In this document: in pieces, positions 1 through 64,000 of the stretch | Layout: every line of letters begins with the position of its first letter | Numbering within the stretch: the first letter of the stretch is position 1 | Origin: Patescibacteria group bacterium | GTDB lineage: Bacteria > Patescibacteriota > Patescibacteriia > Patescibacteriales > JAQVLT01 | Assembly (NCBI GenBank): GCA_028704015.1 | Contig: JAQVLT010000005.1 | Span: 10,820-74,819 of the forward strand | Reading direction: 5' to 3' | DNA: 64,000 bases | Position numbers and translations under genes: made by a program | Notes under the pieces: generated by a model | Told to the model about the DNA's origin: nothing | What the model saw: the letters and a program-made list of their open reading frames with translations, nothing else | Databases searched by the model: none

Positions 1-153
1 TTTTTTTGCCAACCAGTCAGTCCCCTTGTTATATTCAGCGCCAACATCTATTAAACTCCCGACTATTAATAGAATAATTATAAAAATAAAAACTTGCCAC
101 ATCCGGCCGCGAGCTGAAGGCCTTAAAATACGCTCTAAAATATTATTGGACAT
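1..153 (-). CDS. 5' part of a membrane protein cut by the window edge (MSNNILERILRPSARGRMWQVFIFIIILLIVGSLIDVGAEYNKGTDWLAKK...); possibly SecD/SecDF-like
   Basis: Hand translation: ATG at 153..151 on the minus strand, open to position 1. Basic N-terminus followed by one hydrophobic helix. Below the ORF-track size cut-off. Confidence 0.3.
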   Translation of the reverse strand, partial: MSNNILERILRPSARGRMWQVFIFIIILLIVGSLIDVGAEYNKGTDWLAKK

Positions 154-291
154 ATAAAAAACTTAATTAAAAAGTTATAAAGTCAACAAAAAAGGCATTA
201 AATACCCTTTTCTTGCTTATTTTATCTTAAATCAATAGGCATTAAATTGCAAGTGGATAAAAAAAGAAGGAAGAATGATAATATTCTGCCT

Positions 292-585
292 TCATGCGTT
301 TTTTTGGGTTTTAAACTTCAAAGGATCGACTCGTCTGGACATCTCCCCGACACGCAAATATCCTTCTGAATCTATGCGTATTACTGTCAACGTTCTGCCC
401 GAAACAAATCGTAATATCCTGCCTGGATATATACCCAGTTTCGCCACGGCAGCCAACCTTTGCCTAATTTTTCTCCTTAGCCTAGCCTCATTGGCTGCTG
501 CCTCAACTCTTGCAAAATTCTGTTCGGCGGCATACCGAGACACTTGTGATCTCCAGGCTTTTATACGCGCAGGAACACCCATGCC
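292..585 (-). CDS. small basic protein of unknown function, paralog B of a tandem pair
   Basis: ORF 292..606. I prefer the ATG at 585 because GAGGAGGAGGGGGG lies directly upstream. The C-terminal half (LGIYPGRILRFVSGRTLTVIRIDSEGYLRVGEMSRRVDP) aligns with the neighbouring ORF 615..932. Confidence 0.45.
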   Translation of the reverse strand, partial: GMGVPARIKAWRSQVSRYAAEQNFARVEAAANEARLRRKIRQRLAAVAKLGIYPGRILRFVSGRTLTVIRIDSEGYLRVGEMSRRVDPLKFKTQKNA

Positions 586-614
586 CCCCCTCCTCCTCAA
601 AGCCAATTCGGGTT

Positions 615-932
615 TTAAATTTTTGCTGGTGGCGGCAACATGGTGGGGTCTATTTTCCCTCCCAATTCTTGCACCAACAAAAAATTGTCCGGGGTTATCT
701 CTTCAACTATCAGCTTCCTCCCCGAACCCAAAAAAATCGGACCGCCGATAGCTATACCAAGATTCTGTATAGCTTCCGCTCTGCTTGCGCTACTTGATTG
801 TTTTCTTGAAGCCGAGCCGCGAAACTGTGGATCTTGAACCGTTGAATCTAGAAATCTATCATGAAGCGTCTCCGACCTTCTTCTTAATGTTTTTTTGTCA
901 TTCAACTTTTGAATCCCATTTTTTCCGGCCAT
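615..932 (-). CDS. small basic protein of unknown function, paralog A of a tandem pair
   Basis: A strong SD (GGGGGAGGTGGAG) precedes the ATG at 932. The C-terminal half (LGIAIGGPIFLGSGRKLIVEEITPDNFLLVQELGGKIDP) aligns with ORF 292..585. Confidence 0.5.
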   Translation of the reverse strand: MAGKNGIQKLNDKKTLRRRSETLHDRFLDSTVQDPQFRGSASRKQSSSASRAEAIQNLGIAIGGPIFLGSGRKLIVEEITPDNFLLVQELGGKIDPTMLPPPAKI

Positions 933-1085
933 GCTCCACCTCCCCCTTTTTTTTTACGATTTAAAAAGCTATCCAGAAAGCAGGATCTGCTAATCTTATA
1001 AATATAAGACAAACAGATCTCGCCTTCATTGAATTTATTGCGTAATTTAATTAATTTTTTGCATTTTTTCGCAAACACACTTATT

Positions 1086-1610
1086 TTATATTTCCTCCAA
1101 ATGAATCAGGGCGGTTATGATCGCTTGCTTGGTATAATCTTTGCGCGTCAATCGTCCCTTGGTTACAATACCGATCAAACCTTCGGCGGAACCGATTTGC
1201 GGATTGTCAGTATAACCAGCCTTGAAAGCGGCATCAGTCATGTTTAAACCGTCAATTAACATGTGATCAGCAATTTTCTTTGGCGTTTCCCAAGCCGAGG
1301 AAAGCCCCAGATGGAATTCATTGCCATCAAAAATCGCGCAAACACAAAAATCCATAAAACCGGTTTTGGTTTTTGGCACGGCCATCAGTCCCGATTCCAA
1401 GCCAATGCTGTAATCACAATCAGAAAAAGCCGCGCGAGCGCGATTCATGGCGCCGTCAATTGTTTCTTCCAGCGACTTCGGCTGATCCGCCACACCGGTC
1501 TGGACTTTCATTGGAATAATTTCCGCGCCTTTAAGGTGCGGATAATCGCCGATGATTTCCGTTACCGCCTCCACCTTGGCTTTATTGGTTGTGCCGACTT
1601 TTATTTTCAT
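1086..1610 (-). CDS. yjjX: inosine/xanthosine triphosphatase, YjjX (DUF84) family non-canonical NTP phosphatase
   Basis: N-terminal KVGTTNKAKVEAV motif, 174-aa length and overall similarity to YjjX-type NTPases. The start overlaps the upstream gene's stop by 4 nt. Confidence 0.75.
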   Translation of the reverse strand: MKIKVGTTNKAKVEAVTEIIGDYPHLKGAEIIPMKVQTGVADQPKSLEETIDGAMNRARAAFSDCDYSIGLESGLMAVPKTKTGFMDFCVCAIFDGNEFHLGLSSAWETPKKIADHMLIDGLNMTDAAFKAGYTDNPQIGSAEGLIGIVTKGRLTRKDYTKQAIITALIHLEEI

Positions 1611-2128
1611 AAAAAATTAATATCATCTGGTAAATGATCAATTCCGCCGAATTCTTTAACCACAATTAGTTTGATTCGTTTTTTTAAATTTTTATTCAAG
1701 GAATAATAAGTCATCTCCTTTATTCCACCAATACTTTTACAATCATCTTCAACCAAAACATCTGGTATGGGAGACATCTTTTCTATAATATCTTTGTATT
1801 TCGCCCCCATTCCACGATGATAAATAATTCCCGCGGGAAAATTATAGCGCTCTAAAACAATTTTATCCGCTTCCAGCCCCTCCTTGCCAACCGTTTCGTC
1901 GCCTCTGGCTTTTTTATCCTCCGTCAATGCGCTCAAATAGCAAATTTGCGCGCCTTGCGACGCCCAGCGGAAAAGTTTTTCCGGCGCATTACCGATTGGA
2001 ATATAATTTTTAAAGTCGCGCACTGAATTTTCCTCTTCAATTATTTGTTCAATAATTTCCTCGCGCGTTTTTCCTGCCGCATTTTTATGCATTATTATTG
2101 TGCCGTGCAAAAAAATTAATATTTTCAT
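1607..2128 (-). CDS. hypothetical protein (possibly HAD-like) inside a nucleotide house-cleaning operon
   Basis: 173-aa ORF with 4-nt overlaps to both neighbours. No motif that I can name confidently. Confidence 0.5.
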   Translation of the reverse strand: MKILIFLHGTIIMHKNAAGKTREEIIEQIIEEENSVRDFKNYIPIGNAPEKLFRWASQGAQICYLSALTEDKKARGDETVGKEGLEADKIVLERYNFPAGIIYHRGMGAKYKDIIEKMSPIPDVLVEDDCKSIGGIKEMTYYSLNKNLKKRIKLIVVKEFGGIDHLPDDINFL

Positions 2129-2553
2129 ACTTTTATTTTCCGCAAAATTTTGAATCTCTCTGCAAACTTCTTATTTCTGGGTGATGCTTTCAAATTTTGA
2201 AATTCATCCGGTTCCACCCATTTAAAATCGTCATGCTCAAAACTTAAAACAATATTTGTCGTAATCGGCCGCGCTAAATAACAAATCGTCACCCAAAATT
2301 CTCCCACATCGTCAAATCCGGAGATAGCATCCAGCACGGATAAATTTTCAACTTCCAATCCCGTCTCTTCCCCAATCTCCCGAATAATCCCATCGCACAA
2401 ATCTTCACCAAAATTTAAATCGCCTCCCGGCAAATCCCAATGCAATGGCCGCGACGGAGCAGTCTCGGTTCTCCTGATTGTTAGCACTTGACCATCTTCA
2501 TTAAACAAAATCGCTTTCTGTGAAATATTAATTTTTTGTTCGCCATGTTCCAT
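2125..2553 (-). CDS. NUDIX hydrolase
   Basis: Nudix box GGDLNFGEDLCDGIIREIGEETGLEV (GX5EX7REUXEEXGU). Confidence 0.85.
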   Translation of the reverse strand: MEHGEQKINISQKAILFNEDGQVLTIRRTETAPSRPLHWDLPGGDLNFGEDLCDGIIREIGEETGLEVENLSVLDAISGFDDVGEFWVTICYLARPITTNIVLSFEHDDFKWVEPDEFQNLKASPRNKKFAERFKILRKIKV

Positions 2554-2820
2554 GACTTTTTTTTATATTTATTTTATCTTATCTTAAACTAAAATTCAAT
2601 CAATTCTGTAAAAAATAAATCCCTACAAAATAATTATTGAAATTTTTTGACCACGCCACAGTCTTTCGGAGAGAATTGTGGCAAAAAATTACGGTCGCCT
2701 TGAACAAACCAACTATTGCTTTTTTTCATAAAATATGCTACATTTGTTAAAATACAAAAACTAAGTTAGTAGTCAACTATTAATCAACGTTCATTAAAAA
2801 CATGAAGGGAGAAAAAAATC

Positions 2821-3525
2821 ATGAAAGACTACTATTGCCCCGAAAGTTACAAAGGACCGCAGCCGATCGCGCAACAAATTCGCAAAGTCGCAAAAATGTT
2901 TGATCTCGATCCCGAAAGAGCCATCAAATATTCGAAAAAATTGCCGCCTCTGCATTCGTTCGTTCCGAGTGAAGCGTTGAAATGCACGGGGTGGTTTGCC
3001 ATCCCGATGGTTAAAGCGCTGGCGGCAAAAGTAACCGATCGCAACCAGCAATACTGCGAGACTTTGCTGTCAATCTTGGCGACAAAGACAGACGACGGGA
3101 CTTTCAGCATCGAACGCAAAATAGAGCCGGCGCTATTTCAAATGCGAGTTAACACCGCCGAACATCTCGCCCAAATCACCAGGGCGCAAGGTGGTAGCGA
3201 CATCTTGATCGTCGCCGCCCAAATCGGGAAATATCACGTTAGCCAATACGTAGAGACGGCAAAATTGGCACCTAATGAATGCGGCCTTTGGAGTGTGGCG
3301 GGGTGCACCATCGCGCTCACCCACCCCGAAAGATTTGCCCCTGGATGTTTGGGCATAATCTGTTCGGGAGATCAAACCCGCAATGTCACGGATGAAAAAA
3401 CGGATGGCAAATTTGTGGCATCGCCAGTAATCTGCTACATGGCGGAGAAAAAAATAAGGCTCATCGCGCAGCGCGACGACTGTATTGACTTGAATCGGGG
3501 GATGGGGTCAGTTTTCATACCGTGA
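2821..3525 (+). CDS. hypothetical protein, high-GC orphan
   Basis: 234-aa ORF with SD GAAGGGAG upstream and a clean terminator downstream. GC is visibly higher than in neighbouring genes. No recognisable motif. Confidence 0.5.
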   Translation: MKDYYCPESYKGPQPIAQQIRKVAKMFDLDPERAIKYSKKLPPLHSFVPSEALKCTGWFAIPMVKALAAKVTDRNQQYCETLLSILATKTDDGTFSIERKIEPALFQMRVNTAEHLAQITRAQGGSDILIVAAQIGKYHVSQYVETAKLAPNECGLWSVAGCTIALTHPERFAPGCLGIICSGDQTRNVTDEKTDGKFVASPVICYMAEKKIRLIAQRDDCIDLNRGMGSVFIP

Positions 3526-3550
3526 AAAATGGCCATAAACCTGGATATAA

Positions 3551-3580
3551 GGGGCTATCACACAAATAGTCCCTTTTTTT
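3551..3580 (+). terminator. rho-independent terminator of the 2821..3525 gene
   Basis: GGGGCTAT-CACACAA-ATAGTCCC hairpin followed by TTTTTTT. Confidence 0.6.
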
Positions 3581-3781
3581 AAACCAACAAAAAATTATCA
3601 ACAATTTAACTAATTTTTTAATCAACAACCTACTTTCCAAAAATTTTCTTAATCTCATTTCTATGTCCGCAGAACTATTTTGTTGTCCTTAATAACTTTT
3701 CTATATCCCCTTCTTTGATACGCATTCCAGCGAACGTCTGTTTTGATTATTTAAAAAGGAAAAGTTTAAAAAAATATTTTT

Positions 3782-3910
3782 TTATTTTAAAGCGAGATAA
3801 AAACTATCATCTTTGATTGGATAAGTTTTTATTTTGAATTTTTCCACCCAGTTAAAAGCCACATGTTCATCGCTTAATTCGTAATTGATAATTCTTAATT
3901 GATTTATTTT
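3782..3910 (-). pseudogene. possible remnant of a NUDIX hydrolase C-terminus
   Basis: Hand translation gives KINQLRIINYELSDEHVAFNWVEKFKIKTYPIKDDSFYLALK*. There is no start codon and a TGA lies directly upstream. SDEHxxFxWV resembles the C-terminal FEHDDFKWVEPDEF of the intact Nudix gene at 2125..2553. Confidence 0.25.
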
Positions 3911-3936
3911 TCACAAAACTTTTTGAATTTATTTCC

Positions 3937-4482
3937 TTATCCACGGAAATAATTGCTAAAATATTTCTCAAATGTATCAATTGGCGTCTGGTTGGTCGTA
4001 TCTATAAAATTCTCTTTACCAATTTTATTTTTTATAACCTCAAATTCATTACGAACTGCGGATATTCTATCAATTCCAGTTGTCCAACATTCTCTTTCTT
4101 TATCCCTTTTTATCATTTCTTCTTGAGTCGGAAATAGAACCTTAATTTCCAGCTTATCTCCAAATTCTTTTTTAAACATTTCGAAGAATTTCAGATAATC
4201 GCCGAAAATTATATAATCAAGCACGACATTATTTTTGCCATTATTAAACTGTTGTTTAACTTCGTCAAAAATCTTTTCATGTGCCCTCTTTAATCTTTCG
4301 ACATTCTCTGGAAACCACTGACCTCCATCTGGAAAAAATTCAGTGTCAAGATTATCTCCGTCTATCTTTATAAAACCACATTTCTTTTCTAATAAATCGG
4401 CGATCGTGGTTTTACCAGAACCTCCCGGCCCAGTTAAAATTAATATTCTTTTTTCTGAATTTTCCATAGTTTTATCTGCCAT
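3937..4482 (-). CDS. P-loop NTPase / AAA-type kinase-like protein
   Basis: Walker A motif ILILTGPGGSGKTT near the N-terminus. Small (181 aa), nucleotide/nucleoside kinase-like size. Confidence 0.6.
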   Translation of the reverse strand: MADKTMENSEKRILILTGPGGSGKTTIADLLEKKCGFIKIDGDNLDTEFFPDGGQWFPENVERLKRAHEKIFDEVKQQFNNGKNNVVLDYIIFGDYLKFFEMFKKEFGDKLEIKVLFPTQEEMIKRDKERECWTTGIDRISAVRNEFEVIKNKIGKENFIDTTNQTPIDTFEKYFSNYFRG

Positions 4483-4552
4483 GACACTTTTTATACTTCT
4501 TAATCACAGGACACATAAAAAAATAATTAGCATCGTTTGAATTTATTTCTAA

Positions 4553-4945
4553 TTATGCAAAAGTTAATAATTCTTTAGCTCGACATTTCTTGGGCTGTCC
4601 ATCCACTTCAACAATAACCCAAGTTTCCGTTTCATAAAAATTAATCAATTCCTGACAAGTTTTACATGGAAGAATAATTGTTGGTCTTGGAACATCGCGC
4701 ATTTGGATAGCAACGATGGAATCAAATTTTCTCTCGCCATTTGAAACGGCCATACCCATTGCAACGTTCTCTGCACAAACATCTACGTTTTGAGAATCAA
4801 GATGGATGCCGGCATAAATTTTTCCCGATTTTGCTCGCACCGCCGAACCGACATGATGTTTACCACGAAGAAAATTTTTCTTTATTATAGCGGTTGCCGT
4901 TTCAATTAACTCTTGATCTTTTTGCGTAATATCTACGTATTTCAT
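4553..4945 (-). CDS. cdd: cytidine deaminase
   Basis: Zinc-binding deaminase motifs CAE (VDVCAENVA) and PCKTCQE. Start trimmed to the ATG at 4945 (MKYVDITQ...) because the longer ORF overlaps the secA 3' end. Confidence 0.8.
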   Translation of the reverse strand: MKYVDITQKDQELIETATAIIKKNFLRGKHHVGSAVRAKSGKIYAGIHLDSQNVDVCAENVAMGMAVSNGERKFDSIVAIQMRDVPRPTIILPCKTCQELINFYETETWVIVEVDGQPKKCRAKELLTFA

Positions 4946-4949
4946 AAAC

Positions 4950-7733
4950 TTACTTTCCGCAACACTTTTTATACTTCTTTCCGCTACCGCACGGGCACGG
5001 ATCATTGCGGCCGATCTTTTCGCCTTCTTCATTTTTGGCTTTTTCATGCACCATATCAATCGTGCCGGCTTTATTGGTTCGCGCGTTTTTATTATAAGCA
5101 GCAAAAGGCGAATTTTGGTTGGTCATTTCTTTTTGCGGCGCGCTAAATTGAATCTTGCGTTTATTCAAATCATCATCGCCCACGCGAAGCGTTGGCTCTT
5201 GCGCGGCGCCAATCTTGAATATTGAATACACTACTTGCTTTTGAATTAAATTATTCAATTCATTAAATAAACGATACGCTTCTTTCTTGTATTCCACGAG
5301 CGGATCGCGTTGGCCATAGCCACGAAGGCCAATGCCGCGGCGCATATAATCCATTGCATCCAAATGTTCAATCCAAAGAGTATCAATGGAGCGCAACAAT
5401 ACACCTTTTTCAATTTCCACCCATTTGACTCCCAGCCTTTCTATTCCTTCCCGCATCCTGCCGTAATTTTCGCGCGCGACTTTAACCAATAATTCAATAA
5501 TCACGGTGCGCACTTTGGCTTTATCAAACTTTCCACCATCAGCGATTATTTTATCCAGATCAATTTTTAAATTTTTATCAACCGGAAAAATCGTGCTCGC
5601 CACTTCAAAAATCTCTTGAATATTCCAAGCTCTGATCTCGTCAGCGGCAGTATGGAAACTCACCACTTGTTCAATTTCGTTCTCCACTATTTCAAAAATT
5701 ATTTCACTTAAATTTCTGTCTGCTGTCCGCTCAATCGTTTTTCGATAAATTTCTAAAACCTCCCGACGTCGGCGATAAATCGCCTCACGATGCTTATTGA
5801 TCACATCATCATATTCCACCAAGTGTTTGCGGATATCAAAATTATTGCCTTCCACTTTCTTCTGCGCTGATTCAATGGAACGTGAAATCATACCATTTTC
5901 AATCGGCATATCTTCCGGTACGCGCAAAGTTTTCATTATATTCTTCATGCGATCGCCGCCAAAAATACGCATAAGATCATCTTCCATGGAAACATAAAAC
6001 TGAGAGGAGCCGGGATCTCCTTGGCGACCCGCGCGTCCACGCAACTGATTGTCAATACGCCGGGCTTCATGGCGTTCGGTTCCGATAACGTGAAGCCCTC
6101 CCAGTTCTTGGATCTTTTTTTGTTCTTCATTCTTTACTCCTAAACTTTCTGAGGGACCACCCAAAATTATATCCACGCCACGACCCGCCATATTAGTAGC
6201 AAGCGTAATCGCGCCCGACCCACCTGCCTGAAAAATTATCTGCGCTTCTTTTTCATGATTTTTCGCATTTAAAACTTGCGGATGCAAGCCTTCGCGCTCC
6301 ATCATCGCAACTAACATTTCATTTTTTTCAATAGAAATAGTGCCTACCAAAACCGGCTGGCCTTTTTTATTTCTCTCTTTCACTTCCTGAATTACGGCTT
6401 TATATTTTCCTTCTTCAGTCCGATAGATCAAATCATTCATATCCTTTCTGATGGTCGGCTTATTTGTCGGAATAATTAATGTTTCTAATCCATAAATTTT
6501 GGAAAATTCTTCCGCTTCGGTGACCGCCGTACCCGTCATGCCGGCAAGCTTTTTGTACATTCTAAAATAATTTTGAAAAGTAACCGTTGCGAGAGTCATT
6601 GATTCGCGTTGGATTTGTACACCTTCCTTGGCTTCAATCGCTTGATGCAATCCTTCGCTGTAGCGCCTTCCCGGCATCAAGCGGCCGGTGAATTCGTCAA
6701 CGATTATCACTTCACCGTCTTTAACCACATAATCGCGATCCAGTTTAAATAAAACCTGCGCTTTAAGCGCTTGCTCAATATGATGCACTTCGCTAATACC
6801 ACCGGCAACATAAATATTTCCAATCCCCAACCATTTTTCCATTTTCTCAATGCCGGCTTCGGTTAAGGTAGCGGCGCGCATTTTTTCATCTACGTTATAA
6901 TCTTCATTTTCAACTAAATTTCTTACGAGTTGCGCAAATTTATAATATTTGTCAGTTGATTCTTCGGCGGGCGCAGAAATAATCAAAGGCGTACGCGCTT
7001 CATCAATCAAAATTGAATCCACTTCATCAACAATTGCATAATGCAAATCGCGCTGTACCATCTGCTCCAAAACATTAACCATATTGTCCTTTAGATAATC
7101 AAATCCGAATTCATTGTTTGTGCCATAAGTGATATCGCAATTATAAGCTTCTTTTCTGGAAATTTTTCTGAAATGCTTTAAACGCTCGTCGTATTGAGAT
7201 TCGTCATTGTGTTCCGGATCATAAATAAAAGCTTGATCATGAATGATTACGCTGGTGGTTAATCCAAGTTTATGATAAATCGGCGCCATCCATCCAGCGC
7301 CCACCCGCGACAAATAATCATTAACGGTAACCAAATGCACACCCCGCCCGGTAAGCGCGTTTAAAAATAACGGTAAAGTCGCCACCTTAGTTTTTCCTTC
7401 GCCGGTTTTCATTTCCGCGATCTGGCCGCGATGCAGCACAATACCGCCGACGAGCTGCACATCATAATGCCGCTGGCCGGAAACACGCTTGGACATTTCC
7501 CGCACCATAGCAAAGGCCTGCGGTAAAATTTTCTCCAAATATTTTTCGCCTTCCTCGCCCTTATCTACCGCTTCTTTGTACTCCGCTTTAAATTTCTCTG
7601 TCAGCGCTCTCAATTCTTCATCGCTCTTAGCGGAAATTTCCGGCTCCAATTTATTGATCTCATCAACTATTGGCTGAATTTTTTTGATCACTTTTTCATT
7701 CGGATCACCGAAGATTTTTGTTAAAATACTCAT
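4950..7733 (-). CDS. secA: preprotein translocase ATPase SecA
   Basis: 927 aa with full-length SecA signature blocks ([36 protein letters not shown]) and the C-terminal zinc tail [15 protein letters not shown]. Confidence 0.97.
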
Positions 7734-8087
7734 ATAATTTTGAAAATAAAATAATAAAATAACATTAAAAAAACGAAATCTTTTTTCGTTTTGTCTGGCT
7801 TTATCCTACAATAAAACCGCTAAAAAATCAAGGACCTAAAAAACCTGCAAAGCCTATTTAATAACACCCCCCCCCTTAATGGGGTTTAATCTTTTTATGC
7901 AGTCCAACCGTTTATGGTTAGACGAAGCAAAAATACATGAGCTTCGCTTCGTCTTTACAGTTCGTTTGCCTGCTTATACAGGCATAAAATCAATCTACTT
8001 GAATTTTTAAACAATTTCATTATATAATACAAAAACGGAAACTGGGTAAACATGCTTTTAACTCTAGACCAGACGAAGGAGTACATA

Positions 8088-8498
8088 ATGGACAGAACTC
8101 TTGTAATGATAAAACCTGATGCAAACGTCACAAAAATTTTTTTGAACATTTTAATGATTTATCTGGCAAACTTCAAAATAGTTCTTGCCAAAATCGTCCA
8201 GATGGATAAGGCGATGGCCGAGGAGTTCTACAAGGAGCACACAGAACGGCCATTTTTCAAGGAACTTGTCCAACAAATGACCTCAGGACCAACAATCATT
8301 TTGGTCTTGGAAGGTGAAGATGTCGTGAACAGGGTGAGAAAAATAAATGGTGCCACCAATCCGGCAAATGCTGACGTGGGAACCATCCGCCAAGCCTTTG
8401 GCACGCCGAACGGTGGCCCCAAAAATGCTGTTCACGGATCGGACAGTCTCAAAAGTGCGGCGAGGGAAATCGCCTTTTTCTTCCCCCCCGACGCCTAA
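8088..8498 (+). CDS. ndk: nucleoside diphosphate kinase, short canonical form
   Basis: MDRTLVMIKPDA, GATNP, GTIRQAFG and the active-site NAVHGSDS. Start set at the ATG at 8088. High GC: about 47-58% in lines I counted. Confidence 0.85.
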   Translation: MDRTLVMIKPDANVTKIFLNILMIYLANFKIVLAKIVQMDKAMAEEFYKEHTERPFFKELVQQMTSGPTIILVLEGEDVVNRVRKINGATNPANADVGTIRQAFGTPNGGPKNAVHGSDSLKSAAREIAFFFPPDA

Positions 8499-8514
8499 AA
8501 ACAGAGAACAACTT

Positions 8515-8542
8515 GAACGTGTACATTGCACGTTCTTTTTTT
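8515..8542 (+). terminator. rho-independent terminator of ndk
   Basis: GAACGTG-TACATTG-CACGTTC hairpin followed by TTTTTTT. Confidence 0.6.
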
Positions 8543-8630
8543 ATTTAATAATTTTGGCGGTAAACAAAGAGGTTCAACCTCAAAATTGAAGATCAAACCT
8601 CTGAATATGATAATCTAAAATTTTAAAGCC

Positions 8631-8648
8631 CTGTCTGCCGGCAGGCAG
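8631..8648. repeat. GC palindrome family, copy 1 (CTGTCTGCCGGCAGGCAG)
   Basis: Near-perfect 18-nt palindrome in AT-rich intergenic DNA just 3' of hpf. The same core recurs at 44650 and 56113. Confidence 0.7.
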
Positions 8649-8668
8649 ATAAAAGCTAACGGCTGCAA

Positions 8669-8992
8669 TTATTTACCTCTTGCTTTATCAATCACTTTTC
8701 CCTTATATTTTTTTATCATTTCAGCCAAATGGTCTTTCACTTTATCAATGGCTTTAAATAATTCCACTTCGGTTTTCTCCACGCGCAATAATTCTCCAGG
8801 TAATTCCAAATTTACTTCTGCGCGATAAATTTGGCCGCTTTGATGGCTGCCAACCGCGAGCCCGACTTCCACATCACAATTTAACACCTTGAATGTTCCG
8901 ACATATTTATCCAACATATCCATTTTTTTCTGGACATAATCCTTGATTTCCGGAGTTAATTCAATTTTTGTCGCTTTGATTCTAATTTGCAT
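8669..8992 (-). CDS. hpf: ribosome hibernation promoting factor / RaiA (S30AE family)
   Basis: 107 aa with MQIRIKATKIELTPEIKDYVQKKM...LELPGELLRVEKTEVELFKAIDKV, the typical HPF layout. Confidence 0.85.
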   Translation of the reverse strand: MQIRIKATKIELTPEIKDYVQKKMDMLDKYVGTFKVLNCDVEVGLAVGSHQSGQIYRAEVNLELPGELLRVEKTEVELFKAIDKVKDHLAEMIKKYKGKVIDKARGK

Positions 8993-9040
8993 AGGGTAAA
9001 AATTTAAAAAATAAATAATTTAAAAAACTATTTTGTCGTC

Positions 9041-9073
9041 CTAAAAGCTAAAACCTAAAAGCTAAAAGCTAAC
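9041..9073. repeat. heptamer tandem repeat (CTAAAAG/CTAAAAC) x4 plus a partial unit
   Basis: CTAAAAG CTAAAAC CTAAAAG CTAAAAG CTAAC read directly. It lies between the rseP stop and the hpf start. Confidence 0.7.
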
Positions 9074-10383
9074 TACTGGTGCCAAATTTTTAACACATCT
9101 CGCAAAGTGACAACCAAAACTAAAACCATCAACAAAATAAAACCAATATTATGAATCACCGCCTCTACTTCCCGCCTTACTGGTTTGCCCTTGAATTTTT
9201 CAATGATTAAAAAGAAAACTCGGCCGCCATCCAATGCCGGAAAAGGAAGAAAATTTATTACTGCTAAATTCACCGAAAGCAAAGCGGTAATTTGCAACAA
9301 ATAGACCCAGCCCATTCTCGCCGCCTCGCCGGTAATCGTAGCAATGCCAACCGGCCCTGATAGATTGGCGCTTACGCCATGACCTAAAATAATATCTTTT
9401 ATCAAATTATAAAAAGCAACAATTATCGCCCAGAGAAGAAAAACTGTTGTTTTCGTCCCCTCCCAAATCGCCAAATGCCACGGGTACTTAACAATGCCGG
9501 TAGCAGCAATCGCGATACCAACACCCATGCGGCCATCTTCTAATTTTAGTTCCGGTTTAATTTTTAATTCTTTTTCTTCGCTTCCACGCTTAATTTTATA
9601 AGTTAACTCTTTGTTTGAATTTTCGTTAACAAAATTTTGGAGGTCACTTTCTTTGGTAAAATTTTTATTATCAATTGCGAGAATTATATCGCCGACTTTG
9701 AGCCCCGATTTTTCGGCTGGAGAATCTTTAATCAATTCAGCTACTTGAATTTTTTGGTTAGTTACTACTGCCTTGTCAGTCACTCCATCCAAAGCTCGCG
9801 GCATGCCGAACATTAAACCAACGGAAATGAGAAAAACCGCCAAAAGGACATTCATAATGACGCCCGCTGACAAAATTAAAGAGCGTTGCCAAACTGGCTT
9901 ATTTATCATGCTGTCTTGGTCGTGATCGCCTTCGCCATTTTCGCCTTTTATTTTCACAAAACCGCCCATCGGTATCCAGTTGGCAGAATACACGGTGCCA
10001 TGTTTTTGTTCTTCAGCGCTGATTTCTTTATTACTCCAAAAAAATTTCCATTTTCTTTCAACAATTATAACGCCAATATTTTTAATTCTATCAAAAATTG
10101 TTTGTCTAGCTACTTTTCCTTCCGCCGTTTGCGTTTCTTCGGTTTTTATTTCCAACTCTTCGGTAGTAATAACATTTTCAACTTTTTTTTCTCGCCAAGT
10201 CTGGAAACCGCCGATGCGCGGTGGAAAGCCGAAACCGAATTCTTCCGCCCGCACGCCAAAAATCCGAGCGACAAAAAAATGTCCCAATTCATGAGCAAAA
10301 ACCAAAACAGACAAAACCAAAAAAAATATTATAATAGTTAGTAACATAACGAAAGTGAAAGTATAAAGTAAAAAGTCTCTCAA
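9073..10383 (-). CDS. rseP: RIP metalloprotease RseP (site-2 protease, M50) with PDZ domain
   Basis: HELGHFFVARIFGV zinc motif, a PDZ-like segment (SPAEKSGLKVGDIILAIDN) and the C-terminal NLAVINFLPFPALDGG motif. Confidence 0.85.
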   Translation of the reverse strand: MRDFLLYTFTFVMLLTIIIFFLVLSVLVFAHELGHFFVARIFGVRAEEFGFGFPPRIGGFQTWREKKVENVITTEELEIKTEETQTAEGKVARQTIFDRIKNIGVIIVERKWKFFWSNKEISAEEQKHGTVYSANWIPMGGFVKIKGENGEGDHDQDSMINKPVWQRSLILSAGVIMNVLLAVFLISVGLMFGMPRALDGVTDKAVVTNQKIQVAELIKDSPAEKSGLKVGDIILAIDNKNFTKESDLQNFVNENSNKELTYKIKRGSEEKELKIKPELKLEDGRMGVGIAIAATGIVKYPWHLAIWEGTKTTVFLLWAIIVAFYNLIKDIILGHGVSANLSGPVGIATITGEAARMGWVYLLQITALLSVNLAVINFLPFPALDGGRVFFLIIEKFKGKPVRREVEAVIHNIGFILLMVLVLVVTLRDVLKIWHQ

Positions 10384-10433
10384 CGGTTTTATTTAAAAAC
10401 CTTTCACCTTTCTACTTTTATCTTTTTTACTTG

Positions 10434-10988
10434 TTAAATTGTCATTATTTCTTCTTCTTTTTTCTTTCTTATTTCTTCTAATTCTTCGTTCACTTTTTTT
10501 ATTTCATCGTCAAGTTCTTTTAAAAATCTGAATTTATCATCTTCTCCGAATTCCTTCTCCTCCTCAGCCGCTTCAATAGCTACCTTCACTTCGTCTCTTA
10601 TTTGCCTCATTGCCACTCTGGCTTTCTCCATTTTTTCATTTAACTTTTTAACCAATTCTTTTCTGTTTTCCTCAGTCATCTGCGGGATAGTAATACGAAT
10701 TCTTATTCCTTCGTTAATAATACCCATCCCCAAATTAGCTTCGGTAATAGAACGTTCAATTTCTTTTAAATTATTTTTATCCCAAGGAGTGATAGTCATA
10801 CTTCTGGCATCGCTCACCGCGATATTTGCCACGCCATTCAAGGGAGTTTTGGAACCGTAAACATCCACCATTATTCCTTCAAACATAACTGGATTAGCAC
10901 GACCTGTGCGTAAAGTTGAAATTTCTTTTTTAAAAAAATCTATAGTTTTTTGAAATTCTCCTGATTTTGCTTGCAAATATTTATTCAT
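10434..10988 (-). CDS. frr: ribosome recycling factor
   Basis: 184 aa with the TGRANPVMFEGIMVDVYGSKTPL...ITPWDK...IRIRITIPQMTEENRKELVK pattern. Confidence 0.95.
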   Translation of the reverse strand: MNKYLQAKSGEFQKTIDFFKKEISTLRTGRANPVMFEGIMVDVYGSKTPLNGVANIAVSDARSMTITPWDKNNLKEIERSITEANLGMGIINEGIRIRITIPQMTEENRKELVKKLNEKMEKARVAMRQIRDEVKVAIEAAEEEKEFGEDDKFRFLKELDDEIKKVNEELEEIRKKKEEEIMTI

Positions 10989-11048
10989 AATCTTTATATT
11001 TTCTCCGCAAGAAGCGGTTCCGCCTCTAGCAAAAAATTATTTAAGTTT

Positions 11049-12119
11049 TTATTTTTTTATTGTTTTAACTGTTAAATATAGTAAATTATTATTTTCCGTA
11101 TCAACAATCAATTTCCAGCCGGCTCGCGTTGTTGGCAGTTTTCTGGTTGTCCAGTTTTCGCCGCCATCAATTGAACGATAAAACGTGGTATTAGTTACAT
11201 AATAAACTTCTTTCACATTCTTCGGGCTTACAGCGATTGCATTAATGACGGCGCCATCCTCCGGAGTTATTAATTCAATTTTTGACCAGGTATCGCCATT
11301 GTTTGTGGATTTCAATAAGCCATAATTAGAGGCTAAATAAATAAATCCTTTCTCGGATTTGGACAAAGACATGTCCCTAAAATTAACACTGCTGTTAAAA
11401 TCTTTTAAAGCTTCCGCCAAACTAACCCAATTAGCACCACTGTCATAGCTTCTAAATATTCCATCGTCAGCGGTCGCGGCAAAAATAATGCGACTATCAT
11501 GCGAGCTAATCACTATCTTTCTTATTTCGTTATCAAGCCGAACAACCGTTTGCCAGCTCACGCCCTTGTCTGAACTTTTTATAATCTCTCCTCGCGAGGT
11601 GCCAATATATACATTTTTGCTATTATAAGGATCAACGGCAATGGAAACAATTTTTACCATTAAATCATTATCATAGTATGATTGAGTCCAACTGCGCGTG
11701 CAATCAGTAGATTTGTAGACCCGATTACCTACTGCGGCATAAATTATACATTTTGCTTCTGGATCAACGGCTATATCTGCTACGGTTACTTGCCCCAAGG
11801 TTTTGGCTAACTGCCACTCGCTCGTCTTATTATAAGTAAAAAATAAGCCATTATCAACACTGCCAAAATAAAAAGCTTTATTGTCGCTTGGATCCATTGC
11901 AAAAGAATAACCGTCTAGCGCCGCAATGCTCTTGGGACTGCCTTGCGATGCCGGAACGGTAATTCTTTGCTGCCAATTGTCTCCTTTGTCGGTAGTCGCC
12001 CAAACGCCGCCATCAGTAGCCCCTCCCCCCTGAGAACCAAACTGAATAGTACAGCCCGATAATGTTAAGCTTAAAGTAAAAAATAAAAATAAAGAAAATA
12101 AAAAATTTTTATTGCGCAT
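11049..12119 (-). CDS. lipoprotein with BNR/Asp-box (Ycf48/sialidase-like beta-propeller) repeats
   Basis: Signal peptide with lipobox LTLSGC. Repeated S-x-D-x-G-x-x-W motifs (TTDKGDNWQ, SSDKGVSWQ, SYDSGANWV, STNNGDTWS, SIDGGENWT). Confidence 0.6.
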   Translation of the reverse strand: MRNKNFLFSLFLFFTLSLTLSGCTIQFGSQGGGATDGGVWATTDKGDNWQQRITVPASQGSPKSIAALDGYSFAMDPSDNKAFYFGSVDNGLFFTYNKTSEWQLAKTLGQVTVADIAVDPEAKCIIYAAVGNRVYKSTDCTRSWTQSYYDNDLMVKIVSIAVDPYNSKNVYIGTSRGEIIKSSDKGVSWQTVVRLDNEIRKIVISSHDSRIIFAATADDGIFRSYDSGANWVSLAEALKDFNSSVNFRDMSLSKSEKGFIYLASNYGLLKSTNNGDTWSKIELITPEDGAVINAIAVSPKNVKEVYYVTNTTFYRSIDGGENWTTRKLPTTRAGWKLIVDTENNNLLYLTVKTIKK

Positions 12120-12146
12120 AGATTTAAAAATTATAAATTAACAAAA

Positions 12147-13208
12147 TTAAATATTAATGGCAATATTCTCCAATACCAATTTCGGGCTAACATTGTTTCT
12201 GATATACCGGGCGGCTATTTCCAGATCTCTGTTAATTTTTAGCAAATTGTCTAATTTGATTTTATTTTTTAATGCCTCAATTCCCGCGCCGGCAAATTCG
12301 TTTTGTATTAAATATTTTTGCTCAAAATGCGATAAAATCATATCTCTATTTATTCCTTGCCAGATTTCAATTATTTTTAAACTTGCTTTTGCTCCTTCTT
12401 GTTTCTGTTCGGCATCTGCCGCTGTGCCCAAACCAACTAGACGTTCGTTAATATTTTGATTGAAAAAATTTAGAAAAACTTTAACCTTAGTTTCGTAGTT
12501 AATATAAAATTCTTTATCTTCTAAAAATTTTACCGCTTTGGCCGGCCGGCCCAAAGCCAAATGAGAAAAAGTCTTTGCGGCTGAACGGGGTGATGCAAAC
12601 TTTTCCACTAAATAATTATAAATCAAATCAGCTTTAACGGTATGAAATTTTAGGATCTGACTGCGCGAAACGATAGTTTCCAACAGGGCATCTGTATTAT
12701 TAGCCACCAATATTATCACCACCCTTTTTTTTGGTTCCTCTAGGGTTTTTAGTAAAGCATTGGCGGCTTCATCGCTTAAACTATCAGCATCTTTAATAAT
12801 GCCCACCTTGTACGAATTTGAAAAAGAGCTCATGCCCAAAACGCTGACAAACTCCCTGACTTGTTCAATGGAAATATTTTTTTTATCTTTTTCTTTCTTG
12901 ATTACGTGAAAATCGCTATGCAATACATTAAATTCATCTTGAGCTAATTTTCCTAGCGACGCGGTTTTCAAAAACTGCCGGCAAGAGTCACAAATTCCGC
13001 AGGGAAAATCACTATTTTTCTTAAAACGAGTCCGACATAACAAAACACGGGAAAAAAAATAGGCAACGGTAGTTTTCCCTAAATCTTCCGGACCGGAAAA
13101 AATATAAGTATGCGCGATTTTGTCTTTTTCCAAACTCTTGCGCAAAAAATCAATAATATGAGAATTGCCGACCAGCGGCCAATTATCTTTTTCTTTTATC
13201 TCTGGCAT
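12147..13208 (-). CDS. holB: DNA polymerase III delta-prime subunit
   Basis: AAA+ clamp-loader layout: HTYIFSGPEDLGKTT, a Cys cluster CGICDSC and an SRSQ-type sensor (TIVSRSQILKF). Confidence 0.8.
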   Translation of the reverse strand: MPEIKEKDNWPLVGNSHIIDFLRKSLEKDKIAHTYIFSGPEDLGKTTVAYFFSRVLLCRTRFKKNSDFPCGICDSCRQFLKTASLGKLAQDEFNVLHSDFHVIKKEKDKKNISIEQVREFVSVLGMSSFSNSYKVGIIKDADSLSDEAANALLKTLEEPKKRVVIILVANNTDALLETIVSRSQILKFHTVKADLIYNYLVEKFASPRSAAKTFSHLALGRPAKAVKFLEDKEFYINYETKVKVFLNFFNQNINERLVGLGTAADAEQKQEGAKASLKIIEIWQGINRDMILSHFEQKYLIQNEFAGAGIEALKNKIKLDNLLKINRDLEIAARYIRNNVSPKLVLENIAINI

Positions 13209-13338
13209 ATTTTAATTATAACATTACGCCGATCCTTTGTCCATTATCGCAAACGCTAATCCAATGCCCTTCTCCATTGATTTTTTAAAGAAATTCTGTT
13301 ATTTTAAATAGCAAGAGATATTTTTCATTATAATTAAT

Positions 13339-14706
13339 ATGGGCGACAAAGCTAAAAAATTTATATTATTAATTGGCGACATTATATTACTCTACGCCTC
13401 TCTTTATTTTGCCTTATTTCTGCGCTATCAAGAAAAACCCGATACGGCAACATGGTCTGGCCATTTAGCCCCATTTTCAGTTATTTTTATCGTTTGGCTA
13501 ATAATTTTCTATATTTTTAATCTTTATAATCTGCATCTTGCTGTTAATAATTCACGATTCTATCAACTCCTGGCAAAATCCATAGGAGTAAACGGCGCCA
13601 TAGCAATCGCTTTTTTCTATTTAGTCCCCGGCATTGCTATTGCTCCCAAAAGAAATCTTTTTATTTTTATTATAATTTTTTCGATTCTCTTTATTTTTTG
13701 GCGAAATTTTTATAATTGGCTCCTTTCTTCGCGCCTGCCGAAAATCAATCTCGCGCTTATCGGCTATAACCAAAACGCCGAGGAATTAATATGCGAACTA
13801 AAACAAAAACCGCATTTGGGATACCGCGTTGCCTTTGTCTTTGATGGAGAAAACAAAACAACGGCTGACAAAATTTTAGGAATCACGCTATTAAAAAATC
13901 CAGAGGAATTAAAAAATTATATTAGCAAAAATAAAATCACGCAAATTATTTTGACTTCTGATCTGCGTGAGTCGCCAGAACTAAGAACTTATCTATTTAA
14001 TTTAATAAATCTAAAAATAAATTTTATAAATTTTCCTAATTTTTACGAAGAAATTACCGGAAAAATTCCAACCAATTCAATTAACCAAATGTGGTTTTTG
14101 GAAAATTTAAACGAAGGCGAAAAAACATTCTTTGATTTTTTTAAACGAATTTTTGATTTTATTTTTGCCTTTATTATTTTAATTATTACTTCGCCCTTCT
14201 GGATAATAATTGCCTTAATAATAAAAATTGAAAGCAAGGGACCGGTATTTATTAAAATGGTACGTTGCGGCCAATACGACCGAAATTTTAAAATGTATAA
14301 ATTCCGCACTATGAAAGAGGAAGGTAATACCCGGACTATAACTATAGAAAACGACCCGCGCATCACTAAATTCGGCTCCGCTATGCGTAAAACCAGAATT
14401 GACGAGATTCCCCAGGTATTAAACATTTTAAAAGGCGAGATGAGTTTCATCGGTCCGAGGCCGGAAAGACCTGAATTAGCCCAGGAACTGGAAAAACAAA
14501 TACCCTTTTATCGTGAAAGAGAATTGGTAAAACCGGGAGTAACCGGCTGGGATCAAATTTCCGGCGAATATCACTCCCCTACAGTAGAAGATACGCTAAA
14601 AAAAATTCAATACGACCTCTTTTATATAAAAAACAGATCTGTTTACCTTGACCTATCAATAATTCTAAAAACAATCGCTACCGTTTTTTCACGAGGCGGC
14701 AGATAA
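13339..14706 (+). CDS. polyprenyl-phosphate sugar phosphotransferase (WbaP/EpsB-like priming enzyme)
   Basis: N-terminal TM helices, and a C-terminal Bac_transf domain (KRIFDFIFAFIILIITSPFW..., MYKFRTM, DEIPQVLNILKGEMSFIGPRPERP). Confidence 0.85.
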   Translation: MGDKAKKFILLIGDIILLYASLYFALFLRYQEKPDTATWSGHLAPFSVIFIVWLIIFYIFNLYNLHLAVNNSRFYQLLAKSIGVNGAIAIAFFYLVPGIAIAPKRNLFIFIIIFSILFIFWRNFYNWLLSSRLPKINLALIGYNQNAEELICELKQKPHLGYRVAFVFDGENKTTADKILGITLLKNPEELKNYISKNKITQIILTSDLRESPELRTYLFNLINLKINFINFPNFYEEITGKIPTNSINQMWFLENLNEGEKTFFDFFKRIFDFIFAFIILIITSPFWIIIALIIKIESKGPVFIKMVRCGQYDRNFKMYKFRTMKEEGNTRTITIENDPRITKFGSAMRKTRIDEIPQVLNILKGEMSFIGPRPERPELAQELEKQIPFYRERELVKPGVTGWDQISGEYHSPTVEDTLKKIQYDLFYIKNRSVYLDLSIILKTIATVFSRGGR

Positions 14707-14714
14707 TTTTAATT

Positions 14715-15683
14715 ATGAAAAAAACAATTCTCATAACCGGCTCCGCGGGTTTTATCGGTTTTTACGCCGCCAAAAAATTACTGGAAAATAATTACCGAGT
14801 CATTGGCGTAGATAATCTGAATAATTATTATGACGTAAATTTAAAAAAGGCGCGTAATAAAATATTGCTTAAAAACAAAAATTATAAATTCTATAGAACC
14901 GACATTAAAAACTATCATGCTCTAGAAAAAATTTTTAAAGAAAATAAAATTGATAAAATCTTGCATCTGGCGGCTCAGGCGGGGGTGCGTTATGGGGTGT
15001 CGCATCCATTTGTTTACGAAGAAAGCAATCTCAAAGGATTTTTAAATATCTTAGAATGCGCTAGGCATAATCGGACAAAAAATTTTGTTTATGCCTCAAG
15101 TTCTTCGGTTTACGGCGGAAATATTATGCCTAAATCCGGCTTTTCGGAAAACGATTCGGTAAATCAACCTGTTTCACTTTATGCCACAACCAAACGCAGC
15201 AATGAACTGATGGCTTATGCATACCATAATCTTTACGGATTAAATTGCACGGGGCTTCGCTTTTTTACTGTTTATGGTCCGTGGGGTCGACCCGATATGG
15301 CATATTTTTCATTTACAAAAAAAATTACCAATAATGATCGGATTGAAATATTTAATTACGGAAAAATGCGACGCGACTTTACTTATGTTGACGATATTGT
15401 TGCCGGAATTATCACTGCGTTAAACCGGTCGTTTGCTTATGAAATAATTAATCTAGGTAATTCCCGCCCCGAAGAATTAAAATATTTTATTGAATTAATT
15501 GAAAAAAATTTGGGTAAGCAAGCAAAGAAAAAATATCTCCCCCTGCAACCGGGAGATGTTTTGGCCACTTATGCCAATATTTCCAAAGCTAAAAAATTGC
15601 TTAACTTTTGCCCAAAAACTAAAATTGAAGAAGGAATAAAAAATTTTGTCCAATGGTATAGAGAATATTATAAAATAGTATGA
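14715..15683 (+). CDS. NAD-dependent SDR epimerase, UDP-glucuronate 4-epimerase-like
   Basis: GSAGFIGF Rossmann motif, ASSSSVYG, YATTK catalytic motif and TGLRFFTVYGPWGRPDMA, typical of UDP-GlcA 4-epimerases. Confidence 0.8.
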   Translation: MKKTILITGSAGFIGFYAAKKLLENNYRVIGVDNLNNYYDVNLKKARNKILLKNKNYKFYRTDIKNYHALEKIFKENKIDKILHLAAQAGVRYGVSHPFVYEESNLKGFLNILECARHNRTKNFVYASSSSVYGGNIMPKSGFSENDSVNQPVSLYATTKRSNELMAYAYHNLYGLNCTGLRFFTVYGPWGRPDMAYFSFTKKITNNDRIEIFNYGKMRRDFTYVDDIVAGIITALNRSFAYEIINLGNSRPEELKYFIELIEKNLGKQAKKKYLPLQPGDVLATYANISKAKKLLNFCPKTKIEEGIKNFVQWYREYYKIV

Positions 15684-16933
15684 TTAATAAAATCAAAAAC
15701 AAAACTTACAACCTTTTGCGCTGGAGTGAAAAATGGATGCAAACAGATATGATATATATAGCAAAAGGCGGCTTTTGGTTAACGCTCGGACAAATAATTT
15801 CTTCTGCCTCCTCATTTCTTCTGGCAATCGCCTTTGCGAATTTGTTGCCCAAAGAAACTTATGGAATATACAAATACATACTTTCCGTAGCCGGCATCCT
15901 TTCCATACCGACTCTGTCAGGAATTAACACCGCTATTATTCAAGCGGTAGCCAGAGGTTATGAAGGAACATTTAATCGCGCTTTAAAAACCAAGATTCTC
16001 TGGGGAATATTGGGCGGCATTGCCAGTTTGTTCCTGGCCGGATATTACTATTATTTAGGAAATTCGGTTCTAACCATATCTTTCTTGATCGCCGCCATCT
16101 TTACGCCATTCATGGATTCCCTGACATTGTATTCCGCTTTTTTGAACGGCAAAAAGGAATTTAAACTTTCAACGCGGTATAATATTATTATCCAAACCGT
16201 ATCTACGCTGACTATTATTGCCGTACTATTCCTGACAAAAAATATATTTTTGTTAATTTTATTCTATTTTATATCATATACTTCTTCACGTTTTATTTCT
16301 CATCTACTAGTAAAGAAAAAATTTGTTTTTAACGACAAAGAAGATCCGCACACGATATCTTATGGCAAGCACTTGAGCCTGGTTTACATATTGGGAGCAA
16401 TTTCATTAAATATAGACAAAATTTTAGTCTTTCATTATTTAGGAGCTGCGGAATTAGCTATTTACACCATCGCTGTCGCTCCACCAGAACAAATAAAAAG
16501 TTTAATTAAAACATTGATCGTCAGTTTAACCTTGCCTAAATTTTCTGAAAAATCAACTGAAGAAATAAAAAAAACTATTTATAATAAAATAGTTAAAGTG
16601 ATAATTGGCGTTCTCTCGGTTACTTTATTTTATTTAGCTGCCGCACCTTTTATTTATAAAATATTTTTCCACGAATATCCGGAATCTGTCCTCTACTCTC
16701 AATTTTATGCTATTTCGCTCCTGGCTGTTATGTTCTATATACCTCTGACAATTCTCCAATCTCAAAAAAAAACAAAAGAACTTTATCAATTCAATGTCAG
16801 CACTTCATTAATTCAGATTGCTCTCGTAGCAATTTTTGTCATACCTTTTGGTTTAAAGGGAGCAATAGTTGCTAACGTTCTCTCTAAATTTGCCAGTCTG
16901 GCAATCTCTTTTATACTTTTGAAGCGTATTTAA
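15680..16933 (+). CDS. oligosaccharide flippase (Wzx / MOP superfamily)
   Basis: 417 aa and polytopic (about 12 hydrophobic segments). Located in a glycan cluster, with a 4-nt overlap to the epimerase gene. Confidence 0.7.
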   Translation: MINKIKNKTYNLLRWSEKWMQTDMIYIAKGGFWLTLGQIISSASSFLLAIAFANLLPKETYGIYKYILSVAGILSIPTLSGINTAIIQAVARGYEGTFNRALKTKILWGILGGIASLFLAGYYYYLGNSVLTISFLIAAIFTPFMDSLTLYSAFLNGKKEFKLSTRYNIIIQTVSTLTIIAVLFLTKNIFLLILFYFISYTSSRFISHLLVKKKFVFNDKEDPHTISYGKHLSLVYILGAISLNIDKILVFHYLGAAELAIYTIAVAPPEQIKSLIKTLIVSLTLPKFSEKSTEEIKKTIYNKIVKVIIGVLSVTLFYLAAAPFIYKIFFHEYPESVLYSQFYAISLLAVMFYIPLTILQSQKKTKELYQFNVSTSLIQIALVAIFVIPFGLKGAIVANVLSKFASLAISFILLKRI

Positions 16934-17586
16934 TTTTTCTTGGCAATAACAAAATAACCGAGCGGAATTCTTTCGTTTAATTTTTTATATCTGGAAAAAA
17001 ATTTTAATAAAATTCTGTCCAATCCGATACTTATTTTCTTGAAAAAATCTCTTAAAATTTGCGGCAAAACACCGCCCATTATTTGAAAAAATAGAGAAAA
17101 AACACCATAACCCAAGGTGGTTATTTCTATTTCTTCAAAACCGCTTTCTTTTAATAATTTTTCCAGCGCGGATTTTGTATAACGAAAATAATCATCTGGT
17201 GAACCATGTATTTGATACAAAAATGGGACGGCAAAAATAAATTGTCCGTCTTTTTTTAATATTCTGCAAGTCTCATTAAAAACATTGTGGAAATTGAAAA
17301 TGTGCTCCAAAACGTTTAATGCTATCACCGCGCTATATTTCTCGTTCTCCATCGGAAATCTTTCTTGAATATCAAAAACCAAATCGCAACCATACTCCGG
17401 ATTAATATTGGCCGTAATAATTTTATTGTCTTCTCTTTTTATAATTTCGTGGTAACCTGATTTCTGACTTCCGCCAATATCCAAAATATCGCCCGCCAAA
17501 TCCAATGCGGAAAGCTTTATATATTCAAGCTCTCTAAGAATGGAATAAATATTCTTTTTTTTAATTATCAGATTGGTGTTCTTCAT
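16930..17586 (-). CDS. class I SAM-dependent methyltransferase
   Basis: Motif I-like ILDIGGSQKSG, and a post-I/II pattern (AVIALNVLEHI, LKKDGQFIFAVP). Confidence 0.7.
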   Translation of the reverse strand: MKNTNLIIKKKNIYSILRELEYIKLSALDLAGDILDIGGSQKSGYHEIIKREDNKIITANINPEYGCDLVFDIQERFPMENEKYSAVIALNVLEHIFNFHNVFNETCRILKKDGQFIFAVPFLYQIHGSPDDYFRYTKSALEKLLKESGFEEIEITTLGYGVFSLFFQIMGGVLPQILRDFFKKISIGLDRILLKFFSRYKKLNERIPLGYFVIAKKN

Positions 17587-18200
17587 TTTTTTATTATCAT
17601 TAAATAAGCGCCTCTAAAGTATGGAATAAATTGAGCCAAAAGCGTAGAAATCAAAAACGAAAATTTATTGCCACCCCAACAACCATAATATATAATTTTT
17701 TCTATTTTTAAGCCAGATACAGAGTCAAATGATTCTAAACTTATTTGACGAAATAATTTTTTTATTGCCATCGGCGGATAAGGTTTAATATGGCCAAAAG
17801 TATTCCAGACAGTTTTAACCATGGGCGTATGCAAAATAATTAAACCACCACTTTTTAAGACTCTCTTCATCTCCAAAAACATCTGATAAGCATCTTGCGG
17901 GTCCAAATGTTCAATAATATTTCTGCAATGCGCTATATCAAAACTTTGATCTTCGTAGGGAATAGCCGTTACACTTCCCAGCTTAATTTGCAAACCTTCG
18001 GCTTGCATCTTCTCAACCAAGGTTTTATTAATATCCAAACCATAAATTAATCTACTATCTTTTCTCAACAAATTTCCTTCGCCGCATCCCATATCAAGAA
18101 CTTTTTTTTCTTTCATTAAACATTCAAAAATTGGGTCTTTTTTAAAAAACCAAAATTTGAACAGACTAAAAATGGAAATTTGATTATTCATATAATTCAA
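17583..18200 (-). CDS. class I SAM-dependent methyltransferase
   Basis: VLDMGCGEGNL motif I, FDIAHCRNIIEHL and LKSGGLIILHTP. Confidence 0.7.
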   Translation of the reverse strand: MNYMNNQISIFSLFKFWFFKKDPIFECLMKEKKVLDMGCGEGNLLRKDSRLIYGLDINKTLVEKMQAEGLQIKLGSVTAIPYEDQSFDIAHCRNIIEHLDPQDAYQMFLEMKRVLKSGGLIILHTPMVKTVWNTFGHIKPYPPMAIKKLFRQISLESFDSVSGLKIEKIIYYGCWGGNKFSFLISTLLAQFIPYFRGAYLMIIKK

Positions 18201-18203
18201 TAT

Positions 18204-18851
18204 TTATAAATCTTTTTTTCTGGCAACAATTACCAAGGTATCAATAAACTTAGAGGTAAACTTGCTAAAAAAATAATAAAATAAATTTAGTATTTTCTTT
18301 TTCCAGCTTTCCTTATAATCAAGACCGAGCGAATACAAATAATAATATTCCGAAACTTCAAAATTATTTTTCTTTAATAATTGTTTGATAGTTTTCAAAT
18401 TAAAATAACAAGTATGATCAGAATTAACAGTCGGCTCATATTTTGAAATTTTTTCCGCCAGATTGAATAAACCAAAACAATTCGGCGTAGTAATAATCAA
18501 TTTTCCGTTATCTTTTAAATTTTTTCTGCATGAATCTAAAAATAACCCCGGATTAGACAGGTGCTCAATCAAGTCACCGGCAAATATTACATCAAACCCA
18601 AAAGAAAAGCCAAAATTTTCCGCATTTTGACGACTGTAATTTTCTTTGTTTGCCAGCTTATTTAAATCGAAATATAGATCAATACCATAAACTTTCCTGG
18701 CCCTTTTTAGAAGCAAGCTATGAACCCAATTTTTTTTGTCTATAGTTAATCCTTGCCCCCAGAATCCAACATCCAAAACAACATCGTCCGGGCCGACAAG
18801 CGTATCAATTAGCTCCTGTTTATTTTGAAATATCTTATCGGAATGCGACAT
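18204..18851 (-). CDS. class I SAM-dependent methyltransferase (divergent motif I)
   Basis: VLDVGFWGQG, FDVIFAGDLIEHL and LKDNGKLIITTPN. Confidence 0.65.
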   Translation of the reverse strand: MSHSDKIFQNKQELIDTLVGPDDVVLDVGFWGQGLTIDKKNWVHSLLLKRARKVYGIDLYFDLNKLANKENYSRQNAENFGFSFGFDVIFAGDLIEHLSNPGLFLDSCRKNLKDNGKLIITTPNCFGLFNLAEKISKYEPTVNSDHTCYFNLKTIKQLLKKNNFEVSEYYYLYSLGLDYKESWKKKILNLFYYFFSKFTSKFIDTLVIVARKKDL

Positions 18852-18868
18852 ATTTTTGTAAAAAATTA

Positions 18869-19948
18869 TTATTTAGCCAGTAAATCAATAAATATTTCGG
18901 CTACCTTATTTAAATCATAATTAGCAGCTTTATTTTTAGCTTCGTCCGACCAGATAGACAAATCTTTTGTCAGCAAATCATTCAAGCCATCGCTCAGCTT
19001 GTCAATGTCGCCAATTTTATAAAAATATTGCAGATTGTGCGGCGGCAGTATTTCATCCAGTCCACCAGTATCAAAACCGATTATGGGTAGACCGCAGGCC
19101 ATTGATTCAATCGCTACTCGCGGAAAACCTTCTTCTTCGGAAGGCATGATAAGAATATCAGATGATTGCATATACACCGCCAAATCGCTATTGGCGACGG
19201 ATCCTAAAATATGAATATTGTTTTTATTGTCCAACATTTCTCTTTTTTCCCTCAACTCGTCAATCAATGGGCCGTTGCCAGCGATTACAAAATGTACGCG
19301 CTGATTATTCTCAAACTTTTTCCAAATAACAGGCAAATAATGCGCGCCCTTGCGCTCAGCTAAGCGATGAACAAATAAAATTACTTTGTCTTCGCTACTG
19401 ACGTGCATTTTTTTTCTCAACTCTTCCCCTTCTCCGCTATCAATTTTTTGCCAATTGGTAATTTTTATCCAATTAGGGACAACTTTTATTCTATCCAAAG
19501 ATAAATTATAATGTTGGCTATATCCCTTGGCCATAAATTTTGTGCCAGTCACTAAGTAATCTGCCAGATGTAAAATCAATTTTAGCAAACTATTATTGAT
19601 AAATCCAGGGAAAAGCCAATATTGCCCGCAATGCCAATAAAAAATTTTATATCCACAGAGTCTAGCCGCAATTACGCCCAAATAAGAATACTGCACATAA
19701 ACCTTATGGTAACCGGAAAGTCTCAATTTAAATAAATAAAAAAAACAAAAAATAAATCTTAATAATTTATTTTTAGGCAGCAAAGACGAACCCGCAACAT
19801 TTCCTTGATCAAACTTTTTTCCATTTTCAACCAACACATAAACATCAAATTTTTTTGACAATGCGTTAATCATATCATAAAGATGGCGAAAATGAGTATC
19901 CGTATTTCGGTTGTAAATCGGTAATATGTATACCAGCTTGCTTTTCAT
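18869..19948 (-). CDS. glycosyltransferase family 4 (GT-B, Glycos_transf_1)
   Basis: The C-terminal half has FVHRLAERKG...IAGNGP...PSEEEGFPRVAIESMACGLPIIG (EX7E motif). Confidence 0.8.
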   Translation of the reverse strand: MKSKLVYILPIYNRNTDTHFRHLYDMINALSKKFDVYVLVENGKKFDQGNVAGSSLLPKNKLLRFIFCFFYLFKLRLSGYHKVYVQYSYLGVIAARLCGYKIFYWHCGQYWLFPGFINNSLLKLILHLADYLVTGTKFMAKGYSQHYNLSLDRIKVVPNWIKITNWQKIDSGEGEELRKKMHVSSEDKVILFVHRLAERKGAHYLPVIWKKFENNQRVHFVIAGNGPLIDELREKREMLDNKNNIHILGSVANSDLAVYMQSSDILIMPSEEEGFPRVAIESMACGLPIIGFDTGGLDEILPPHNLQYFYKIGDIDKLSDGLNDLLTKDLSIWSDEAKNKAANYDLNKVAEIFIDLLAK

Positions 19949-19953
19949 ATTTC

Positions 19954-21870
19954 TTATCTATAATTTTTGTTATTAGCAATAAATTCTTTATGCCACAGGG
20001 CAAACATATACAAACGCCAAATTTTATCAAAATTATTGGCTTTGTTGTTATTGTGTTCTTCTATAATATTTTTAATATACTCCTTTTTAAAATAACCCAA
20101 ATCAGTAAATGACGCGTCAAGTAAAGTGTTTATAATATCCTCTCTCAACTTCCCTTCTTTTATCCAGCGATGAAGCGGAATGCCAAAACCTTTTTTCTGT
20201 CTGAATAAAATTTCATCAGGCAAATAATCTCTCAGCGCTTGTTTAAAAATATATTTAGTTTCCAGCCCTTTAAGTTTTAAGTCAAACGGAATACTCGCTA
20301 CAAATTCTATAAAATTATGGTCAACTAACGGCGCTCTGGCCTCAAGCGATACGGCCATTGAACAACGATCTACTTTTGTAAAAAACATATCAGGCAGAAG
20401 CGAGCAAAATTGACCATAGAGCAATGCTTCAAACTTATTTTTTCCGTCGTATTTATCTATCTGGTCTTCTCTTAATTTTTGCGCGCTAAATCCAGAAATT
20501 ATTTCGGAAATTGATCCATTATAAACTTCCTGAATTAATAATTTTTCGTTAAATCCACTGGTCATACTCAAAAAAACTTCCAATGGGTTGCCTGACAAAT
20601 TGCGCTGAGTTTCCGCCAATCTTTTAAACTTATATAAATACCTTAAAATTGAATCTCTATTATCAGTATTGGGAATTAATTTTGTCAGATTATAAATAGC
20701 CTCTCGGGCAAATTTCGGCAACAAATTATAAGCGCTGGCTATTTTTATGGCTTTATAGGATTCGTAGCCGGCAAAAAGTTCGTCTCCCCCGTCACCGGTT
20801 AAAGCCACTGTGACAAAATCTCGGGTAACTTTTGATACATAATAAGTTGGAATAATTGAAGCGTCAGCAAAAGGTTCGTCTAGATGCCAAACTAATTTCG
20901 GCAAAATTTCCATCACTTCTGGCTCAATAATAAATTCGTGGTGATTGGTGCCGAATTTTTCCGCTACAATTTTAGCATATTTTAACTCGGAAAAATCTTG
21001 TTCCTTAAAACCAATGGTAAAAGTTTCAATCGGTTTAACGCTAGTTTGCGCCATCATGGAGACGATGGCGCTGGAATCTACGCCGCCGGATAAAAAAGCG
21101 CCGAGAGGCACATCGGACACCATTCTCATCTTTACCGACTCTTTTAATTTATTAACGATTTCTTTTTTAATTTCATCTTCGCTTAGGCTGGTTTTTTCGG
21201 CGAAGCTGGGCGTCCAATATTTATTGATTGAATAATTATTTTTTTGAAAAATTAATTGGCAGGCAGGTTCCAACTTTTTGATATTTTTAATAATGCAATA
21301 TGGCGAAGGGACCCGGCCGTAAACAAAATAATAATGCAGGGCTTCCAAATTTATTTCTCTTTTAATATTATTATCGCATAAAATAGATTTCAATTCAGAA
21401 GCAAACAAAAATGTTTCGCCATCGTAATAATAATATAATGGCTTCTCGCCGGCTCGATCGCGCGCCAAAATTAATTTTTCTTTTCTTTCATCCCAAAGCG
21501 CAATGCCAAACATGCCATTTAGACGAGTCACGAAGCTGTCGCCGTATTGTTCATAGGCGTGAACTATGACCTCGGTATCTGACTGGGTATAAAAAACATG
21601 TCCGGTCGATTCAAGCTCTTTTCTGATTTCTTTAAAATTATATATTTCGCCGTTAAATACGACCCAAATAGTTTTGTCTTCATTGTGAATCGGCTGGTCG
21701 CCCGTGGCTAAATCAATAATTTTTAATCTTCTCATTCCCATCCCGATTCTATTGGAAAAATAAAAACCCTCGCCGTCCGGACCGCGATGCGCTATAATAT
21801 CAGTCATTTTCTTTACCAAATCTCTGTCAACCGAGGATTTAATTTTCAATTGCCCAACTATTCCGCACAT
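19954..21870 (-). CDS. asnB: asparagine synthase (glutamine-hydrolysing)-like amidotransferase
   Basis: N-terminal MCGIVG nucleophile, the SGGVDSS PP-loop and 638-aa length. Embedded in a glycan cluster. Confidence 0.9.
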   Translation of the reverse strand: MCGIVGQLKIKSSVDRDLVKKMTDIIAHRGPDGEGFYFSNRIGMGMRRLKIIDLATGDQPIHNEDKTIWVVFNGEIYNFKEIRKELESTGHVFYTQSDTEVIVHAYEQYGDSFVTRLNGMFGIALWDERKEKLILARDRAGEKPLYYYYDGETFLFASELKSILCDNNIKREINLEALHYYFVYGRVPSPYCIIKNIKKLEPACQLIFQKNNYSINKYWTPSFAEKTSLSEDEIKKEIVNKLKESVKMRMVSDVPLGAFLSGGVDSSAIVSMMAQTSVKPIETFTIGFKEQDFSELKYAKIVAEKFGTNHHEFIIEPEVMEILPKLVWHLDEPFADASIIPTYYVSKVTRDFVTVALTGDGGDELFAGYESYKAIKIASAYNLLPKFAREAIYNLTKLIPNTDNRDSILRYLYKFKRLAETQRNLSGNPLEVFLSMTSGFNEKLLIQEVYNGSISEIISGFSAQKLREDQIDKYDGKNKFEALLYGQFCSLLPDMFFTKVDRCSMAVSLEARAPLVDHNFIEFVASIPFDLKLKGLETKYIFKQALRDYLPDEILFRQKKGFGIPLHRWIKEGKLREDIINTLLDASFTDLGYFKKEYIKNIIEEHNNNKANNFDKIWRLYMFALWHKEFIANNKNYR

Positions 21871-21873
21871 AAA

Positions 21874-23010
21874 TTAATTTTTATTTAAAATTTTCTTCCA
21901 CATGCAAATAATTGAAGAAACACTGCCGGACCAGCTAAATTTTTGTTCTATATCATTCTTTAATTGAGCCGCAACTTTTTTTCTAAAAATATCATCTTCT
22001 AATAATTTATTAATTTTTTTGAGGCACTCTTCTTCACTCTCTATCGAAAATAATAAATTATCATCTTTAATAATTGAGAGAGCGCCGGTTGTTTTTGAGG
22101 CCAATGTCGGCGTGCCGGCCATAGCCGCTTCAATAATCACTTTGCCAAGACTTTCATGCTTGGACGGAAAAATAACAACTTCGGCTAAATGATAATATTC
22201 TGGTAATAAATCGTGCTGAATAGCGCCTAAAAATTCTACTGACTGCGATAATGATAAATCGCGGCATAATTTCTCCCAATTTTTGCGTTCCTCGCCATCG
22301 CCAATTACCAAAAGATAATAACCCTGCCGAGACTTCAATAATTCGTTGAAAATAGCCAAAAGGAAATCAAGGTTTTTTAATTTTACCAGTCGTCCGACAA
22401 ATAGAATAACTTTTTTATTTTCGTATTTTTTTCTGAGATTAAATAACTTTTTTTCGTCATATTGAACAAATTTATTCAGATCAACCGGTGTCGGAATAAC
22501 GCTTATTTTACTTTCCTCAATTCCCAATTCTATTAACTTTTCTTTGATTTTCGGACTGACAACCCTGACGTGATCAGCCCTTCTGGTTACAAACTTAGCC
22601 AGGGACAAAAAAAATCTATTGCTAAAACTTTCTCCCAACCAACTCTTATTATCCAAAAAATCTCCATGCCAATTCACTACCAAAGGCAGCTTATATTTAT
22701 TTTTTAACAACCAGCCAAGCAGACCGAAAATCATCGGATCCTGAGAATTAATTAAGTTAATCTGATATTTTTTTATTGCGATACTTGATTGTTTATAAAT
22801 TTGCCAAAACAAACCAAATTTATTTTTTCCTCCTGAAGGTATTAAGGTTAAATTATCTTTATTTATTTCCGCTCCCAAACCAGTCGGAGATTTAATTACA
22901 ATAATTAAACGTTCGCACCCCTCAGCATAAGCTATATGTCTGGACAGAAAATCACCCATTGAATTATTTCGGAAAATACTATTATCAGAACTTAACATTA
23001 ATATCTTCAT
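21874..23010 (-). CDS. glycosyltransferase family 4
   Basis: FVGRLVKLKN...VIGDGEE...PSKHESLGKVIIEAAMAGTPTLAS (EX7E). Confidence 0.8.
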   Translation of the reverse strand: MKILMLSSDNSIFRNNSMGDFLSRHIAYAEGCERLIIVIKSPTGLGAEINKDNLTLIPSGGKNKFGLFWQIYKQSSIAIKKYQINLINSQDPMIFGLLGWLLKNKYKLPLVVNWHGDFLDNKSWLGESFSNRFFLSLAKFVTRRADHVRVVSPKIKEKLIELGIEESKISVIPTPVDLNKFVQYDEKKLFNLRKKYENKKVILFVGRLVKLKNLDFLLAIFNELLKSRQGYYLLVIGDGEERKNWEKLCRDLSLSQSVEFLGAIQHDLLPEYYHLAEVVIFPSKHESLGKVIIEAAMAGTPTLASKTTGALSIIKDDNLLFSIESEEECLKKINKLLEDDIFRKKVAAQLKNDIEQKFSWSGSVSSIICMWKKILNKN

Positions 23011-23034
23011 AAATTATAATCTAAAAAATATTAA

Positions 23035-23754
23035 TTATGCCTTAAACCATTTTGGCAAAAAAACTTTCTTAAAATTAACCGGCGTCTTATCTTCTTTTTC
23101 AGCTAAAACCCAAATATTTCCTCCCCATATTTGAAGTAGTGGTTCAAAAATATAATTAAACCAACGCGGTTTTTTTCTTATTAAACCCGAAGTTTTGATT
23201 ATTTTGTATCCAGCCATTTCTAATAGATACAATAAAGACTTTTTATTAAACGCGTAAAAATGGCAGCTTGAACGATGCGTCTCAAACATGGACATTAATG
23301 GAATTTGAATTACTATCCGCCCCCGATCTTTAAGCAAATTCCGGCAATCATACAAAAATTTGTAAGGACTTACCATGTGAACAAGAAAATCAGTGCACCA
23401 AATTAAATCATACTTTTCTGTAATTAACGACAAATCATCTTCGGCATTAAGCGAGATTATCTTCAAACCCAAACTTCGAGAAAAATCAACTAACTTATTA
23501 TTAACTTCAATGCCTATTGATTCCTTGGAAAAATGTATCAAATTCTGGCCATAAGCGCTCCCAATTTCTAACATTTTTTCTTCTTGGCTAATGCCAAATC
23601 TTTTATAAATATATTCGTGGTCGCCATGCCAATTTTTGAAAGATTGTTCATAGATTCTTCTATTTTCTTCACCAGTAAAAATACCTCTATCCATAATTAA
23701 CTTTTCCAATTCTTCGTTTGTCTTTCTCATATTTATAATATTATTTTGTAACAA
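23035..23754 (-). CDS. class I SAM-dependent methyltransferase
   Basis: MLEIGSAYGQNL motif I variant, YDLIWCTDFLVHM and LKDRGRIVIQIP. The start overlaps the radical SAM gene's stop by 14 nt. Confidence 0.65.
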   Translation of the reverse strand: MLQNNIINMRKTNEELEKLIMDRGIFTGEENRRIYEQSFKNWHGDHEYIYKRFGISQEEKMLEIGSAYGQNLIHFSKESIGIEVNNKLVDFSRSLGLKIISLNAEDDLSLITEKYDLIWCTDFLVHMVSPYKFLYDCRNLLKDRGRIVIQIPLMSMFETHRSSCHFYAFNKKSLLYLLEMAGYKIIKTSGLIRKKPRWFNYIFEPLLQIWGGNIWVLAEKEDKTPVNFKKVFLPKWFKA

Positions 23755-25186
23755 ATTTTTTAGCGATTTTAAACTCTATTGGCCAAGCAAAAAATTTTAA
23801 TTTCCAGCGCAATTTACAGAGTAAAACAAAACCTAATTTTAAAAATTTATGCGCCTTTATGCTTGAACCCATCGCGCTTTTAATACTATGAGCGCCGAAA
23901 CGGACGTATGCCTCCATTGATTCAACGAAATCTTTATCTTTGACCCAGGGGAAATTTTTTACCGCCAAATATGAAAGTTCATTTCTTGCGACTTTCGCCC
24001 ACTCATCAATAGAATCAGGCGCTTTCCAACCGGACGCCAAACACTCATTGTATAATTCGGAGCCGGGATAAGGGCGAAAAGCTTGCGGCCCGAGAATTTG
24101 CACCTCCCCTTCCAATTTAAGCAAACGATCAATCAAAAACAGCGTCATCATCATATCGCTTTTTTCTTCACCCGGCAAACCAATCATAAAAGAATACTGC
24201 GGAATTATTCCGTGCCGCAAACACATTTGCGCTGACTTTACAATTTCTTCCGGCGTAATTCCTTTTTTGATTTTTTTTAAAATTCTTGGGCTGCCTGATT
24301 CTGCGCCAAACGAAAGTAAATAACAGCCGGATTTTTTTAATTTCTCCAAAAAAGCATCGTCAACCATGCCGTTTGCCAGATAATTTGCCCGCACAGTCGT
24401 CTCCCATGGCATAACCAAGTTACGCTCTAGCATGCCGTCTATTATTTTTTTGGCACGGTTAATATCAACAAAAAAATTTTCATCCCAAAAACGCAACTTT
24501 TTATCCTTAAAACATTCTTTGTTTTTAATGATTTCCAAATCTTTCAAAACTTGTTCGGCGCTTCTTGGCCGCCAACAATATTTCAAAATAGCGTTGATGC
24601 AAAAAGTACATTGGTGAGGACAACCGCGAGAAGTTAAAGACGGTATCAAATATAGATGATTTAATATTTCCGAAGGCACTAAATCCCATTTAAATAACGG
24701 CATCGCCGCCGGATTATGAAGAGGGCGATGAGGATTAATCGTTACCTTTTCGCCTTGTCTAAAGGCAATCCCTTGAATATCATTTAGCGGCACGCCCGCG
24801 GCTATTTCATACGTAGTCTCTTCACCCTCGCCGTACACGGCGATATCAACCAGCGGATAAGCGGCGGTTTGCTCCAAAAAAAATGTTGGATGCGATCCAC
24901 CCCAGACTATTGTACAACCGGGATTTTCCTCTTTGATTACGCGAGATACTTCAATAGCATTGGCTATTTGCATCGTCATCACTGAAATTCCGACAATATC
25001 AAAATCTTTAATTTTTTCTTTTATTAAATCCAAATAATTTTTCTGTCTAACCCCGTCAATCATTTCAACTTTGACTCCCCGGCTATCCAAATACGTAGCA
25101 ATGCTCAAAAGTCCGACCGACACCGAACTGTCGTAATTATCTTTGGAAATATTAAACGGTGGATTAATCAATAATACATTTTTCAT
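23741..25186 (-). CDS. B12-binding-domain radical SAM protein (class B rSAM)
   Basis: N-terminal cobalamin-binding-like Rossmann segment (DFDIVGISVMT), then the CX3CX2C cluster SRGCPHQCTFC. Confidence 0.85.
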   Translation of the reverse strand: MKNVLLINPPFNISKDNYDSSVSVGLLSIATYLDSRGVKVEMIDGVRQKNYLDLIKEKIKDFDIVGISVMTMQIANAIEVSRVIKEENPGCTIVWGGSHPTFFLEQTAAYPLVDIAVYGEGEETTYEIAAGVPLNDIQGIAFRQGEKVTINPHRPLHNPAAMPLFKWDLVPSEILNHLYLIPSLTSRGCPHQCTFCINAILKYCWRPRSAEQVLKDLEIIKNKECFKDKKLRFWDENFFVDINRAKKIIDGMLERNLVMPWETTVRANYLANGMVDDAFLEKLKKSGCYLLSFGAESGSPRILKKIKKGITPEEIVKSAQMCLRHGIIPQYSFMIGLPGEEKSDMMMTLFLIDRLLKLEGEVQILGPQAFRPYPGSELYNECLASGWKAPDSIDEWAKVARNELSYLAVKNFPWVKDKDFVESMEAYVRFGAHSIKSAMGSSIKAHKFLKLGFVLLCKLRWKLKFFAWPIEFKIAKKFVTK

Positions 25187-26325
25187 AAAGCTTGATAATT
25201 TTTAAAAACGGCAATCAATTCGCTGATCATTCTTTCACGAGAAAATTGGCTCGCTTTGGTTTTTGCGTTATTAGCAAACTCTTTGGCCAAGATATCATTC
25301 AGTAAAATTTTTTCCGCGGCTGATTTTATTTCACTAAAATTATTATACTCAACCAAAATGCCATTTCGACCGTCATCAATAAGCTCAATATTTCCTTCCA
25401 CTCTGGTTGTAATAACCGGCGTACCTAATAACATAACCTCTAAAAGCTGGTGTGAAAAACCTTCGTAATGAGTATTCAAAATAAACAGATCGCTCGCTTT
25501 AATATATTTATACAATTCATCTTTGCCAAATTTTCCTTTGAGAAAAACGGAATTTTCCAGATTTTTTTCTTTTACCAATTGTTTTAATTCTATCTCCATC
25601 GGACCATCGCCGATTATTAGCAAAGACAAATTGCTAAATGTTTTTTTGAGCTCAGGAAATAATTTAATTAATTCCCGAAAGCCCTTCCACGGAACCAAAC
25701 GACCAATAGTTAGAATAACCAATCCTTCTAAATGCAACTCTTGCCGAATTTTCGCTTTGTCGCTATAAACATCTTTGACATTAACCGAATTGTATATAAC
25801 CTTTATTTTATTTGATTTTATTCCCCAATTCTGGACAATAGTTTTTAAATATTCGCTGGGAACAATAATCAAGTTGGCTTTCTGCGCTACAAAATATTGC
25901 GCTTTTTTAAGCAATCTAACCAAAAATGGATAACCTTTATAATTTTTGGAAAAATCATCCAGGCTATCTTTTATCCCAAATCTCTGGCAACCCTGCTCCC
26001 AGGCGTGATCTCCGGCCATCCTGACAATTATTTTTTTGCCCAGTATTTTACCGGCCACTAGCGTCGGTAAGCCGACACTTACCAAATCCAAAGCAAAAAT
26101 CAAATCCTTTGAGACTGCTTTTTTCAGAACATAAAAAAAGAAAAAAATATGCCTGATAATTTTTGGATACTTTTTAAAATTGCCAAAATTTATTAGCGAT
26201 AGTTCAAAATCGTCTGCTGACAAATTTTCCAATAATAATTTTGCATAAGTTGCCGGCCCGCCAATGTCCGGAGCAAAAATTCCGGTAACAATTAAAACTT
26301 TTATTTTTTTATTATTAATATCCAT
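25183..26325 (-). CDS. glycosyltransferase family 4
   Basis: TIGRLVPWKG...IIGDGP...NTHYEGFSHQLLEVMLLGTPVITT (EX7E). 4-nt overlap with the radical SAM gene. Confidence 0.8.
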   Translation of the reverse strand: MDINNKKIKVLIVTGIFAPDIGGPATYAKLLLENLSADDFELSLINFGNFKKYPKIIRHIFFFFYVLKKAVSKDLIFALDLVSVGLPTLVAGKILGKKIIVRMAGDHAWEQGCQRFGIKDSLDDFSKNYKGYPFLVRLLKKAQYFVAQKANLIIVPSEYLKTIVQNWGIKSNKIKVIYNSVNVKDVYSDKAKIRQELHLEGLVILTIGRLVPWKGFRELIKLFPELKKTFSNLSLLIIGDGPMEIELKQLVKEKNLENSVFLKGKFGKDELYKYIKASDLFILNTHYEGFSHQLLEVMLLGTPVITTRVEGNIELIDDGRNGILVEYNNFSEIKSAAEKILLNDILAKEFANNAKTKASQFSRERMISELIAVFKNYQAL

Positions 26326-26334
26326 AAAAAATTA

Positions 26335-26871
26335 TTAATTTTCTACTTTTACGCCTACTAAAAATTTTCTGTCAAAATAAAGCGAAACTGCTTCATAACC
26401 GCCAAAAAGCACGCCACTATAAAGCAAGTCGCCTGCTAAAGTATTTCTAAAAAATGGCAAAGCCATAGTGAAACAGCTAGCCAGGCCGGCGAAGGTGTGC
26501 GGATACCAATTGAAAAAAATCCAGACCGCGAAATTAGTAATAATAAAAAAAATGACCGAAGACAACAAGGCGCCAAAAACCACGCTGTACCATTTGATTT
26601 TTTTGGACAAATAACGGCCGACAAAAAATGAAACCGCGATAGAGGCATAAACCGAAGCCATCACCTGCCAGTCATAAAAACCAATAAAAAAATCGCTTGC
26701 TAACATTGCCGCTAAGGGCAGAACCACCGCCCAACGCCTGCATAGATAAGCACCGGCAAAAATTGACATTGCGGCGATAGGCGTAAAATTGTAAGGATGT
26801 TTTATTAACCGCGAACTGGCGGCTAGCAAAACCAAGAGGACTGCAAAAACTATTTTTTGTTTTTTGTTCAT
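26335..26871 (-). CDS. polytopic membrane protein (DUF6580 / ECF S-component-like)
   Basis: 178 aa with 5-6 hydrophobic helices. The motif NFTPIAAMSIFAGAYL resembles the DUF6580 hallmark as I remember it. Confidence 0.45.
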   Translation of the reverse strand: MNKKQKIVFAVLLVLLAASSRLIKHPYNFTPIAAMSIFAGAYLCRRWAVVLPLAAMLASDFFIGFYDWQVMASVYASIAVSFFVGRYLSKKIKWYSVVFGALLSSVIFFIITNFAVWIFFNWYPHTFAGLASCFTMALPFFRNTLAGDLLYSGVLFGGYEAVSLYFDRKFLVGVKVEN

Positions 26872-26875
26872 AAAT

Positions 26876-28012
26876 TTATTTTATCAATCTTTCTAAAATA
26901 TTTTTCATTTTTCTGGCAATTTTGTCCCAATCGTAATTTTTAACTACTAATTCTTTTCCGTTTTTTACCAGAAGTTGGCGTAAGGCATCGTCAGAAAATA
27001 CTCGATCAATTTTTCGCGCCAAATCCTCGGGATTATTCGGCTCGCAAAACAGCCCTGTTTCGCCATCGACCAAAAAATCAGGAATACCCCCAACCGGCGT
27101 ACCAATTATCGGTAATCCGGCCGCCATGGCTTCCAGAAAAGAATTGCCAAGTCCTTCGGACAGCGACGGACGAACAAAGAGATCGCTTGCCCACAAATAT
27201 TTCACTAAATCATCATGTTTCTGATATCCTAAAAAATAAATACTATTTTCAATCTTTAATTCACGCGCTATTTTTTTCAAATTTTCCTCTTCTTCTCCTT
27301 CGCCCAGAATTAAAAGTTTAGGATTTATTCGTGTCATTGACAATGATCTAACCAAGCTATCTAGGCCATTCTTTCTGGTTAAACGCGAAGTGGTAATAAT
27401 TAACTTATCATTCTCGCTAAAATTCAAACTTTTTTTAGCTTCTTCCTGGTTAAAACTCTCGGGGCAAATAAATTTTTCCAAATCAACCCCATTGGGCACG
27501 ATTTCAATTGGGCATTCGGCGCCATTCTCCTTGGCCCACCCTGCTAAAAATTTACTGATTGTCTGAATATAATCAGCGGATTTAAAAATTTGTAAAAATA
27601 ATTTATGAAAAATACCAACTCGCTTTTTAATATACGCCGGATCGTCACCTTCCTGCAAAGTCAAAAGAAAAGGAATATTTTTATTTCCTCTTTTAAAATA
27701 TATTGCGGCAAAACCGCCATAGCTTGCCATAATCGCCCAGACCGAATCATAAGGCTTGGCTTTATTTAATTTCATACCAAGCCGATGACCGAAAAAAGCC
27801 AACAAATATTTATCTAATTTCTTTATGCCCAACCCAACGCGATAAATATTTATATTTCCAATTTTTTCTTGTTTTGGCAATTTTTTCATCCGTGCCATAA
27901 TCAAGTCAAACTCAAAATCTTCACCCAACCTATCGGTGATTTCTTTAACTGCAACTTCTGCTCCGCCGACAAAAGGATAATAGGCGGTGGAAAAAATTAA
28001 AATTCTTTTCAT
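26876..28012 (-). CDS. glycosyltransferase family 4
   Basis: TTSRLTRKNG...ILGEGEE...PSLSEGLGNSFLEAMAAGLPIIGT (EX7E). Confidence 0.8.
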   Translation of the reverse strand: MKRILIFSTAYYPFVGGAEVAVKEITDRLGEDFEFDLIMARMKKLPKQEKIGNINIYRVGLGIKKLDKYLLAFFGHRLGMKLNKAKPYDSVWAIMASYGGFAAIYFKRGNKNIPFLLTLQEGDDPAYIKKRVGIFHKLFLQIFKSADYIQTISKFLAGWAKENGAECPIEIVPNGVDLEKFICPESFNQEEAKKSLNFSENDKLIITTSRLTRKNGLDSLVRSLSMTRINPKLLILGEGEEEENLKKIARELKIENSIYFLGYQKHDDLVKYLWASDLFVRPSLSEGLGNSFLEAMAAGLPIIGTPVGGIPDFLVDGETGLFCEPNNPEDLARKIDRVFSDDALRQLLVKNGKELVVKNYDWDKIARKMKNILERLIK

Positions 28013-28947
28013 TAAATAATTTCTTTAAAGTAAGCAATGGTTTTTTTAAGGCCTTCCTCTAGTTGAATTTTTGCCTCCCAGCCCAATTTTTCTTTGGCCA
28101 AACTGATGTCGGGTTTTCTTTTGCGCGGGTCGTCTTGCGGCAATGGCCTATAAATAATTTTACTCTTGCTCTCCGGTATTAATTCCAAAACTTTTTCCGC
28201 TAGCTCCTTGATGGTGAATTCCGTAGGATTACCTAAATTAACCGGACCAATAAATTCATCTTGAGCCATCATTTTTGTCATACCGCTTATTAAATCGTCA
28301 ATATACTGGAAAGATCTTGTCTGGCTGCCATCACCATAAATAGTAATATTTTCATTTCTTAACGCTTGCACGATAAAATTTGATACTACTCTGCCATCAT
28401 CAATATACATATTGGGGCCATAAGTATTGAAAATCCTCACGATTTTAATGGCTACCCCATATTGCCGATAATAATCCAAACACAATGTTTCAGCAACCCT
28501 CTTGCCCTCATCATAACAACTGCGTATGCCAACCGGATTTACATTACCCCAATAACTTTCTTTCTGCGGATGTTCAAAAGGATCGCCGTAGACTTCCGAA
28601 GTTGAAGCCTGCAAAATTTTTGCACCTGATTTTTTCGCTAATTCTAATAAATTAATAATTCCAATCGTATTCGTTCTTACAGTTTTTACCGGATTTTCTT
28701 GATAATGAACGGGCGAGGCCGGACAAGCGAGATTGTAAATTTCATCAACAATTAAATCAATTTTATCTTCAATATCAAATTCTATTAATTTAAAATTGGG
28801 ATTATTAAAAAATTTTTCAATATTAATTTTTTGACCGGTAAAAAAATTATCTAGGCAAATCACTTCATTCCCCTTTTCCAATAGTTCTTGGCACAGATGC
28901 GAGCCGATAAATCCCGCACCGCCGGTAACTAAAATTTTTTTTGTCAT
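28012..28947 (-). CDS. UDP-glucuronate decarboxylase (UDP-xylose synthase)-like SDR
   Basis: [38 protein letters not shown] and [15 protein letters not shown] are close to UXS family signatures. Confidence 0.85.
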
Positions 28948-28951
28948 AAAA

Positions 28952-29956
28952 TTAATTTATTTCAATATCAATGTATTTTATCTCCATATAACGCTGTTTT
29001 AATTTATTTTCAATTTCATCAATTTTTCTGCCAACAACGCGCGGCACGCGGTCGGCGTATTCCACGCAAAATTTTTTAAATTCTTCATAATCGTTATTGA
29101 CTTCTTCGTATTTGTCTTTCAAATCGGATTTGCGGAATATTTCTTTGAGCAAGGCGATGCCGTTAAATTCTATTTCGCATTTTATCCGATAAATCCCGAC
29201 GTCCAAAGTAGCTGATTTGAAATCCAAAACTCTTTCAATCGCCGGATCAGCTTCTAACATCTTAACTATTTCTTCCTGCAAATCCGGCGGGATAGAACGT
29301 CCGATCAGAAAAGATCGATTTTTAATAATCAAAATAATGGCCACTACTCCCAAGAGTGTACCGATGGTTATTGAACCAATCGCGTCCCAATAATGTTTGC
29401 CCGTTAGCGTGGTCAAAACAATGCTTAAAAAAGCGATCGATACGCCCAAAACCGCCACGCTGTCTTCATACAACACCGCCAAAGTTGAAGGATCACCGTT
29501 TTTTAATAAAGAAACAAGTGATTCTTTCGGCTGTTTTTTTCTCAGTTCTCGGTATGCTAAATAAAACGTGAAAAATTCAATCGCGAAAGAAACGGCAAGA
29601 ACAACTAAAATAATCGGATTGTATTCAAAAGTCTGCCCGTGGATCAGGGTGGAAATGCCGCGATAAATGGTTGCGCCCGCGCCGATAAAAAAGATTCCAC
29701 ACGCGGAAATCAGCGCCCAAAAAAATCTTTCCCGTCCGTAGCCGTAAATATATTCTTCATCCGGCTTCTTGGTTGATTTTTTTAGTCCCACCAACAAAAG
29801 CGATTGGTTAGACGTATCGGCAAAACTGTGAATCGCCTCGGAAAACATTACGCTGGAACCGGAAACGAAAAAAGCGATAAATTTGATTAAAGTTATAAAG
29901 CCGTTTCCGGCCAAAGCCGCAACTACCGGCCAAAAACCATGTATTTTCTTTTTCAT
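28952..29956 (-). CDS. cation diffusion facilitator (CDF) family transporter
   Basis: Six TM helices with HSFADT in TM2 and a C-terminal cytoplasmic domain. 334 aa. Confidence 0.8.
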
Positions 29957-29962
29957 ATTTTT

Positions 29963-30646
29963 TTATTTTAAACCTCGGACCTCCAGCCAAAATGTTTTAA
30001 AGAAATTAACCATAAAATCATGGCGCGCCTCTGCTAATTTTTTTCCGGTCTGGGTTAACATTTTATTTTTTATTTTTTTAAGCTTGATTTCGTATTCCAA
30101 AATTCCGGTGTCATCTTTTAAATAAGAATGATCTTTGCCGGATCGCGCGATAGCCAATTCATTGCCGGTGTAGAGAGCATGCCCTAAATAACCGGCAAAC
30201 AAAAAATCGCGGGCAATGCCCACCGCGCCGATGGAATCAAGTTTGTCCGCGTCGTACAAAACTTTGGCTTCAATCGTTTCGGGAAGATGATCGTTGCGGA
30301 AGCGATGGGAGATAATGCAGTGCAAAATATTATCAATCGCTGATTTTTCCAAATCATATTTTTCTAAAATTTTCTTGGCTAAATCCGCGCCTTTTTCCGC
30401 GTGGCAAAATCTACCGCGGCTTTTCATCTCTTCTTTGCGTCCGATGTCATGTAGAAAAGCGGCGATGGCCAAAATCGGCAAATCGGCTTTCTCTTCCCTG
30501 CCGATATGCCGCGCCAAATTATAAACTCGCTCCACGTGTTTCCAATCATGGCAACCGCTCGCGCCTTGAAAATATTTTTTGGCTTCATTTTCAATTTGAG
30601 AAATAATTTGCTTGGAGATTTTTATCTTAGATTGAACATTCAGCAT
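29963..30646 (-). CDS. HD-domain phosphohydrolase
   Basis: H...HD motif (AAFLHDIGR), with downstream H and D residues (ISHRF, YDADKLD). Confidence 0.8.
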   Translation of the reverse strand: MLNVQSKIKISKQIISQIENEAKKYFQGASGCHDWKHVERVYNLARHIGREEKADLPILAIAAFLHDIGRKEEMKSRGRFCHAEKGADLAKKILEKYDLEKSAIDNILHCIISHRFRNDHLPETIEAKVLYDADKLDSIGAVGIARDFLFAGYLGHALYTGNELAIARSGKDHSYLKDDTGILEYEIKLKKIKNKMLTQTGKKLAEARHDFMVNFFKTFWLEVRGLK

Positions 30647-30712
30647 ATTAAGTATTGCAAGGGTATTATTAGAACTTTCCGTGGTGCTTCATTAGGTACT
30701 CTGGCTAAAAAC

Positions 30713-31162
30713 TTAAATGACCTTTTTTACGCTAATAAGACCGTTCGCGTCTATCACAATTTCAAACGCAACTCTCTTTAAAGTAATCGGCGTATCTGAA
30801 AATATTGAATTAAGAAACCTATTAAATTCACTTATTTTATAACTACCGGACCAATTGGGAAGACCGAACTCTCTAGAAAACTCCACTAACTGGTTATGAA
30901 AATCAATAAAATTAATTATAGAATTTGAATATTCCCCGTTATCAACCCTTATAAACATATCTTCAATTATTTTGGGGCACCTCTCTATTTCTGAATGTAA
31001 AGCAAGATTACAGTAAAAATTTAATATGCTATATTTTTCAGGATGGCCTTGCATTTCTAAGACTTTTCTAATTCTAGACAATGCATACACAATATCCTCC
31101 TCTGAAGATGGAGCTATTCCAAATTTTTTCGATAGTTTTTCTAAAATTTGCGTTTTGCCCAT
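30713..31162 (-). CDS. hypothetical protein
   Basis: ORF 30713..31291 trimmed to the ATG at 31162 (MGKTQILEKL...), because the upstream part is the tRNA-Ser gene read as protein. Confidence 0.5.
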   Translation of the reverse strand: MGKTQILEKLSKKFGIAPSSEEDIVYALSRIRKVLEMQGHPEKYSILNFYCNLALHSEIERCPKIIEDMFIRVDNGEYSNSIINFIDFHNQLVEFSREFGLPNWSGSYKISEFNRFLNSIFSDTPITLKRVAFEIVIDANGLISVKKVI

Positions 31163-31199
31163 ATTTAGATAATCGAATTGATTTCGATAAAAATTGTCT

Positions 31200-31289
31200 T
31201 GGCGGAGAGTGAGGGATTCGAACCCTCGAGGACCTTTCGACCCAACAGACTTTCCAGGCCTGCGCCATAAACCGCTAGGCGAACTCTCC
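31200..31289 (-). tRNA. tRNA-Ser (anticodon GGA), class II with long variable arm, CCA encoded
   Basis: Hand fold of GGAGAGTTCGCCTAGCGGTTTATGGCGCAGGCCTGGAAAGTCTGTTGGGTCGAAAGGTCCTCGAGGGTTCGAATCCCTCACTCTCCGCCA. It has a 7-bp acceptor stem, anticodon loop CU-GGA-AA, an 18-nt variable arm, T-arm GAGGG/TTCGAAT/CCCTC and discriminator G. Confidence 0.85.
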
Positions 31290-31301
31290 ATTAATTCCGT
31301 T

Positions 31302-31338
31302 CCCCTCTCCTTTTAAAGGAGAGGGCTAGGGTGAGGTT
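31302..31338. repeat. purine/pyrimidine hairpin element (CCCTCTCC-TTTTAAA-GGAGAGGG plus GCTAGGGTGAGGTT tail)
   Basis: Read directly. Same family as the element inside ligA at 36225..36280. It lies between tRNA-Ser and the DUF559 cassette. Confidence 0.7.
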
Positions 31339-31340
31339 TT

Positions 31341-31819
31341 AGTTTTTACCTCCTACTTAAAAATGAGGAGGGACTAAAACACCACGAGATAAAGTTTTTA
31401 ATTGGTCACAATATTCAATAATATCCCCGACAACCAAATCTTGATTTTTGTAAACCTCACAATTTGAGTAACGCTTAAGCGCTACTCCGATACTTTTTAT
31501 ATACTCTTCTTTTTCTTTATCATTTTTTAATTCTTTATCGCTACTATGAGTCGCTCCATCAATTTCAATCGCTAATTTTACTTCCGGGCAATAAAAATCA
31601 ACTATATAACCGCCAATTCCATATTGCCGACGAAATTTATATCCAAAATTTCTATTTCGCAATTTCCGCCATAATAATTTTTCCGCGCCAATTTCTTGCT
31701 TTCTTAAAAAACGTCTGATATTTTTCTGATCTGTTTTATTAAATATTTTTCCCATATTTTTCGAAATGGGAGTTTAATTTTACCTCCTCCTGACCTCCTC
31801 CTTAAAAAGGAGGAGGGAC
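31341..31819 (-). mobile_element. putative DUF559 endonuclease cassette bounded by direct copies of a hairpin repeat
   Basis: AGTTTTTACCTCCTACTTAAAAATGAGGAGGGAC (31341..31374) and AGTTTAATTTTACCTCCTCC[TGACCTCCTCC]TTAAAAAGGAGGAGGGAC (31771..31819) flank the ORF. Each copy is itself a CCTCCT/AGGAGG hairpin. A tRNA gene is adjacent. Confidence 0.4.
31357..31755 (-). CDS. DUF559 (Vsr-like) endonuclease domain protein
   Basis: LLWRKLRNRNFGYKFRRQYGIGGYIVDFYCPEVKLAIEIDGATH is the classic DUF559 core. The last residues (VPPHF*) and the stop codon are encoded by the flanking hairpin. Confidence 0.85.
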   Translation of the reverse strand: MGKIFNKTDQKNIRRFLRKQEIGAEKLLWRKLRNRNFGYKFRRQYGIGGYIVDFYCPEVKLAIEIDGATHSSDKELKNDKEKEEYIKSIGVALKRYSNCEVYKNQDLVVGDIIEYCDQLKTLSRGVLVPPHF

Positions 31820-31839
31820 GAATGGCGCTCCTTTATTTT

Positions 31840-32574
31840 CTATTTTGCCAATTCTCTTTCAATTACACTCTTTAATCCTTCTCTTGCCACACCATCGCTG
31901 CCGGTAAAATCTTCATAAGGATAAGCGCCAGGAAGAATTTCGTCGTTAACAAAAATCGTCGGCGTACCATTAACGCCGAAGTTTTTTCCTTCAAGCATTT
32001 GGCTGTAAATTTTATCTTTATACTTTTCTGTTTCCACACATTGCTGAAATTTCGCCAAGTCCAAACCAATATCTTTGGCATTTTGATTATATTGCTCGCT
32101 ATTTAAAATGGCTGATTTGTTATCAGCAAACAATTTGTCATACATCTCCCAAAATTTCTCCTGCTCACTTGCACATTCCGAAGCGATTGCCGCCCCCATG
32201 GCATTTGAGTGGGAATATAAAAAATAATGGCGGAAGGCGATCTTAATTTTATCGGCGTATTCTTTTTTTACTTTTTCCAATGTGCCATAAAAATCCGCGC
32301 AAAACGGACAATCAAAATCGCTATAAACAATAATTTCTACCGGCGCGCTCGCTTCTCCCCAAACATGATCAGTGTCGTCAATCGGCCTTAACTTTTGCAA
32401 CCCCGCGCTCTGCGCTCCGAAGACCGCTTCTTGGTTGGAATTTTTTAAAGTAGAAATTTCATTAATCGCTTTTTCGTCCGGCAATTTTCCTTTGCCAAAA
32501 TAAAAAACAGCCGCAACGGTGATTAAGGCTAAAATAAATATCACGATAATAATTTTTAAAAAATTTTTGTTCAT
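31840..32574 (-). CDS. DsbA-family thiol:disulfide oxidoreductase, membrane-anchored
   Basis: N-terminal TM helix (MNKNFLKIIIVIFILALITVAAVFYF), CxxC active site DFDCPFCADF and the thioredoxin-fold tail GTPTIFVN. Start trimmed to 32574 to remove the overlap with gatA. Confidence 0.8.
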   Translation of the reverse strand: MNKNFLKIIIVIFILALITVAAVFYFGKGKLPDEKAINEISTLKNSNQEAVFGAQSAGLQKLRPIDDTDHVWGEASAPVEIIVYSDFDCPFCADFYGTLEKVKKEYADKIKIAFRHYFLYSHSNAMGAAIASECASEQEKFWEMYDKLFADNKSAILNSEQYNQNAKDIGLDLAKFQQCVETEKYKDKIYSQMLEGKNFGVNGTPTIFVNDEILPGAYPYEDFTGSDGVAREGLKSVIERELAK

Positions 32575-32578
32575 AAAT

Positions 32579-34045
32579 TTATATTGATGGTTTTTGGTTA
32601 TGCCATTCTGTCGCTTCTTGATAATTATGTCCGATCCTGAGAAGCATTCCTTCGTTAAATCTCTTGCCAATCAACTGAAAACCGACTGGCAGGCCTTCGG
32701 AAAATCCGCAAGGCACTGATATTGCCGGCAAGCCGGCCAGCGAAGGACCAGTGACAAAAATATCTTCCAAATACATCTGCAACGGATCACTATTTTTTTC
32801 GCCGATTTTAAAAGCAACTGTCGGTTGAGTCGGCGTAATTATCGCGTCAACTTTTTCTAATTCAAAATCCAATTCCTCTTTTATTTTCGTTCTGACTTTC
32901 TGCGCTTTAAGATAATAGGCGTCATAATATCCGGCGCTTAATACATAAGTGCCAAGCATTATTCTTCTCTTCGCTTCCGACCCAAAACCTTCGCCGCGAC
33001 TTTTGGTATATACTTCCGTTATACTCTTAACTTGATCTGATGATAGGCCATAGCGAATGCCGTCAAAGCGCGCTAAATTTGAACTGACTTCTGACGGCGT
33101 AATAATATAATAAACCGGAATACCGTATTTGGCATAAGGCAATTTCACCGGCACAATTTCCGCGCCCAGTTCTTTTAATTTATCAACCGCTTTTAATAAT
33201 ACTTCTTTAAAATTTTTATCAGTCACCTGATCAAAATATTCTAGAACCATGCCAAGTTTCAATCCCTTAATATTCTTTCTGAATTCTTCGCTATATTCCG
33301 GCACTTCTACTTCCGGCGTGGTGGCATCATGTTTGTCATGGCCAGCAATAATTTTTAAAACAATACTTGCATCCTCTACGGTCTTGGTGATCGGCCCGGG
33401 TACATCAGTTGATGAAGTCATAGCCAAAAGACCAAAGCGCGAAGAACGGCCATACGTTGGCTTTAATCCGGTAACTCCACAAAAAGAAGAAGGACAGCGA
33501 ATTGATCCACCCGTGTCAGTCCCTAATGCAAACAAACAAATATTTGCCGCTACTGCCGCCGCTGAACCGCCGGAAGAACCGCCAGGCACTCGTTCCAAAT
33601 CCCATGGGTTATGTGTCGAACCGAAAGCGCTATTTTCCGTGGACGCGCCATGCGCGAATTCATCCAGATTGGTTTTACCCAAAAGCACCGCGCCGGCATC
33701 ACGCAATTTTTTTATCACCGTGGCGTCAAATGGCGCAATATAATTTTCAAGAATTTTGGAAGCAGCCGTTGTCCGCACGCCGCGTGTCAAAATATTATCT
33801 TTGGCTAAATATGGAATTCCCAGTAAGGGCAAACTAATCGCTTCCGCGCCTAATTTTTTTCGTCTTTTATCCGCCTCTTTCGCTTCCGCCAATGCTTCAT
33901 CTGCGCACACGGTTAAGCAGGCCTTGATTTTATCATCAACTTCTTTAATGCGCGCCAAGCAAGCCTTGGTTAAATCAACCGAAGTTATCTCGCCATTCGC
34001 CAATTTCTCTTGCGCTTGTTTGATTGTTAATCGATTGAGATTCAT
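32579..34045 (-). CDS. gatA: Asp/Glu-tRNA(Asn/Gln) amidotransferase subunit A
   Basis: Amidase signature GGSSGGSAAAVAA and GTDTGGSIRCPSSFCG. Start set at MNLNRLTIKQ (34045). Confidence 0.95.
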   Translation of the reverse strand: MNLNRLTIKQAQEKLANGEITSVDLTKACLARIKEVDDKIKACLTVCADEALAEAKEADKRRKKLGAEAISLPLLGIPYLAKDNILTRGVRTTAASKILENYIAPFDATVIKKLRDAGAVLLGKTNLDEFAHGASTENSAFGSTHNPWDLERVPGGSSGGSAAAVAANICLFALGTDTGGSIRCPSSFCGVTGLKPTYGRSSRFGLLAMTSSTDVPGPITKTVEDASIVLKIIAGHDKHDATTPEVEVPEYSEEFRKNIKGLKLGMVLEYFDQVTDKNFKEVLLKAVDKLKELGAEIVPVKLPYAKYGIPVYYIITPSEVSSNLARFDGIRYGLSSDQVKSITEVYTKSRGEGFGSEAKRRIMLGTYVLSAGYYDAYYLKAQKVRTKIKEELDFELEKVDAIITPTQPTVAFKIGEKNSDPLQMYLEDIFVTGPSLAGLPAISVPCGFSEGLPVGFQLIGKRFNEGMLLRIGHNYQEATEWHNQKPSI

Positions 34046-34076
34046 AAATCTTAAATCAAAAATCTTAAATCTAAAA

Positions 34077-34370
34077 TTATTCAAGTACTCTCTTAACTTT
34101 ATACTGCCCATTTTCAAAATCAGGCGCTTGGTTTAAAGCGTCTTCTACTTCTTTTTTATTCCATTCACCAATCTCATCAGAACGAAAAACATTTTTGAGC
34201 CCTGTCACCTGCGCTGTCGGCTCGGTATCGGTTACATCAACTTCTTTTAGCTGATCAATATAACTTAAAACATTGGACAGTTGGCTGCCGTATTTTTCTA
34301 ACTCTTCTTCAGTTAAATCCAGACGAGCTAAATTGGCAATATGTTGTATTTCTTCTTTGGACAACTGCAT
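34077..34370 (-). CDS. gatC: Asp/Glu-tRNA(Asn/Gln) amidotransferase subunit C
   Basis: 97 aa with IQHIANLARLDLTEEELEKYGSQLSNVLSYIDQL, directly upstream of gatA. Confidence 0.9.
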   Translation of the reverse strand: MQLSKEEIQHIANLARLDLTEEELEKYGSQLSNVLSYIDQLKEVDVTDTEPTAQVTGLKNVFRSDEIGEWNKKEVEDALNQAPDFENGQYKVKRVLE

Positions 34371-34435
34371 AAACTAATTTTTAATAACAAATTTTTAAAA
34401 TTAAGATATTAAGTTATTATTTAAAAATTAAAATT

Positions 34436-36586
34436 CTAACCCCTAATTATACTTAGGAACGCTTTCTCGTCAACCACCTTCACTCCCAACTTTACCGCCT
34501 TGTCATACTTGCTTCCCGGATCAGCGCCGGCGACAACGTAGTCAGTATTTTGGCTAACTGATGAGGAAACATCGCCTCCTAATTCTCTTATCTTAGCTTT
34601 TGCCTCATCTCTTGTCAAACTCTCCAAAGCGCCGGTTAGCACGAAAGTTTTGCCAGTAAAATTTTGACTTTTAACTTTTAATTTTTGACTTTCAATAACC
34701 ACTCCAGCCTTTTCTAATTTTTCCAAGAGCTCAATATTATGCTTATCGCGAAACCAATCATAAATACTTTGCGCTACGATTGGACCAACATCTTCCAATT
34801 TTTCCAAATCTTCTAAACTTAAACTTTGATAATATTTTGAAACTTCTGAAATGGTAAGCACTGATTTATTTGTAAATTTATGCGCTATTTGTGAATTTGT
34901 AATCTGCGCTGCCAAAAGTAAAGCACTCTCTTCCCCGACATGTCTGATCCCCAAGGCGTATAAAAATCTAGATAGAACAACCACCTTGCGTTCGGCAATC
35001 GCTTTGACCAAATTCTCAGCAGATTTTTCGGCAAACCTTTCTAGCGGTTCTAGATCTCCGACTGTTAAATTGTAAAAATCGCTCGCGTCGCGCACCAATC
35101 CTTCTTTCATCAATTGCTCAATAATTTTCGGACCTAAGCCTTCAATATCCATTGCACTTTTACTCGCCCAGTGCATCAACCGACGCAAATTAACCGCATA
35201 ACAATTTTTGTTCTCACAACGATAAGCCACCTCGCCCTTCACTCTTTCAATTTCACCATCGCACATGGGACATTTTTTTGGCACGTGGATTTCCTTTTCT
35301 TTGCCGGTACGCAATTTGGGTAAATTTTTTATAATTTTGGGAATCACATCACCGGCGCGCTCAATAATCACCGTGTCGCCAATTTTTACACCCAATCTTT
35401 TTATTTCATCCATATTATGAAGCGTAGCGCGTGAAATTGTTACTCCGGCAACATGCACTGGCTCTAACATAGCGGTGGGCGTTAAAGTTCCAGTTCGTCC
35501 GACCTGCCAGACAACATCGTTTAAGATTGTCGTCGCTTGAACAGCAGCAAATTTATAAGCCATCATGTAGCGCGGTCCTTTGCCAACCACGCCGAGAACC
35601 GGCCAAAGCGCCAAATTATTCACCTTAACGACTACGCCGTCTATTTCAAAAGGTAATTTTTCCCGCTTAGCTTCGCAATGTTTATAAAACGAAAAAACTT
35701 CATCCAAATCACGGCAAAATTTCACGTCTTTCAAGGTCTTAAAACCGAGAAGATGCGCCAATTGAATTTCCTGCTCATGAGTTTCCATTCCTAAATCGGT
35801 TGCCAAGGCATAAACATAAAAATCCAATTTTCTTTCGGCTGACAATTTTGGATCAAGCTGGCGGATTGAACCGGCAGCGCCATTTCGGGTATTAGCGAGT
35901 AGCGGCCGGCCTTCTTTTTTGTATTTTTTGTTAAGCTCTTCAAAAACTTTTTTGGTCATAATGGCTTCACCGCGATATTCAATCACGCCGTTTTCTATGC
36001 TGGCTAAAACTTTTTTGATTACTGCCGCGGCCAAACCGATTTTTTTAAGTTCGCTCTCGGTTGGCAGGCGCAAAGCTAGCGGTATGCTTTCAATGGTTTT
36101 TAAATTATTTGTCACATCTTCGCCCACTCGCCCATCACCGCGCGTTGAACCTTGTTGGAATGCTCCTTTTTCATATTTTAAATTCATCGCCAAGCCATCC
36201 AACTTTAATTCGCAGAAGTAGCCAACCTCACCCCCCGCTCCCCCTCTCCTAATTAGGAGAGGGGGCTGGGAGGAGAGGTTCTTAATAACTCTTTCTTCCC
36301 AATCACGCATATCTTCTTCGGAAAAAGCGTCAAACAAAGAATGCATTACAGAAGAGTGTTCAACTTTTTTGAACTTATCTAAAGGTTCGCCGCCGATTCT
36401 CTGGGTCGGCGAGTCGGGCGTGATAAATTCCGGATATTCCATCTCCAGTTTAAACAATTCATTTTTCAAGCTATCCAAAGCCGCATCAGAAATTTCCGAT
36501 TTGTCCAAAACATGATACAAATACCTGTAACGGTTAATTTCTTCACGTAATTTTTCAATTCTTTTTTTAATCTCTATTTTATTCAT
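34436..36586 (-). CDS. ligA: NAD-dependent DNA ligase LigA (with in-frame hairpin-element insertion)
   Basis: Adenylation motif CELKLDG, OB fold, Zn finger (CPMCDGEIERVKGEVAYRCENKNC), HhH repeats and a C-terminal BRCT (GKTFVLTG). Confidence 0.95.
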   Translation of the reverse strand: MNKIEIKKRIEKLREEINRYRYLYHVLDKSEISDAALDSLKNELFKLEMEYPEFITPDSPTQRIGGEPLDKFKKVEHSSVMHSLFDAFSEEDMRDWEERVIKNLSSQPPLLIRRGGAGGEVGYFCELKLDGLAMNLKYEKGAFQQGSTRGDGRVGEDVTNNLKTIESIPLALRLPTESELKKIGLAAAVIKKVLASIENGVIEYRGEAIMTKKVFEELNKKYKKEGRPLLANTRNGAAGSIRQLDPKLSAERKLDFYVYALATDLGMETHEQEIQLAHLLGFKTLKDVKFCRDLDEVFSFYKHCEAKREKLPFEIDGVVVKVNNLALWPVLGVVGKGPRYMMAYKFAAVQATTILNDVVWQVGRTGTLTPTAMLEPVHVAGVTISRATLHNMDEIKRLGVKIGDTVIIERAGDVIPKIIKNLPKLRTGKEKEIHVPKKCPMCDGEIERVKGEVAYRCENKNCYAVNLRRLMHWASKSAMDIEGLGPKIIEQLMKEGLVRDASDFYNLTVGDLEPLERFAEKSAENLVKAIAERKVVVLSRFLYALGIRHVGEESALLLAAQITNSQIAHKFTNKSVLTISEVSKYYQSLSLEDLEKLEDVGPIVAQSIYDWFRDKHNIELLEKLEKAGVVIESQKLKVKSQNFTGKTFVLTGALESLTRDEAKAKIRELGGDVSSSVSQNTDYVVAGADPGSKYDKAVKLGVKVVDEKAFLSIIRG
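36225..36280. repeat. purine/pyrimidine hairpin element inside the ligA coding sequence
   Basis: AACCTCACCCCCCGCT-CCCCCTCTCC-TAATTA-GGAGAGGGGG-CTGGGAGGAGAGGTT. It translates in frame as NLSSQPPLLIRRGGAGGEVG just before the KxDG motif. Confidence 0.75.
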
Positions 36587-36622
36587 ATTACTATTCTGTT
36601 TTTTATTTCGTGCTATTCATAA

Positions 36623-36862
36623 TTAATCTTGAATATAGATTCCAAGATTTCCAATATTTATAAAGTCATAAACTTTTCCACCATTACCGGAACTTCCAGC
36701 ACCAATTAGTATATCTTAATTGCCATTTCTCTCCAAATCCGCAAAAGACGAGCTAACCACGCAACCGTTTACTATTGGAGGAATACTAACTGCTTTAGTA
36801 TAAAAAACATAGACATTATTCAGGCGTGTTGTAATTGTCGCAACTCCAGCTGCGACCATCAT
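36623..36862 (-). pseudogene. small interrupted ORF downstream of the GLUG protein gene
   Basis: Hand translation: MMVAAGVATITTRLNNVYVFYTKAVSIPPIVNGCVVSSSFADLERNGN*DILIGAGSSGNGGKVYDFINIGNLGIYIQD*, with an in-frame TAA at 36716..36718. Confidence 0.2.
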
Positions 36863-36900
36863 CGCCGCAAAATTCCATCAGCTCAATTCGGCTTGCAAGT

Positions 36901-38457
36901 TTATCGCGAACAGTTACCACCTTCAGCAATCCGCCACTGGTGGCAAGGATACGAATCAATTTGCATATTCCAAATTCCGCTAGGATTACCTAACGAATCA
37001 TAAAAATCCCAGTCAAAATAAGTTGATTGAATTTTCATTTCATTGGTTGTTTTACCTTCCACTCCATTGCAAACTCCGTCACCACTATAATTTGATTGTC
37101 CCGTTGATTCTTTATTCCAATAAGAATATGCACAGACTAAATGGTCATTTACACCGAACAAACCTCCGACGTAAGATGAACCAATTACCTCACCTCCAGC
37201 ATAACTATTTATAATTGATCCGTTATAAGCTTCACCAGCTAATCCACCAATTCTTGATACGCCGCTTACATAGCCAAAACTATAAGAATTTGAAATTGTC
37301 CCTTGTTTTAAATAGCCAAGCAAGCCGCCTATTCTATTCTGGCCACCTACCGATCCAGTCGAAAAAGAATTTGAAATCGTAGAGATAACGGCATATCCTA
37401 ATTGTCCAACCAATCCGCCAAGATAATCATTACCATTTACATTGCCGACAGCATAAGAGTTAATGATTGAACCATTCAAATCCCCGACTAAACCACCGAC
37501 CATATTTCCAGCGCTTGTTACAGCACATTCCGAATAACAACCAGATATAGCCAAAACATTTTGTTCTGTAGCTACTAAGCCGCCACCCAAAGCGACCAAA
37601 CCTCCTGCTTCGCCAAATGTGCTAGTTATTGTACCGGAGGTATGACAATTGGTTATTTGAGTACTCTCGGCTGTTCCTGCTAAACCGCCAACAAAACGAT
37701 AACCTGTAATATTTTCATTTATCAATCCAATATTTTTTATCTCCGCATTTTTAGTATAACCAAACAACCCAATATGAGTATAATTTGCAGGATATTCCGC
37801 GGGTGAAAAAGGTCTATTAATATACAAATTACTGATTGTATGTTCCCCTCCATCGAACACCCCTGAAAATTTATCACCAAAAACTGAATTACCAATAGGT
37901 TTAAATCCTTTACCATCATTCCAGCTCTGTGTTTCCGCGCAATCAACATCCTGAGTTAAAATATAATTTCCATCCAAGGGATAGTCGGTGGTGTCATCAC
38001 CAATCTTTTGCAACTCTTCGCAACTACTAATTGCCGTAATGACTGCAACCGACCCGGCATTTTCAAAACTAGCTTCTACGGCTCGAGTAGTTTTCCCATA
38101 AGTACCCACGGAACTAAAAGTGATATACTCATTAGTTAAATTATAATCAACTGAATAATTGGAACCATTAATTAAATTACCGGAGAACACATTGGCTTGC
38201 GAATAATTAGGAAGCGTATAACTATTTTTTTGCATTTCCCAAATAGATTTTTCTATACCTGTTTCCGCGGCAAAATAAGCCTTAACAGAATCTTTCTGTG
38301 TTTGGCTCATACGCAAACCCGATACCGCAATATTGGTCGCTCCCAAAGCGACCAAAAGAATAGCAGATAAAATCAAAAGAGTCATTAACAAGGCGGAACC
38401 TTGCTGATTGGGTTTGGGAAAGTTTTTATAAAATTTTATTTTTATTTTTTTAAACAC
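36901..38457 (-). CDS. PilX-like minor-pilin N-terminus fused to a GLUG-repeat adhesin-like domain
   Basis: The N-terminus QQGSALLMTLLILSAILLVALGATNIAV resembles the PilX_N segment. Residues ~229-445 carry about 8 GLUG-type repeats (VGGLAG, GGLVGDLNGSIINSYAVGNVNG, LGGLVGQ, IGGLLGY, IGGLAGE, VGGLFG). GTG start. Confidence 0.7.
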   Translation of the reverse strand: MFKKIKIKFYKNFPKPNQQGSALLMTLLILSAILLVALGATNIAVSGLRMSQTQKDSVKAYFAAETGIEKSIWEMQKNSYTLPNYSQANVFSGNLINGSNYSVDYNLTNEYITFSSVGTYGKTTRAVEASFENAGSVAVITAISSCEELQKIGDDTTDYPLDGNYILTQDVDCAETQSWNDGKGFKPIGNSVFGDKFSGVFDGGEHTISNLYINRPFSPAEYPANYTHIGLFGYTKNAEIKNIGLINENITGYRFVGGLAGTAESTQITNCHTSGTITSTFGEAGGLVALGGGLVATEQNVLAISGCYSECAVTSAGNMVGGLVGDLNGSIINSYAVGNVNGNDYLGGLVGQLGYAVISTISNSFSTGSVGGQNRIGGLLGYLKQGTISNSYSFGYVSGVSRIGGLAGEAYNGSIINSYAGGEVIGSSYVGGLFGVNDHLVCAYSYWNKESTGQSNYSGDGVCNGVEGKTTNEMKIQSTYFDWDFYDSLGNPSGIWNMQIDSYPCHQWRIAEGGNCSR

Positions 38458-38556
38458 AGTGGATTATAATTTTAAATATTAAACTCTAAACTTTAATTGA
38501 ATAAAAAATTTTAAATGATAAATTATTTATTATAATTTTGTTAATTAGTAATTTAA

Positions 38557-38613
38557 TCATTTGTTCATTTAAAATTGATTTAAAATTTATAATTTAATAT
38601 TTAAAATTTGTGA
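38557..38613. promoter_or_regulatory. conserved AT-rich intergenic element with phased ATTTAAAATT boxes, copy A
   Basis: About 57 nt, nearly identical to 44747..44804. Boxes start at 38567, 38578 and 38599 (11- and 21-bp spacing). The element abuts the stop codon of the upstream gene. Confidence 0.5.
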
Positions 38614-39180
38614 TTACTGGTATTGTCTAGACGATATTGTTGTCTGAATTTTCATACTTTGGCTAGTACCTCCTTTAACCGGTATTTCAATATCTGCGAC
38701 AATTGTGACACGAGGTTGCGCGCTGTTATCTACTAAAAAATTTAAACCAATTATTTTCATCTCTTCCGAAGTAATAAAGGCCTGAGCCCCATTACGATCA
38801 AGTAATATCATTGAATTTTCTCCTCCTTTACTACTCCAAGTATATGAAACACACTCGCCATATTGATTTATAAAAGCTAATTTCGAATTATTAGGAACAT
38901 TATAAACTCGGTAAACTTCTCCTGCTCCCACGAGATCGCAGAGATCTGTATCGGTTCCTTTTTGTGCCATTCTTATTTCCTTTGCCATGGTTTCAAAAGC
39001 ATAGCGCATATTTTCCTGAATATTCGCCGTAGTAATTGCGGTGCGCTGGCTAGATAAAACTAATTGAAATAATGAGGTTACAACGAGCATTATCAAAGAA
39101 AACAAACCAACGGCAATAACTATCTCTAATAGGGAAAAGCCGTCTTTGTTAATATTAATTTTTTTACGAAATAAACCCAT
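38614..39180 (-). CDS. type IV pilin-like minor pilin (PilW/GspJ-like)
   Basis: Prepilin-type N-terminus KDG|FSLLEIVIAVGLFSLIMLVV (G-F-x-x-x-E cleavage/methylation motif). Confidence 0.65.
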   Translation of the reverse strand: MGLFRKKININKDGFSLLEIVIAVGLFSLIMLVVTSLFQLVLSSQRTAITTANIQENMRYAFETMAKEIRMAQKGTDTDLCDLVGAGEVYRVYNVPNNSKLAFINQYGECVSYTWSSKGGENSMILLDRNGAQAFITSEEMKIIGLNFLVDNSAQPRVTIVADIEIPVKGGTSQSMKIQTTISSRQYQ

Positions 39181-39198
39181 AAATTTTAATTCAAGCTG

Positions 39199-39681
39199 CT
39201 ATTTCCAATTATATAAAACTGTTTCAGCAACATAACTGTTTGTTTGCGTTCCTGTAGTCCATTCAACGGTGCAAATTACCGTAATTGATATGCTAGAATT
39301 ATTTGTTATACTAATTAACCTAGTAAACGAAGTCGGGATAGCGCCTTCGTGAGCATAATAACCATCACTATTTATAAATAATTTTTTATTTCCGGAAAAA
39401 AGAGAAATATTACCAGTATAATCAATGATATAATTGCCGGCAGACAAACCGCTATCCCAATTGTCCCCTATTTTCCAATTACTATCGCGTTTGTTTCTCA
39501 CTAATTCAATTCCTTCTTGTGCTAATTGAGACGCAATTAAAGTATTTTTATCAATATTTTGCGCCTTAATGCTTTGCATAACGAGCGAAGAAACGCCAAG
39601 TAAACCCATGGCGACAATAAAAACAACCACCATAATTTCTACAATACTAAATCCTTTTTCTTTTATAAATTTAAATTTCAT
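39199..39681 (-). CDS. type IV pilin-like minor pilin (PilV-like)
   Basis: EKG|FSIVEIMVVVFIVAMGLLGVSSL, followed by LAQEGIELVR, typical of PilV-type proteins. Confidence 0.65.
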   Translation of the reverse strand: MKFKFIKEKGFSIVEIMVVVFIVAMGLLGVSSLVMQSIKAQNIDKNTLIASQLAQEGIELVRNKRDSNWKIGDNWDSGLSAGNYIIDYTGNISLFSGNKKLFINSDGYYAHEGAIPTSFTRLISITNNSSISITVICTVEWTTGTQTNSYVAETVLYNWK

Positions 39682-39699
39682 TTTTAGATTTACAAATTA

Positions 39700-40260
39700 T
39701 TATTTTACTTCTATTAGCCCAAAGAAATTAATATCAATTTCCTTAGTTAAACCATTTCGCACATCTTTTAGGACAATTTTTGCGTTATAATATTTTGTAC
39801 CGACAATATAAACAGTCGGGTCGGGCGGAAGAAAAGTAATATTTAAAACCTCACTTGACGTTTCAAAATTTGCACCATATTGTATTGAATCAACAACAAT
39901 ATTTGCGGGAAAAATAACTTCTTTCGCGCTTTTTGTTTTATCTGCCTCGCTAGGAGATGCTGTGTATGATTTATCACCGTCAACATCGGCAAAAATATAA
40001 TATTTATTATTACTTTTATCAATATAAAAACCCCAACCGCCGATAGGAAAATTACCTTCTCCGTAATTCACTAAACCTAAACTATAATTTTCCGCCAACC
40101 TAATATCGCTCGCCATTTGTTGAGCAGCAAAAATCAAATCTGCTCTTTGCGATGAAGCGCGATAATTAGCTAAAAAAATTCCAGTAATCAAAACAATAAC
40201 TGCGACGCTAACAAGCATCTCAACTAGAGTAAAACCATTTTTTCTTTCGAATTTCTTCAT
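39700..40260 (-). CDS. type IV pilin-like minor pilin (GspH/FimT-like)
   Basis: KNG|FTLVEMLVSVAVIVLITGIFLANYR, followed by AAQQMASDIRLAENYS as in GspH/FimT. Confidence 0.65.
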   Translation of the reverse strand: MKKFERKNGFTLVEMLVSVAVIVLITGIFLANYRASSQRADLIFAAQQMASDIRLAENYSLGLVNYGEGNFPIGGWGFYIDKSNNKYYIFADVDGDKSYTASPSEADKTKSAKEVIFPANIVVDSIQYGANFETSSEVLNITFLPPDPTVYIVGTKYYNAKIVLKDVRNGLTKEIDINFFGLIEVK

Positions 40261-40278
40261 TTTTTAGTCCTTCTATAC

Positions 40279-40306
40279 AAAAGCGAGACTTTAATATCTC
40301 GCTTTT
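40279..40306 (-). terminator. symmetric hairpin (AAAAGCGAGA-loop-TCTCGCTTTT) between the 393-aa gene and the pilin operon
   Basis: 6-bp GC-containing stem flanked by A4/T4 runs, 20 nt upstream of the pilin-operon ATG. It could terminate the upstream gene or act as a 5' leader structure. Confidence 0.4.
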
Positions 40307-40336
40307 ATTATACTATATTTACCCTTGACAATTCAA
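40307..40336 (-). promoter_or_regulatory. candidate sigma70-type promoter of the minor-pilin operon
   Basis: Minus strand reads TTGAAT - 18 nt - TATAAT (40336..40331 and 40312..40307). Confidence 0.35.
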
Positions 40337-40422
40337 GAACTATTTCATCAAATCTTGCCTTGTTAAAATGAATAAACATTCACCACTTACATTGATGATA
40401 AATGCCATCTGAACATTTAATT

Positions 40423-41604
40423 TTACTTTGGTTTTACTTCTTTAAAAATTGGCAGATTAGGGCATGGCTGAGTGAGAGCAGGAGACGTTGCATTACTTTC
40501 CAAGATGGTTGATGGAGTACCGCTAAATACCGTGTCTAACTTATAAGTAACATTCTTTAAGCTAGAATCTATCGGCTTGTCAGTATAAGAAGTAGTGCTG
40601 GCGGGAATACTTGCATTAATAGTTGAATAATTAACTCCATCAACGCTGCGTTTTAATTCATAATGATCTATTGTGCCGACTGGCGCTGACCATTCTAATT
40701 TAACGCCAGCGCAATTATAACTATCAACTACTAAGCCTGACGCCGCACAGTAGCTAGAAGTAAATCCTTGGCCATTAACATTGGGTGACCAGCTGGAATC
40801 ATAACCAGTCTGCCCCAAGGCTTTAACCCGGAAATAATAATTAGTGCTTGGCAAAACTATTCCCGTACAACTGACTATATTTGCCGCGGTAGCGCAAAAA
40901 GATGACCAGCTGGACTCGTCTTGGCTATAGTCTACTTCAAAACCTGTTTCATTGCTGGAATTGTCAGTCCAATTTACCGTCGCTAATTTGCAAGGACCGC
41001 TTGTATTACTAATAGCACCCATAGTTGGCGTGGCCGGATATGGTGTAGCATAGACTACTCCATAATCTGGACTTGTACCATTAAAACTAATCCAACCAAC
41101 GCCAGTGCCATCATTATTACCATTCCAAGCATAGCCGGAAAATTTGCCACTAACATCAATGGACACCCCATTAGTCCAAGTACCACTCATTTCCAACCAG
41201 CCGTTATCGCCCAAAGCCAAAACTTTTGCCCAACCCGCAACACTGCCGGTCGTTTTATCATATTTGACAGAATAATTCGGCGCTTGCGGATAGCCAGAAG
41301 AGGGGGCAAAATCAACCCAGCCAAGATTTGGGCTCCAGGCATAGCCGGAAAAATTTCCAGTGGCCGAATCAATGTTTACGCCGTAATCCGCCGTGCCGCA
41401 AGAACTGTCGTTCGTGCAATTAAAGCTAATCCAGCCGTAATTAGAACTCCAGGCATAGCCGGAAACGTTTTGGCTAGTGCCGGCCTGAGCGAGAGGTATT
41501 TGCTTGGACATTTCCAGCCAAACAAGACCGCATAGAAACAACGCGATGAAAAAAATAGAAATAAAAATTAGAGAAAAAAATTTTTGTGGCTTTTTATTAA
41601 ACAT
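40423..41604 (-). CDS. secreted/anchored protein with four Trp-rich SGYAWSxNxGWISF repeats and two FN3-like domains
   Basis: N-terminal hydrophobic helix. Repeats: NVSGYAWSSNYGWISFN, NFSGYAWSPNLGWVDFA, SVAGWAKVLALGDNGWLEMS, KFSGYAWNGNNDGTGVGWISFN. FN3-like segments: LATVNWTDNS...YYFRVKAL and VKLEWSAP...YELKRS. Confidence 0.6.
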   Translation of the reverse strand: MFNKKPQKFFSLIFISIFFIALFLCGLVWLEMSKQIPLAQAGTSQNVSGYAWSSNYGWISFNCTNDSSCGTADYGVNIDSATGNFSGYAWSPNLGWVDFAPSSGYPQAPNYSVKYDKTTGSVAGWAKVLALGDNGWLEMSGTWTNGVSIDVSGKFSGYAWNGNNDGTGVGWISFNGTSPDYGVVYATPYPATPTMGAISNTSGPCKLATVNWTDNSSNETGFEVDYSQDESSWSSFCATAANIVSCTGIVLPSTNYYFRVKALGQTGYDSSWSPNVNGQGFTSSYCAASGLVVDSYNCAGVKLEWSAPVGTIDHYELKRSVDGVNYSTINASIPASTTSYTDKPIDSSLKNVTYKLDTVFSGTPSTILESNATSPALTQPCPNLPIFKEVKPK

Positions 41605-41657
41605 GAAATAAAATTATTTTGATGGCTTATTATTGTCGCTTCTATCTAGATAATACC

Positions 41658-42404
41658 TTATTTGCAACATGCAACGACAAGTTTCTGGGAACAATCTGGC
41701 GGCAAAACACTACATCTATAGTCGTTAACCATCGACACGAATCTGCATTCCACTGCGCTACCATATAATCTATAATCATTAGAAGCCCAACCGTTACAAT
41801 CAGCCGGATGGGTTCCAGAATTTAACCCAAAAACACTATGAAACCAACTTCTTATAACGCTAGAATATCCTTTTTGCAATATTGCATTAATTTCTACGGA
41901 ATTACATACATGATAAGTTGAGTCACAACCATTTTGATGTATCCAGTCATTCATTGCTTTATAACCGCCTCCGTAATTATCACCAAAATATCCATCATGT
42001 TCTGCGGAGGTAAACTTAATTTGCACACTTCCCCAACTACCACTTGTTGCGTCGCTCCACTTATTTATGCAACTGCCCTCTAAACATAAAGAGCTAGAAG
42101 AGGCGGCGCCATTTACTTCCAATGCCGTCTGCGGGCTCGCTATGCCGATGCCGATATTACCAGTCGCGCTCACGTTACCATTAATACCCAAATTACCATT
42201 AACACCCAATGGCATATTAATAATGGCAGACGTTTCGGGTGTTGGGCTTTCATTAAATACTGGCGGATAAATATTGGAGCTAGGCGGCGTGGCAGACGGA
42301 GCTTGCCAAGCGGCAAAGACATAGCTTAAGGCTGCTGAAAAAATCAGTGCCAAAATAATAATTGCCGGGAAAAAAATTATTGGCTGAAAAAATTTTTTGT
42401 TCAT
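41658..42404 (-). CDS. secreted/anchored protein: AWQAPSATPP motif, G/N-rich segment, Cys-rich C-terminal domain
   Basis: N-terminal TM helix, then AWQAPSATPPSSNIYPPV, then GVNGNLGINGNVSATGNIGIGIASPQTALEVNG, then a 150-aa domain with about 11 Cys ending VVACCK. Confidence 0.55.
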   Translation of the reverse strand: MNKKFFQPIIFFPAIIILALIFSAALSYVFAAWQAPSATPPSSNIYPPVFNESPTPETSAIINMPLGVNGNLGINGNVSATGNIGIGIASPQTALEVNGAASSSSLCLEGSCINKWSDATSGSWGSVQIKFTSAEHDGYFGDNYGGGYKAMNDWIHQNGCDSTYHVCNSVEINAILQKGYSSVIRSWFHSVFGLNSGTHPADCNGWASNDYRLYGSAVECRFVSMVNDYRCSVLPPDCSQKLVVACCK

Positions 42405-42426
42405 ATAATTAAAAAAATAATTATTA

Positions 42427-42774
42427 CTATTCCATTTTTTTTAATAAATCTACAGCTGATTCCTCACTGCTTTTGGGCTGGGGATTGCTTTTTTTCATTT
42501 GCGACATTAATTTAACGAGTGTTTCTTTATTTTTTTCTAATTGCTTCGGATCTTGCGTGGCAGTAGGATTAGCTTTTTCCATTTCAACCATCAAATTTAT
42601 TAAATCCTGTTTTTTTTCTTCTGGTGTTTTTTCTTTTCTAACTTCTGTTTGTCCACCCCTTTTACTATTGGACAAATTTAGATTAACTTGCTTTCTATAA
42701 TACAAAAAACCCAAAATACCTGCTGTCATGAGGGAGAAAATTATTAAAATAATAATTACTGTTTTTGATCGCAT
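42427..42774 (-). CDS. small single-TM K/E-rich protein with an internal duplication
   Basis: TM helix VIIILIIFSLMTAGILGFLYY. Duplicated LINLMVEMEKANP / LVKLMSQMKKSNP. Confidence 0.5.
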   Translation of the reverse strand: MRSKTVIIILIIFSLMTAGILGFLYYRKQVNLNLSNSKRGGQTEVRKEKTPEEKKQDLINLMVEMEKANPTATQDPKQLEKNKETLVKLMSQMKKSNPQPKSSEESAVDLLKKME

Positions 42775-42821
42775 AAAATTAAACTTAGTCCGACTATAAT
42801 ATTATAACATTCTTATTTTCA

Positions 42822-43181
42822 TTAACCAAAAAAATAAGGCCAAAAAATTATCACTCCGATTATTACCGCGATTAACGACGCCAACATAACCGCCGCGGCC
42901 ATAATATCCTTGATATCCATTACATACTCATGAATGCGCGGCTTTAAAATATCGGCTACTCGTTCAACGGCGCTATTGGCTAATTCCATGAGCATCACTA
43001 AACCAATTACAAAAATTAAAAATAGCCATTCAGTTTTGGTGATACTAAAATAAACTCCTAACGCGATGACAACCACTGCAGTAAAAGTTTGAATTTTTAA
43101 ATTTTGCTCTTCGCGGAAAGTTTTGACAAAACCTTTAAAAGCGTAAGAAAAACTTTTAGCGAGGCGACGTAGTTTGATCAT
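42822..43181 (-). CDS. dgkA: diacylglycerol/undecaprenol kinase (DgkA family)
   Basis: 119 aa with three TM helices, the FREEQNLKIQ amphipathic N-terminus and ELANSAVE. Confidence 0.85.
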   Translation of the reverse strand: MIKLRRLAKSFSYAFKGFVKTFREEQNLKIQTFTAVVVIALGVYFSITKTEWLFLIFVIGLVMLMELANSAVERVADILKPRIHEYVMDIKDIMAAAVMLASLIAVIIGVIIFWPYFFG

Positions 43182-43184
43182 CTG

Positions 43185-43589
43185 TCAAAATTTTAAATTA
43201 TTAATAAACTTCTCTCCTATTTTAATCATTTTTGTTCTCTCTTTTTCAGTATTATCATCATAACCCAAGAGATGTAAAAGCCCGTGTGTCAAAATAAAAA
43301 TCAGTTCTTCGCGCGCGCTATGTTTGAGTTCGCGCGCTTGTCTTTTTATTTGAACAAAATTAATAATAATTTCTCCCAAAAAATCTCCTTCTCCTTCAAA
43401 AGACAAAACATCGGTTGATTTATCAATCCCCCGATATATTTTGTTTAACTTCTTAATTTTTTTGTCGCCAACAAATGCGATGGAAACCGCAAACTTTTCT
43501 TTTTTATAATATTTCAAAAATTTCTCCGCAACCAACTTAGACAGCTTAACATCAATCAGCATTTTAGTTGTATTATTAATTTCTACCAT
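43185..43589 (-). CDS. ybeY: rRNA maturation endoribonuclease YbeY
   Basis: Zinc motif HGLLHLLGYDD. 134 aa. Confidence 0.9.
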   Translation of the reverse strand: MVEINNTTKMLIDVKLSKLVAEKFLKYYKKEKFAVSIAFVGDKKIKKLNKIYRGIDKSTDVLSFEGEGDFLGEIIINFVQIKRQARELKHSAREELIFILTHGLLHLLGYDDNTEKERTKMIKIGEKFINNLKF

Positions 43590-43638
43590 AGCAAATTTTT
43601 ACATAAGCTTTAAACTTAAATACTTTTTAGCTTTATTA

Positions 43639-44616
43639 CTATTTTACTTCAAAACTTCTCACCAACAATTCAAAAATATTTTTATAAACTGGCTGGTTGT
43701 CAGCCGATGTGTAGGACAAAGCAAAAACATATTTACGCGCCTTATCTGAAAGATATACTACCAGTCCGTCGTTGCTCCTTATACCCTCCCAGTTGTCAAA
43801 AGAAATTTTGTCAGCATTATCAATCGTACTTACGGAAAACTGTTTTTTGTACCAACTATCAATGGAGTCTAAGCTAAGATTTTGCTGAGTTACAATCTGC
43901 AAAAAATGATTATCAGGAGAGCTGAAAATAATAGAATCATCACCGCCAGCCTTGCTCATTATCCAAACCGAAGGATACAAAACTTTATAACCATAAGTTT
44001 TATTTTCAAAAGTGGTAATATTTTTATTATCTGCTAATTTTCCCGATCCACTAGGATCATATAAGTTCATTAATTCAGCAAAATCTGAATAACCATCGCC
44101 ATCACTATCAATATTATTACTATTTATATTTAACAATTCTTCTTCTTTATTATTTAAGCCATCACTATCGCTGTCCGTCATAATAGTTTGTATTTCCGCT
44201 TGGCTCGTTGTCTCTATTTCGGAGGAAGTAGCGGTTGAAGTAGTAATTTCACTAACTACGGTAGTAGCGGTTTCAGTGGCCGAGGTTCCCTCCTCCACAG
44301 AAACTATTGGCTCAGAAACAACCGGCTCCGTTTCACCGGCAACGATTTGCTCAGTAGGCGCAATAGCTGGCTGTTTAATTATAAAATAATAAAAAACTGC
44401 GCCGACAGCAATCATTAGAATTGCTCCTCCAAAAATAATTATTATCCCAACTTTTTTCGTCTGGCTGATTCTAGCGCGCTCTTCCCGATATTTCTCCGGC
44501 ATTGAGTGAACTACAATTTCTTTATTTAATCTGTCCAAACGCTCTTTTTTTGCTTTTTCTTCTTTGCTCTCTTCGGAAACAACGCCAACTTCATTTTTCT
44601 TTTTAAATCCAAACAT
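43639..44616 (-). CDS. single-pass membrane protein with T/S/E-rich linker, thrombospondin type-3-like Ca-binding repeats and a C-terminal globular domain
   Basis: TM helix VGIIIIFGGAILMIAVGAVFYYFII, then DSDSDGLNNKEEE...DSDGDGYSDFAELMNLYDPSGSGKL. Confidence 0.6.
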   Translation of the reverse strand: MFGFKKKNEVGVVSEESKEEKAKKERLDRLNKEIVVHSMPEKYREERARISQTKKVGIIIIFGGAILMIAVGAVFYYFIIKQPAIAPTEQIVAGETEPVVSEPIVSVEEGTSATETATTVVSEITTSTATSSEIETTSQAEIQTIMTDSDSDGLNNKEEELLNINSNNIDSDGDGYSDFAELMNLYDPSGSGKLADNKNITTFENKTYGYKVLYPSVWIMSKAGGDDSIIFSSPDNHFLQIVTQQNLSLDSIDSWYKKQFSVSTIDNADKISFDNWEGIRSNDGLVVYLSDKARKYVFALSYTSADNQPVYKNIFELLVRSFEVK

Positions 44617-44649
44617 ATTTGGTTAATTTTAAATTATAAATTATAAATT

Positions 44650-44669
44650 CCTGCCTGCCGGCAGGCAGG
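44650..44669. repeat. GC palindrome family, copy 2 (CCTGCCTGCCGGCAGGCAGG, perfect)
   Basis: Perfect 20-nt palindrome in AT-rich intergenic DNA. Confidence 0.75.
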
Positions 44670-44746
44670 TTAATTGAATGACAAATTTCTTAATTTTAAA
44701 TTTTCTTTCAACTTCGCTGCTCTCTCTTCCGGATTATAATAATTTG

Positions 44747-44804
44747 TCATTTTATCATTTAAAATTGATTTAAAATTTAAAATTTGATATTTAAAATTTT
44801 GTGC
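44747..44804. promoter_or_regulatory. conserved AT-rich intergenic element with phased ATTTAAAATT boxes, copy B
   Basis: Aligns with 38557..38613 with about 5 mismatches. Boxes start at 44757, 44768 and 44789 (11- and 21-bp spacing). It abuts tandem TAA stops. Confidence 0.5.
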
Positions 44805-44807
44805 TTA

Positions 44808-45794
44808 TTATTGCCCTAATTTTCCTGCTCCGAGTGGATTAAAACCATTTTTTACTTCCACGCCGTCAAGAAAACTGTCACCGTCAGTATCCGAATTTAA
44901 GGGGTTGGTTTTATAAACCTTAACCTCATCACCATCAGTCAAACCGTCTTTGTCAGTGTCGGAATTTAAAACATCAGTTTTATATTGCGCTTCTTCTACG
45001 TCAGTCAAACCGTCCTTGTCAGTATCGGGCGATTTGGGTGTTTGTCCGCTGGGAGCGGTTTGGCTCGGCAAATTAAATAATCTTCCCGTCCCCTTGGGAT
45101 TGTAACCGTTTTTAACTTCTTCTCCATCAACTATTCCGTCGCCGTCAGTATCCGGATTCAACGGATCGGTACTATAAATCCTTACTTCATCACGGTCAGA
45201 AAGACCATCTTCATCGGAATCGGCTAAGTTTAGATTTGTGCCGTATTTTTTTTCTTCTTCGTTAGGCAAGCCATCGCTATCGTTATCTTCGCTCGGTATG
45301 GCGGTCTCGATAGCAGTCACTTGAGACGTTGTCTCTGATGTTGAAGTGGAGGTAGTGGCCAGAGTATTTGACTGAATTGGCACCTCAGGAGTTGTTTCGG
45401 AAGTAGTTGTCGCTATTGGAAGTTGAGAGACAACCGGCGTCGTTGTACTCTTCATAAATTTAGCAAATACCAAATATCCACCGCCCAATATAATAAAAAT
45501 TCCAAAAAATATTCCCAATAAAACAAACAGTTTTTTACCTCTATCTTGGCTTTTAGCCCCGTCTTCTTCTATGTCAGTTATATTCGGTGTTGGAGCTTTG
45601 GGAATAAAAACTGCCGGTCGCGGAATATTTTTATTTATCGCGCCGACAACTGTTTTGTCCGTACCAGCATAAATATCCTCGACTTTTGACTGAGGAACTG
45701 GCGGATTGGCCGGTTTTGCCGGCATTACACCTGGCGCCGATGTATTAGCAGCAGCTATCGGTTGATTAGGTTTTTGTGTTAAATCGTCAAACAT
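44808..45794 (-). CDS. single-pass membrane protein with T/S-rich linker and about 7 thrombospondin type-3-like repeats
   Basis: TM helix LFVLLGIFFGIFIILGGGYLVF. Repeats DNDSDGL, DSDEDGLSDRDE, DTDGDGIVDGEE, DTDKDGLTDVEE, DTDKDGLTDGDE, DTDGDSFLDGVE. Ends NGFNPLGAGKLGQ. Confidence 0.65.
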   Translation of the reverse strand: MFDDLTQKPNQPIAAANTSAPGVMPAKPANPPVPQSKVEDIYAGTDKTVVGAINKNIPRPAVFIPKAPTPNITDIEEDGAKSQDRGKKLFVLLGIFFGIFIILGGGYLVFAKFMKSTTTPVVSQLPIATTTSETTPEVPIQSNTLATTSTSTSETTSQVTAIETAIPSEDNDSDGLPNEEEKKYGTNLNLADSDEDGLSDRDEVRIYSTDPLNPDTDGDGIVDGEEVKNGYNPKGTGRLFNLPSQTAPSGQTPKSPDTDKDGLTDVEEAQYKTDVLNSDTDKDGLTDGDEVKVYKTNPLNSDTDGDSFLDGVEVKNGFNPLGAGKLGQ

Positions 45795-45815
45795 AATATT
45801 TATTATTAGTTATAA

Positions 45816-46352
45816 TTATGGTAATTGAATAGCAAACCAGTCAAAACTTGAAGCATCACTGCCGCTGCTATTATTTGTTGATACGCTACAATTAACTGTA
45901 AACACAAGCTTGTTTTCTTTTGTAAAGCCGCAATAACTTGCATCCATTGTATTTCCATCCGAAGCAGCTTTATTATAGTCATGCTCCGATACAATAATAT
46001 GAGGCTCTTTACCATTTAAATCAAAACCATAATTAGCCAAATTAATTTGTTTTGTAATATTAAGAGTGCTGCCGCTCCACTCATCCTGCCCCGAGGCTAC
46101 TTTTATATTATTAAACATATTATCAACATAATCTTTACTGGCAAAGTCCACGGCTAAATTATTCCACTCGGTAGCGGTTAATTGTTGGCCGGCACTCTTG
46201 CTATAATTTGACGACAAGGCTAAAGCTGTATTATGTATATATAATGAATAAATTAAAGCCGCGCCGGCACCAGCGATTACGAGAAAAATAACCACTGCTA
46301 TTTTCAACTGAATTTCTAATTTTTTTATTTTTTTAAAATCTTGTCTGTTCAT
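45816..46352 (-). CDS. single-TM protein, member 1 of a tandem pair with conserved N-terminus and divergent C-terminus
   Basis: The first ~75 aa align with ORF 46375..46857 (KKL.IQL.IAV.IFL...ALSSNYSKS.GQQLTA.EWNNL..DFASKD). The C-terminal halves are unrelated by eye. Confidence 0.55.
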   Translation of the reverse strand: MNRQDFKKIKKLEIQLKIAVVIFLVIAGAGAALIYSLYIHNTALALSSNYSKSAGQQLTATEWNNLAVDFASKDYVDNMFNNIKVASGQDEWSGSTLNITKQINLANYGFDLNGKEPHIIVSEHDYNKAASDGNTMDASYCGFTKENKLVFTVNCSVSTNNSSGSDASSFDWFAIQLP

Positions 46353-46374
46353 ATGTTTTTATTTATTCATAATA

Positions 46375-46857
46375 TTACCAAGTAAAGCATGAAACGTAAC
46401 AATTTTGCTGGCCGGAATCATTTACTCCAATACTGGCCGACCATTGCCCATCATTATAACTTACCCGGCATAAACCAGCCGACGAATCATCATCCACCAT
46501 TGATAACGCGCAATATTTGTAATTTTTTATTTGGCTATTGACTGAAGCGACCTGGTTGCTATTGTTAAAAGGTAAATTAATAACTTGCAAGGTGCTGCTT
46601 TTTAAAACAAAATTATTACTTAAATTAGTTAAATCATCTTTAGAAGCAAAATCCGCAACTAAATTATTCCACTCATCAGCCGTCAGCTGTTGACCGTTGC
46701 TCTTGCTATAATTTGATGACAAGGCCAAAACGGCATTATGCGTATACAACGAATAAATTACAACTGCACCGACGCTTGCAACCGCTAAAAAAATTATTAC
46801 CGCGATTCTTAGTTGAATTTTTAATTTTTTCATTTCTTTTAAATAGGTTTGATTCAT
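46375..46857 (-). CDS. single-TM protein, member 2 of the tandem pair
   Basis: See 45816..46352. The C-terminus has 4 Cys and ends YVSCFTW. Confidence 0.55.
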   Translation of the reverse strand: MNQTYLKEMKKLKIQLRIAVIIFLAVASVGAVVIYSLYTHNAVLALSSNYSKSNGQQLTADEWNNLVADFASKDDLTNLSNNFVLKSSTLQVINLPFNNSNQVASVNSQIKNYKYCALSMVDDDSSAGLCRVSYNDGQWSASIGVNDSGQQNCYVSCFTW

Positions 46858-46893
46858 ATAATTGTTATTTTTTAATTTAAAATTCTAATAACG

Positions 46894-47268
46894 CTACTTC
46901 GTTAATTTTCCTGGTCCGTTCGGATTATAACCACTTCTTAATTCTTCCAAGTCATTAAAACCGTCCCCGTCCGTATCAACTTTTAAAGGATCAGTTTTGG
47001 TAGTATTAATTTCATCAACATCAAAAATTCCATCGCCGTCATTATCGGTAAGATTGGGATTTAAACCCATAGTCTTAGCTTGACTATCCAAAATACCATC
47101 ACCATTAGTATCTGGTTCGGCCGTCTTAACATCTTGCTCTTTATGATTAACATCCAATAGAAATTTTTCTTTATAAGCGGTGTTTCTAAAAAATAAAAAA
47201 TATACAGTAATTCCTAAAATAATAGCTACTACGATAATGACTAAAAATATTTTTTTTCTATTTATCAT
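46894..47268 (-). CDS. small single-TM protein with three thrombospondin type-3-like repeats
   Basis: TM helix IFLVIIVVAIILGITVYFLFF. Repeats DTNGDGILD, DNDGDGIFDVDE, DTDGDGFNDLEE. Ends SGYNPNGPGKLTK. Confidence 0.6.
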   Translation of the reverse strand: MINRKKIFLVIIVVAIILGITVYFLFFRNTAYKEKFLLDVNHKEQDVKTAEPDTNGDGILDSQAKTMGLNPNLTDNDGDGIFDVDEINTTKTDPLKVDTDGDGFNDLEELRSGYNPNGPGKLTK

Positions 47269-47291
47269 ACACTGTTTTTAAATAAAAAATA

Positions 47292-49376
47292 TTAATTGAC
47301 GCACACACAAATACCAGAGTTGCATGAAACATTCGGATAGTTTACGTCACAAACTACATTGCAACTTGACCATCCGTATGCGTCACCCAGCCAAGTACTT
47401 TTATATGCTCCGTTTGTTACAACGGTTGTATTACATATTTCTTCCGTATATCGCGTACACCCATTTTTAGTATAATTCAAATGATAACCGGCATCGCAGC
47501 TAATATCTCCTGGAAATGTGCAAGGAAAAATCAACGGGAACGTACAAACATTAATATAATTGGCACTCTGGCAGCCGGTATTGCAATAATAAATTTTTCC
47601 ATTATTACTTCCATCGTCGCAAACTTCTGAACCGTTTTTAATCCCATCACCGCAATAATCACCAATACCGCTACAATCGGCTTTGCATTTATTATAAGCT
47701 CCATTATCCGCGCCGTCGTCGCAAACCTCTAATCCGTTTTTTACACCGTCACCACAACTAACATCTTTTGGTTTTGATATTGTAATAATTTCGCTGCAAT
47801 CATTTTTGCAATAGGCACAAGCACTATCATAAGCAGGCAAACAAACCACTCCGTTGTTTACTCCGTTATCACAAATTTCCAAACCGTTTTTTATGCCATC
47901 ACCGCACCATTGCGTTTTTTCTACCGTACTTAATCCACTGCAATCATTTTTGCAATAGGTGCAAGTACTATCATAAACAGGCGAACAAACCACTCCGTTG
48001 CTTGCTCCGTTATCACAAATTTCCGCCACACCTAAACTATTTGGCTTTTGTATTTTGCCATCACCACAATAAGTATCAGCTAAAATATTTATACTGCAAA
48101 CTTTTTCCGTAAAACTATCAGAATGTTTTTCATCATGCACTATAACTTTATATTGATAGTTTTGTATCTTTCCCGCTATGGCCGCTGATAATTCTCTCTG
48201 ATTAGCAACGGTTGTTGGACTGATTTTCAAAAAACTATTTCCGGAATACCATTGCCAATTAGTCCAATCAGCGCTGGCGGAGGGATAAATCGGCTCAATT
48301 TTATCCCAAATTATTTTATTGTTTTCCGGATCTGACGCGCTAATATATCCTTTAAAAGGTTTTTCCGGATAACCTCTTAGGATTGGACAAATTATTTGCG
48401 GTAAACTATTTGATATAATTTCCTCATAAGAAACTGTTTCACTTCCCTCGCAAGCGCCTTGCGCTAAATCAGTAACATAACCTGACTCCATTACGGCGCA
48501 GACATTATATTTTAAACCGTTGTCTGAGCCGGAATATACCATTGTTTTACTACCGGCTGGCAGCACTAAATTGCCCCCGGAGACAGTCCCGGAAAATTCC
48601 TTTGCTTTTTCATCCCAACAGGTTATTTTATCAAACCGATTATTGCCGCAATTACCCAATTTGTTTACCGGATCAACCGGCAATGGCGACAAACCAATTT
48701 CACGAGAAAAATTCTCTTGCCAGCTTGGCCAAGTAGAAATTGTTTTATTGGGAAGATATGAACCGGCGGATAATTTTGGATAAAATCCTTTTTGTTTTTT
48801 GTAATTTTCCAAAGCAATTTTTATTTCTGCCAAATCGGATAGCCGCTTTGTGTCGCGTACTATTTTTGCCTTTGCGCCAGAACAAAATTGGCCTGCGTCA
48901 CAGTCGCTGTCTATCCGGCATCTTTTTGCGTCAGCGACTGGCGCGGCTGGCGGGGTAAAACATTTATCGGATGAATTTTCATTAATATTGGTATTGAATT
49001 TCCAATGCGAAAGAATTTGGCCAAAAATATCAAGCGTTCCGCTTTCGGCTTGTTGGTTATAAGAAATAAGATAAATGTTAGTATAAAAATTATTATCACT
49101 AATATTTGCCACATTAACATAAACCGTGCGACCATCGCGGATTGCTTCGTAACCGTCAACCAAAAGAGATTGAGGCGCACCGGTAAATTTCATTTCCTCT
49201 CTATACCAGCGCAGAGGCGAATAATGTTTTGAGTTGGGGATCACGCGAATAGCAATAGCATCGGGGGAAGTTTGCGCAGAGGAGGAAGAAGCAGAAAACA
49301 AAAAACAAAAAATCATTAAGAAAAATAAACATGTCCCTGCCAAAATTTTATAATTGAATTTTGATTTAATTTTCAT
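47292..49376 (-). CDS. secreted 694-aa protein with a headless pilin-like motif and four CGDGxxNGxExCDxG cysteine-rich repeats
   Basis: Signal peptide ending SSSAQT. VRDTKRLSDLAEIKIALENYKKQKGFYP (aa 173-200) resembles the pilin alpha1-C region. Four Cys repeats span aa 436-603 and resemble the Myxococcus-type cysteine-rich repeat. The tail is Cys-rich. Confidence 0.65.
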   Translation of the reverse strand: MKIKSKFNYKILAGTCLFFLMIFCFLFSASSSSAQTSPDAIAIRVIPNSKHYSPLRWYREEMKFTGAPQSLLVDGYEAIRDGRTVYVNVANISDNNFYTNIYLISYNQQAESGTLDIFGQILSHWKFNTNINENSSDKCFTPPAAPVADAKRCRIDSDCDAGQFCSGAKAKIVRDTKRLSDLAEIKIALENYKKQKGFYPKLSAGSYLPNKTISTWPSWQENFSREIGLSPLPVDPVNKLGNCGNNRFDKITCWDEKAKEFSGTVSGGNLVLPAGSKTMVYSGSDNGLKYNVCAVMESGYVTDLAQGACEGSETVSYEEIISNSLPQIICPILRGYPEKPFKGYISASDPENNKIIWDKIEPIYPSASADWTNWQWYSGNSFLKISPTTVANQRELSAAIAGKIQNYQYKVIVHDEKHSDSFTEKVCSINILADTYCGDGKIQKPNSLGVAEICDNGASNGVVCSPVYDSTCTYCKNDCSGLSTVEKTQWCGDGIKNGLEICDNGVNNGVVCLPAYDSACAYCKNDCSEIITISKPKDVSCGDGVKNGLEVCDDGADNGAYNKCKADCSGIGDYCGDGIKNGSEVCDDGSNNGKIYYCNTGCQSANYINVCTFPLIFPCTFPGDISCDAGYHLNYTKNGCTRYTEEICNTTVVTNGAYKSTWLGDAYGWSSCNVVCDVNYPNVSCNSGICVCVN

Positions 49377-49387
49377 ATTTAAATATT

Positions 49388-52300
49388 TTAATCACTAATC
49401 GGTGTAGCCGCCGCAGTCGTCGTTGCGCTTGGATTGCCATATTGATCATAAGCCACTAAACCAAAACAATATTTATTATTATTTGCTAATCCCAAAATAG
49501 TAGTAGTTGCAATATTTCCGTTTGATTTTGACGCCACGACAGAAGTACCAAAATTTACTGTTGAGTTGCAATTTTGTTCTGCTTTGTAAAATATTCTAAA
49601 TCTGCTAGCATCACCATTACTGCTCATATCCTTCCAGACAATATCGGCTTTGCCATTTCCCGCTCGAGCATTAGTAACTATCGGTGAAGTCGGACCCTGG
49701 GTGTCCCAAGGAACAGCCAAGACTTCATTGGAATAAGCGCTTTCCGCTCCGCTAACATAAATAGCAGTTACAGCAAAATAATAAATTTTTCCATTATCTA
49801 AATTTTCAATGGTATAATTTGTGTTAGTTGTTGCTATAAAATCAAAATATTTTCTATTACTTAAACCATAATATACTTTGTAAGTTTTAAAGGTTTCGCC
49901 TGACGGAATATTGATCGCGCTCCAGTTCAAATTGACTTTATTTCCCTCACTAATATTTGAGTGAAGAGTCTCTGAATCAGCACCCGCAGACAAAACAATA
50001 TCGCTAACAACAGGCAAAGCGGAGCGAAAAAAATATGATTCTTTTAGCACTGTTTGGCAAAGCCCGCCGCCGCAATCAGCGTTTGACTTACAAGCTTTTC
50101 CAACATTAGCACCATAAACGCAGGTAGTAGTTCTTGCCCCCTGAATAACGGCCGCGTTACTCTGAATCGCCGGTAAATCGTCTGCTGTCCCTTCTCCGCC
50201 GGCATCACGACAATAATACAATTTATAATTTGTATCTTTACAATCGGTTGCTCCTGGCTGGCAATTACCTTCTTGGTCTTCCCATGGCGACCAGCTATGA
50301 ACAGAGGTAATAATTGGCGGCCAAGGATTCTCGCAGACAAAAACAAAGGCCTGTGTATCTCCTGTTTTTGTAGTCGTGGCGATGCCTGAGGTGCTAGCTG
50401 TCGCATGGATCCAGCTGAAATCATCAACAATATCATTTTGAGCTTGAATCAATTGTTTATTGCTGTTAGCAGCAAAAACGGATGTTGTGGCCAGGACGTC
50501 TGTTTTGTCAATTTTCCAAGTCCAAGTCCAATCATATGCGCCCAACACCGGATTTAAAACTTGATCATCGCTACTAAGCGCATAAGCAGTAAAAACTTTG
50601 TCATTATCAGCCGCTATATCAAATTTTGTCAGATTATCAGGGTCGTCAATTTCTTTAACATCACTCTCTGTGGTGTTAAATAAGTAATCATCCGGTTCAA
50701 TTACTATTTTATCAACTAAGCAGATACCATTATTGTCTTCTCCCTGATTAGCCAAAGTTTTAAACGACCAAATTTCCGCATTAGCAAAACTTAAACCATT
50801 AAACAAACTTACCGATGTATTATTAACACCCTTAAAGCCGACACCTTCTTTGCTTAATATTCCTTTTTTGTTACCCAAGATTTCTTCACCTTTTATAATC
50901 GCATAGTAGGTAACGCTTGGATCTAACAATTTCTTAGGACTAAATGTTAATGTTGTGTAAGTGGCTGAATTTTGTCCGCCGGTTGTCCCTTCTATAGCGC
51001 AGAAATTGCTCGTAGCTTGGGCAAAAGCGTCATCACCAAAAAGAGGAGTCAAAACCGGTTTTAATATTACGTTTATACTTCGCGCGATTCTTTTGTAAAT
51101 TTTAGAAACAAATCCGATCTTTGGCTGACCGCTACCATCAAGCGACAAATAAGTTGTATTGATCGGGCATTGCTTATCTTCATAATCACCAACAACTATA
51201 ATATTACCTTTAAAACTTGTAATATCCATCAAACTGTTAAATTGAGCTTGAATTTGGGTATTGCGACAAATATTATTTCCTATTGGAGTTTTGCTATTTA
51301 TAGCTGGCCGCGGATGACAACAAGTATCCCCTCCACATCCAATGGCATCAACGCCGCCGCAATCGCTGTCCTGACTGCAACCGCAACAAAGACCGCGATT
51401 AGCTCCGCTACACGAACCACGATTTGCATGGCAAGTTAGCTTTGGATTCTTTTTAGCACACTGATCAACGGCGGCATTTGGATCACAGCAACAAACACCA
51501 CAACTTGGATAAACCGATCCGGACCCATCCTGATTCAAGCAGGAAAAACCATTGCAAATATTTGTATCACACACTGGTTCGGAAACCGTAGATTCCGTGG
51601 AGCACTCTTTACCGAATTCCGGTCCCGGTTTGCATTGATCAGTGCACTGCGCCTGCGTATAAAAAACCGCGTTGGTGCTACTGGCAATTTTATTATTATC
51701 ACAAGAATCGCCGCTAGCACTACACTTATAATAAGCGCAATAAGCCAAACCAGACGGATTGTTGGAAACAATATTTTTATCTCCGGTTCCGCCGCGGCAA
51801 ACATTATTTTTCATCGCATCAACACAACAAGTACCATGGCTAGAACATTCTTCTAAATTTGTTACTTTTGTGCAATCGCTACAAACGCCCTTACCGCCTG
51901 CCGCCGTCACATCGCAAAATTTTCCGAAATGACCGGAACAATTGCACGCAGCATCTGGATCGGGCGCAGAAGCGCAACCGGTACAAACGCCAAAATCAGT
52001 GCCGGCCGCATCGCTACCGCAACCGCCTTCGCATTTTAACGGCGAACAGCAATCTTGGTCACCATTAGCCTTGCGACAACAGCAATCACAACTAGCCTGA
52101 TCGGCTACTTTGCACTTGTTATCACTCTCACACTTAGCATTTCCAGAACAAATATTTTGTTCAATTCCGCAAATACCAACGCCACTATTATTCAAACATT
52201 TATAACCATCGGCGCATAAATTGCATAATCCGTCGCTCCCCATATTAACGCATTTATTTCCAGAAATTTTTGTCCATCCAGTAGGACAACTATCAACGCT

Positions 52301-55300
52301 ATTAAAATGCCAGCGATTTTCATTATTATACACAGAACAATATTTTTCTACGCTTTCGCCCGATGAATTAATTGCGGTTCCATTTAGCGAGCAACTATTT
52401 TCAGCTTTCTTAACGCATTTATTCAAATTACTATTATATTCGCAACTACCGCTTGCACACGCGCCTATACCATTGCAGGAATAATTGCAATCACCTACTT
52501 CTTTTTTTGTTCCGGCTGCCGGCTGATAAGGCGAACATTGTCCCGGAGAATTTGGACAGAGATTATTGGATAAACATTGATTCAAATTATAACCCGAGCA
52601 AGAAGGCGGACAGCTGGAAGTAGCATCACCTAAATAATTGATGCAACCCGCATTACAACAATTGCCGTCGCCGCATTTATTTTTTCCCGCTGGGCAACCG
52701 ATGCATTGGCTTTCTGAAGCATTTTGACATGTACCTTTTACGCAACAAACATTACCGCAAGCTTCTTGGTCAGTCGCGCATTCGGTTTTTGGCTGGCAGG
52801 TACAATTTTTAGATGGATCACAAAATAAATTTTGGCTTCCAGCACATTTAGTATTATCAGGTTCGCACGTAGTTGTTTCTGAATTTCCATCGCACGGATC
52901 TCCTGGTTGCGACCCGGTTTTTCCTGTACTAAATTCAAACTCATAAACAGCCGCAAGCGCACCCTGGCGGCAATTAGCTAAGGTGGCTTTACATAAACCT
53001 TCAAAGGTACTGCCGGCAGGACAACAAACTTGGCTATTAGTGCAAGATCCGCCTTGGTCCAAACAGGACGCAGGAATTCCGCTTGTCCTGCATTTTTCTT
53101 CACACTCATTAATATCTTTAAAATATGGGTTACCTGGCGTTGTTGAAGCAACTAAAATATTTTTATTGCAACTATTTGTATCACATAAATAATAACCACA
53201 ATACGCGCTAGTGGTAGTCCTACTTCCCACGCTACATTTATTTTTGTCCATCGCATCAATACAACATTCACTAGACTGAGAACATTCCGCTTCGTTGGTT
53301 ATAGAAGAACAATTAACCGATGTGGTTGTCGCTTCGTGCGCTATAAATTCAAATTCATAAACTGCCGCCGTGGGACGTTGGTTGCATTTGACAAGCGAGT
53401 CGCGGCATTCGCCGGCGTAAACGGTGTCGGCGGCGCAACAAATATTTCCTGTACCACAAACAGCGTTTTTTTCCTCTTCCGTATTACCAGCCGCCAAACA
53501 ACCAATCGCTCCGGTTGGCATCGTGGTGGTTGCTATTTCTGTGCCTATCGTTGTTGTACCGTTTGAAGATTCATCGTCTTTGACGAAATTCAAATAATTA
53601 CTTATTAAATTATTTGCACTTTTTACAAAAGTTGAAGTTAAACCAACGGATAAATTTGGCACTTTGGCTTGGCCATTTAACGCGCTAAAACCAAGACTTA
53701 CGGCCAAAATATTATTGGCGCTATCGCCAAAATAAGGATTAACATTGGATAAACTAACGCCATTATAAGTAACTACGTCGTTCACTTTTCCATGATTAGG
53801 ATTAAGTTGGCAGATTCCCGGACGGGTAATATTATTAACTACAAAATTTGGTAAATTCGGGCCATAATTATCATTGGTTGAATCTTCGTAATTATTAATG
53901 GCATTTTTTATTTTAATCGGACTATTGGCCGCAACTCCATCTGGCACAACCGCGATGATTTGACGGTCGCTCCAATTATCAACGCAAGCTGAATTAGTAG
54001 TGTTTGCTAAACTTGCTTCCACCAGAGTCCCGTCATTTTTGGTAAACCAAACTTGCCCGATAGTAGACCCAAAATTACGACCGCCAATAGTGACTAAATT
54101 TCCCGTCGCTCCATTAGGCGTGTTAATATTACATTCGCTCGCAGTGCAATCTGAGTCAAGCTGGCAAATTTTATTTGTATCATTTTCACAAAATCCGCCG
54201 ATCGGAGTAACCCAGCTGATCATTGGTTTGGTCTGACAAATGCATCCTTCGGTTTTGCAAGCGCAAAAGGCAGTTGAACATAAATTGTCATTGCAATTTG
54301 TTTTGTCGCTATCGCTGCACTGCGGTTCCAAATCCGCCTGATTGCAAGGACCGCCTTCGCAGGCTAAACAATCACCGCCGCAATCAATGCCAATTTCACC
54401 GGAATCTTTTATGCCATTACAACAATGCCCCGGCTTTATTGCAGCCGTAAATTCACTTTGGCCAAAAGCCAAAGTTGCGTCATAGGCTTTTATTTTAAAT
54501 GTATAATTTTCTCCGATATTCATGTTCGCGGTGTTTGTCTGATAACCACCGGAAAAATCTTTCTGCCCGCCGGCTTGAAATATTTGTTTTTCCTCTTCGT
54601 TTTCTCCTGACTTTTTTTCATAAAATTTTACAAAAGAAAGCCCGAGATCGTCATTTGCCCAACCTGATATTAAATTGGCATCAGCTTTGAGCGTGCCATC
54701 ATCTTTGCAAATCTGGCTTGGCGCTATTCCGGCTGTCGGAGCGCTGGTATCAATAGCATCGTTAGTGGCAAAAATAAATGTACAGCTGGCGGTTTGGCAA
54801 GTTAAACTATTTCCATTAATAGATTTGATGCCGCTCAAAGCATTCACTGTCACCTGAAAACCGCTCCATTCCGGCAAGCAATTTGTCGCCCCGCTGGCGC
54901 CACAGTCAGCACTGGCTCTAAAAATTATTTGTCTCGTGGAAGAACTTATTAAACCGATAATATTTTCTGGCGCGCTTAAACTCGTAGTAGCAACATGATC
55001 ATCGTTGTAAGTATAAATTTTTTCTACTTTAATATTATTATTCAAATCATCTTGCGCAAGTTTTGTTAAATCTTTATTGAAAGTTAAAACAATAGCGGAA
55101 TTTCTCGGATTATTAATACTTCTGTCAGACGGATTATTGCTATAAATAAATTCGCCAAATGAGGCGCATCCCAGGCCGACACAACCGCCTGGAACACAAG
55201 AAGTTTTGCATGTCCCCGAACAGCAATAAAAATTTCCCGTACAATCAGAATCTACCGCGCAAGTCTGACCTTCTTCCACTCCGGTCGCCTGCATAATTCG

Positions 55301-55645
55301 GCTGATAACAAAACTGGCAATTGCAAAAGACATAAGAATTATTATCAAACCGATTAGAGCAGCTTTTAATGTTTTTTTGGCTTTCTCAATTTGCTCTGCA
55401 TTTCCGGCGGCCGTCATATACATCCAGCCGGCATAAATTATTATCCCGACAGCAATGATTCCCAAAAATCCCAAAGCAACTCTAATAACATTAGCAACTA
55501 TCAAACGCGGATCAGTAGAACCAAGTCCGATTTGCTCGCCAAAAGATAATCCGAGATCGGTTTGCGCAAAAACAAAACTAGCCACTCCTAAACAGCTAAA
55601 AAGTGTAAAAGATAATATTAATATTATTTTTATTTTTTTAGACAT
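49388..55645 (-). CDS. giant (2085 aa) surface protein: VirB2/TrbC-pilin-like two-helix N-module, Ig/IPT-like domains, hyper-cysteine core, two C-terminal FN3 domains
   Basis: A single uninterrupted ORF. The N-terminal 120 aa are paralogous to those of ORF 56163..58883. About 149 Cys by hand count. FN3-like segments: NLNWSAI...YYFAVTAIY and ADIVWKD...YCFGLVAYD. Confidence 0.8.
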   Translation of the reverse strand: MSKKIKIILILSFTLFSCLGVASFVFAQTDLGLSFGEQIGLGSTDPRLIVANVIRVALGFLGIIAVGIIIYAGWMYMTAAGNAEQIEKAKKTLKAALIGLIIILMSFAIASFVISRIMQATGVEEGQTCAVDSDCTGNFYCCSGTCKTSCVPGGCVGLGCASFGEFIYSNNPSDRSINNPRNSAIVLTFNKDLTKLAQDDLNNNIKVEKIYTYNDDHVATTSLSAPENIIGLISSSTRQIIFRASADCGASGATNCLPEWSGFQVTVNALSGIKSINGNSLTCQTASCTFIFATNDAIDTSAPTAGIAPSQICKDDGTLKADANLISGWANDDLGLSFVKFYEKKSGENEEEKQIFQAGGQKDFSGGYQTNTANMNIGENYTFKIKAYDATLAFGQSEFTAAIKPGHCCNGIKDSGEIGIDCGGDCLACEGGPCNQADLEPQCSDSDKTNCNDNLCSTAFCACKTEGCICQTKPMISWVTPIGGFCENDTNKICQLDSDCTASECNINTPNGATGNLVTIGGRNFGSTIGQVWFTKNDGTLVEASLANTTNSACVDNWSDRQIIAVVPDGVAANSPIKIKNAINNYEDSTNDNYGPNLPNFVVNNITRPGICQLNPNHGKVNDVVTYNGVSLSNVNPYFGDSANNILAVSLGFSALNGQAKVPNLSVGLTSTFVKSANNLISNYLNFVKDDESSNGTTTIGTEIATTTMPTGAIGCLAAGNTEEEKNAVCGTGNICCAADTVYAGECRDSLVKCNQRPTAAVYEFEFIAHEATTTSVNCSSITNEAECSQSSECCIDAMDKNKCSVGSRTTTSAYCGYYLCDTNSCNKNILVASTTPGNPYFKDINECEEKCRTSGIPASCLDQGGSCTNSQVCCPAGSTFEGLCKATLANCRQGALAAVYEFEFSTGKTGSQPGDPCDGNSETTTCEPDNTKCAGSQNLFCDPSKNCTCQPKTECATDQEACGNVCCVKGTCQNASESQCIGCPAGKNKCGDGNCCNAGCINYLGDATSSCPPSCSGYNLNQCLSNNLCPNSPGQCSPYQPAAGTKKEVGDCNYSCNGIGACASGSCEYNSNLNKCVKKAENSCSLNGTAINSSGESVEKYCSVYNNENRWHFNSVDSCPTGWTKISGNKCVNMGSDGLCNLCADGYKCLNNSGVGICGIEQNICSGNAKCESDNKCKVADQASCDCCCRKANGDQDCCSPLKCEGGCGSDAAGTDFGVCTGCASAPDPDAACNCSGHFGKFCDVTAAGGKGVCSDCTKVTNLEECSSHGTCCVDAMKNNVCRGGTGDKNIVSNNPSGLAYCAYYKCSASGDSCDNNKIASSTNAVFYTQAQCTDQCKPGPEFGKECSTESTVSEPVCDTNICNGFSCLNQDGSGSVYPSCGVCCCDPNAAVDQCAKKNPKLTCHANRGSCSGANRGLCCGCSQDSDCGGVDAIGCGGDTCCHPRPAINSKTPIGNNICRNTQIQAQFNSLMDITSFKGNIIVVGDYEDKQCPINTTYLSLDGSGQPKIGFVSKIYKRIARSINVILKPVLTPLFGDDAFAQATSNFCAIEGTTGGQNSATYTTLTFSPKKLLDPSVTYYAIIKGEEILGNKKGILSKEGVGFKGVNNTSVSLFNGLSFANAEIWSFKTLANQGEDNNGICLVDKIVIEPDDYLFNTTESDVKEIDDPDNLTKFDIAADNDKVFTAYALSSDDQVLNPVLGAYDWTWTWKIDKTDVLATTSVFAANSNKQLIQAQNDIVDDFSWIHATASTSGIATTTKTGDTQAFVFVCENPWPPIITSVHSWSPWEDQEGNCQPGATDCKDTNYKLYYCRDAGGEGTADDLPAIQSNAAVIQGARTTTCVYGANVGKACKSNADCGGGLCQTVLKESYFFRSALPVVSDIVLSAGADSETLHSNISEGNKVNLNWSAINIPSGETFKTYKVYYGLSNRKYFDFIATTNTNYTIENLDNGKIYYFAVTAIYVSGAESAYSNEVLAVPWDTQGPTSPIVTNARAGNGKADIVWKDMSSNGDASRFRIFYKAEQNCNSTVNFGTSVVASKSNGNIATTTILGLANNNKYCFGLVAYDQYGNPSATTTAAATPISD

Positions 55646-55663
55646 TTTAATATTTTAAATTCT

Positions 55664-55699
55664 AAGCACTAAACTCTAAATTCTAAATAAATTCAAAAT
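55664..55699. repeat. left inverted repeat flanking the four-helix-bundle gene
   Basis: AAGCACTAAACTCTAAATTCTAAATAAATTCAAAAT. The reverse complement of 56096..56158 contains the same blocks. Confidence 0.6.
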
Positions 55700-55724
55700 T
55701 CAAAAAGATAAATTCAAAACTTTA

Positions 55725-56084
55725 TTATTTGCACTTTTCTAAAATGGCACCGAATATCTTTGTCAATTCTGATGCTTCCTTGATTAAAGCGTCGCGTTCT
55801 AATAATAATTCTGAAGGACAATCAACTAATAGAAACCAATACTTAGATTCTTTCGCTTCCTTGCGGCAAATTTTAATCCTCATAGTAAAATCTTTTTTAC
55901 TCAATGACTCATTCGCTTCTATATAATTAGCGCCGACTGAACCAGATGAACGGCTTAATTGTTTTATATCTTCTATATTAGAAATCGTTCTCGGTAATTT
56001 CTTAATAAACTCTCTTGTAACTTTAGCAAATTTTAGCGTTCTTTCTTCTAAATCATAATAATTAGTCGTCGCTGTTTTGATCAT
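55725..56084 (-). CDS. four-helix-bundle protein (23S rRNA intervening-sequence protein family)
   Basis: SSGSVGANYIEANESLSKKDFTMRIKICRKEAKESKYWFLL is the family hallmark. 119 aa. Confidence 0.85.
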   Translation of the reverse strand: MIKTATTNYYDLEERTLKFAKVTREFIKKLPRTISNIEDIKQLSRSSGSVGANYIEANESLSKKDFTMRIKICRKEAKESKYWFLLVDCPSELLLERDALIKEASELTKIFGAILEKCK

Positions 56085-56095
56085 TGAAATTTTAT

Positions 56096-56158
56096 ATTTT
56101 GAATTTATTTAGCCTGTCTGCCGGCAGGCAGGGATTTAGAGTTTGTAATTTAGTGCTT
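56096..56158. repeat. right inverted repeat flanking the four-helix-bundle gene (interrupted by a GC palindrome)
   Basis: The reverse complement reads AAGCACTAAA-ttacaaa-CTCTAAAT-[ccctgcctgccggcagacagg]-CTAAATAAATTCAAAAT. Confidence 0.6.
56113..56132. repeat. GC palindrome family, copy 3 (CCTGTCTGCCGGCAGGCAGG)
   Basis: 20-nt palindrome with one G-T position, nested in the right inverted repeat, 3' of the 906-aa gene. Confidence 0.75.
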
Positions 56159-56162
56159 CAAA

Positions 56163-58883
56163 CTACGGGCATGTACTTGATGCCGTAGCTGTGCCGCTGC
56201 AGCAAGAAGGTGTGACCGTATTAATACCTGCTGGGCAAGCAGGACCGCTAGCTGGCATAAAACAATTCTGATAAATATCCTGAACACCAGAACCGGCTTG
56301 ACCGCGATATTTCTGCATATCACTAAACATAGAATGTTTTATATAAACCTCGGTCAAATCAGGATAGCCATCTTGGGGCAAGGTGTCTGATTCTAAATCC
56401 TCCTTTGTTATCCAGTATCCCAGCGGGTCGGAGCTAAAAGAAATCAAATTAACATTTTTGTTTTCTACATAAACTGACTGAGTAGGAGTGCTTTGTGTCT
56501 CATCCTTTTCCTGCGTTGAACCGGTTTTTAAAGTGCTTGCTCGCAATAATTTATTAAATTTAATTATCAAATAATTTGAAAGGTTAGCTCCGCTGCTCGC
56601 ATTGGCCGGCGTAGTTGCGGTGATAGCCGGACCGTTAGTATCTTTACTAGATCCTACAAAGAATGACCACTGAAAATTGTCACCCGCAGTAGATGCGCTA
56701 ATCGGCTCAGTAAGCTCGTAAAAGCTAACTGGACCTTCGGCATTGCCATTTCTATTACCGTCCAAAGAATTCAAAGCCATATCAACCACGCCGTCTATAT
56801 TTGTTGTATTTGCTACGGGATAATTTAAAGCCGGATTGCTGTTGTCTTTACAAACTCCGCTAACACAATTGCTGTATGGACTTTTAGTCGCACAATCATT
56901 ACTGCCAACCGCGCAAGTCTGCAAACTCGCAGCTTTTAATTCAACACGCAAATTTGCCCTGGCTGGCAAACAATAAATTTTCTGTCCGCAAGCATTTACG
57001 CCGCATTCCTTGTCTGATTTAAATTCCACTGTTTTATATCCATTGGGAGAAACATAAAATTCACCTTCTAAATAATCATTATCACCCGTGCAGACGCCAC
57101 TAACACACTTGAATGATTTGCATTCCGCGTCAGCTGCACAGGTTGCTGTTTTGGCTTTGGCATCACTCGCGGCATTAACAATTTTTATATAATTTGCGAC
57201 CGCGCTAGCTTGCCCGGAAATCAAATTTGGCATTATCGGTTCATTAAAATTAATCTGAATCGTAGCATTCATCGGTTCATCCGGTCTGCCGTTAACTTCA
57301 AATTTAACTGCTTTATCTTTTCCCCCGCTCATATTAGTAATAGTTAAAATATTTGCATTGCTTAACGAAGTTACGGAAATATTATTTCCACTTACCCCAG
57401 CAACTTTAGCTGCAAGCGTGACTACTCCTTGATTAGATGTAGCTGTTATTCCTAAATTGCTGTCATTTATTGCCTTGGCAATATTAGCTGCGGTAGCAGC
57501 CTCATTAGAGCTCGCTACAATTTTGCCGGCGCCGGCATTACTGCTAAATGTAAAAATTGTATTTCCAATTTTTAGCGTATCCGCCTCCTTGGGTGAAGTT
57601 AAAGTTATTTTCCATTCATCTCCTTGTTTAAATGTGCCATCAGATGGTTTTAATATCAAACCACAGCTAATATCAGCAATGTTGTCGGTTGTGCTGTCTC
57701 CGCTTACAAAACCGGAAACATTAGTAACTGAAGCTGTATTGTTATTTATGCTGACATTAACATCCCCATCATAAGTGCATGAATAATTACCTTCCAATTT
57801 AGCATCTTCCGTTTCACTGCCAGAATCCGCCTTTACCGGTTGAGTATAAGATGCGGACACGGCTACCTGCGGCAAACCATTTACCACTATTGAACCAACA
57901 GCCGCGACAGCAGACTCTTCTGAAATTACGGTGTCCTGTTCTCCGTCTGGCACAGGAAAAACGTCCTTCACCTGCGGTGGAGTCAAATCCAAAAGCGTAC
58001 CAACTTCAAACTGCCATTCAAAATAAGCGGTATTGCGGCAATTAGCAAAAACACTTTTTTTGTTATTAGTCTGGATGCCATCTGTTAATCTGACAATATA
58101 CCAAATTTTCTCCGAAGCCGAACCAAGATATTCGGTCGGCCTAAAGACAAAGGTTTTATTATCGCTACTGCTGACTACTACGTCAACTAAATTACAGCCA
58201 GACTGCACATTTCCCACGCCAGTCATCAAACAATTTGTTCTTAGCACCTGCTTAAATATTTTTATATCTGATGTTGGCCCGCTATTGGGGGCGCAAAGTC
58301 CTGTTTCAGGAACTACTTCGCTGCAAATTGTTGTTGGATCAATTGCTTCCTTAAAAGTCACTACAATTGGATAATTTCTTGCCACATCCAATTGTCCGTC
58401 CTCGGGGTAGACGCTATCAATGCTACAATTTCCCAGGGCGCCAAAACCCGGACGAAATCCTGGCGTACCTCCCGGTACGTTCGTGCCTGTTCCCCCGAGA
58501 CTTCCGGCTAACCGACCAATAATGAAACTGACGATTGCAAAAGCTGACAATATAATTATTAAGCCAATCGCGGCGTTTTTTAAAATAGCAATCGCTTTTT
58601 TTACTTTCTCCTCATTACCTTCACTCGTCATGTACATCCAGCCGCCGTAAATAATAAGCACTACCGCCAAAATTCCCAGAAATCCAAGGGCGACTCTAAC
58701 CACTTTTGCCGCAATCAAACGCGGATCTTCTTGGCTTAAACCGGTCCCAGCGCCGTATTGAATACCGGTCAAATCATCGGTTTGCGCAAGAGCAAAATTA
58801 CTGAGTAATAAAAAAATAGCTCCCCAAGCGAAAATCGCTATCAAAGCTATTTTTATTTTTTTTGAGTTCTTTTGTATAAACAT
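56163..58883 (-). CDS. large (906 aa) surface protein with VirB2/TrbC-pilin-like two-helix N-module and Ig-like/Cys-containing extracellular domains
   Basis: N-terminus ...LAQTDD...DPRLIAAKVVRVALGFLGILAVVLIIYGGWMYMTSEGNEEKVKKAIAILKNAAIGLIIILSAFAIVSFIIGRL. SbsA/Big-like segments follow (P-x-D-G...V...I.V.F), then the tail CPAGINTVTPSCCSGTATASSTCP. Confidence 0.75.
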   Translation of the reverse strand: MFIQKNSKKIKIALIAIFAWGAIFLLLSNFALAQTDDLTGIQYGAGTGLSQEDPRLIAAKVVRVALGFLGILAVVLIIYGGWMYMTSEGNEEKVKKAIAILKNAAIGLIIILSAFAIVSFIIGRLAGSLGGTGTNVPGGTPGFRPGFGALGNCSIDSVYPEDGQLDVARNYPIVVTFKEAIDPTTICSEVVPETGLCAPNSGPTSDIKIFKQVLRTNCLMTGVGNVQSGCNLVDVVVSSSDNKTFVFRPTEYLGSASEKIWYIVRLTDGIQTNNKKSVFANCRNTAYFEWQFEVGTLLDLTPPQVKDVFPVPDGEQDTVISEESAVAAVGSIVVNGLPQVAVSASYTQPVKADSGSETEDAKLEGNYSCTYDGDVNVSINNNTASVTNVSGFVSGDSTTDNIADISCGLILKPSDGTFKQGDEWKITLTSPKEADTLKIGNTIFTFSSNAGAGKIVASSNEAATAANIAKAINDSNLGITATSNQGVVTLAAKVAGVSGNNISVTSLSNANILTITNMSGGKDKAVKFEVNGRPDEPMNATIQINFNEPIMPNLISGQASAVANYIKIVNAASDAKAKTATCAADAECKSFKCVSGVCTGDNDYLEGEFYVSPNGYKTVEFKSDKECGVNACGQKIYCLPARANLRVELKAASLQTCAVGSNDCATKSPYSNCVSGVCKDNSNPALNYPVANTTNIDGVVDMALNSLDGNRNGNAEGPVSFYELTEPISASTAGDNFQWSFFVGSSKDTNGPAITATTPANASSGANLSNYLIIKFNKLLRASTLKTGSTQEKDETQSTPTQSVYVENKNVNLISFSSDPLGYWITKEDLESDTLPQDGYPDLTEVYIKHSMFSDMQKYRGQAGSGVQDIYQNCFMPASGPACPAGINTVTPSCCSGTATASSTCP

Positions 58884-58944
58884 AATTTTATTAATAAAAA
58901 TATATAAATTTAAAAAAGTAAAAAACCTAAAAAATTTAAAAAAT

Positions 58945-58974
58945 TCTTAAATCTTAAATCTTAAATCTTAAATC
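58945..58974. repeat. heptamer tandem repeat (TCTTAAA) x4 plus a partial unit
   Basis: Read directly. It lies in the divergent region between the 906-aa gene (start 58883) and rel (start ~59037). Confidence 0.75.
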
Positions 58975-59036
58975 ATCTAGGTTTGACTAATCCACAATTA
59001 AATTATAATATAATTATAACACAAACAAAAGATCTA

Positions 59037-60509
59037 ATGCAAATAAAAATGACAATAGAACAAGTTATTAAAAAAGTAAAAGAAAATGACCATGGAGCAG
59101 ACACTGATTTAATTCGGCTTGCTTATGATTTTGCATTAAAAGCTCATAGTGGACAAAAAAGAAAGAACGGTGAAGAATATATTCAACATTCTCTTCACAC
59201 TGCCTTCATTTTGACTCAAATAAGAGCTGACGTGCCTTCAATAATTGCCGGTCTTCTTCATGATGTTCCCGAAGATACGGAATTTACACTCAAAGATGTG
59301 GAAAAAAACTTTGGCAAAGAAGTAGCTATGTTGGTAGAAGGTATAACAAAATTAAGCAAGATCAAATATCGCGGCATTGAAAGATACCGTGAAAGTTTAA
59401 AAAAAATGTTTCTTGCCATGGCGCACGATTTAAGGGTAATTTTAATAAAATTCTGCGATCGCCTGCATAATTTAAGGACTTTAGACGCTTTATCGCCGGA
59501 AAAACAGCAAAGAATCGCCCAGGAAACCATGGAAATTTTTTCTCCCATTGCCGGACTCTTGGGTATCTGGCGCCTAAAATGGCAGATGGATGATCTTTGT
59601 TTCAAATATTTATTGCCGGAAGAATTTAAAAAATTGGAGTACAAATACGAAGTGGAAAAAAAATTAGAACGCACGCAATTTATTAATAAAGTCAGGGACG
59701 TCCTGGGAAAAAAATTCAAAGAAGAAGGCATTGAAAATGAAATTGAAGGAAGATTTAAACATTTATTCAGCATTTACCAAAAAATGCAGAAAAAAGGCCA
59801 ACAGTTTGACGATATTTATGATGTATTTGCACTACGCATTATTACTACTTCCGTAGCTAATTGCTATAAAATATTAGGATTAATTCATACTATCTGGCGG
59901 CCCAAACCAAACCGCGTAAAAGATTATATTGCCGTGCCAAAACCAAACGGCTACCGCAGTCTTCATACCACCGTTTTTTGCCTTGATAACAAACTGGTTG
60001 AATTTCAAATTCGCACCAAAGAAATGAACGAAGAAGCGCACTACGGTATCGCCGCTCATTGGTATTACAAACAAAAAGAAGGCGAAAATATTGTTAAACA
60101 GCCGGCTTGGATTAAAGAAATTTTAGACATGCAACGCGCCACCGAAAATGCTCATGATTTTATAAAAAAAATTAAATTTGATGTTTTTCAAGATAGAATT
60201 TTTGTTTTTTCTCCCAAGGGTGATGTTTTTGAATTGCCTCGCGAATCCACGCCGGTTGATTTTGCCTATGCTGTCCATACTGATATCGGCAACAAAGCCG
60301 CCGGAGCGATAGTCAATGAACAAATTACTACTCTGGATCATATTCTAAAAAATGGCGACGTAGTCAATATAATCATTGAAAAGAACCGCAAAACGCCAAA
60401 CAAAGATTGGCTCAGGTTTGTAAAAACCGCCCGTGCTCGCGATAAAATAAAACAAAACAGCGCCAAATCGACTTTTGACAGTTTAAAAAAATTCTTTCCC
60501 GGGAAATAA
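59037..60509 (+). CDS. rel: RelA/SpoT-family (p)ppGpp synthetase/hydrolase lacking the C-terminal regulatory domains
   Basis: HD hydrolase motif (GLLHDVPEDT), synthetase core (VFALRIIT, NGYRSLHTTV) and a TGS domain (RIFVFSPKGDVFELP...DFAYAVHTDIG). The ORF ends about 60 aa after TGS. Start chosen at the first ATG (59037); the ORF track starts at TTG 58983. Confidence 0.85.
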   Translation: MQIKMTIEQVIKKVKENDHGADTDLIRLAYDFALKAHSGQKRKNGEEYIQHSLHTAFILTQIRADVPSIIAGLLHDVPEDTEFTLKDVEKNFGKEVAMLVEGITKLSKIKYRGIERYRESLKKMFLAMAHDLRVILIKFCDRLHNLRTLDALSPEKQQRIAQETMEIFSPIAGLLGIWRLKWQMDDLCFKYLLPEEFKKLEYKYEVEKKLERTQFINKVRDVLGKKFKEEGIENEIEGRFKHLFSIYQKMQKKGQQFDDIYDVFALRIITTSVANCYKILGLIHTIWRPKPNRVKDYIAVPKPNGYRSLHTTVFCLDNKLVEFQIRTKEMNEEAHYGIAAHWYYKQKEGENIVKQPAWIKEILDMQRATENAHDFIKKIKFDVFQDRIFVFSPKGDVFELPRESTPVDFAYAVHTDIGNKAAGAIVNEQITTLDHILKNGDVVNIIIEKNRKTPNKDWLRFVKTARARDKIKQNSAKSTFDSLKKFFPGK

Positions 60510-60520
60510 ACTAAAAAAAT

Positions 60521-60549
60521 AAAATCGCTTAAAGCGATTTTATTTTTTT
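60521..60549. terminator. bidirectional rho-independent terminator between rel and the GatB/YqeY gene
   Basis: AAAATCGC-TTAAA-GCGATTTT hairpin followed by TATTTTTTT, with an A-run on the other side. Confidence 0.6.
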
Positions 60550-60568
60550 AGTAATAATATTAACAATT

Positions 60569-61021
60569 TTAACTGCCTAATATCTTTTTTACTATTTCAC
60601 CCACTCTATTTCCATCCGCCTTGCCCTTCAATCTTGCCATTGTTTGTCCCATGATTTTGCCAAAATTTTTCTCTGCGTTCGCGTCACTAATCTCTCTGAC
60701 AACTCTTTCTATCTCTTCATCATTTGCTTGCGTCGGCAAATATTTTTTTAAAATCTCTATCTCTCTTTGTTCTTTCTCTACCAAATCTTTCCTTTCACCC
60801 TGCTTGTATGCCTCAATTGAATCATTCCTTTTTTTTATTTCGCTCGAAATAACTTCAATTACCTGCTCATCGGTTAGCTCAGCGCTTCCTGCCGTCCGCA
60901 AAGAAATTTCTTTATTGCGTAGAGCGCTAATTACCAACCGCAAAGTAGAAATAGTTTCTTCTTTTTTTTCTTGCATAGCGGCTTTTAAATCCGCTTTTAT
61001 CCCTTCTTCTATGTTTGCCAT
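60569..61021 (-). CDS. GatB/YqeY domain protein
   Basis: 150 aa with LKAAMQEKKEETISTLRLVISALRNKEI...LKKYLP...GKIMGQTMARLKGKADG, typical of YqeY. Confidence 0.85.
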   Translation of the reverse strand: MANIEEGIKADLKAAMQEKKEETISTLRLVISALRNKEISLRTAGSAELTDEQVIEVISSEIKKRNDSIEAYKQGERKDLVEKEQREIEILKKYLPTQANDEEIERVVREISDANAEKNFGKIMGQTMARLKGKADGNRVGEIVKKILGS

Positions 61022-61070
61022 AATTTTATAACAAAGTAACGAGCTTAATTGGCTCGTTACTTTTAAATTA

Positions 61071-61307
61071 TTACCAACGTTTTTTTGTCTCTATTTTTAG
61101 TTTACTTATTTTTCGTAGATATTCTTTTTCTGCGCGCATCTCAAAACTCTTCAAAGCATATTCTTTCTGTTCTCGTTTAGATTTTTTGGGTTGACGATGT
61201 TTTTTTTGCCTAACTTCATAGAGCTTACCGGTCTGTTGTAATTTTTTATTGAATCTTCTTAAAAAATTCTCAAAACTTTCGCCTTTTTTTCTTTTAAATT
61301 CCACCAT
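61071..61307 (-). CDS. rpsU: 30S ribosomal protein S21
   Basis: 78 aa and highly basic, with GESFENFLRRFNKKLQQTGKLYEVRQKKH as in bS21. Confidence 0.8.
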   Translation of the reverse strand: MVEFKRKKGESFENFLRRFNKKLQQTGKLYEVRQKKHRQPKKSKREQKEYALKSFEMRAEKEYLRKISKLKIETKKRW

Positions 61308-61354
61308 ATGGCACCTGCCTTTCTAGAATAAATTAATATTTAATACTATTTATT

Positions 61355-62749
61355 TTAAACACTATTTTCTCCGTTTTTTGTTTGCTTATTCTTTTCACTT
61401 AATCTTTTTTCCATATCAGCATTTATTTTTTTGTAATCAATCACTTCTTGAATTCCTGACTCCATATCCCGTAATAATATTGTGCCATCCATTAATTCCT
61501 TTTGGCCTAAAATCAGACTGTATTTCGCGCCTACCCTATCCGCTTCTTCAAGCTGCGCTTTAAGACTGTCTTTGGTAAATAATTGTCTGACTTTAAATCC
61601 GGAGCGGCGCATTTCTTCAAACAAATTCATCGCCTTTCTTCTTGCCTGTTCGCCTAACTGAGCAATAAAAATATAATCTTCATCATCTTTCTTCAAAGGA
61701 ATATTTTTCTCTCTAATCAGAAGAACTGTTCTTTCTATGCCAAGACCGAAACCGCAAGCCGGAGTTTCCCGGCCGCCCATATATTCCATTAAATTATCAT
61801 AACGCCCGCCGCCGCCCAAAGCTGATTGCGCTCTATTTTCTCTACTTTTTTCTCCATCTTCTTCAACCGGCCAAACCTCAAACACTGTGCGATTATAATA
61901 ATCCAATCCCCTCACCAAATAAGGATTTAAATTGTAAGGAATCTCCAACTCATCCAAATATTCCAAAACTTTAATAAAATGATCTCGGCAAGAATCGCAG
62001 AGAGAATCAACAATTTGCGGCGCATCTTCTCTCAATTTAATGCAAACCTCTTCTTTACAGTCCAGGAGACGCAAAGGATTTTTTACCAAACGTTTTTTAC
62101 AATCATAACAAAGCTTAGCGCGCTTGCCTCTTTCTTTGTAGAAATTTAATAATTTTTCAATATATTGTTCGCGGCATTCTTTGCAGCCAATACTGTTTAT
62201 CTGAATCTGAACCGCAATTTGTAACTCGCGAAAAAAATTATAAGCGACTAATATTAAAATTACATCAGCTATCGGCGTGGCATCACCAAAAATTTCCAAA
62301 TCAAATTGGTTAAATTGGCGATAACGCCCTGCCTGCGGCTTATCATGCCGAAAAACCGGCCCTAACCAAAACATTTTTACTGGCTGAGGCAAATTTAACA
62401 TTCCATGTTCAATATAAGTACGCACTAATCCTGGTGTAGCTTCCGGACGTAAAGCTACTTTTTCCCCGTTTTTATCAACAAAAGAATACATTTCCTTGCT
62501 AACGATATCGGTAGATTTGCCAGTAGCTCTTTCATAGAGTTCTAATCTTTCTAAAATCGGCGTTTCAATTCTTTTAAACCCATAAACCCTGGCCAATTCG
62601 GTTGCTTTTTTGTACACTAAATCCCAATATTTGTATTCATCAAACAAAATATCCTTCATGCCGCGCAAGCGTGGATACTTAAGCTGGCCTCGAGGTCTCT
62701 CTCCGCCCGCTTTTGCTTCTTCAATTTTCATTTTTTTTCTTCGTGGCAT
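61355..62749 (-). CDS. hisS: histidine--tRNA ligase
   Basis: Class II motifs (GMKDILFDE, ALRPEATPGLVR, YRQFNQFDLEIFG, GGGRYDNL, GFGLGIERT) and the C-terminal anticodon-binding domain. Confidence 0.95.
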   Translation of the reverse strand: MPRRKKMKIEEAKAGGERPRGQLKYPRLRGMKDILFDEYKYWDLVYKKATELARVYGFKRIETPILERLELYERATGKSTDIVSKEMYSFVDKNGEKVALRPEATPGLVRTYIEHGMLNLPQPVKMFWLGPVFRHDKPQAGRYRQFNQFDLEIFGDATPIADVILILVAYNFFRELQIAVQIQINSIGCKECREQYIEKLLNFYKERGKRAKLCYDCKKRLVKNPLRLLDCKEEVCIKLREDAPQIVDSLCDSCRDHFIKVLEYLDELEIPYNLNPYLVRGLDYYNRTVFEVWPVEEDGEKSRENRAQSALGGGGRYDNLMEYMGGRETPACGFGLGIERTVLLIREKNIPLKKDDEDYIFIAQLGEQARRKAMNLFEEMRRSGFKVRQLFTKDSLKAQLEEADRVGAKYSLILGQKELMDGTILLRDMESGIQEVIDYKKINADMEKRLSEKNKQTKNGENSV

Positions 62750-62759
62750 AATAATTTAA

Positions 62760-63362
62760 TTAATATTGGTATGCTGGGGTATCAAATAATTTTACGCGAG
62801 TAAAAGGCCACCCCCTGAGCAAAACCTTACCGACAATAAAACTTTTATCAACCGCTCCAAAACTGCGGGAATCTTTGGAAGAATTACGATTATCGCCCAA
62901 AACGTAATATTCATTTTCTCCCAAACTGATTATATCTTCATTTGAACTATAAGTTTTTAAATTTTGTTCTAAATAAGACTCCTCCAAAACTACGCCGTCA
63001 ACATAAGTATTATTAAAAATTTTTATTTCACCATCTTTTATCTGCACTTTTTCTCCCGGCATGCCAATAATGCGTTTAATAAAATATTCTTGCGGATTCT
63101 TGGGATATTTAAAAACAATAATATCGCCACGTTTCGGTTCTTCAAAGCGGTAACTAATTTCATTGATTATTAAATATTCATGATCATAAAAATTCGGTTC
63201 CATGGAAGCGCCCTTCACATAAAATGGTTGGATCAAGTAATATCTAATCGGAATAATAATGGCTAATGAGATAGCAATAATTTTAACTAATTCAAAAATA
63301 TAGAGAAAAAAATTTTTTATCATAATATTAAAAATTGGCTTTTTAAACTGCCTCAAAGCCAT
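62760..63362 (-). CDS. lepB: signal peptidase I
   Basis: Catalytic Ser box KGASMEPNF, Lys box YFIKRIIGMPGE and GDNRNSSKDSR. Confidence 0.9.
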   Translation of the reverse strand: MALRQFKKPIFNIMIKNFFLYIFELVKIIAISLAIIIPIRYYLIQPFYVKGASMEPNFYDHEYLIINEISYRFEEPKRGDIIVFKYPKNPQEYFIKRIIGMPGEKVQIKDGEIKIFNNTYVDGVVLEESYLEQNLKTYSSNEDIISLGENEYYVLGDNRNSSKDSRSFGAVDKSFIVGKVLLRGWPFTRVKLFDTPAYQY

Positions 63363-63421
63363 TAACCATTATTTATAAATATAATAAATTATACCATTAA
63401 AGTCAAGGGGATAAAAAAATA

Positions 63422-63458
63422 ATAAAAGAAAGCGGAAAAACAATTTCCCGCTTTCTTT
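63422..63458 (-). terminator. rho-independent terminator downstream of the long-form ndk
   Basis: AAGAAAGCGG-loop-CCCGCTTTCTT hairpin with flanking T/A runs. Confidence 0.55.
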
Positions 63459-63474
63459 TTATATTTACAAATAT

Positions 63475-64000
63475 TTATTCTGTAACTCCATCTAAATTTA
63501 CGTCGTATAATATTTTTTCCGCCACTAAATTATATTTTAATATATCGCTTTCTGGAAACCAAATCTTTATTTCCTGTTCTGCCTCTTCGGTTGAACCAGA
63601 CGCATGAATCAAATTTCTGACGCTTCTCTGGTCTAAATCAGCCATCGCATAAGAATCAAGCGTAAAATCTCCACGGATTGTTCCTACGTCAGAAGTTAAT
63701 GGCTCTGTTTTGCCGGTAATTTTTCTGACCAACTCCACCGCCATATTGCCTTGCCAAATCATAGCAACAACCGGACCGGAGCTCAAATACTTGGCATTCG
63801 CTTTTAGTACCGCTTTTCCATTATCCATATTGGTTTTATAAGGCGACTCCAAGCCACGCTTCTCGTAAGACGCGCGGGCTTTGCGGCCGACTTCTTCTAG
63901 CCAAGCATCGCCGCCAACCGCGTAATAATGTTCAGTTGCTTTTTCTTCAGTAGGAATAACCATTTTCAAAGCCAAAAGCTTGAGTCCGGTTCTTTCATAA
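63475..64000 (-). CDS. ndk: nucleoside diphosphate kinase, long form with internal insertion; N-terminus beyond the window
   Basis: The frame stays open to the window end (...YERTGLKLLALKMVIPTEEKA...). SSGPVVAMIWQG, GTIRGDFT and NLIHASGS (active-site His) are present. A ~45-aa insertion separates the EHY region from the SGP motif. Confidence 0.8.
   Translation of the reverse strand, partial: YERTGLKLLALKMVIPTEEKATEHYYAVGGDAWLEEVGRKARASYEKRGLESPYKTNMDNGKAVLKANAKYLSSGPVVAMIWQGNMAVELVRKITGKTEPLTSDVGTIRGDFTLDSYAMADLDQRSVRNLIHASGSTEEAEQEIKIWFPESDILKYNLVAEKILYDVNLDGVTE

Follow-up and report, generated by a model that had tools for sequence, protein, structure and literature searches.

Results

A DUF559 nuclease gene lies within a small cluster of triplex-type repeats

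Within the window, by which we mean the whole 64-kb stretch of DNA that was analysed, a DUF559 nuclease gene is embedded in a small cluster of BoxC/PIT/TM-type repeats (hereafter modules), with ligA, gatCA, dsbA, tRNA-Ser, an HD gene and a cation-efflux gene as neighbours. The features are as follows.

31200..31289, minus strand: tRNA-Ser(GGA) gene (ARAGORN; Rfam tRNA, 53.8 bits)
31302..31339, plus strand: module B, between the cassette and tRNA-Ser, a complete triplex-type module
31347..31374, no strand assigned: module A', which repeats the hairpin of module A in direct orientation, in decayed form and without the third segment
31357..31755, minus strand: DUF559 nuclease gene, 132 aa, intact, Vsr-like PD-(D/E)XK (Pfam PF04480, E=6e-27)
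31782..31819, minus strand: module A, immediately upstream of the DUF559 gene, a complete triplex-type module with a perfect hairpin
36224..36280, no strand assigned: solo repeat copy in ligA, a full four-segment palindrome, in frame

The gene is the sole DUF559 gene in the window, and a Pfam scan placed its product in that family at 94.1 bits against a cutoff of 20.6, with the match spanning profile positions 3-108 of 109; the NCBIfam DUF559 model PRK09767 matched at E=9e-17, below its equivalog cutoff. At E<=0.01 the Pfam matches comprised four families (DUF559, MTES_1575, DUF2726 and PvuRts1I-like_N), and Vsr was not among them. The family profile matched PDB 3HRL (E=7e-28 over 102 residues) and, weakly, the homing endonuclease I-Bth0305I (3R3P, E=0.0065), suggesting that the window protein is remotely related to this proven homing endonuclease, and D53, E64, D66, G67, H70, D79 and R95 were among the residues invariant across 42 homologues. 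Syntenic homologue pairs gave dN/dS values of 0.05-0.23, which point to purifying selection on the ORF and are equally compatible with a host-beneficial and a selfish gene.

Several other identities were rejected. Vsr proper, the T:G mismatch endonuclease that partners Dcm, shares a fold superfamily with the window protein, and JGI annotates homologues as 'very-short-patch-repair endonuclease'; however, the window protein belongs to DUF559 and matches no Vsr model, and no cytosine-5 methyltransferase gene adjoins it, its direct neighbours being dsbA and tRNA-Ser. Membership in a defence system was set aside because PADLOC returned just weak domain-level matches to Hhe, mREase_II and DpdF, and phage carriage because a homologue search of 2.9 million viral contigs yielded only 13 relatives. 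A weak tblastn match at 9670-9858, a candidate second DUF559 copy, is spurious because it lies antisense to an RseP-like gene.

As an earlier note, made from the letters of the sequence, had proposed, the ORF stands between two near-identical direct repeats: the copies at 31348-31377 and 31793-31822 agree at 27 of 30 positions in direct orientation and with the same loop polarity, and with an 11-nt indel the repeat extends into the shared AGTTT..TTT leaders that the note had described. Folded as single-stranded DNA, both copies form the hairpins claimed for them, the module A hairpin (31794-31816) as a perfect 10-bp stem (-10.2 kcal/mol, z -3.1) and the module A' hairpin (31349-31371) in decayed form (-5.2 kcal/mol, z -1.9), its stem reduced to 6 bp by two non-compensating substitutions. 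The final five codons of the gene, together with its stop codon, fall within module A'. The conserved core of the protein ends near residue 120, and the C-terminal tail and stop codon come from the module: the TAA (31357-31359, reverse-complemented) sits on the edge of the loop in this decayed copy, whose stem encodes the final residues, VPPHF, a placement that the note had also given.

The extra half-site that the note reported (ACCTCCTCC TGA, 31782-31793) is real and forms part of the copy upstream of the gene, although we read it as the motif's third, mirror-repeat segment and not as a half-site duplication. On the gene strand module A runs GTC CCTCCTCC TTTTTAA GGAGGAGG TCA GGAGGAGGT, that is, pyrimidine arm, loop, purine arm, 3-nt spacer and mirror copy of the purine arm, and 10 of 10 positions in the third segment allow purine-motif triads (G.G-C, A.A-T, T.A-T). 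Module B contains the second-family hairpin that had been placed between the cassette and tRNA-Ser(GGA), found at 31303-31325 (-10.5 kcal/mol, z -3.5 as single-stranded DNA), and reads CCCTCTCC TTTTAAA GGAGAGGG CTA GGGTGAGGT(T), again with 10/10 allowed triads. Judged by their sequence pattern, modules A and B are examples of the BoxC/PIT/TM intrastrand triplex motif, and they could fold into an intrastrand purine-motif triplex.

Far from being peculiar to this cassette, the hairpins belong to the BoxC/PIT/TM_ECO class, whose TM_ECO pattern is CCCTCNCCC N3-6 GGGNGAGGG N3 GGGNGAGGG (PMC4666352), and solo copies exist. The window modules share with this class a C-rich arm, a short loop, a complementary G-rich arm, a 3-nt spacer (TTA, CTA or TCA) and a mirror G-rich segment, as well as tolerance of T opposite A in the third segment and a dispersed distribution, often as palindrome pairs. 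They differ from TM_ECO in their arms, CCTCCTCC and CCCTCTCC (8-10 nt) in place of CCCTCNCCC, and in their host, a Patescibacterium. The TM_ECO triplex formed in vitro and was not detected in vivo, and the published work on it described no associated gene and mobility functions nearby as 'never found' (PMC4666352), whereas the modules analysed here are tied to a nuclease gene family.

The CCTCCTCC/GGAGGAGG motif occurs at just two sites in the window, against 0.01 expected from shuffles. A relaxed scan of the 64 kb returned four true hairpins with pyrimidine and purine arms, shuffles giving about 2.6 weak matches; three of the four are no more than 110 nt from the DUF559 gene, and the fourth is inside ligA. 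This solo copy (-20.6 kcal/mol, z -4.7) adds about 14 residues (SSQPPLLIRRGGAG) directly before the KxDG motif, as judged against LigA structure 1B04, and another solo module lies in frame within the CCA-adding enzyme gene of locus L004. Such palindromic solo modules in frame within essential genes may be comparable to Rickettsia palindromic elements (RPE), from which they differ in sequence family and host; the likeness concerns the solo copies and not the DUF559 cassette.

DUF559 genes across many phyla are flanked by modules

We scored 82 DUF559 loci (Patescibacteria, Nitrospirota, Bacteroidota, Ignavibacteria, Gammaproteobacteria, Cyanobacteria and other groups) for perfect hairpins, GC-rich and 8 bp or longer, no further than 150 nt from the start or stop codon. 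Such hairpins were found at the DUF559 start in 63/82 loci (77%) and at the stop in 58/82 (71%), compared with 35/482 and 43/498 (7-9%) for the remaining genes of those loci, corresponding to odds ratios of 42 (p 8e-41) and 26 (p 6e-33). At least one side carried a hairpin in 77 of the 82 loci, and in 60 a hairpin was accompanied by a mirror third segment. Other DUF559 copies thus have flanking repeats, and these are far less frequent at other genes, in keeping with the earlier note's reading of a nuclease accompanied by its repeats; the gene-repeat partnership recurs across many phyla, and the locus in the window is one instance of it. The adjacent tRNA gene that the note had pointed out looks incidental: of 60 other loci, just 2-3 have a tRNA beside DUF559, a count on which we also rejected tRNA targeting by the cassette, and tRNA-Ser(GGA) is probably a neighbour only.

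Solo modules without a DUF559 gene exist (in ligA and in L124), and most modules are solo. Of the 13 homologues on viral contigs, hairpins of this kind lie near only 5. A metagenome scan with GGAGGAGGTCAGGAGGAGGT returned 45 loci, mostly unrelated tandem repeats, and three genuine A-type modules, none of them beside a DUF559 gene; the pattern was unspecific, and we rejected the scan as an unbiased test of module neighbours and take from it only that solo modules exist. The same data set also contains RAYT-like ORFs flanked by REP-like hairpins (L036, L020).

The third segment is a mirror and not a direct repeat of the adjacent arm by 75 to 1 among 3' extensions and 68 to 2 among 5' extensions, counts that rule it out as a direct repeat or an alternative Watson-Crick partner. 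They also bear on the idea that the hairpins serve the expression of the cassette (as terminators, insulators, or structures that stabilise mRNA or control translation) rather than being nuclease targets. Modules do sit precisely at both the 5' and the 3' end of the ORF, their purine third segment is Shine-Dalgarno-like (GGAGGT) and often directly upstream of the start, and in 25 of the 82 loci the module contributes the DUF559 stop codon. However, the mirror-repeat rule would not be predicted from a function as terminator or as ribosome-binding site, and such modules also occur in frame within genes; Rfam, searched at a permissive threshold, matched the tRNA only and offered no family for the modules. 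We rejected the modules as intrinsic terminators because no T-run follows the hairpins on either strand and PIT elements in E. coli acted neither as promoters nor as terminators (Hoyne and Maher 2002, cited in PMC4666352), and the third segment as the window gene's ribosome-binding site because GGAGGAGGT lies 26 nt from the ATG and is therefore too distant. We consider a purely cis-regulatory role improbable.

Repeats across the DUF559 gene could be compared at 78 loci, where direct repeats were clearly better in 32 and inverted repeats in 15; mismatched-locus controls reached the same repeat score in only 7% (direct) and 12% (inverted). The direct repeats span 40-190 nt, their period matches the combined length of gene and module, and some contain non-module DNA or a gene fragment (L015, L021, L084), as expected of generic repeat-induced duplication. 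A period of this kind would also arise if gene and one palindromic module formed a cassette that an unlinked site-specific recombinase inserted at a folded hairpin, leaving direct copies on both sides, as in integrons; the four-segment palindrome is formally attC-like, and a XerC-like integrase gene adjoins the cassette of one homologue (L003). Against this stand the absence of an integrase within ~5 kb of the window cassette, the absence of cassette arrays, the DUF559 gene occurring singly, the widely varying repeat length and the 15 inverted loci, and on reading the modules we noticed no integron core-site sequence. We rejected identification as an integron gene cassette on these grounds and regard an integron-like origin as very improbable.

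Homologous cassettes share modules in unrelated contexts

The closest homologues of the window DUF559 protein lie in unrelated gene contexts, one (74% identity) between xerC-like and dnaG genes and the other (64%) between PPIase and HD genes, yet both cassettes (L003, L004) carry modules A and B with identical arms. Module A is identical at 37 of 38 positions to the modules beside these homologues, with differences confined to the loop, whereas synonymous sites of the genes themselves differ by 68-77%. We rejected the HD-domain gene as a trace of shared synteny between the window and L004, since the two proteins are just 31% identical and not orthologues. Among the five most similar cross-phylum DUF559 pairs (64-72% identity), module similarity was 30-46 against a mean of 14, in a comparison in which the taxonomic labels of metagenome-assembled genomes could be wrong; we count these pairs as putative co-transfers of gene and modules.

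In one relative (L086) the order gatA-dsbA-tRNA-Ser-cation efflux is preserved with neither DUF559 gene nor modules, and the tRNA directly follows dsbA, providing a candidate empty site of the kind that the earlier note had asked for. Empty-site relatives are distant (DsbA 57-73% identical to that of the window), and we found no close-strain empty allele. Two further relatives (L088, L089) have a GIY-YIG gene in the dsbA-proximal slot, and the GIY-YIG and PDDEXK_3 genes of L088 have no flanking GC-rich pyrimidine/purine modules. The DUF559 gene is patchily present among relatives. The cassette stays in place in four sets of related genomes (L053/L065/L067, L061/L071, L082/L083 and L011/L017), and recent mobility is therefore not seen in the genomes that can be compared.

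E. coli ycjD shows a similar arrangement

The first BoxC was reportedly described at envM (fabI), beside ycjD (Bergler 1992), and later work on PIT elements and TM_ECO includes that of Hoyne and Maher (2000, 2002) and Holder et al. (2015, PMC4666352). E. coli ycjD is a DUF559 gene and shows an arrangement like that of the window cassette: its stop codon lies within a degenerate module, and Holder's TM_ECO #9 sits 167 nt away. TM_ECO numbers 13-30 copies in A/B1/C strains and 1-2 in B2 strains, on phylogroup assignments that we assume for each strain counted. The gene is fixed within E. coli phylogroups, with ycjD in A, B1 and C and the eef operon in the others (PMC12817139); the sapF-fabI slot holds ycjD in 3346 of 5426 genomes and eef in the rest (see also PMC12817139), such that ~38% of E. 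coli genomes have no ycjD there. Strains of O157 have no ycjD at this locus and still carry 11 TM_ECO copies, but we rejected them as a simple empty site, since the slot holds the eef operon, a replacement and not a straightforward gain or loss.

Homology between ycjD and eef strains breaks off ~35 nt from TM_ECO #9, and in E. coli more rearrangement is seen at TM_ECO loci than at control sites (PMC4666352). Both observations favour a hot-spot model in which modules are fragile, recombination-prone sites where any small gene gained by horizontal transfer would tend to settle and to persist and DUF559 is functionally unrelated to them, as do the direct repeats that contain non-module DNA and the GIY-YIG genes occupying the same dsbA-proximal slot. 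Such a model leaves unexplained why hairpins mark just 7-9% of other genes' ends against 71-77% for DUF559, why the nuclease genes of L088 stand without modules, why module likeness tracks DUF559 protein likeness even across phyla, and why three homologous cassettes have identical module arms when their synonymous sites approach saturation; we think it unlikely.

Alternatively, DUF559 could be a domesticated structure-specific nuclease that resolves or trims hairpins and triplexes, for example at stalled replication forks, and that sits beside its substrates by descent with no self-spread. Strong purifying selection and long-term retention at one locus in related genomes agree with such host maintenance, as do the kinship of DUF559 with the repair nuclease Vsr (PMC1189080) and the ability of triplex motifs to stop DNA polymerase in vitro (PMC4666352). 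Close homologues nevertheless occupy unrelated contexts, presence among relatives is patchy, more than a third of E. coli genomes (the ~38% above) have no ycjD at its locus, and the two-sided bracketing of the gene by modules, often as long direct repeats, is left unexplained. We judge a host-maintenance role quite unlikely.

Discussion

To our knowledge, the BoxC/PIT/TM_ECO repeats, described as early as 1992, have been assigned neither a function nor a mobilising enzyme, and we know of no established role for DUF559, a very large nuclease family. By analogy with RAYT/REP, we consider it a real possibility, a little short of probable, that the cassette's nuclease, whether selfish or semi-domesticated, acts on the modules and moves with them. 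The nuclease would recognise modules, either in duplex form or folded into a hairpin or triplex, and nick or cut there; break repair or recombination between module copies would then carry gene and modules into other module-bearing sites, a form of homing into a dispersed repeat. The outcome would be the module-gene-module layout with direct or inverted copies, and solo modules, including the in-frame intragenic ones, would be non-autonomous relatives or leftovers. In this scheme we infer both cleavage of the modules by the DUF559 protein and the recombination route; what we observe is the architecture, the statistical association, module conservation, the varied surroundings of close homologues and one relative with neither gene nor modules. 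Against the scheme weigh the retention in place of the cassette and of ycjD, dN/dS values that would also suit a host-beneficial gene, the preponderance of solo modules, the TM_ECO copies of O157 strains without ycjD, the distance of the empty-site relatives, the direct repeats with non-module DNA and the small share of viral-contig homologues with hairpins nearby. The earlier note's proposal of a small selfish unit, or of a repeat-targeting nuclease travelling with its own sites, is thus partly supported overall: it fits the comparative evidence, and none of the three observations that the note had named as speaking against it was made, while mobility and nuclease action are again what we infer.

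The proposed mobile nuclease has parallels in known systems. Like a REPtron (RAYT with REP/BIME), the cassette comprises one gene bracketed by copies of a hairpin repeat, many further copies of which are scattered singly, with few genes and many repeats. Unlike a REPtron, its protein is a Vsr-like PD-(D/E)XK enzyme and not the HUH/Y1 transposase that marks such systems, its repeat includes a third segment of the triplex type, flanking copies are more often direct than inverted, and its action on the repeats is presumptive. Free-standing homing endonuclease genes (Vsr-like EDxHD, I-Bth0305I; PMC3239194) are likewise small, stand-alone nuclease genes of patchy distribution in varied contexts. 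In contrast to these, the DUF559 cassette lies in no intron or intein, it presumably targets a dispersed repeat and not one unique, conserved site in a gene, the repeats on its two sides are complete instead of being split half-sites, and the cassette is conserved in place over long divergence.

More speculatively, DUF559 may be the missing trans-acting partner of BoxC/PIT/TM triplex repeats throughout bacteria, recognising and cutting folded hairpin-plus-third-strand DNA and thereby creating, spreading or pruning both the repeats and itself, a generalisation that we regard as doubtful at present. If it were true, a Vsr-like nuclease and a triplex-forming repeat would make up an analogue of the REPtron, and in-frame solo copies would reshape essential proteins as a by-product. 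A nuclease that reads folded triplex or hairpin DNA would be a new kind of structure-specific DNA enzyme and would explain the spread of the repeats, coding sequences included. The specific, statistically strong link between DUF559 and the modules, from Patescibacteria to E. coli, gives the repeats and the nuclease family each a testable function, and E. coli K-12, with YcjD and TM_ECO, would offer a system ready for experiments.

Results

In this Patescibacteria MAG (window G+C, 37%), the minus strand carries every gene surrounding the DUF559 cassette, in the order ligA, gatC, gatA, DsbA-like thioredoxin gene, DUF559, tRNA-Ser(GGA), an ORF with no match to a family, an HD-domain gene and a cation-efflux gene. 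The DUF559 protein has an identical NCBI entry, encoded on a 92-kb contig.

The cassette and its immediate neighbours (modules read on the purine-extension strand)
31840-32670 (-), DsbA-like thioredoxin gene
Module A, at the 5' side of DUF559: CCTCCTCC TTTTTAA GGAGGAGG TCA GGAGGAGGT
31357-31755 (-), DUF559 gene, Pfam PF04480, E=6e-27
Module B, between cassette and tRNA-Ser: CCCTCTCC TTTTAAA GGAGAGGG CTA GGGTGAGGT
31200-31289 (-), tRNA-Ser(GGA)

Judged by sequence, membership of the ORF in DUF559 is secure, and a profile built from 42 homologues hits an 'endonuclease-like protein' of N. gonorrhoeae with a solved structure (PDB 3HRL, E=7e-28) and, with weak scores, both PvuRts1I and I-Bth0305I, a homing endonuclease of Vsr-like type. 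The 64-kb window holds no second DUF559 gene. Directly downstream of the tRNA, an ORF without a Pfam match (30713-31198, -) has an uncertain true start, since its longest reading runs into the tRNA-Ser gene; two independent short-read assemblies carrying the cassette (Logan contigs L001 and L002) both stop at ~31200, the tRNA 3' end, perhaps owing to strain variation or repeats past the tRNA.

The earlier note described direct hairpin copies around the ORF, a stop codon in one loop with VPPHF encoded by the stem, a second hairpin family before the tRNA and an extra half-site, and all of these held up. The two ~30-nt copies share their orientation and 27 of 30 positions, and the motif occurs at these two places only in the window (chance expectation, 0.01). 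The upstream copy (31794-31816) folds with a 10-bp stem free of mismatches. In the downstream copy (31349-31371), two substitutions fail to compensate each other, and the DUF559 stop codon lies at the edge of the loop, the last residues, VPPHF, being encoded by the stem. A third hairpin, CCCTCTCC/GGAGAGGG, separates the downstream copy from tRNA-Ser. A relaxed scan of the 64 kb found only four genuine pyrimidine-arm/purine-arm hairpins, three within 110 nt of DUF559 and one in ligA.

The half-site is systematic: it is the second purine segment of both full modules, each of which comprises a pyrimidine arm, an A/T loop, the complementary purine arm, 3 nt and this segment. In 228 such hairpins from related loci, the extra segment repeats the arm beside it in mirror form, not in direct or inverted form; where arms are asymmetric, the mirror fits better by 75 vs 1 for 3' extensions and 68 vs 2 for 5' extensions. 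Third segments often have T in place of A, and allowed triads (G.G-C, A.A-T, T.A-T) account for 10/10 positions in module A and 10/10 in module B, a layout that matches the textbook scheme for an intramolecular purine-motif triplex. Earlier work has described the class as BoxC, PIT elements or, in E. coli, TM_ECO, with the pattern 5'-CCCTCNCCC N3-6 GGGNGAGGG N3 GGGNGAGGG; it folds as a triplex in vitro and is tied to local rearrangement, and neither a function nor a mobility gene was found for it (PMC4666352). No Rfam family matches the modules. TM_ECO lacks promoter and terminator activity (PMC4666352). That the modules are cis-regulatory signals of the cassette seems very unlikely.

We scanned a DUF559 alignment against one genome per species, which gave 80 loci from many phyla, and added two from exact protein look-up. 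Perfect, GC-rich hairpins of at least 8 bp were then counted at the gene's start and its stop, out to a distance of 150 nt.

Hairpins at 82 DUF559 loci
At start, 63/82
At stop, 58/82
On at least one side, 77/82
On both sides, 44/82
Flanking hairpin with mirror third segment, 60/82
Stop codon within module, 25/82

Flanking repeats are thus a feature of other DUF559 copies, and unrelated genes are not equally endowed: other genes of the same loci have hairpins at 35/482 starts and 43/498 ends (odds ratio 42, p 8e-41 at the start; 26, p 6e-33 at the end). In many homologous proteins a tail at the N or C terminus, such as PPNPPLIKGR or PHPNPLLGKERG, is a translated module. The two flanks of one gene resemble each other: of 78 testable loci, 32 clearly favour the direct orientation and 15 the inverted one, against 7% and 12%, respectively, in mismatched-locus controls at the same score; the direct copies of the earlier note therefore represent one common form of the family's architecture. 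Direct repeats span 40-190 nt with a period of gene plus module, and some extend into DNA outside the module or into the opening codons of DUF559. Adjacency to a tRNA is not general among DUF559 loci, and the gene is rare in viral contigs. Solo modules outnumber DUF559 genes, and the pattern used in a metagenome scan was too unspecific to estimate the reverse conditional, DUF559 given a module. A reading in which the modules are hot spots for insertion in general, functionally unrelated to DUF559, is unlikely but deserves some weight.

The closest homologues have unrelated neighbourhoods, one (74% identical) between a xerC-like gene and dnaG and the other (64%) between a PPIase gene and an HD gene, yet the same modules A and B flank the gene. 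Arms and third segments are identical in both; loops and spacers alone vary (34-37 of 38 positions identical). As synonymous sites of the three genes differ by 68-77%, the modules must be under strong constraint or homogenised. Between cross-phylum cassettes, nucleotide similarity begins 40-140 nt upstream of the start, within the module, and stops near the stop codon; among protein pairs from different phyla, the five with the highest similarity also have similar modules, with the caveat that some MAG labels could be wrong. The cassette is kept in place in four sets of related genomes, with dN/dS of 0.05-0.23, and is thus long-lived and under selection for function. A nuclease that maintains the host genome by acting on hairpin or triplex structures would also be selected, but we consider this role improbable.

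The E. coli ycjD locus provides an independent check on the association. The K-12 DUF559 gene ycjD ends within a degenerate module (…CCCTCTCCC TGA…), followed in sapF-ycjD-fabI (L091:5030-5840) by a partial duplicate of its 3' end and, at a distance of 167 nt, a canonical TM_ECO, motif #9 of Holder et al. 2015. BoxC was first described at envM (now fabI), the ycjD locus itself. Phylogroups A, B1 and C have ycjD in place of eef, with at least two eef losses (PMC12817139). The sapF-fabI slot holds ycjD in 3346 of 5426 complete genomes and the eef efflux operon in the others; in eef strains homology breaks ~35 nt from TM_ECO #9.

TM_ECO copies per strain (counts of Holder et al. 2015)
A/B1/C strains, 13-30
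B2 strains, 1-2
O157 strains, 11
Strain 042, 12-13
Strain IAI39, 6

The trend fits a ycjD-TM_ECO partnership and is confounded by phylogeny.

The dsbA-tRNA-Ser locus is cassette-free in one relative (L086; DsbA 57% identical), where gatA-dsbA is followed by ~60 nt, tRNA-Ser and the cation-efflux gene, with DUF559 and modules A and B all absent. The nearest relative (DsbA 73% identical) has maf after dsbA, and another, L088, retains ligA-gatC-gatA-dsbA with PDDEXK_3 and GIY-YIG genes in intergenic slots. That an unlinked recombinase put the gene in place as an integron-like cassette is highly improbable. The extra nuclease-type genes of L088 (529-1053 and 3789-4531; also in relative L089) include PDDEXK_3, which separates ligA from gatC and has AT-rich flanking repeats (TTCAAATGCT.CAAAT) with inverted copies downstream; the GIY-YIG gene comes after an apparent tRNA-Ser fragment (its 5' part), and the next tRNA-like gene again contains a shared CCCCGCGTAGCGGGATGCCGCTTTGCGGCAGAGA segment.

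Within ligA (34436..36586, -), which encodes an NAD-dependent DNA ligase, a full four-segment palindromic element of the pyrimidine/purine type lies in frame at 36224-36280 (-20.6 kcal/mol), adding ~14 residues (SSQPPLLIRRGGAG) just N-terminal of the KxDG adenylation motif relative to LigA structure 1B04. Non-flanking GC hairpins lie inside crude ORFs in 60 of 142 cases (82 loci), which suggests that in-frame insertion of these elements is frequent; such modules likewise recall Rickettsia palindromic elements. LigA has a second insertion of ~24 residues (178-201), and a B-type module lies in a called CCA-adding enzyme ORF (1742-3214) at the 64% homologue's locus (L004:2116-2150). A window palindrome, CCTGCCTGCCGGCAGGCAGG (44650-44669), has an exact copy in another phylum (L010, 11655-11674) and close variants at L017, within its flanking repeat, and at L124, nested in a module, and may represent another dispersed family. 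IS200/RAYT-like ORFs, called from reading translations, occur at L036:1216-1822, flanked by ATTCCCGCGAAGGCGGGAAT-kind hairpins, and L020:1046-1639, which encloses a GC hairpin of another kind; hairpins of the ATTCCCGC family are also present at loci L012, L022, L025 and L049, with close variants at L048 and L079.

Discussion

The repeat class and the DUF559 protein family are each known separately. In the DUF559 literature (titles, abstracts and some full texts) we found no report of their specific association or of bracketed cassettes across phyla; the triplex-motif paper lists ycjD among flanking genes without comment and found no mobility function (PMC4666352). We regard as the most likely mechanism, at a confidence somewhat short of even, a Vsr-like nuclease that has triplex-type modules as its substrate and travels along with them. 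Recombination between module copies, either break-induced or homologous, would carry the gene and would yield the module-gene-module layout and solo copies elsewhere. Such cassettes would be a counterpart of the RAYT/REP 'REPtrons', in which transposase genes are flanked by hairpin repeats, but built on another enzyme and another repeat. The selection on the gene and its retention are as compatible with domestication as with a selfish gene that moves slowly.

Follow-up and report, generated by a model that had tools for sequence, protein, structure and literature searches.

In this work, we analyzed a 64-kb stretch of a Patescibacteria genome (contig JAQVLT010000005.1, hereafter the window), in which the essential gene ligA, encoding the NAD-dependent DNA ligase, carries an in-frame, GC-rich palindromic insert (Table 1). 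The ORF is uninterrupted and aligns end to end with E. coli LigA (2OWO, E = 7e-158), and Pfam domains and the alignment support the Ia-NTase-OB-Zn-HhH-BRCT architecture with K128, D130, G131 and four Cys invariant. The perfect core palindrome is extended by imperfect outer arms (AACCTCtCCtCCC / GGGgGGtGAGGTT), and the encoded peptide lies directly before G-YFCELKLDG. The insertion adds 11 residues relative to E. coli LigA and, since the stretch from the conserved W..R motif to the KxDG motif is 36 aa against 24 aa in the basal Patescibacteria form, 12 residues relative to the latter, and is located four residues before the strand that carries the KxDG lysine. The element is a sharp compositional outlier, as the window G+C is about 38%. 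Its predicted RNA fold has a free energy of -44.9 kcal/mol (z = -4.8), and 0 of 200 shuffles fold as well. A search for CCCTCTCC N4-9 GGAGAGGG gave 2 hits against 0.00 expected, the second one being an intergenic copy at 31303..31325 with the tail GCTAGGGTGAGGTT.

Table 1. Features of the ligA insert and of the DUF559 region (positions within the window).
Positions	Strand	Feature	Basis
34436..36586	-	ligA, NAD-dependent DNA ligase, 716 aa, intact	ORF list; match to E. coli LigA; AlphaFold model, mean pLDDT 86.9
36224..36280	.	57-nt palindromic BoxC/TM-type element in frame in ligA, encoding residues 103-121, NLSSQPPLLIRRGGAGGEV	Sequence; RNA fold; triplex-motif layout on both strands
36240..36265	.	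Perfect 26-bp core palindrome CCCCCTCTCCTAATTAGGAGAGGGGG: C-stem CCCCCTCTCC, loop TAATTA, G-stem GGAGAGGGGG	Palindrome search
36240..36279	+	Triplex-motif layout CCCCCTCTCCT-AATT-AGGAGAGGGGG-CTG-GGAGGAGAGGT	Motif scan, 1 mismatch
36225..36265	-	Triplex-motif layout ...-AGCG-GGGGGTGAGGT	Motif scan, 0 mismatches
36194..36211	-	Codons for ELKLDG, ligase motif I	Translation; alignment to E. coli CELKLDG
36203..36205	-	Codon for the adenylation lysine K128	Translation; alignment to E. coli
31303..31338	+	Intergenic copy of the same family, CCCTCTCCTT-TTA-AAGGAGAGGG-CTA-GGGTGAGGTT, 19 nt beyond the DUF559 stop codon and just upstream of tRNA-Ser	Pattern search; motif scan, 0 mismatches
31349..31372	-	Degenerate hairpin CCCTCCTCA-TTTTTAA-GTAGGAGG, encoding the last residues of DUF559, with the TAA stop codon in its loop	Sequence
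31357..31755	-	DUF559 endonuclease-like gene, 132 aa, Vsr/EDxHD-type catalytic residues	Pfam PF04480, E = 6e-27; PDB 3hrl at 5e-28 and 3r3p at 0.004
31781..31820	-	CGTC-tagged triplex-motif hairpin upstream of DUF559, CGTC-CCTCCTCCTT-TTT-AAGGAGGAGG-TCA-GGAGGAGGTA (motif 31781-31816, CGTC 31817-31820)	Sequence; motif scan, 0 mismatches
31200..31289	-	tRNA-Ser(GGA)	ARAGORN; Rfam tRNA, 53.8 bits

The original prediction had placed the palindrome at 36225..36280 and had described it as a MITE/REP-like element that landed in a surface loop of an essential enzyme and is tolerated as a peptide insertion. Our results support its three parts, namely a dispersed repeat, located in a loop (although its surface exposure was not measured on coordinates) and tolerated by the host gene, but indicate that the family is not a generic MITE or REP. 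In the AlphaFold model, the insert is coil between helix 90-105 and strand 123-129, and its pLDDT falls to 51, and to below 50 at residues 115-118, in an otherwise confident domain. An assembly or sequencing artefact, such as a palindromic chimera, is very unlikely: palindromes can arise from library artefacts and the source is a metagenome-assembled genome, but the identical protein is on record from NCBI and from an independent Logan assembly (2 contigs) obtained with a different pipeline, the same insert is present in ligA genes from independent JGI, ENA and NCBI assemblies of other lineages, and the reading frame is preserved.

The insert is a dispersed repeat. Its inner 24 bp occur exactly in 91 metagenome stretches, both in intergenic DNA and within genes; 29 of 82 copies lie in open frames of at least 140 codons, representing 20 distinct hosts, among which Pfam identifies ValRS, PBP2, the CCA-adding enzyme, TsaD, MurG, Lgt, KsgA, Xth, Tgt and GT2. 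The 60 complete copies share the terminal inverted repeats A-CCTC[A/T]CCCC...GGGG[T/A]GAGG-T, with a length of 46-96 nt and a median of 59 nt. The TAATTA loop leaves only one open reading frame per strand, and every surviving intragenic copy is therefore read as ..PLLIRRG... The recurrence of the peptide motif PRPPLLIRRGG in several LigA proteins could suggest an old, lineage-specific loop kept for its peptide, for example for a protein-protein contact, with the palindromic DNA being incidental. However, the same DNA and peptide occur in ValRS, MurG, KsgA and others and in non-coding DNA, synonymous sites are conserved, sister lineages lack the insert and the model confidence is low; this possibility is already contradicted by the dispersal data. 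In addition, LigA orthologues that carry the segment also carry the palindromic DNA, and most orthologues lack it.

The same element sits at the same ligA site and in the same frame in at least five other lineages (L002, L004, L026, L051 and L069). Remarkably, (i) the 26-bp core is identical in the ligA genes of L026 and L069 and 25/26 in L002, (ii) carriers are not monophyletic (0 of 100 bootstraps) and each has a well-supported sister that lacks the element, with support of 92-100, (iii) a further lineage, L052, keeps only a remnant of an outer arm, which shows decay by deletion, and (iv) the basal loop phi-PGQKFD, which the element replaces between the last helix and the motif I strand of the nucleotidyltransferase domain, is conserved in distant lineages. 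This LigA loop is a recurrent hot spot for several repeat families. Another LigA insertion site of the window (residues 563-580) contains no palindrome, only AT-rich direct repeats. PDDEXK_3 genes were also noted next to ligA.

The core is 25-26/26 identical among lineages whose four-fold degenerate sites are saturated, at 0.37-0.46 identity. A passively carried old insert should have drifted, so some force acts at the DNA level, be it recent insertion, gene conversion or selection. One possibility is that the hairpin is kept in ligA because it acts in cis, either as an mRNA structure of about -45 kcal/mol that slows translation just before the active-site strand, or as a DNA hairpin or triplex that modulates replication, transcription or local instability of ligA. 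The conservation of the core at synonymous positions, the very stable fold, and the fact that TMECO repeats form triplexes in vitro and mark unstable loci in E. coli (PMC4666352) argue in its favor. Notwithstanding, we consider it unlikely, as most ligA genes, including that of the closest relative (76% identity), lack the element, and the identical core is equally conserved in many unrelated genes and in intergenic DNA; conservation is therefore a property of the repeat family, not of ligA. Besides, earlier work found no promoter, terminator or polymerase effect of PIT elements in vivo (PMC4666352). Only sub-threshold generic miRNA-hairpin matches in Rfam fall on the element, which is not a known RNA family, and, having no T tract, it was not called in an intrinsic terminator scan.

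No target-site duplication or target motif was found beyond A/T-rich flanks, flanking dinucleotides matching in only 7 of 60 copies (TA/TA), so transposition is not demonstrated. The left junction is the same nucleotide in all six ligA carriers, which fits a single old insertion with many losses, or a site-specific mechanism, better than random insertion followed by selection. A single ancient insertion with vertical descent is not supported by the tree but is not excluded given the identical junction. In a site-specific, homing-like scenario, a nuclease such as DUF559 would cut a sequence in this ligA loop and repair would copy in the element, the same junction then arising independently in different lineages. 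The identical junction in scattered carriers, the resemblance of the basal loop DNA (..ATN YTG CCC GGN..) to the CCTC(A)CCCC end of the element, the weak match of the DUF559 profile to the EDxHD homing endonuclease domain 3r3p, and a 26-bp perfect palindrome that would suit a homodimeric nuclease are in agreement with this scenario. In contrast, none of the 82 exact-core metagenome copies is in ligA, host genes and flanks are very diverse with no shared target beyond A/T richness, and no cleavage data exist, which makes it improbable.

The anatomy of the element (C-stem, A/T loop, G-stem, 3-nt loop and mirror G-stem) matches that of the BoxC/PIT/TMECO intrastrand-triplex repeats of E. coli and other Proteobacteria (Holder et al. 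2015, PMC4666352). In ligA this layout is present on both strands, which makes the whole element a palindrome. Both families are dispersed and strongly conserved, occur as inverted pairs and have no known function. The G-rich side of the intergenic copy of the window (GGAGAGGGCTAGGGTGAGGTT) is 19/21 identical to the type A TMECO repeats (GGAGAGGGTTAGGGTGAGGGG), including no. 9. However, TMECO repeats are reported as always intergenic and only in Proteobacteria, with other G/C-rich motifs in Cyanobacteria, whereas here the host is Patescibacteria, loop 1 is A/T-rich, the ligA copy is two-sided and about a third of the exact-core copies lie in frame inside genes. Furthermore, the ligA stems do not fit the strict TMECO consensus CCCTCNCCC N3-6 GGGNGAGGG N3 GGGNGAGGG, and the intergenic copy has 8-nt versions of the TMECO stems and a 7-nt loop 1. 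The element is a relative, not a strict member.

Other repeats share some of these traits. Rickettsia palindromic elements (RPEs) are likewise inserted in frame in many unrelated housekeeping genes of a reduced genome, encode a conserved peptide at structurally permissive sites (PMC10969869) and decay by deletion, but they are about 100-150 bp long and confined to the Rickettsia lineage. In REP/REPIN-RAYT systems (REPtrons), short GC-rich hairpins flank a single nuclease gene on both sides, and intragenic REPs are described in replication and repair genes, including a DNA ligase gene in Opitutus terrae (Di Nocera et al. 2013, PMC3733652). CGTC-tagged REPs, which “lack a dedicated transposase”, have stems that start with A-T pairs and loops of 4-5 nt; the hairpin upstream of the DUF559 gene carries a 5' CGTC tag, but the ligA copy has no unpaired GTAG or CGTC tag, and the flanked gene encodes a PD-(D/E)xK, Vsr/EDxHD-like protein, not a Y1 (HUH) RAYT. 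MITEs such as the Correia/NEMIS elements are also small non-autonomous repeats with terminal inverted repeats in A/T-rich flanks, sometimes intragenic and in frame, but we detected no target-site duplication and found no parent IS with the same ends.

Taken together, these results make it likely that the ligA insert is a solo copy of a dispersed, GC-rich palindromic repeat family of Patescibacteria, carried as a disordered 19-residue loop that does no lethal harm. It would be selfish or neutral DNA filtered by selection for permissive sites, as with RPEs and intragenic REPs, although its neutrality for LigA is an inference.

The only three triplex-motif loci in the window are the ligA insert and the two flanks of the DUF559 gene, a density that led us to reject a role as DNA uptake sequence. 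The original prediction had noted the intergenic copy as a second member of the family; it is one flank of a DUF559 endonuclease cassette. The DUF559 residues D53, E64, D66, H70 and D79 are invariant in 33 homologues and fit the catalytic type of Vsr and the EDxHD homing endonucleases (I-Bth0305I type), with a strong profile match to the endonuclease-like protein 3hrl and a weak one to the mobile intron protein 3r3p, but the DUF559 genes described here stand free, not inside introns. The CGTC-tagged upstream unit also lies next to DUF559 in three other loci (L166, L167 and L171, the tag being noted in the copies of L166 and L167), and a close variant in a fourth (L172). All 15 DUF559 genes examined in metagenome-assembled genomes are flanked by such repeats, and two non-Patescibacteria metagenome-assembled genomes show the same arrangement. 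As to the frequency of this association, 17 motifs were found in 2.9 kb against 0.07 expected (P about 6e-35), and six further cases were seen. In E. coli, BoxC/TMECO repeat no. 9 lies 168 nt downstream of the DUF559 gene ycjD. Low-copy E. coli genomes (3-6 places) all lack the ycjD-side region, but O157:H7-type genomes lack it and keep about 15; this correlation is confounded by phylogeny and was not used as evidence.

Even though the role of DUF559 rests on adjacency only, it is possible, and we propose it tentatively, that BoxC/PIT/triplex-motif repeats are the cognate DNA elements of DUF559 (YcjD-family, Vsr/EDxHD-like) endonucleases, in a REPtron-like partnership conserved from E. coli to Patescibacteria, Nitrospirota and Ignavibacteria. 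The nuclease gene sits between copies of the repeat, often with its stop codon in a repeat loop, and the enzyme would create, move or homogenise solo copies, including in-frame copies in essential genes such as ligA. This would explain why the core stays identical across deep lineages, why the repeats mark unstable loci, and why no transposase was ever found for BoxC or for CGTC-type REPs.

The streamlined genomes of Patescibacteria carry protein-coding palindromic repeats in core enzymes (ligase, tRNA synthetase, cell-wall enzymes and RNA-modification enzymes), which is the Rickettsia RPE phenomenon in a different phylum with an element half the size, and of which we found no description for this phylum in the searchable literature. 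This matters for annotation and for alignment-based phylogeny, and as a natural map of permissive loops. BoxC/PIT/TMECO repeats, in turn, have been known in E. coli since the 1990s with no function and no mobility gene (PMC4666352), and the consistent flanking of DUF559 genes by such repeats, in every DUF559 locus examined across four phyla, names a candidate enzyme.

The window is AT-rich, with about 38% G+C, and nearly all of its genes lie on the minus strand. The ligA gene is an uninterrupted 716-codon ORF which aligns over its full length with E. coli LigA (2OWO, E = 7e-158), and its exact protein is on record as LigA of a Patescibacteria MAG, from two assemblies. Upstream of ligA lie pilin-like genes, one encoding PilX_N plus GLUG repeats (518 aa) and another a protein with a prepilin N-methylation motif, which is typical of the type IV pilus and competence loci of Patescibacteria. 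Within ligA there is a perfect 26-bp palindrome, CCCCCTCTCC-TAATTA-GGAGAGGGGG, which imperfect outer arms extend to 57 nt and which as RNA folds at -44.9 kcal/mol, with z = -4.8. It encodes NLSSQPPLLIRRGGAGGEV, followed by G-YFCELKLDG, where K128 is the adenylation lysine, and the alignment with E. coli LigA shows an 11-residue insertion exactly here. A second copy lies elsewhere in the window, the pattern search giving 2 hits against 0 expected. These results confirm the observation of the original prediction, namely that a palindromic element of a family with a further intergenic copy lies in frame in ligA. The coordinates of the features considered are collected in the table.

Coordinates of the ligA insert, the DUF559 gene and other features discussed in the text
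Feature	Sequence	Coordinates	Strand
ligA	window	34436..36586	minus
Perfect 26-bp palindrome in ligA	window	36240..36265	
Complete palindrome in ligA, 57 nt	window	36224..36280	
Second insertion relative to E. coli LigA (LigA residues ~563-580)	window	34802..34939	
Pilin-like genes upstream of ligA	window	36901..39180	
Second copy, flank of the DUF559 gene	window	31303..31338	
DUF559 gene, 132 aa	window	31357..31755	
Other flank of the DUF559 gene (triplex-type layout at 31781-31816)	window	31781..31820	
tRNA-Ser	window	31200..31289	
192-codon ORF with no Pfam match	window	30713..31291	
Intergenic 20-bp perfect palindrome	window	44650..44669	
20-mer identical to that palindrome, two occurrences	L056	15235, 15288	
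PDDEXK_3 (PF13366) nuclease-like gene	L004	8989..9393	
ycjD	E. coli K-12 NC_000913.3	1351407..1351802	

To determine whether the element is an insertion, we compared 120 protein homologues and 66 ligA genes for which DNA was obtained (these and the other loci collected are designated by L numbers). The basal distance from the conserved W..R motif to the KxDG motif is 24 residues, with a conserved loop phi-PGQKFD, whereas the window has 36, and the closest relative (L001, 76% identity) has no GC hairpin. In nine of the 66 genes the variable part folds at -15 kcal/mol or better, and eight of these are GC-rich hairpin inserts from at least two repeat families, the CCCCTCTCC type and the CCCCCTT..AAGGGGG type. 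Others carry AT-rich repeat-like peptides (NYELRIKN, NFQFSIFN, LEVRSKK). The non-GC inserts of L001, L017, L029, L067 and L012 at this loop look like heptanucleotide tandem repeats or AT palindromes, such as AGAAGTA repeats giving LEVRSKK and AATTTTAAATTTAAAATT giving NFKFKI, and since close relatives differ (L014 against L017), these also turn over quickly. Two further LigA sites, after residues 266 and 566, also collect such inserts. In the window, the second insertion relative to E. coli LigA (ITNSQIAHKFTNKSVLTISE) is made of AT-rich direct repeats; many Patescibacteria LigA proteins carry NYKLQITNKSQI, FSIFNSPAGEQFSI or similar at this site, and one (L011) has a 30-bp GC palindrome there. 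In addition, a small PDDEXK_3 nuclease-like gene, which may be another selfish cassette, lies immediately downstream of ligA in L004, L029, L013 and L006 and about 0.5 kb downstream in L066, but is absent at this position in the window.

The window's own element type occurs at the same site and in the same frame in L002, L004 (with a nested insert, -91.7 kcal/mol), L026, L051 and L069. On a LigA tree with the site masked, these carriers never form a clade (0 of 100 bootstraps) and each has a well-supported sister without the element (L001+L004, support 100; L002+L029, support 92; L026+L067, support 95). L052, which is 88% identical to L069, retains only an outer-arm remnant. Four-fold degenerate sites between carriers are saturated, at 0.37-0.46 identity, yet the 26-bp core is identical in the window, L026 and L069, and 25/26 in L002. 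Thus, the site turns over rapidly and the sequence of the element is held constant by something other than LigA function. The left junction is the same nucleotide in all six carriers, which might reflect one old insertion, microhomology with the basal CCC-GGN loop, or site-specific cutting.

A scan of metagenome contigs for the exact 24-mer of the core found 91 stretches. Because of the TAATTA loop only one frame per strand is open, so that every copy reads ..PLLIRRG.., and of 82 copies, 29 lie in open frames of at least 140 codons, in 20 distinct hosts. Pfam confirms ValRS, PBP2 transpeptidase, the CCA-adding enzyme, TsaD, MurG, Lgt, KsgA, exonuclease III family, Tgt and a GT2 glycosyltransferase among these; none is ligA. 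Within the ligA-selected loci, the same family also sits in frame in gatA (L002), in a second LigA site, and in another long ORF (L012). Furthermore, single host proteins carry two or more different repeat-derived inserts, as seen in ValRS (L107), KsgA (L075), TsaD (L103) and MurG (L093): ValRS has HPLTPSLLKEGES and TSPPAPLLIRRGEKGER, and TsaD and MurG also carry KFQITNSKQITNSK or NTKTRKHENTKTRKHE tandem peptides. Sixty complete copies share the ends A-CCTC[A/T]CCCC ... GGGG[T/A]GAGG-T, with a median length of 59 nt and a range of 46-96. One side often holds an extra module, which can be AGGAGCGAAGCGAC, AATTAAA, or a nested palindrome such as CGCCAGCTGGCG or CCTGCCTGCAGGCAGG. In genes, the module lies 3' of the core on the coding strand in 17 of 20 asymmetric copies, although orthologous copies inflate this count. 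No target-site duplication was detectable. What looks like a second small repeat family is represented in the window by the intergenic 20-bp perfect palindrome CCTGCCTGCCGGCAGGCAGG: the identical 20-mer occurs twice in L056, and a near-identical palindrome is nested inside BoxC-type elements in L091 and L123.

The position of the insert in the protein was examined in an AlphaFold2 model built from 77 homologues, with a mean pLDDT of 86.9. In this predicted structure the insert (residues 103-121) lies almost entirely in the coil between helix 90-105 and strand 123-129; block pLDDT falls from 76 to 51, and residues 115-118 are below 50, while the rest of the adenylation domain scores 90 or more. 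This is consistent with a tolerated loop.

Regarding the family to which the element belongs, no Rfam family matches and the element is not a canonical terminator. The tail of the second copy, GGAGAGGG-CTA-GGGTGAGG, led us to E. coli, where CCCTCGCCCCTCTGGGGAGAGGGTTAGGGTGAGGGG lies downstream of ycjD. This is TMECO no. 9 in Table 1 of Holder et al. 2015 (PMC4666352), who define the BoxC/PIT/TMECO repeat as CCCTCNCCC N3-6 GGGNGAGGG N3 GGGNGAGGG and report 23 copies in MG1655, “always located intergenically”, 3610 copies in 262 proteobacterial genomes, triplex formation in vitro, association with rearranged loci, and no associated transposase or integrase. We scanned the window for this layout, that is, a pyrimidine stem, its complement, a loop of 2-5 nt and then a mirror purine stem, and found exactly three loci: the ligA insert, on both strands, the second copy and the other flank of the DUF559 gene. 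The ligA element is therefore a two-sided BoxC-type motif. However, it does not fit the strict TMECO regular expression and it is intragenic, so we class it as a variant of these repeats rather than as one of them. Intragenic REPs have been described, notably in replication and repair genes and once in a DNA ligase gene (PMC3733652), and RPEs are the classic in-frame case (PMC10969869), but we found no such report for Patescibacteria.

Unexpectedly, the two non-ligA motifs of the window flank a DUF559 gene (PF04480, E = 6e-27), whose TAA stop codon lies in the loop of a third, degenerate hairpin. On the other side of the second copy, a 192-codon ORF overlaps tRNA-Ser on the same strand and is probably not a gene over its full length. 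A tblastn search of the collected loci found DUF559 only in the window and in five unique element-selected loci, all of them flanked by such hairpins, and none in about 1 Mb of ligA-selected loci. Seven other DUF559 loci are all flanked on both sides, or have the motif encoded in their first or last codons, that is, 17 motifs in 2.9 kb against 0.07 expected from the control density (P about 6e-35), and all are triplex-type. Neighbouring genes differ in every locus, so the gene plus its repeats behaves as a cassette. About a third of 33 aligned homologues end or begin in repeat-encoded peptides such as PLLSKERG, PPLIKGR or PSLLRRG. Two homologues from non-Patescibacteria MAGs, Ignavibacteria and Nitrospirota, show the same arrangement; in the Nitrospirota case there are direct repeats, and the stop codon lies in the spacer. 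Altogether, this arrangement was seen at all 15 DUF559 genes examined in MAGs from three phyla.

In E. coli K-12, the ycjD stop codon TGA lies in the loop of CCCTCTCCC-TGAAAGA-GCGAGGGGG, and its start is overlapped by a perfect 17-bp inverted repeat, TCACCTCATTCTGACAA N11 TTGTCAGAATGAGGTGA. TMECO no. 9 is 168 nt downstream; by our estimate, the chance of such proximity is about 0.003, given 18 TMECO loci in 4.64 Mb. ycjD is an accessory gene, present in 3378 of 5426 complete E. coli genomes (62%), and its TMECO-side flank is present in 3340, which is consistent with a joint presence or absence of the two. Genomes with very few TMECO-like places (3-6) all lack the ycjD-side region, although this pattern is confounded by phylogeny. 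DUF559 has invariant D53, E64, D66, H70 and D79, and its profile matches PDB 3hrl at 5e-28 and, weakly, the EDxHD homing endonuclease domain 3r3p and PvuRts1I. Among the papers we found that mention DUF559, none connects it with repeats, and Holder et al. do not mention ycjD.

Taken together, these results show that the ligA insert is a solo, in-frame copy of a dispersed BoxC-type palindromic repeat, located in a loop predicted with low confidence. They support the original prediction that a MITE/REP-like element landed in a loop of an essential enzyme and is tolerated as a peptide insertion, with a sharper identification of the family. It can be inferred with good support that the element is a tolerated passenger: copies survive only in the single open frame and at permissive loops, which makes this LigA loop a recurrent site. 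More tentatively, DUF559 nucleases may be the partner enzymes of these repeats, as RAYTs are for REPs, in which case nuclease-driven copying or conversion would keep the core constant. Whereas the ligA case alone adds a variant to repeats already described, it is the DUF559-BoxC association that would surprise specialists, and it makes a question about 30 years old directly testable in E. coli.

Follow-up and report, generated by a model that had tools for sequence, protein, structure and literature searches.

A predicted Sec-exported modular protein of Patescibacteria with a pilin-derived domain that lacks the alpha1N stem

Patescibacteria (CPR) must attach physically to host cells and, to our knowledge, little is known about how they do so beyond type IV pili (T4P). 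The closest described proteins are the modular type IV pilins (Streptococcus sanguinis PilB and PilC; CPR pilins with PF05345), in which adhesion modules, PF05345 included, are grafted behind a small pilin module. These grafted modules (Ig/He_PIG, VWA, lectin-like) are very diverse, and modular pilins are widespread and common among CPR bacteria (Raynaud et al. 2021, PMC8179133). PilY1/PilC tip adhesins likewise join a conserved carrier, the beta-propeller IPR008707, to variable effectors, and are exported by Sec (PMC8179133). A novel Sec-type pilus, the Pam pilus (PamA/PamB), is already known in CPR, mainly in Saccharimonadia and Microgenomatia; its pilins, which are CPR-specific, consist of a pair of beta-domains linked by a donor strand, have Ig-like folds and disulfides, and are encoded in a pam operon with PamC/D chaperones (bioRxiv 10.64898/2026.03.03.709456). 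Finally, the Myxococcus Cys-rich proteins contain CGDG...E.CD.G..N repeats (TIGR02232/DUF4215, IPR011936), a repeat type also present in a diatom adhesive-trail protein; DUF4215 is a family with no known function.

Inspection of a 64,000 nt stretch of DNA from an uncultivated, ultra-small bacterium of the Patescibacteria group (hereafter the window) identified an ORF with an ATG start (47292..49376, minus strand) coding for a 694-aa protein. An identical protein, annotated as hypothetical, has been deposited for a Patescibacteria MAG. From N- to C-terminus it contains a Sec-type signal peptide, an N-domain, a Cys knot, a pilin-like domain, an Ig-like domain, Cys repeats and a Cys-rich tail. 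Scans of the whole protein against Pfam and NCBIfam gave no match above threshold and revealed no catalytic or toxin domain. It resembles the modular pilins in having extra modules after regions homologous to their alpha1C helix and alpha-beta loop; however, the N-terminal IPR012902 motif that, together with an extra domain, defines modular pilins (Raynaud et al. 2021) is absent. While modular pilins have a class III signal and a 21-residue alpha1N, the 694-aa protein has a Sec signal, an orphan N-domain and a Cys knot instead. Because the class III signal peptide and alpha1N are missing, it cannot be a pilus subunit as currently understood. Unlike PilY1/PilC it lacks the IPR008707 carrier, and no linkage to T4P genes was seen at five related loci. 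Pam pilins, as described, have no pilin alpha1C helix, and membership of the Pam family was rejected since the architecture differs from the published one.

Signal peptide, N-domain and Cys knot

The first 35 residues (49272..49376, minus strand) have the n-h-c organization of a Sec-type signal peptide: a positively charged n-region (MKIKSKFNYK), a 17-residue hydrophobic core (ILAGTCLFFLMIFCFLF) and a c-region of small residues (SASSSSAQ), with a helix predicted at residues 8-28. Judging from the sequence, cleavage is likely to occur after SSSSAQ. This layout lies directly ahead of a conserved SPDAIA motif in every homolog inspected (45 of 120 aligned). The class III motif G-F-T-L-x-E is absent from the protein; the pattern G[FYWM][TS]..E matched only three ORFs of the window, none of them this one, and N_methyl (PF07963), which would indicate the class III signal peptide of a type IV prepilin, did not match. 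The sequence-only reading of this DNA, which had proposed a normal signal peptide and no class III signal, was therefore right on this point. A lipoprotein was considered and rejected, since the candidate LAGTC falls within the hydrophobic core.

The signal peptide is followed by an alpha/beta domain (aa 36-135; 48972..49271, minus strand), modeled with a pLDDT above 90, with predicted strands at residues 41-47, 69-73, 76-81, 84-93 and 96-106, and helices at 54-62 and 112-124. Conservation within the family is highest here, homologs being 65–76% identical to the query, compared with a mean column identity of about 47% for the pilin-like domain. Comparison of its profile with PDB and Pfam returned no relatives, only noise. 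The linker that comes next (48876..48971, minus strand) contains a knot formed by C139, C153, C159 and C165, with CRIDSDCDAGQFC at aa 153-165 and the family consensus CxxDxDCxxxxYC. Only sub-threshold matches were obtained for it (Dickkopf_N, E 0.048; TIGR04201, E 1.2).

The pilin-derived domain

Residues 168-322 (48411..48875, minus strand) form a domain whose pilin ancestry is indicated by hhalign, HMM, T2SSG and PDB matches. It includes a predicted 29-residue helix (168-196) corresponding to alpha1C, in which the motif VRDTKRLSDLAEIKIALENYKKQKGFYP (aa 173-200) is found, an alpha-beta loop with a helix at 217-227, the segment LPVDPVNKLG, four strands (264-294) and conserved Cys residues at 243, 253, 293 and 309. 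When the family was compared with CPR prepilins, hhalign gave a probability of 98.5% (E 3.2e-15), columns 14-85 aligning with pilin residues 47-121; another alignment with prepilins gave 97.5% (E 6.8e-12). The RD(A/T)KR..D...I..ALE.Y....G.YP helix and the W..W/F...L...LP.DP.N segment of GspG, T2SSG and the CPR pilins annotated as ‘type II secretion system protein G’ aligned in register. With the family profile, real prepilins scored a median of 18–23 bits and a maximum of 40–41, while shuffled prepilins reached 8.8 bits at most; all natural prepilins (sets of 120 and 114) were above this value. T2SSG was the sole Pfam family matched by many family members (8/40), although weakly (best E 0.018), and four of five PDB matches, all of them weak, were to GspG. 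These alignments support homology of the motif to the alpha1C helix and alpha-beta loop of T2SS-G-like CPR type IV pilins, and show it, at the level of sequence, for residues ~173-245. The proposal that residues 173-200 are the C-terminal half of a pilin alpha1 helix plus the start of the head is borne out by the hhalign probabilities and the T2SSG matches.

The likeness to GspG and T2SSG has clear bounds. The 694-aa protein itself did not match T2SSG (PF08334), the gathering threshold not being reached; it has no N_methyl motif, and hhalign detected no similarity to pilins in the beta-sheet half of the domain. The isolated domain was modeled by AF2 with good scores (pLDDT 89.9, pTM 0.84), and a Foldseek search with this model, a check on which the pilin fold had been made to depend, gave no significant match, pilins included. 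The absence of a Foldseek match, and that of PF08334 in the query, would fit a chance or convergent helix motif, or a degraded or mis-started pilin gene. We consider this very improbable, and it is largely refuted: the profile–profile match (E 3e-15) extends over 70 columns and includes the non-helical WPxW...LPxDPxN segment, which lies outside the bait; shuffled controls did not exceed 8.8 bits; and over 1,500 clusters share the architecture. The ORF is uninterrupted, and the upstream gene is 11 nt away; the uninterrupted frame, together with the conserved architecture, led us to reject a frameshifted pilin gene.

The homology starts at pilin residues 35-51, just past alpha1N. The hydrophobic segment of ~21 residues that precedes alpha1C in type IV pilins was not found; the Cys knot CRIDSDCDAGQFCSGAKAK occupies this place. 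‘Headless’, the term first applied to this motif, is a misnomer, as the globular head seems to be present and what is missing is the hydrophobic stem. [quoted passage not shown] Having neither class III signal nor alpha1N, the protein would therefore not be processed by prepilin peptidase or polymerize through an alpha1N core, and the role of the domain would be that of a soluble unit for scaffolding or docking.

A large family with variable C-terminal modules

The sequence-only reading missed that this protein belongs to a huge family whose N-terminal module is conserved. In searches, no fewer than 1,500 clusters (50% identity) shared this module (1,518 cluster representatives, E<=1e-3), and 722 of the candidates scored were family matches; scanning genome contigs with the single protein located three loci. 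The taxonomic distribution of the family was taken from the source names of the records. All 119 homologs retrieved (119/119) align to residues 35-430 of the query, with 38–54% identity over the alignment; the N-terminal module is common to all of them, and the C-terminal modules vary (He_PIG, cadherin, VWA, NHL/beta-propeller, TSP1 and others). The family signature, which the query shows in full, comprises a signal peptide, an SPDAIA...HWKFNTN domain, a CxxDxDC knot, an RDTKRL...YP...WPSW...DPxNKLG...TCWD domain and an Ig domain. The best 150 matches of an exhaustive profile search were all family members, and the pilin-like domain was internal in every complete one. No intermediates with the domain near the N-terminus, which might have kept alpha1N, appeared among these 150; four candidates turned out to be N-terminally truncated fragments. 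Pfam does not cover the first ~300 residues of the family, which is annotated only as hypothetical, and neither this family nor stemless pilin domains exported by Sec were described in the literature that we searched.

The last part of the common module is a predicted He_PIG/cadherin-like Ig beta-sandwich (aa 326-432; 48081..48401, minus strand), with strands across residues 327-431 and a pLDDT of about 90. Foldseek matched it to Ig V-set domains and SraP (E 5e-4 to 2e-3), and the family profile matched PKD and cadherin-like chains. This region of the protein had no Pfam match, and the PF05345 matches in homologs may sit in later domains than its equivalent. The AF2 model, a compact monomer, was confident for residues 40-430, and Foldseek with the full-length model returned Ig matches only.

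Four tandem disulfide-rich repeats follow (aa 436-610; 47547..48071, minus strand), with copies at 436-489, 490-539, 540-573 and 574-610, each containing CGDG..NG.E.CD.G..NG. None of 20,000 shuffled versions of the protein had four or more CGDG motifs. The four repeats noted earlier are real. Their Myxococcus-type assignment held in part: TIGR02232 (myxo_disulf_rpt) matched residues 433-610 alone in four stretches (25.8 bits, E 6.6e-6; NCBIfam cut-off 20.8), but reached only 18.6 bits on the whole protein, and DUF4215 (PF13948) remained below its gathering threshold (18.7 bits, E 0.0023, against 27). Because of the whole-protein score, membership of TIGR02232 is borderline. Two close homologs (P0002 and P0003) whose repeat regions align to those of the query have precomputed PF13948 matches. 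Unlike the Myxococcus proteins, the 694-aa protein has four copies only, falls below the DUF4215 threshold and carries an unrelated N-terminal module. The last 84 residues (aa 611-694; 47292..47546 with the stop codon, minus strand) contain 11 of the 42 Cys of the protein, in agreement with the Cys-rich tail proposed previously. The tail matched no Pfam or NCBIfam family and, depending on the position, is present in one to seven of the 119 homologs, mostly three. The AF2 prediction for repeats and tail had a low pLDDT (about 30). A gene for a DsbA-like oxidoreductase is present within the window.

This organization suggests that the first ~430 residues (orphan N-domain, Cys knot, pilin domain without alpha1N and Ig-like domain) act as a conserved ‘carrier’, and that the C-terminus, here four TIGR02232/DUF4215-type repeats plus the Cys-rich tail, acts as a swappable ‘effector’. 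Bare members of 362–364 aa, devoid of any effector module, also exist, and they indicate that the N-terminal module has a function beyond carrying adhesion domains. It could be an assembly subunit in which the N-domain replaces alpha1N for polymerization or anchoring, bare and modular members together forming a Sec-dependent, T4P-independent surface array or fibre. The coexistence of bare and modular members, reminiscent of major and modular pilins, the stronger conservation of the N-domain relative to the pilin-like domain, the occurrence of tandem paralogs and the precedent of the Pam pili all fit such a subunit. Still, there was no sign of self-association, AF2 gave a compact monomer, no chaperone- or usher-like genes were seen in the gene cassette of the window or of two related loci (L004 and L005), and the window has a single family member; we judge it unlikely. 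In a broader version, which we also regard as unlikely, the N-domain and stemless pilin head would be a building block or docking unit of an unrecognized Sec-dependent, T4P-independent surface structure of Patescibacteria. The N-domain would then fill in for the lost alpha1N stem in anchoring or assembly, either by self-assembling or by binding partners (the cognate membrane-anchored TSP3 protein or the VirB2-like-anchored giants described below), bare members of ~360 aa and modular members being the counterparts of major and modular pilins.

The conserved gene cassette and the possible role of the protein

The conserved cassette around the gene had also been overlooked. The stop codon of a gene coding for a 2085-aa Cys-rich surface protein (49388..55645, minus strand), in which Pfam identified an N-terminal VirB2-like T4SS_pilin anchor, Big_5 and fn3 domains, lies 11 nt ahead of the start codon of the 694-aa ORF. 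The first gene of the cassette (56163..58883, minus strand) codes for a 906-aa surface protein with a T4SS_pilin anchor and Big_5 (Pfam), and is syntenic in L004 and L005; the order relative to the 2085-aa-type neighbour is the same at these two loci, and at a further locus (L008) a segment of a 2085-aa-type protein is fused with the family module in one giant ORF. Downstream, 23 nt past the stop of the 694-aa ORF, begins the gene of a membrane-anchored protein of 124 aa that contains TSP3 calcium-binding repeats (46894..47268, minus strand; TSP3_bac 30.2 bits, cut-off 25). For seven of eight family genes, distributed over six loci, the next gene lies 4–28 nt downstream and its product has two or three strict TSP3 motifs; an N-terminal TM segment was detected in six of these paired proteins, and the pairing also holds within tandem duplicates, for every copy. 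Another two TSP3-repeat proteins with membrane anchors, of 328 and 325 aa (43639..45794, minus strand; TSP3_bac 93 and 18.6 bits, the latter below the cut-off of 25), close the cassette upstream of ybeY-dgkA, a position relative to YbeY and DAGK repeated in L004 and L005. The gaps flanking the 694-aa gene (11 and 23 nt) contain no terminator, the first terminator-like hairpin being at 44669..44650. The gene is probably co-transcribed with those of the upstream VirB2-like-anchored giants and of the downstream TSP3 protein.

We propose, with a probability of roughly 55%, that the 694-aa gene product is a Sec-exported modular surface adhesin or host-contact protein with an exapted, non-polymerizing pilin module. 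The architecture, the pilin homology of residues ~173-245, the modularity and size of the family and the synteny are direct observations; export, signal-peptide cleavage, surface retention, interaction with partners and an adhesive role are inferences. The protein would probably form a cell-surface complex with the giants and the TSP3 protein, the highly conserved N-domain being a likely docking element. It has no anchoring motif (no C-terminal TM segment, no sortase signal), and the case for surface retention thus derives from synteny alone. A signal peptide with no recognizable anchor, Cys-rich disulfide-stabilized modules suited to extracellular life and the annotation of one relative as ‘MopE-related’ would also be compatible with a freely released soluble effector, for example a toxin or a protein that binds the host or metals. 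We consider this quite unlikely given the close and conserved association with a membrane-anchored TSP3 protein and membrane-anchored giants, the typical adhesin modules of relatives (Ig, cadherin, VWA) and the lack of a detectable catalytic or toxin domain.

On the same strand, 7 kb downstream of the family gene, is a minor-pilin operon (36901..40260) coding for three N_methyl proteins and a PilX_N/GLUG protein. This, along with the genuine pilin homology found by hhalign, suggests another option: an accessory T4P tip adhesin following the logic of PilY1/PilC, its stemless domain mimicking a pilin head and docking on the minor-pilin tip complex, and the pilus presenting the variable C-terminal modules. 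Carrier-plus-effector arrangements are known for PilY1 and modular pilins (PMC8179133), and T4P are important in the attachment of CPR bacteria to their hosts (PMC11623550). Yet no N_methyl gene was present within 7–10 kb of the family gene at five related loci, the conserved neighbours being TSP3 and VirB2-like-anchored proteins, and we found no literature precedent for a stemless pilin head docking on a pilus tip; a tip adhesin seems improbable.

For a surface adhesin or host-contact protein of the kind proposed, the tight pairing with TSP3 membrane proteins offers a directly testable interaction. The variable adhesion modules of the family are of the same sort as those of the modular pilins, and the family points to an undescribed way of displaying them on host-dependent cells. 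Should the stemless pilin module prove to display them independently of T4P, it would constitute a second major route to diversify the host-binding surfaces of CPR bacteria, and a clear example of the exaptation of a pilin head outside a filament.

A pilin-derived domain behind a Sec-type signal

The segment 47292..49376 (minus strand) is a genuine ORF with an ATG start, encoding a protein of 694 aa; an identical database copy, from a Patescibacteria MAG, is annotated as hypothetical. The G+C content of the window is 32–42%, and coding is almost wholly on the minus strand. The signal, cysteine knot, pilin-like motif, four repeats and Cys-rich tail listed by the sequence-only reading were all found at the residues it gave. 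The N-terminus is a Sec-type signal (MKIKSKFNYK / ILAGTCLFFLMIFCFLF / SASSSSAQ), the knot (CRIDSDCDAGQFC) covers aa 153–165, and the pilin-like motif (VRDTKRLSDLAEIKIALENYKKQKGFYP) aa 173–200. The four tandem repeats (436–489, 490–539, 540–573 and 574–610) have the common pattern CGDG..NG.E.CD.G..NG; four or more CGDG motifs occurred in none of 20,000 shuffles of the protein, which contains 42 Cys in total.

An AlphaFold2 model built with 88 homologs as input was confident for aa 40–430 (pLDDT mostly >90) but gave no usable structure for the repeats and tail (pLDDT ∼30). A signal helix (aa 8–28) precedes a compact alpha/beta N-domain (strand 41–47, helix 54–62, four strands within 69–106, helix 112–124), which the Cys-knot linker connects to a pilin-like domain composed of a 29-residue helix (168–196), a short helix (217–227) and four strands within 264–294. 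A beta-sandwich (aa 327–431) follows. The same elements were recovered when aa 160–322 were modelled separately (pLDDT 89.9, pTM 0.84).

A profile of aa 160–322 from 40 family members (A3) gave just five weak matches among PDB sequences; four were T2SS major pseudopilins (GspG), matched across the helix and the YP turn. Scanned singly against Pfam, 8 of the 40 members matched T2SSG (PF08334; best E 0.018), while every other Pfam family was matched by at most two. The A3 HMM was also compared with 120 natural prepilins, all with PF07963, collected using a generic CPR-pilin N-terminus that served as bait only. All 120 scored (median 18.3, maximum 41.1 bits), whereas none of 2,400 shuffled pilins exceeded 8.8 bits. 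The alignments start at pilin residues 35–51, directly past the hydrophobic alpha1N stem, continue through alpha1C and reach WP.W/F...L...LP.DP.N, a segment absent from the bait. Profile-profile comparison gave a probability of 97.5% (E 6.8e-12) against the 120-prepilin set and of 98.5% (E 3.2e-15) against 114 full-length (∼165 aa) CPR pilins, relatives of the best-scoring prepilin, with columns 14–85 corresponding to pilin positions 47–121; in the latter comparison the similarity stops before the beta-sheet part of the domain. At the sequence level, these results indicate that the motif is pilin-derived, bearing out the earlier view of aa 173–200. That the likeness is coincidental, or that the gene is a decayed pilin gene, is highly improbable. 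Since the protein has neither a class III signal peptide nor alpha1N, both defining features of pilins, it contains a pilin-derived domain yet is not itself a pilin. The earlier term ‘headless’ should read ‘stemless’.

The proposed Myxococcus-type nature of the repeats was recovered in part. TIGR02232 (Myxococcus cysteine-rich repeat) matched four stretches of aa 433–610 taken alone (25.8 bits, cut-off 20.8), but the whole protein scored 18.6 bits, and DUF4215 remained below threshold (18.7 versus 27 bits). Homologs whose repeat regions align with those of the query, such as its close relatives P0002 and P0003, carry PF13948. A TIGR02232/DUF4215-type repeat is also present in a diatom adhesive-trail protein. 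A DsbA/thioredoxin-like oxidoreductase (31840..32670, minus strand) probably helps the many exported Cys-rich proteins to form disulfides, and its presence fits an extracytoplasmic, disulfide-rich proteome. As listed, its ORF and that of the amidase upstream (32579..34117) have ∼90 nt in common, so one TTG start of the pair is probably mis-set.

A Patescibacteria family with a common N-terminal module

A word-indexed search yielded 722 significant matches among the candidates scored, with source names that were all Patescibacteria, Parcubacteria or Falkowbacteria. In an exhaustive profile search, 1,518 cluster representatives (50% identity) reached E≤1e-3, and 1,282 of them E≤1e-10. Residues ∼35–430 were common to all 119 homologs retrieved, at their N-terminus, while the C-termini varied (He_PIG, Big_9, cadherin, VWA, NHL/Vgb-lyase-type propellers, TSP1, fibrinogen-C, DUF4215). 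A Sec-type signal peptide ended just before a conserved SPDAIA motif in the 45 homologs (of 120 aligned) whose N-terminus was displayed, and the four seeming exceptions to this layout among the best 150 matches were truncated fragments. Conservation is highest in the N-domain (homologs are 65–76% identical to the query), of which no relatives were detected in Pfam or among PDB sequences.

Minimal members in two Patescibacteria MAGs (L006 5830..6924, 364 aa; L007 5830..6918, 362 aa) end directly past the pilin-like domain, which only the signal peptide, the N-domain and a Cys knot in expanded form precede. Their stop codons are genuine, and a search downstream detected no continuation; the N-module is thus an autonomous unit. 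Such a unit, with its N-domain in place of alpha1N, might self-assemble into a Sec-dependent surface structure, although this seems unlikely.

Gene neighbourhood and probable surface partners

The family gene starts 11 nt past the stop of a Cys-rich protein of 2085 aa (49388..55645, minus strand) and 23 nt separate its end from the next gene; in its direction of transcription, no terminator-like hairpin was found before 44669..44650. Both the 2085-aa protein and a second large Cys-rich protein upstream (906 aa; 56163..58883, minus strand) have an N-terminal VirB2-like T4SS_pilin domain (PF18895) and Big_5, and the larger also has fn3. Domains of this VirB2-like type are widespread among CPR bacteria (bioRxiv 10.1101/2025.01.22.634366). 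Between the two lies a gene for a 23S rRNA intervening-sequence protein (55725..56084, minus strand; PF05635). In the related loci L001 and L002, too, PF05635 genes are found upstream of the family gene, a few genes away. Glycosyltransferase genes likewise lie upstream in these loci, and the window has a glycan-biosynthesis cluster at 18869..28947 (minus strand) with four GT4 glycosyltransferases, an asparagine-synthase-like protein, a B12-binding radical SAM protein and an NAD-dependent epimerase/dehydratase.

Downstream, a 124-aa protein (46894..47268, minus strand) that has TSP3 calcium-binding repeats and, at its N-terminus, a TM segment is followed in order by two small paralogous TM proteins, two larger TM-TSP3 proteins, ybeY and dgkA. 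The small membrane-anchored paralogs (46375..46857, 160 aa; 45816..46352, 178 aa; both minus strand), whose genes are flanked by TSP3 genes within the cassette, share LALSSNYSKS.GQQLTA.EWNNL..DFASKD and have no Pfam match. Two related loci (L004 and L005) repeat the order T4SS_pilin giants, family gene, TSP3 proteins, ybeY-dgkA. For seven of eight family genes (window plus five related loci), the next protein downstream, 4–28 nt away, has 2–3 strict DxDxDGxx[DN]xxE motifs. Six of these seven proteins have a detected N-terminal TM segment. Where the family gene is duplicated in tandem (L001, L002), every copy is followed by a protein of this kind. The Sec-type signal would also suit a released soluble effector, a rather improbable reading beside this recurrent membrane-anchored partner. 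In a further locus (L008), one ORF of at least 4,070 aa (22..12234, plus strand), rich in CGNG..E.GEECD repeats, internally joins a segment homologous to aa 1769–1838 of the 2085-aa neighbour (E 3e-8) to the family module (N-domain plus pilin-like part; E 3e-29), a fusion-type link between the two genes. The Gammaproteobacteria label of that MAG may be a binning error.

The window also contains a T4P minor-pilin operon (36901..40260, minus strand) with three N_methyl prepilins bearing class III signals (186, 160 and 188 aa) and a 518-aa PilX_N protein with GLUG motifs. No major pilin with an RDAKR...YP helix was found in the window, and in the five related loci the flanks of the family gene contain no N_methyl genes; that the protein is a PilY1-like T4P tip accessory, as the operon might suggest, is doubtful. 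Between the operon and dgkA are two more predicted exported proteins (both minus strand), one of 393 aa with fn3 and a repeated ‘GYAWS.N.GWI.F’ (40423..41604), the other of 248 aa with a Cys-rich C-terminus and no Pfam match (41658..42404).

A proposed stemless carrier of adhesion modules

In modular pilins, which are frequent in CPR bacteria, adhesion modules (often PF05345) are grafted onto a pilin (PMC8179133). The logic is parallel, a small module presenting grafted adhesion modules. However, modular pilins insert into the filament by their stem, which is replaced in the 694-aa protein, so presentation through the canonical T4P core cannot occur. The pilin head, Ig and Myxococcus-type repeat are of known kinds. 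What appears undescribed in the literature that could be searched is their combination: a very large CPR-specific family in which a stemless pilin head follows a Sec signal and a highly conserved orphan domain, and which has a conserved TSP3 partner. The best-supported reading, with a probability of about 0.55, is that of a Sec-exported modular surface adhesin; we infer its export, cleavage, retention, partners and adhesive function. The conserved N-terminal carrier module (N-domain, stemless pilin head and Ig) would display exchangeable C-terminal binding modules, and the protein would act jointly with its cognate membrane-anchored TSP3 partner and the VirB2-anchored giant proteins.

Follow-up and report, generated by a model that had tools for sequence, protein, structure and literature searches.

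The question raised by this locus is why a short gene enclosed by inverted repeats should stand between two long genes for surface proteins, and whether it is a mobile cassette inserted between them or a site at which a common transcript is processed; the first-pass annotation had put forward both readings. The window, meaning the whole 64,000-nt stretch of a Patescibacteria group bacterium that was analysed (GCA_028704015.1 JAQVLT010000005.1:10820-74819), has a GC content of about 0.37. On its minus strand, in the order of transcription, a gene for 906 aa (56163-58883) is followed by an ORF of 119 aa (55725-56084) and by a gene for 2085 aa (49388-55645). Both flanking genes encode large surface proteins that have a T4SS_pilin-like segment at the N-terminus and also carry Big_5 domains. 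The two had been described as two giant paralogs, a description that is accurate for the N-terminal ~190 aa, where the proteins are 44% identical, and not for the rest of their 906 and 2085 residues.

The product of the 119-aa ORF exceeds the curated cut-offs of two profiles, PF05635 (E=9e-11, 42.4 bits against a cut-off of 33.8) and TIGR02436 (E=2.7e-16, 59.8 bits against 24). An AlphaFold (AF2) model of the monomer has a pLDDT of 91.7 and shows the up-down bundle of about 110 residues expected of the family, with four helices (residues 12-29, 34-58, 63-86 and 91-118), preceded by residues 1-9, which are predicted to be disordered and whose codons are part of the inverted repeat. The best structures retrieved with this model by Foldseek are 2RLD (TM 0.76-0.83) and 2GSC (‘S23 ribosomal protein family’), both of which have five chains, A-E, in their crystals, in line with the homopentameric toroid of the family; 2RLD is also found by phmmer (E=9e-9) and shares 27-28% sequence identity with the 119-aa protein. 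The gene is thus a member of the four-helix-bundle (S23p) family known from rRNA intervening sequences (IVS), and profile and fold matches agree with its initial assignment. No Shine-Dalgarno sequence was found upstream of the ORF. The Avd proteins of diversity-generating retroelements (DGRs; 4DWL, 8UB7) have the same four-helix bundle, are pentameric and work in complex with nucleic acid, and they rank after 2RLD and 2GSC in Foldseek (TM 0.6-0.7). CPR genomes are rich in DGRs and the neighbouring genes encode large surface proteins, so that the gene could be read as the Avd of a DGR targeting them. However, identity to Avd is just 10-12%, no reverse-transcriptase motif is present in any ORF of at least 250 aa in the 64 kb, and no template/variable repeat pair was found there; three YxDD matches in the 64 kb lie in contexts that, as we read them, look like sugar-epimerase motifs. 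This reading is rejected for the lack of a reverse-transcriptase motif and of a repeat pair in the 64 kb, and its probability is negligible.

The flanks of the gene read exactly as they had first been described. The left flank (55664-55699) is AAGCACTAAACTCTAAATTCTAAATAAATTCAAAAT, and the right flank (56096-56158) is its split reverse complement, composed of ATTTTGAATTTATTTAG (56096-56112), a 20-nt GC palindrome CCTGTCTGCCGGCAGGCAGG (56113-56132), a G at 56133, ATTTAGAG (56134-56141), TTTGTAA (56142-56148) and TTTAGTGCTT (56149-56158). The 17-mer CTAAATAAATTCAAAAT occurs at exactly two sites in the 64 kb, one per arm, and a repeat search recovered two arm pairs, of 23 nt at 91% and of 25 nt at 84% complementarity. 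Both arms are arrays of heptamers of the form (AAAYYCK)n, with four heptads in one and five in the other. The 5' arm (56085-56165, minus strand) begins 4 nt past the TAG stop codon of the 906-aa gene and reads, in the sense strand, AAGCACT AAATTAC AAACTCT AAATCC-palindrome-CT AAATAAA TTCAAAAT, then ATAAAATTTCA, then ATG; the cassettes of the two closest relatives, at the loci L003 and L004, have homologous 5' arms, and the array is that of the family consensus. The 3' arm (55657-55721, minus strand) is the complement of such an array, its sense strand being AGTTTTGAATTTATCTTTTTGAATTTTGAATTTATTTAGAATTTAGAGTTTAGTGCTTAGAATTT and its reverse complement AAGCACT AAACTCT AAATTCT AAATAAA TTCAAAAT; 11 nt separate its end from the ATG of the 2085-aa gene, and its core (to 55664) stops 18 nt short of that ATG. 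Two Logan contigs end inside the 3' arm.

This composition alters how the repeat has to be described. The 7 nt at 56142-56148 that had been annotated as an insertion are indeed present, yet they are one extra heptad of the 5' array (sense AAATTAC), partnerless in the 3' arm, and not an arbitrary insert. The arm length of ~36 bp first given was too short, as on the 5' side pairing begins at about 56165 and reaches 56074, and on the 3' side it covers 55721 to 55657. Nor is the repeat private to this locus: the arms are heptamer arrays conserved across the whole four-helix-bundle family.

More than 8000 relatives of the 119-aa protein were detected, many of them 60-75% identical though from different phyla, and the exact gene of the window is present in the sequencing runs SRR22315502 and SRR22315503. 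The survey of their flanks drew on 80 loci from one-genome-per-species contigs together with the loci of L003 and L004, and used as a flank score the local alignment of 200 nt upstream of a gene with 200 nt downstream of it in reverse complement, with a threshold of at least 30. This threshold was reached by 62 of 77 homologous genes (80%) and by 4.7% of 337 other genes at the same loci (Mann-Whitney, p=7e-29), so that inverted flanks, first noticed at a single gene, accompany most family members sampled. Homologues that were scored and are 60-87% identical come from CPR, Planctomycetota, Desulfobacterota, Gammaproteobacteria, Verrucomicrobiota, Chloroflexota and other phyla. The presence of inverted flanks around the family in so many phyla points to a widespread selfish cassette and not to a local oddity.

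The same comparison bears on whether the flanks resemble each other by chance, as low-complexity sequence, or through an AT-rich motif generic to intergenic regions, the latter a possibility that the first-pass annotation had itself considered. The low GC of the window lends this some plausibility, as do the 7-nt periodic stretches found in roughly 8 of the 28 intergenic regions of at least 40 nt in the window and the high scores obtained when arms of different cassettes are matched. However, shuffled and direct-repeat controls score about 17, compared with 36-40 for real flanks, and just two other genes in the window reach 30. The same arrays are also found beside homologues whose genomes have a GC of up to 0.68, and several of the periodic stretches in the window turn out to be relatives of the cassette (the two elements B1 and B2 described below, and a heptad hairpin). 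The generic reading is therefore refuted by the control-gene and cross-phylum comparisons and is regarded as extremely improbable.

Heptad periodicity is likewise a property of the family. Identity at a lag of 7 nt is 0.49 and 0.51 in the two flanks, compared with 0.31 upstream of control genes (p=9e-27), and in a scan of 525 kb 81 of 116 heptad arrays lay within 120 nt of a four-helix-bundle gene. The consensus of the 5' array, common to Pirellulales, Desulfobacterales and Saccharibacteria, is AAA[T/C][C/T]C[G/T] about four times, then AAACAAATTCAA, then ATG, with no Shine-Dalgarno sequence. More distant members (35-55% identity) have other heptads, such as AAATTAC/AAATACC, AAAAGGC and TGAATTA, and a member on a Dolichospermum plasmid has three TTCGTAA and six TTTGGAA upstream and four TTACGAA downstream. 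Between cassettes, the arms are 71% identical, compared with 45% for third codon positions, and arms keep a GC of 0.39 in hosts of 0.61; together, these values indicate that the sequence of the arms is itself constrained.

The genomic setting of the family is equally regular. Four-helix-bundle genes are co-oriented with the upstream neighbour in 68 of 75 cases (p about 1e-13) and with the downstream neighbour in 64 of 72 (p about 6e-12; binomial tests), and the median gaps to these neighbours, 61 and 83 nt, leave just enough room for the arms. The two conserved 23S rRNA motifs that were used as probes were found in none of 84 related loci. The window copy conforms to this picture, being co-directional and tightly fitted between two operon genes, and not placed in an rRNA helix.

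The closest known counterpart is the ORF-containing IVS of 23S rRNA, found in Leptospira, Coxiella burnetii and Brucella, which shares with the window copy a length of ~0.45-0.5 kb, an ORF of the same family, terminal inverted repeats around that ORF and a poor or absent Shine-Dalgarno sequence. In C. burnetii, the IVS is 428-444 nt long, contains an S23p ORF and is closed by a terminal stem of 28 bp, and 3-4 tandem heptamers, one of them degenerate (2-3 full), lie directly upstream of the S23p ATG; strains differ by one heptamer, RNase III cleaves where the first heptamer repeat begins, and the S23p protein is probably not made in vivo (PMC4990558). The window cassette resembles it also in having tandem heptamers of varying copy number directly upstream of the ATG. 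The differences are that the window copy lies between two protein genes and not in helix 9, 25 or 45, and that its heptads are AAAYYCK, whereas those of Coxiella are GACAGAT. The IVS has been viewed as a transposon remnant or as a mobile element with a mobility ORF (Burgin 1990 and Ralph and McClelland 1993, as reported in PMC4990558), and hypotheses are all that is listed there for its origin and for the function of the S23p ORF, questions that date from about 1990 (PMC4990558). In a 2024 survey of insertions in CPR rRNA, the domain is still described as functionally uncharacterised. The cassette region has no Rfam match at E<=1, and no description of heptad-flanked four-helix-bundle cassettes outside rRNA was found in a full-text literature search. 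The architecture of the rRNA IVS is thus already known, and what is new here is the same architecture in a protein-coding operon, together with a heptad code that extends across the family.

Altogether, the best explanation, given a probability of roughly 0.6, is that 55657-56165 is an IVS-type selfish cassette of ~0.5 kb, made of an S23p/Avd-like gene and inverted heptad arrays and lodged in an operon; its arms pair in the transcript, where RNase III probably cleaves them. As there is no space for a promoter of its own, read-through transcription from the 906-aa gene is the simplest assumption. Once the 3' arm had been made, the arms would pair into a duplex of ~50 bp around the ORF and its start codon, and RNase III would cut this duplex by analogy with the Coxiella rRNA IVS. 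Cut in this way, the transcript would yield separate upstream and downstream messages, and translation of the cassette gene would be confined to a short co-transcriptional window, which would amount to near-silencing; separation and silencing together may be what makes the insertion tolerable to the host. No RNase III gene is present in the 64-kb window.

Pairing of the arms is borne out by folding. In the 531-nt sense transcript (55640-56170), the long-range arm stem anticipated from the flanks is predicted by the MFE and by the centroid structure alike, while the transcript as a whole folds only modestly better than shuffles (z=-1.74). The predicted duplex of the window arms comprises 52 bp at -41.4 kcal/mol, compared with -15.7 for shuffled partners, and the family means are -49.4 and -30.5. 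On its 5' side, the pairing takes in codons 2-4 of the ORF: nt 5-11, TCAAAAC (56074-56080, minus strand), are complementary to GTTTTGA just past the double stop codon, so that the ATG comes to lie in an internal loop with a helix on either side. This extension is general, as nt 1-30 of the ORF are complementary to the 40 nt after the stop codon across the family (p=3e-13) and the repeat reaches codons 1-10. An IVS-like processing site, the second of the two original readings, is strengthened to the extent that the arms can pair and that the family shares its anatomy with the IVS; RNase III excision is experimental in Coxiella, and for the window cassette we infer it.

The comparison of cassettes shows no signature specific to RNA. 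In the arms of the family, mismatches of G-U type are not in excess over those of A-C type in the sense strand (70 vs 81, with 200 transversions), and duplex energy does not differ between sense and antisense strands (p=0.22), so that neither result supports selection on RNA pairing as such. The 5' arms score 35.7 against their own 3' arms and 28.4 against those of other cassettes, and the own 3' arm is the best match in just 7 of 78 cassettes; since the match across cassettes is nearly as good, complementarity may be a by-product of two conserved arrays. Position 7 of the heptad (G or T) is concordant between the arms in 128 cases and discordant in 13, which fits base pairing and equally fits one protein reading both arms. 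The conservation of the heptad sequence across phyla suggests an additional, sequence-specific partner, which would most simply be the cassette protein, presumably a pentamer, or a mobilising enzyme and which could allow the cassette and its ORF-less derivatives to spread.

Dispersal is best documented by the nearest relatives. The closest cassettes, L003 (87% protein identity) and L004 (82%), lie in unrelated contexts, and the three cassettes align from outer arm end to outer arm end, with unrelated sequence and different neighbours outside. A single metagenome scan for an empty site returned one distant ortholog, L085, and no close one. In this locus, whose product is 43% identical to the C-terminus of the 906-aa protein, the next T4SS_pilin paralog lies no more than ~100 nt further along, and the interval contains no four-helix-bundle gene; L085 is a distant relative and not a sister strain, so that the adjacency of the paralogs without the cassette goes some way towards an empty site, at the distance set by 43% identity. 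The original proposal of a mobile cassette between the paralogs is strengthened by a discrete unit found in unrelated contexts and by this distant cassette-free locus, while transposition itself we infer. No direct repeat indicative of a target-site duplication is evident at the aligned boundaries of the window, L003 and L004 cassettes, and the arm ends are ragged, so that junctions cannot be placed to the base. No transposase or recombinase was found in or beside the cassettes, the neighbouring genes being for housekeeping or surface proteins, and no match was obtained in 50,697 phage records. A link to Y1 (IS200-like) transposases, suggested by a Y1_Tnp neighbour in one locus (L009), was rejected because those genes have their own unrelated hairpins. 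Copies on Nostoc flagelliforme plasmids were likewise set aside as independent insertions, as they sit in duplicated plasmid backbone.

The window also contains relatives of the cassette that lack the gene. The element B1 (44625-44806, minus strand), whose array opens with AAGCAC 1 nt past a stop codon, consists of a heptamer array, a remnant ORF, the GC palindrome and a complementary array. The remnant has 26 codons (MTNYYNPEERAAKL...), its start resembles the N-terminus of the four-helix-bundle protein, and it is the best non-self tblastn match to that protein, although a weak one (E=0.87). A second element, B2 (38450-38611, minus strand), matches B1 in the 5' array at 92% identity across 53 nt. 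B elements of two genomes are 91-94% identical and have unrelated neighbouring genes. In L003, a B element is split into halves, 91% and 94% identical to B1, by 615 nt in which the whole cassette lies; the cassette is thus nested inside the element. Heptad arrays that accompany no four-helix-bundle gene also occur at 8993-9072, 10348-10433 and 58884-59036.

The GC palindrome recurs in the window. With one mismatch allowed, its core CTGCCGGCAG occurs at 7 sites, compared with 0.67 expected, and the full 20 nt occur at three intergenic sites (8630-8649, 44650-44669 and 56113-56132), the last within a heptad of the 5' arm. Among cassettes, L003 has it at the same place and L004 has a clean 20-nt gap; among B elements, it is found in B1 and in that of L003 and is absent from B2 at the corresponding position. 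Judged from these two clean presence/absence contrasts, the palindrome is a separate 20-nt insertion, and the layering of repeat within repeat that had been noted at this locus is confirmed in both cassettes and B elements. A scan for intrinsic terminators found none, and the palindrome has no U tract.

These elements are among the grounds for another interpretation, in which the heptad arrays are DNA-level terminal inverted repeats (TIRs) of a non-autonomous transposable element moved in trans and the RNA stem is incidental. It would account for an arm sequence conserved beyond what mere pairing demands, for the lack of G-U bias and of strand asymmetry, for MITE-like ORF-less derivatives dispersed in two genomes with a cassette nested in one of them, and for the two precise presence/absence events of the palindrome. 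It also agrees with a cassette GC below that of the host and with the four-helix-bundle genes of Arthrospira, which are strain-unique and have their best matches in other phyla (PMC8700078). It sits poorly with the lack of a transposase or recombinase in or beside the cassettes (the one Y1_Tnp neighbour, in L009, has unrelated hairpins of its own), with aligned boundaries at which a target-site duplication is not evident, and with ragged arm ends and a variable number of heptads. Moreover, a co-orientation of ~90% with both neighbours would be unexpected unless strong selection had acted later. This interpretation is viable and is considered a minority possibility, worth retaining although the odds are clearly against it.

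The heptads may instead, or in addition, be putative binding sites of the cassette protein as a presumed pentamer, with five heptads for five subunits, serving transcriptional or translational autoregulation. The conserved core, four variable heptads followed by AAACAAA, measures 35 nt and abuts an ATG without a Shine-Dalgarno sequence; 2RLD and 2GSC have five chains, Avd is seen in an RNA-protein complex (8UB7), the concordance at position 7 would be expected of a protein reading both arms, and the solo arrays in the window would be further putative targets. However, simple base pairing predicts the same concordance, the 3' arm in RNA is the complement and so presents a different motif, and heptad number varies, from 2-3 plus a degenerate one in Coxiella to nine upstream of the Dolichospermum plasmid gene, with four and five in the window. 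Autoregulation of this kind is viable and is rated unlikely on present evidence. Both this interpretation and DNA-level TIRs are compatible with the IVS-type selfish cassette, which is still the preferred explanation.

The selfish cassette can also be set beside other small elements and processing sites. The Correia/NEMIS elements of Neisseria and other MITEs are small TIR-bounded intergenic repeats in operons, where they are co-transcribed, and RNase III cleaves the hairpins in their transcripts, with effects on how stable the neighbouring mRNAs are. Correia elements are not known to carry an ORF, are known from one genus, make TA target duplications and have arms that are not heptamer arrays; among the relatives of the cassette, the ORF-less B1 and B2 are the most similar to elements of this type. 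In the early mRNA of phage T7 and in bacterial operons, intercistronic stems are cut by RNase III into separate messages, but these stems are short local hairpins that enclose no gene and are not mobile units. The STRRs of cyanobacteria are intergenic heptanucleotide tandem repeats whose function is unexplained. They share with the cassette the 7-nt tandem repeat, and TTCGTAA/TTTGGAA arrays with their complement bracket a four-helix-bundle gene on a cyanobacterial plasmid, while STRR sequences differ from the cassette heptads. No link between STRRs and the four-helix-bundle family was found in the searched literature.

The same cassette with heptamer arms is found in ordinary operons of at least ten phyla, so that the rRNA IVS can be seen as one special form of a more general element. 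In a wider and more tentative proposal, which is possible though short of probable, the gene and its heptad arrays would form a hitherto overlooked class of selfish element that spans phyla and lives free, with rRNA IVSs as merely those copies that by chance landed in rRNA helices; the pentamer would recognise arrays of about five of its heptads, in RNA or DNA, in order to regulate or spread the unit, Avd of DGRs would be a relative that became domesticated, and STRRs could be traces left by such elements. In practical terms, the cassette explains annotated ‘four helix bundle protein’ genes that interrupt operons, and its arms suggest why short-read contigs can break beside such genes. The cassette family also offers hundreds of natural variants for study.

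Heptad (7-nt repeat) arrays of the kind that form the arms of the cassette, in which they flank a 119-aa four-helix-bundle gene, also occur apart from any such gene. The divergent region between the 906-aa surface-protein gene and a relA/spoT-like gene (58983-60509) holds a perfect heptad array, GATTTAA x4 (58884-59036), with no adjoining four-helix-bundle gene. Another heptad dialect brackets the gene for an M50/PDZ protease (9073-10383, minus strand), with AAAAGAT AAAAGTA GAAAGGT GAAAGGT on its 5' side (10348-10433) and CTTTTAG x4 on its 3' side (8993-9072). The upstream array meets its own complement about 25 nt further on, giving a hairpin without an ORF, and these flanking arrays look like an empty or solo form of an element of the heptad-cassette type. 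At the distant, cassette-free locus L085, the spacer between the two paralogs (4979-5080) starts with the heptad array AAGTTGT AAGTTAT AAGTTGT AAGTTAA, followed by a CCCACA...TGTGGG hairpin. The array could represent a solo arm, or else a footprint.

On plasmid pAfl69 of Dolichospermum flos-aquae (NZ_CP051207.1, 29091-29489), a 36% identical four-helix-bundle gene has a helicase-related gene on one side and, on the other, a gene for a hypothetical protein, beyond which comes a DNA methyltransferase gene; it is flanked by TTCGTAA x3 and TTTGGAA x6 upstream and TTACGAA x4 downstream. Cyanobacterial genomes carry heptanucleotide repeats termed STRR, which are unexplained, and the plasmid arrays bring these repeats to mind. 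On a Saccharibacteria contig (L009), two identical tandem 234-aa IS200-like (Y1_Tnp) genes (1166-2795) are located immediately 5' of a four-helix-bundle cassette. Hairpins of the CCTTGCGAAGTCGGACTTCGCAAGG type, which bear no relation to the heptads, enclose each of the two genes.

A 20-nt GC palindrome, CCTG(C/T)CTGCCGGCAGGCAG(G/A), is present three times in AT-rich intergenic DNA of the window (8630-8649, 44650-44669 and 56113-56132) and twice at L003, the locus of one of the two closest relatives (9953-9972 and 10546-10565); copies were seen only in these two closely related genomes. Because two exact contrasts between presence and absence were found within otherwise homologous sequence, the palindrome behaves like a mini-element that inserts independently. 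Among other repeats in the window, two small tandem paralogous genes (45816-46352 and 46375-46857) have a 261-nt repeat in common at 71% identity, and a 694-aa gene (47292-49376) contains a 109-nt internal repeat (85%; repeat region 47772-48024).

At one edge of the cassette, the 906-aa gene ends in a hairpin, CTACGGCAT...ATGCCCGTAG (56163-56195), that takes up its final ~30 nt. The TAG stop falls within the 3' strand of this hairpin, and the cassette follows directly. The opposite edge is the 3' heptad arm. Two short-read Logan contigs, L001 (SRR22315503) and L002 (SRR22315502), carry a four-helix-bundle gene identical to that of the window and both end 48 nt past its stop codon, within this arm, which seems to be either an assembly-breaking repeat or a site of population heterogeneity. 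In the window, the arm includes two sigma-70-like hexamer pairs on the minus strand (55652-55687), TTTAGA-17-TAGAAT and TTTAGA-17-TAAAAT, each a weak consensus match (9/12). Since they are directed towards the 2085-aa surface-protein gene, the cassette might provide this gene with a candidate outward promoter.
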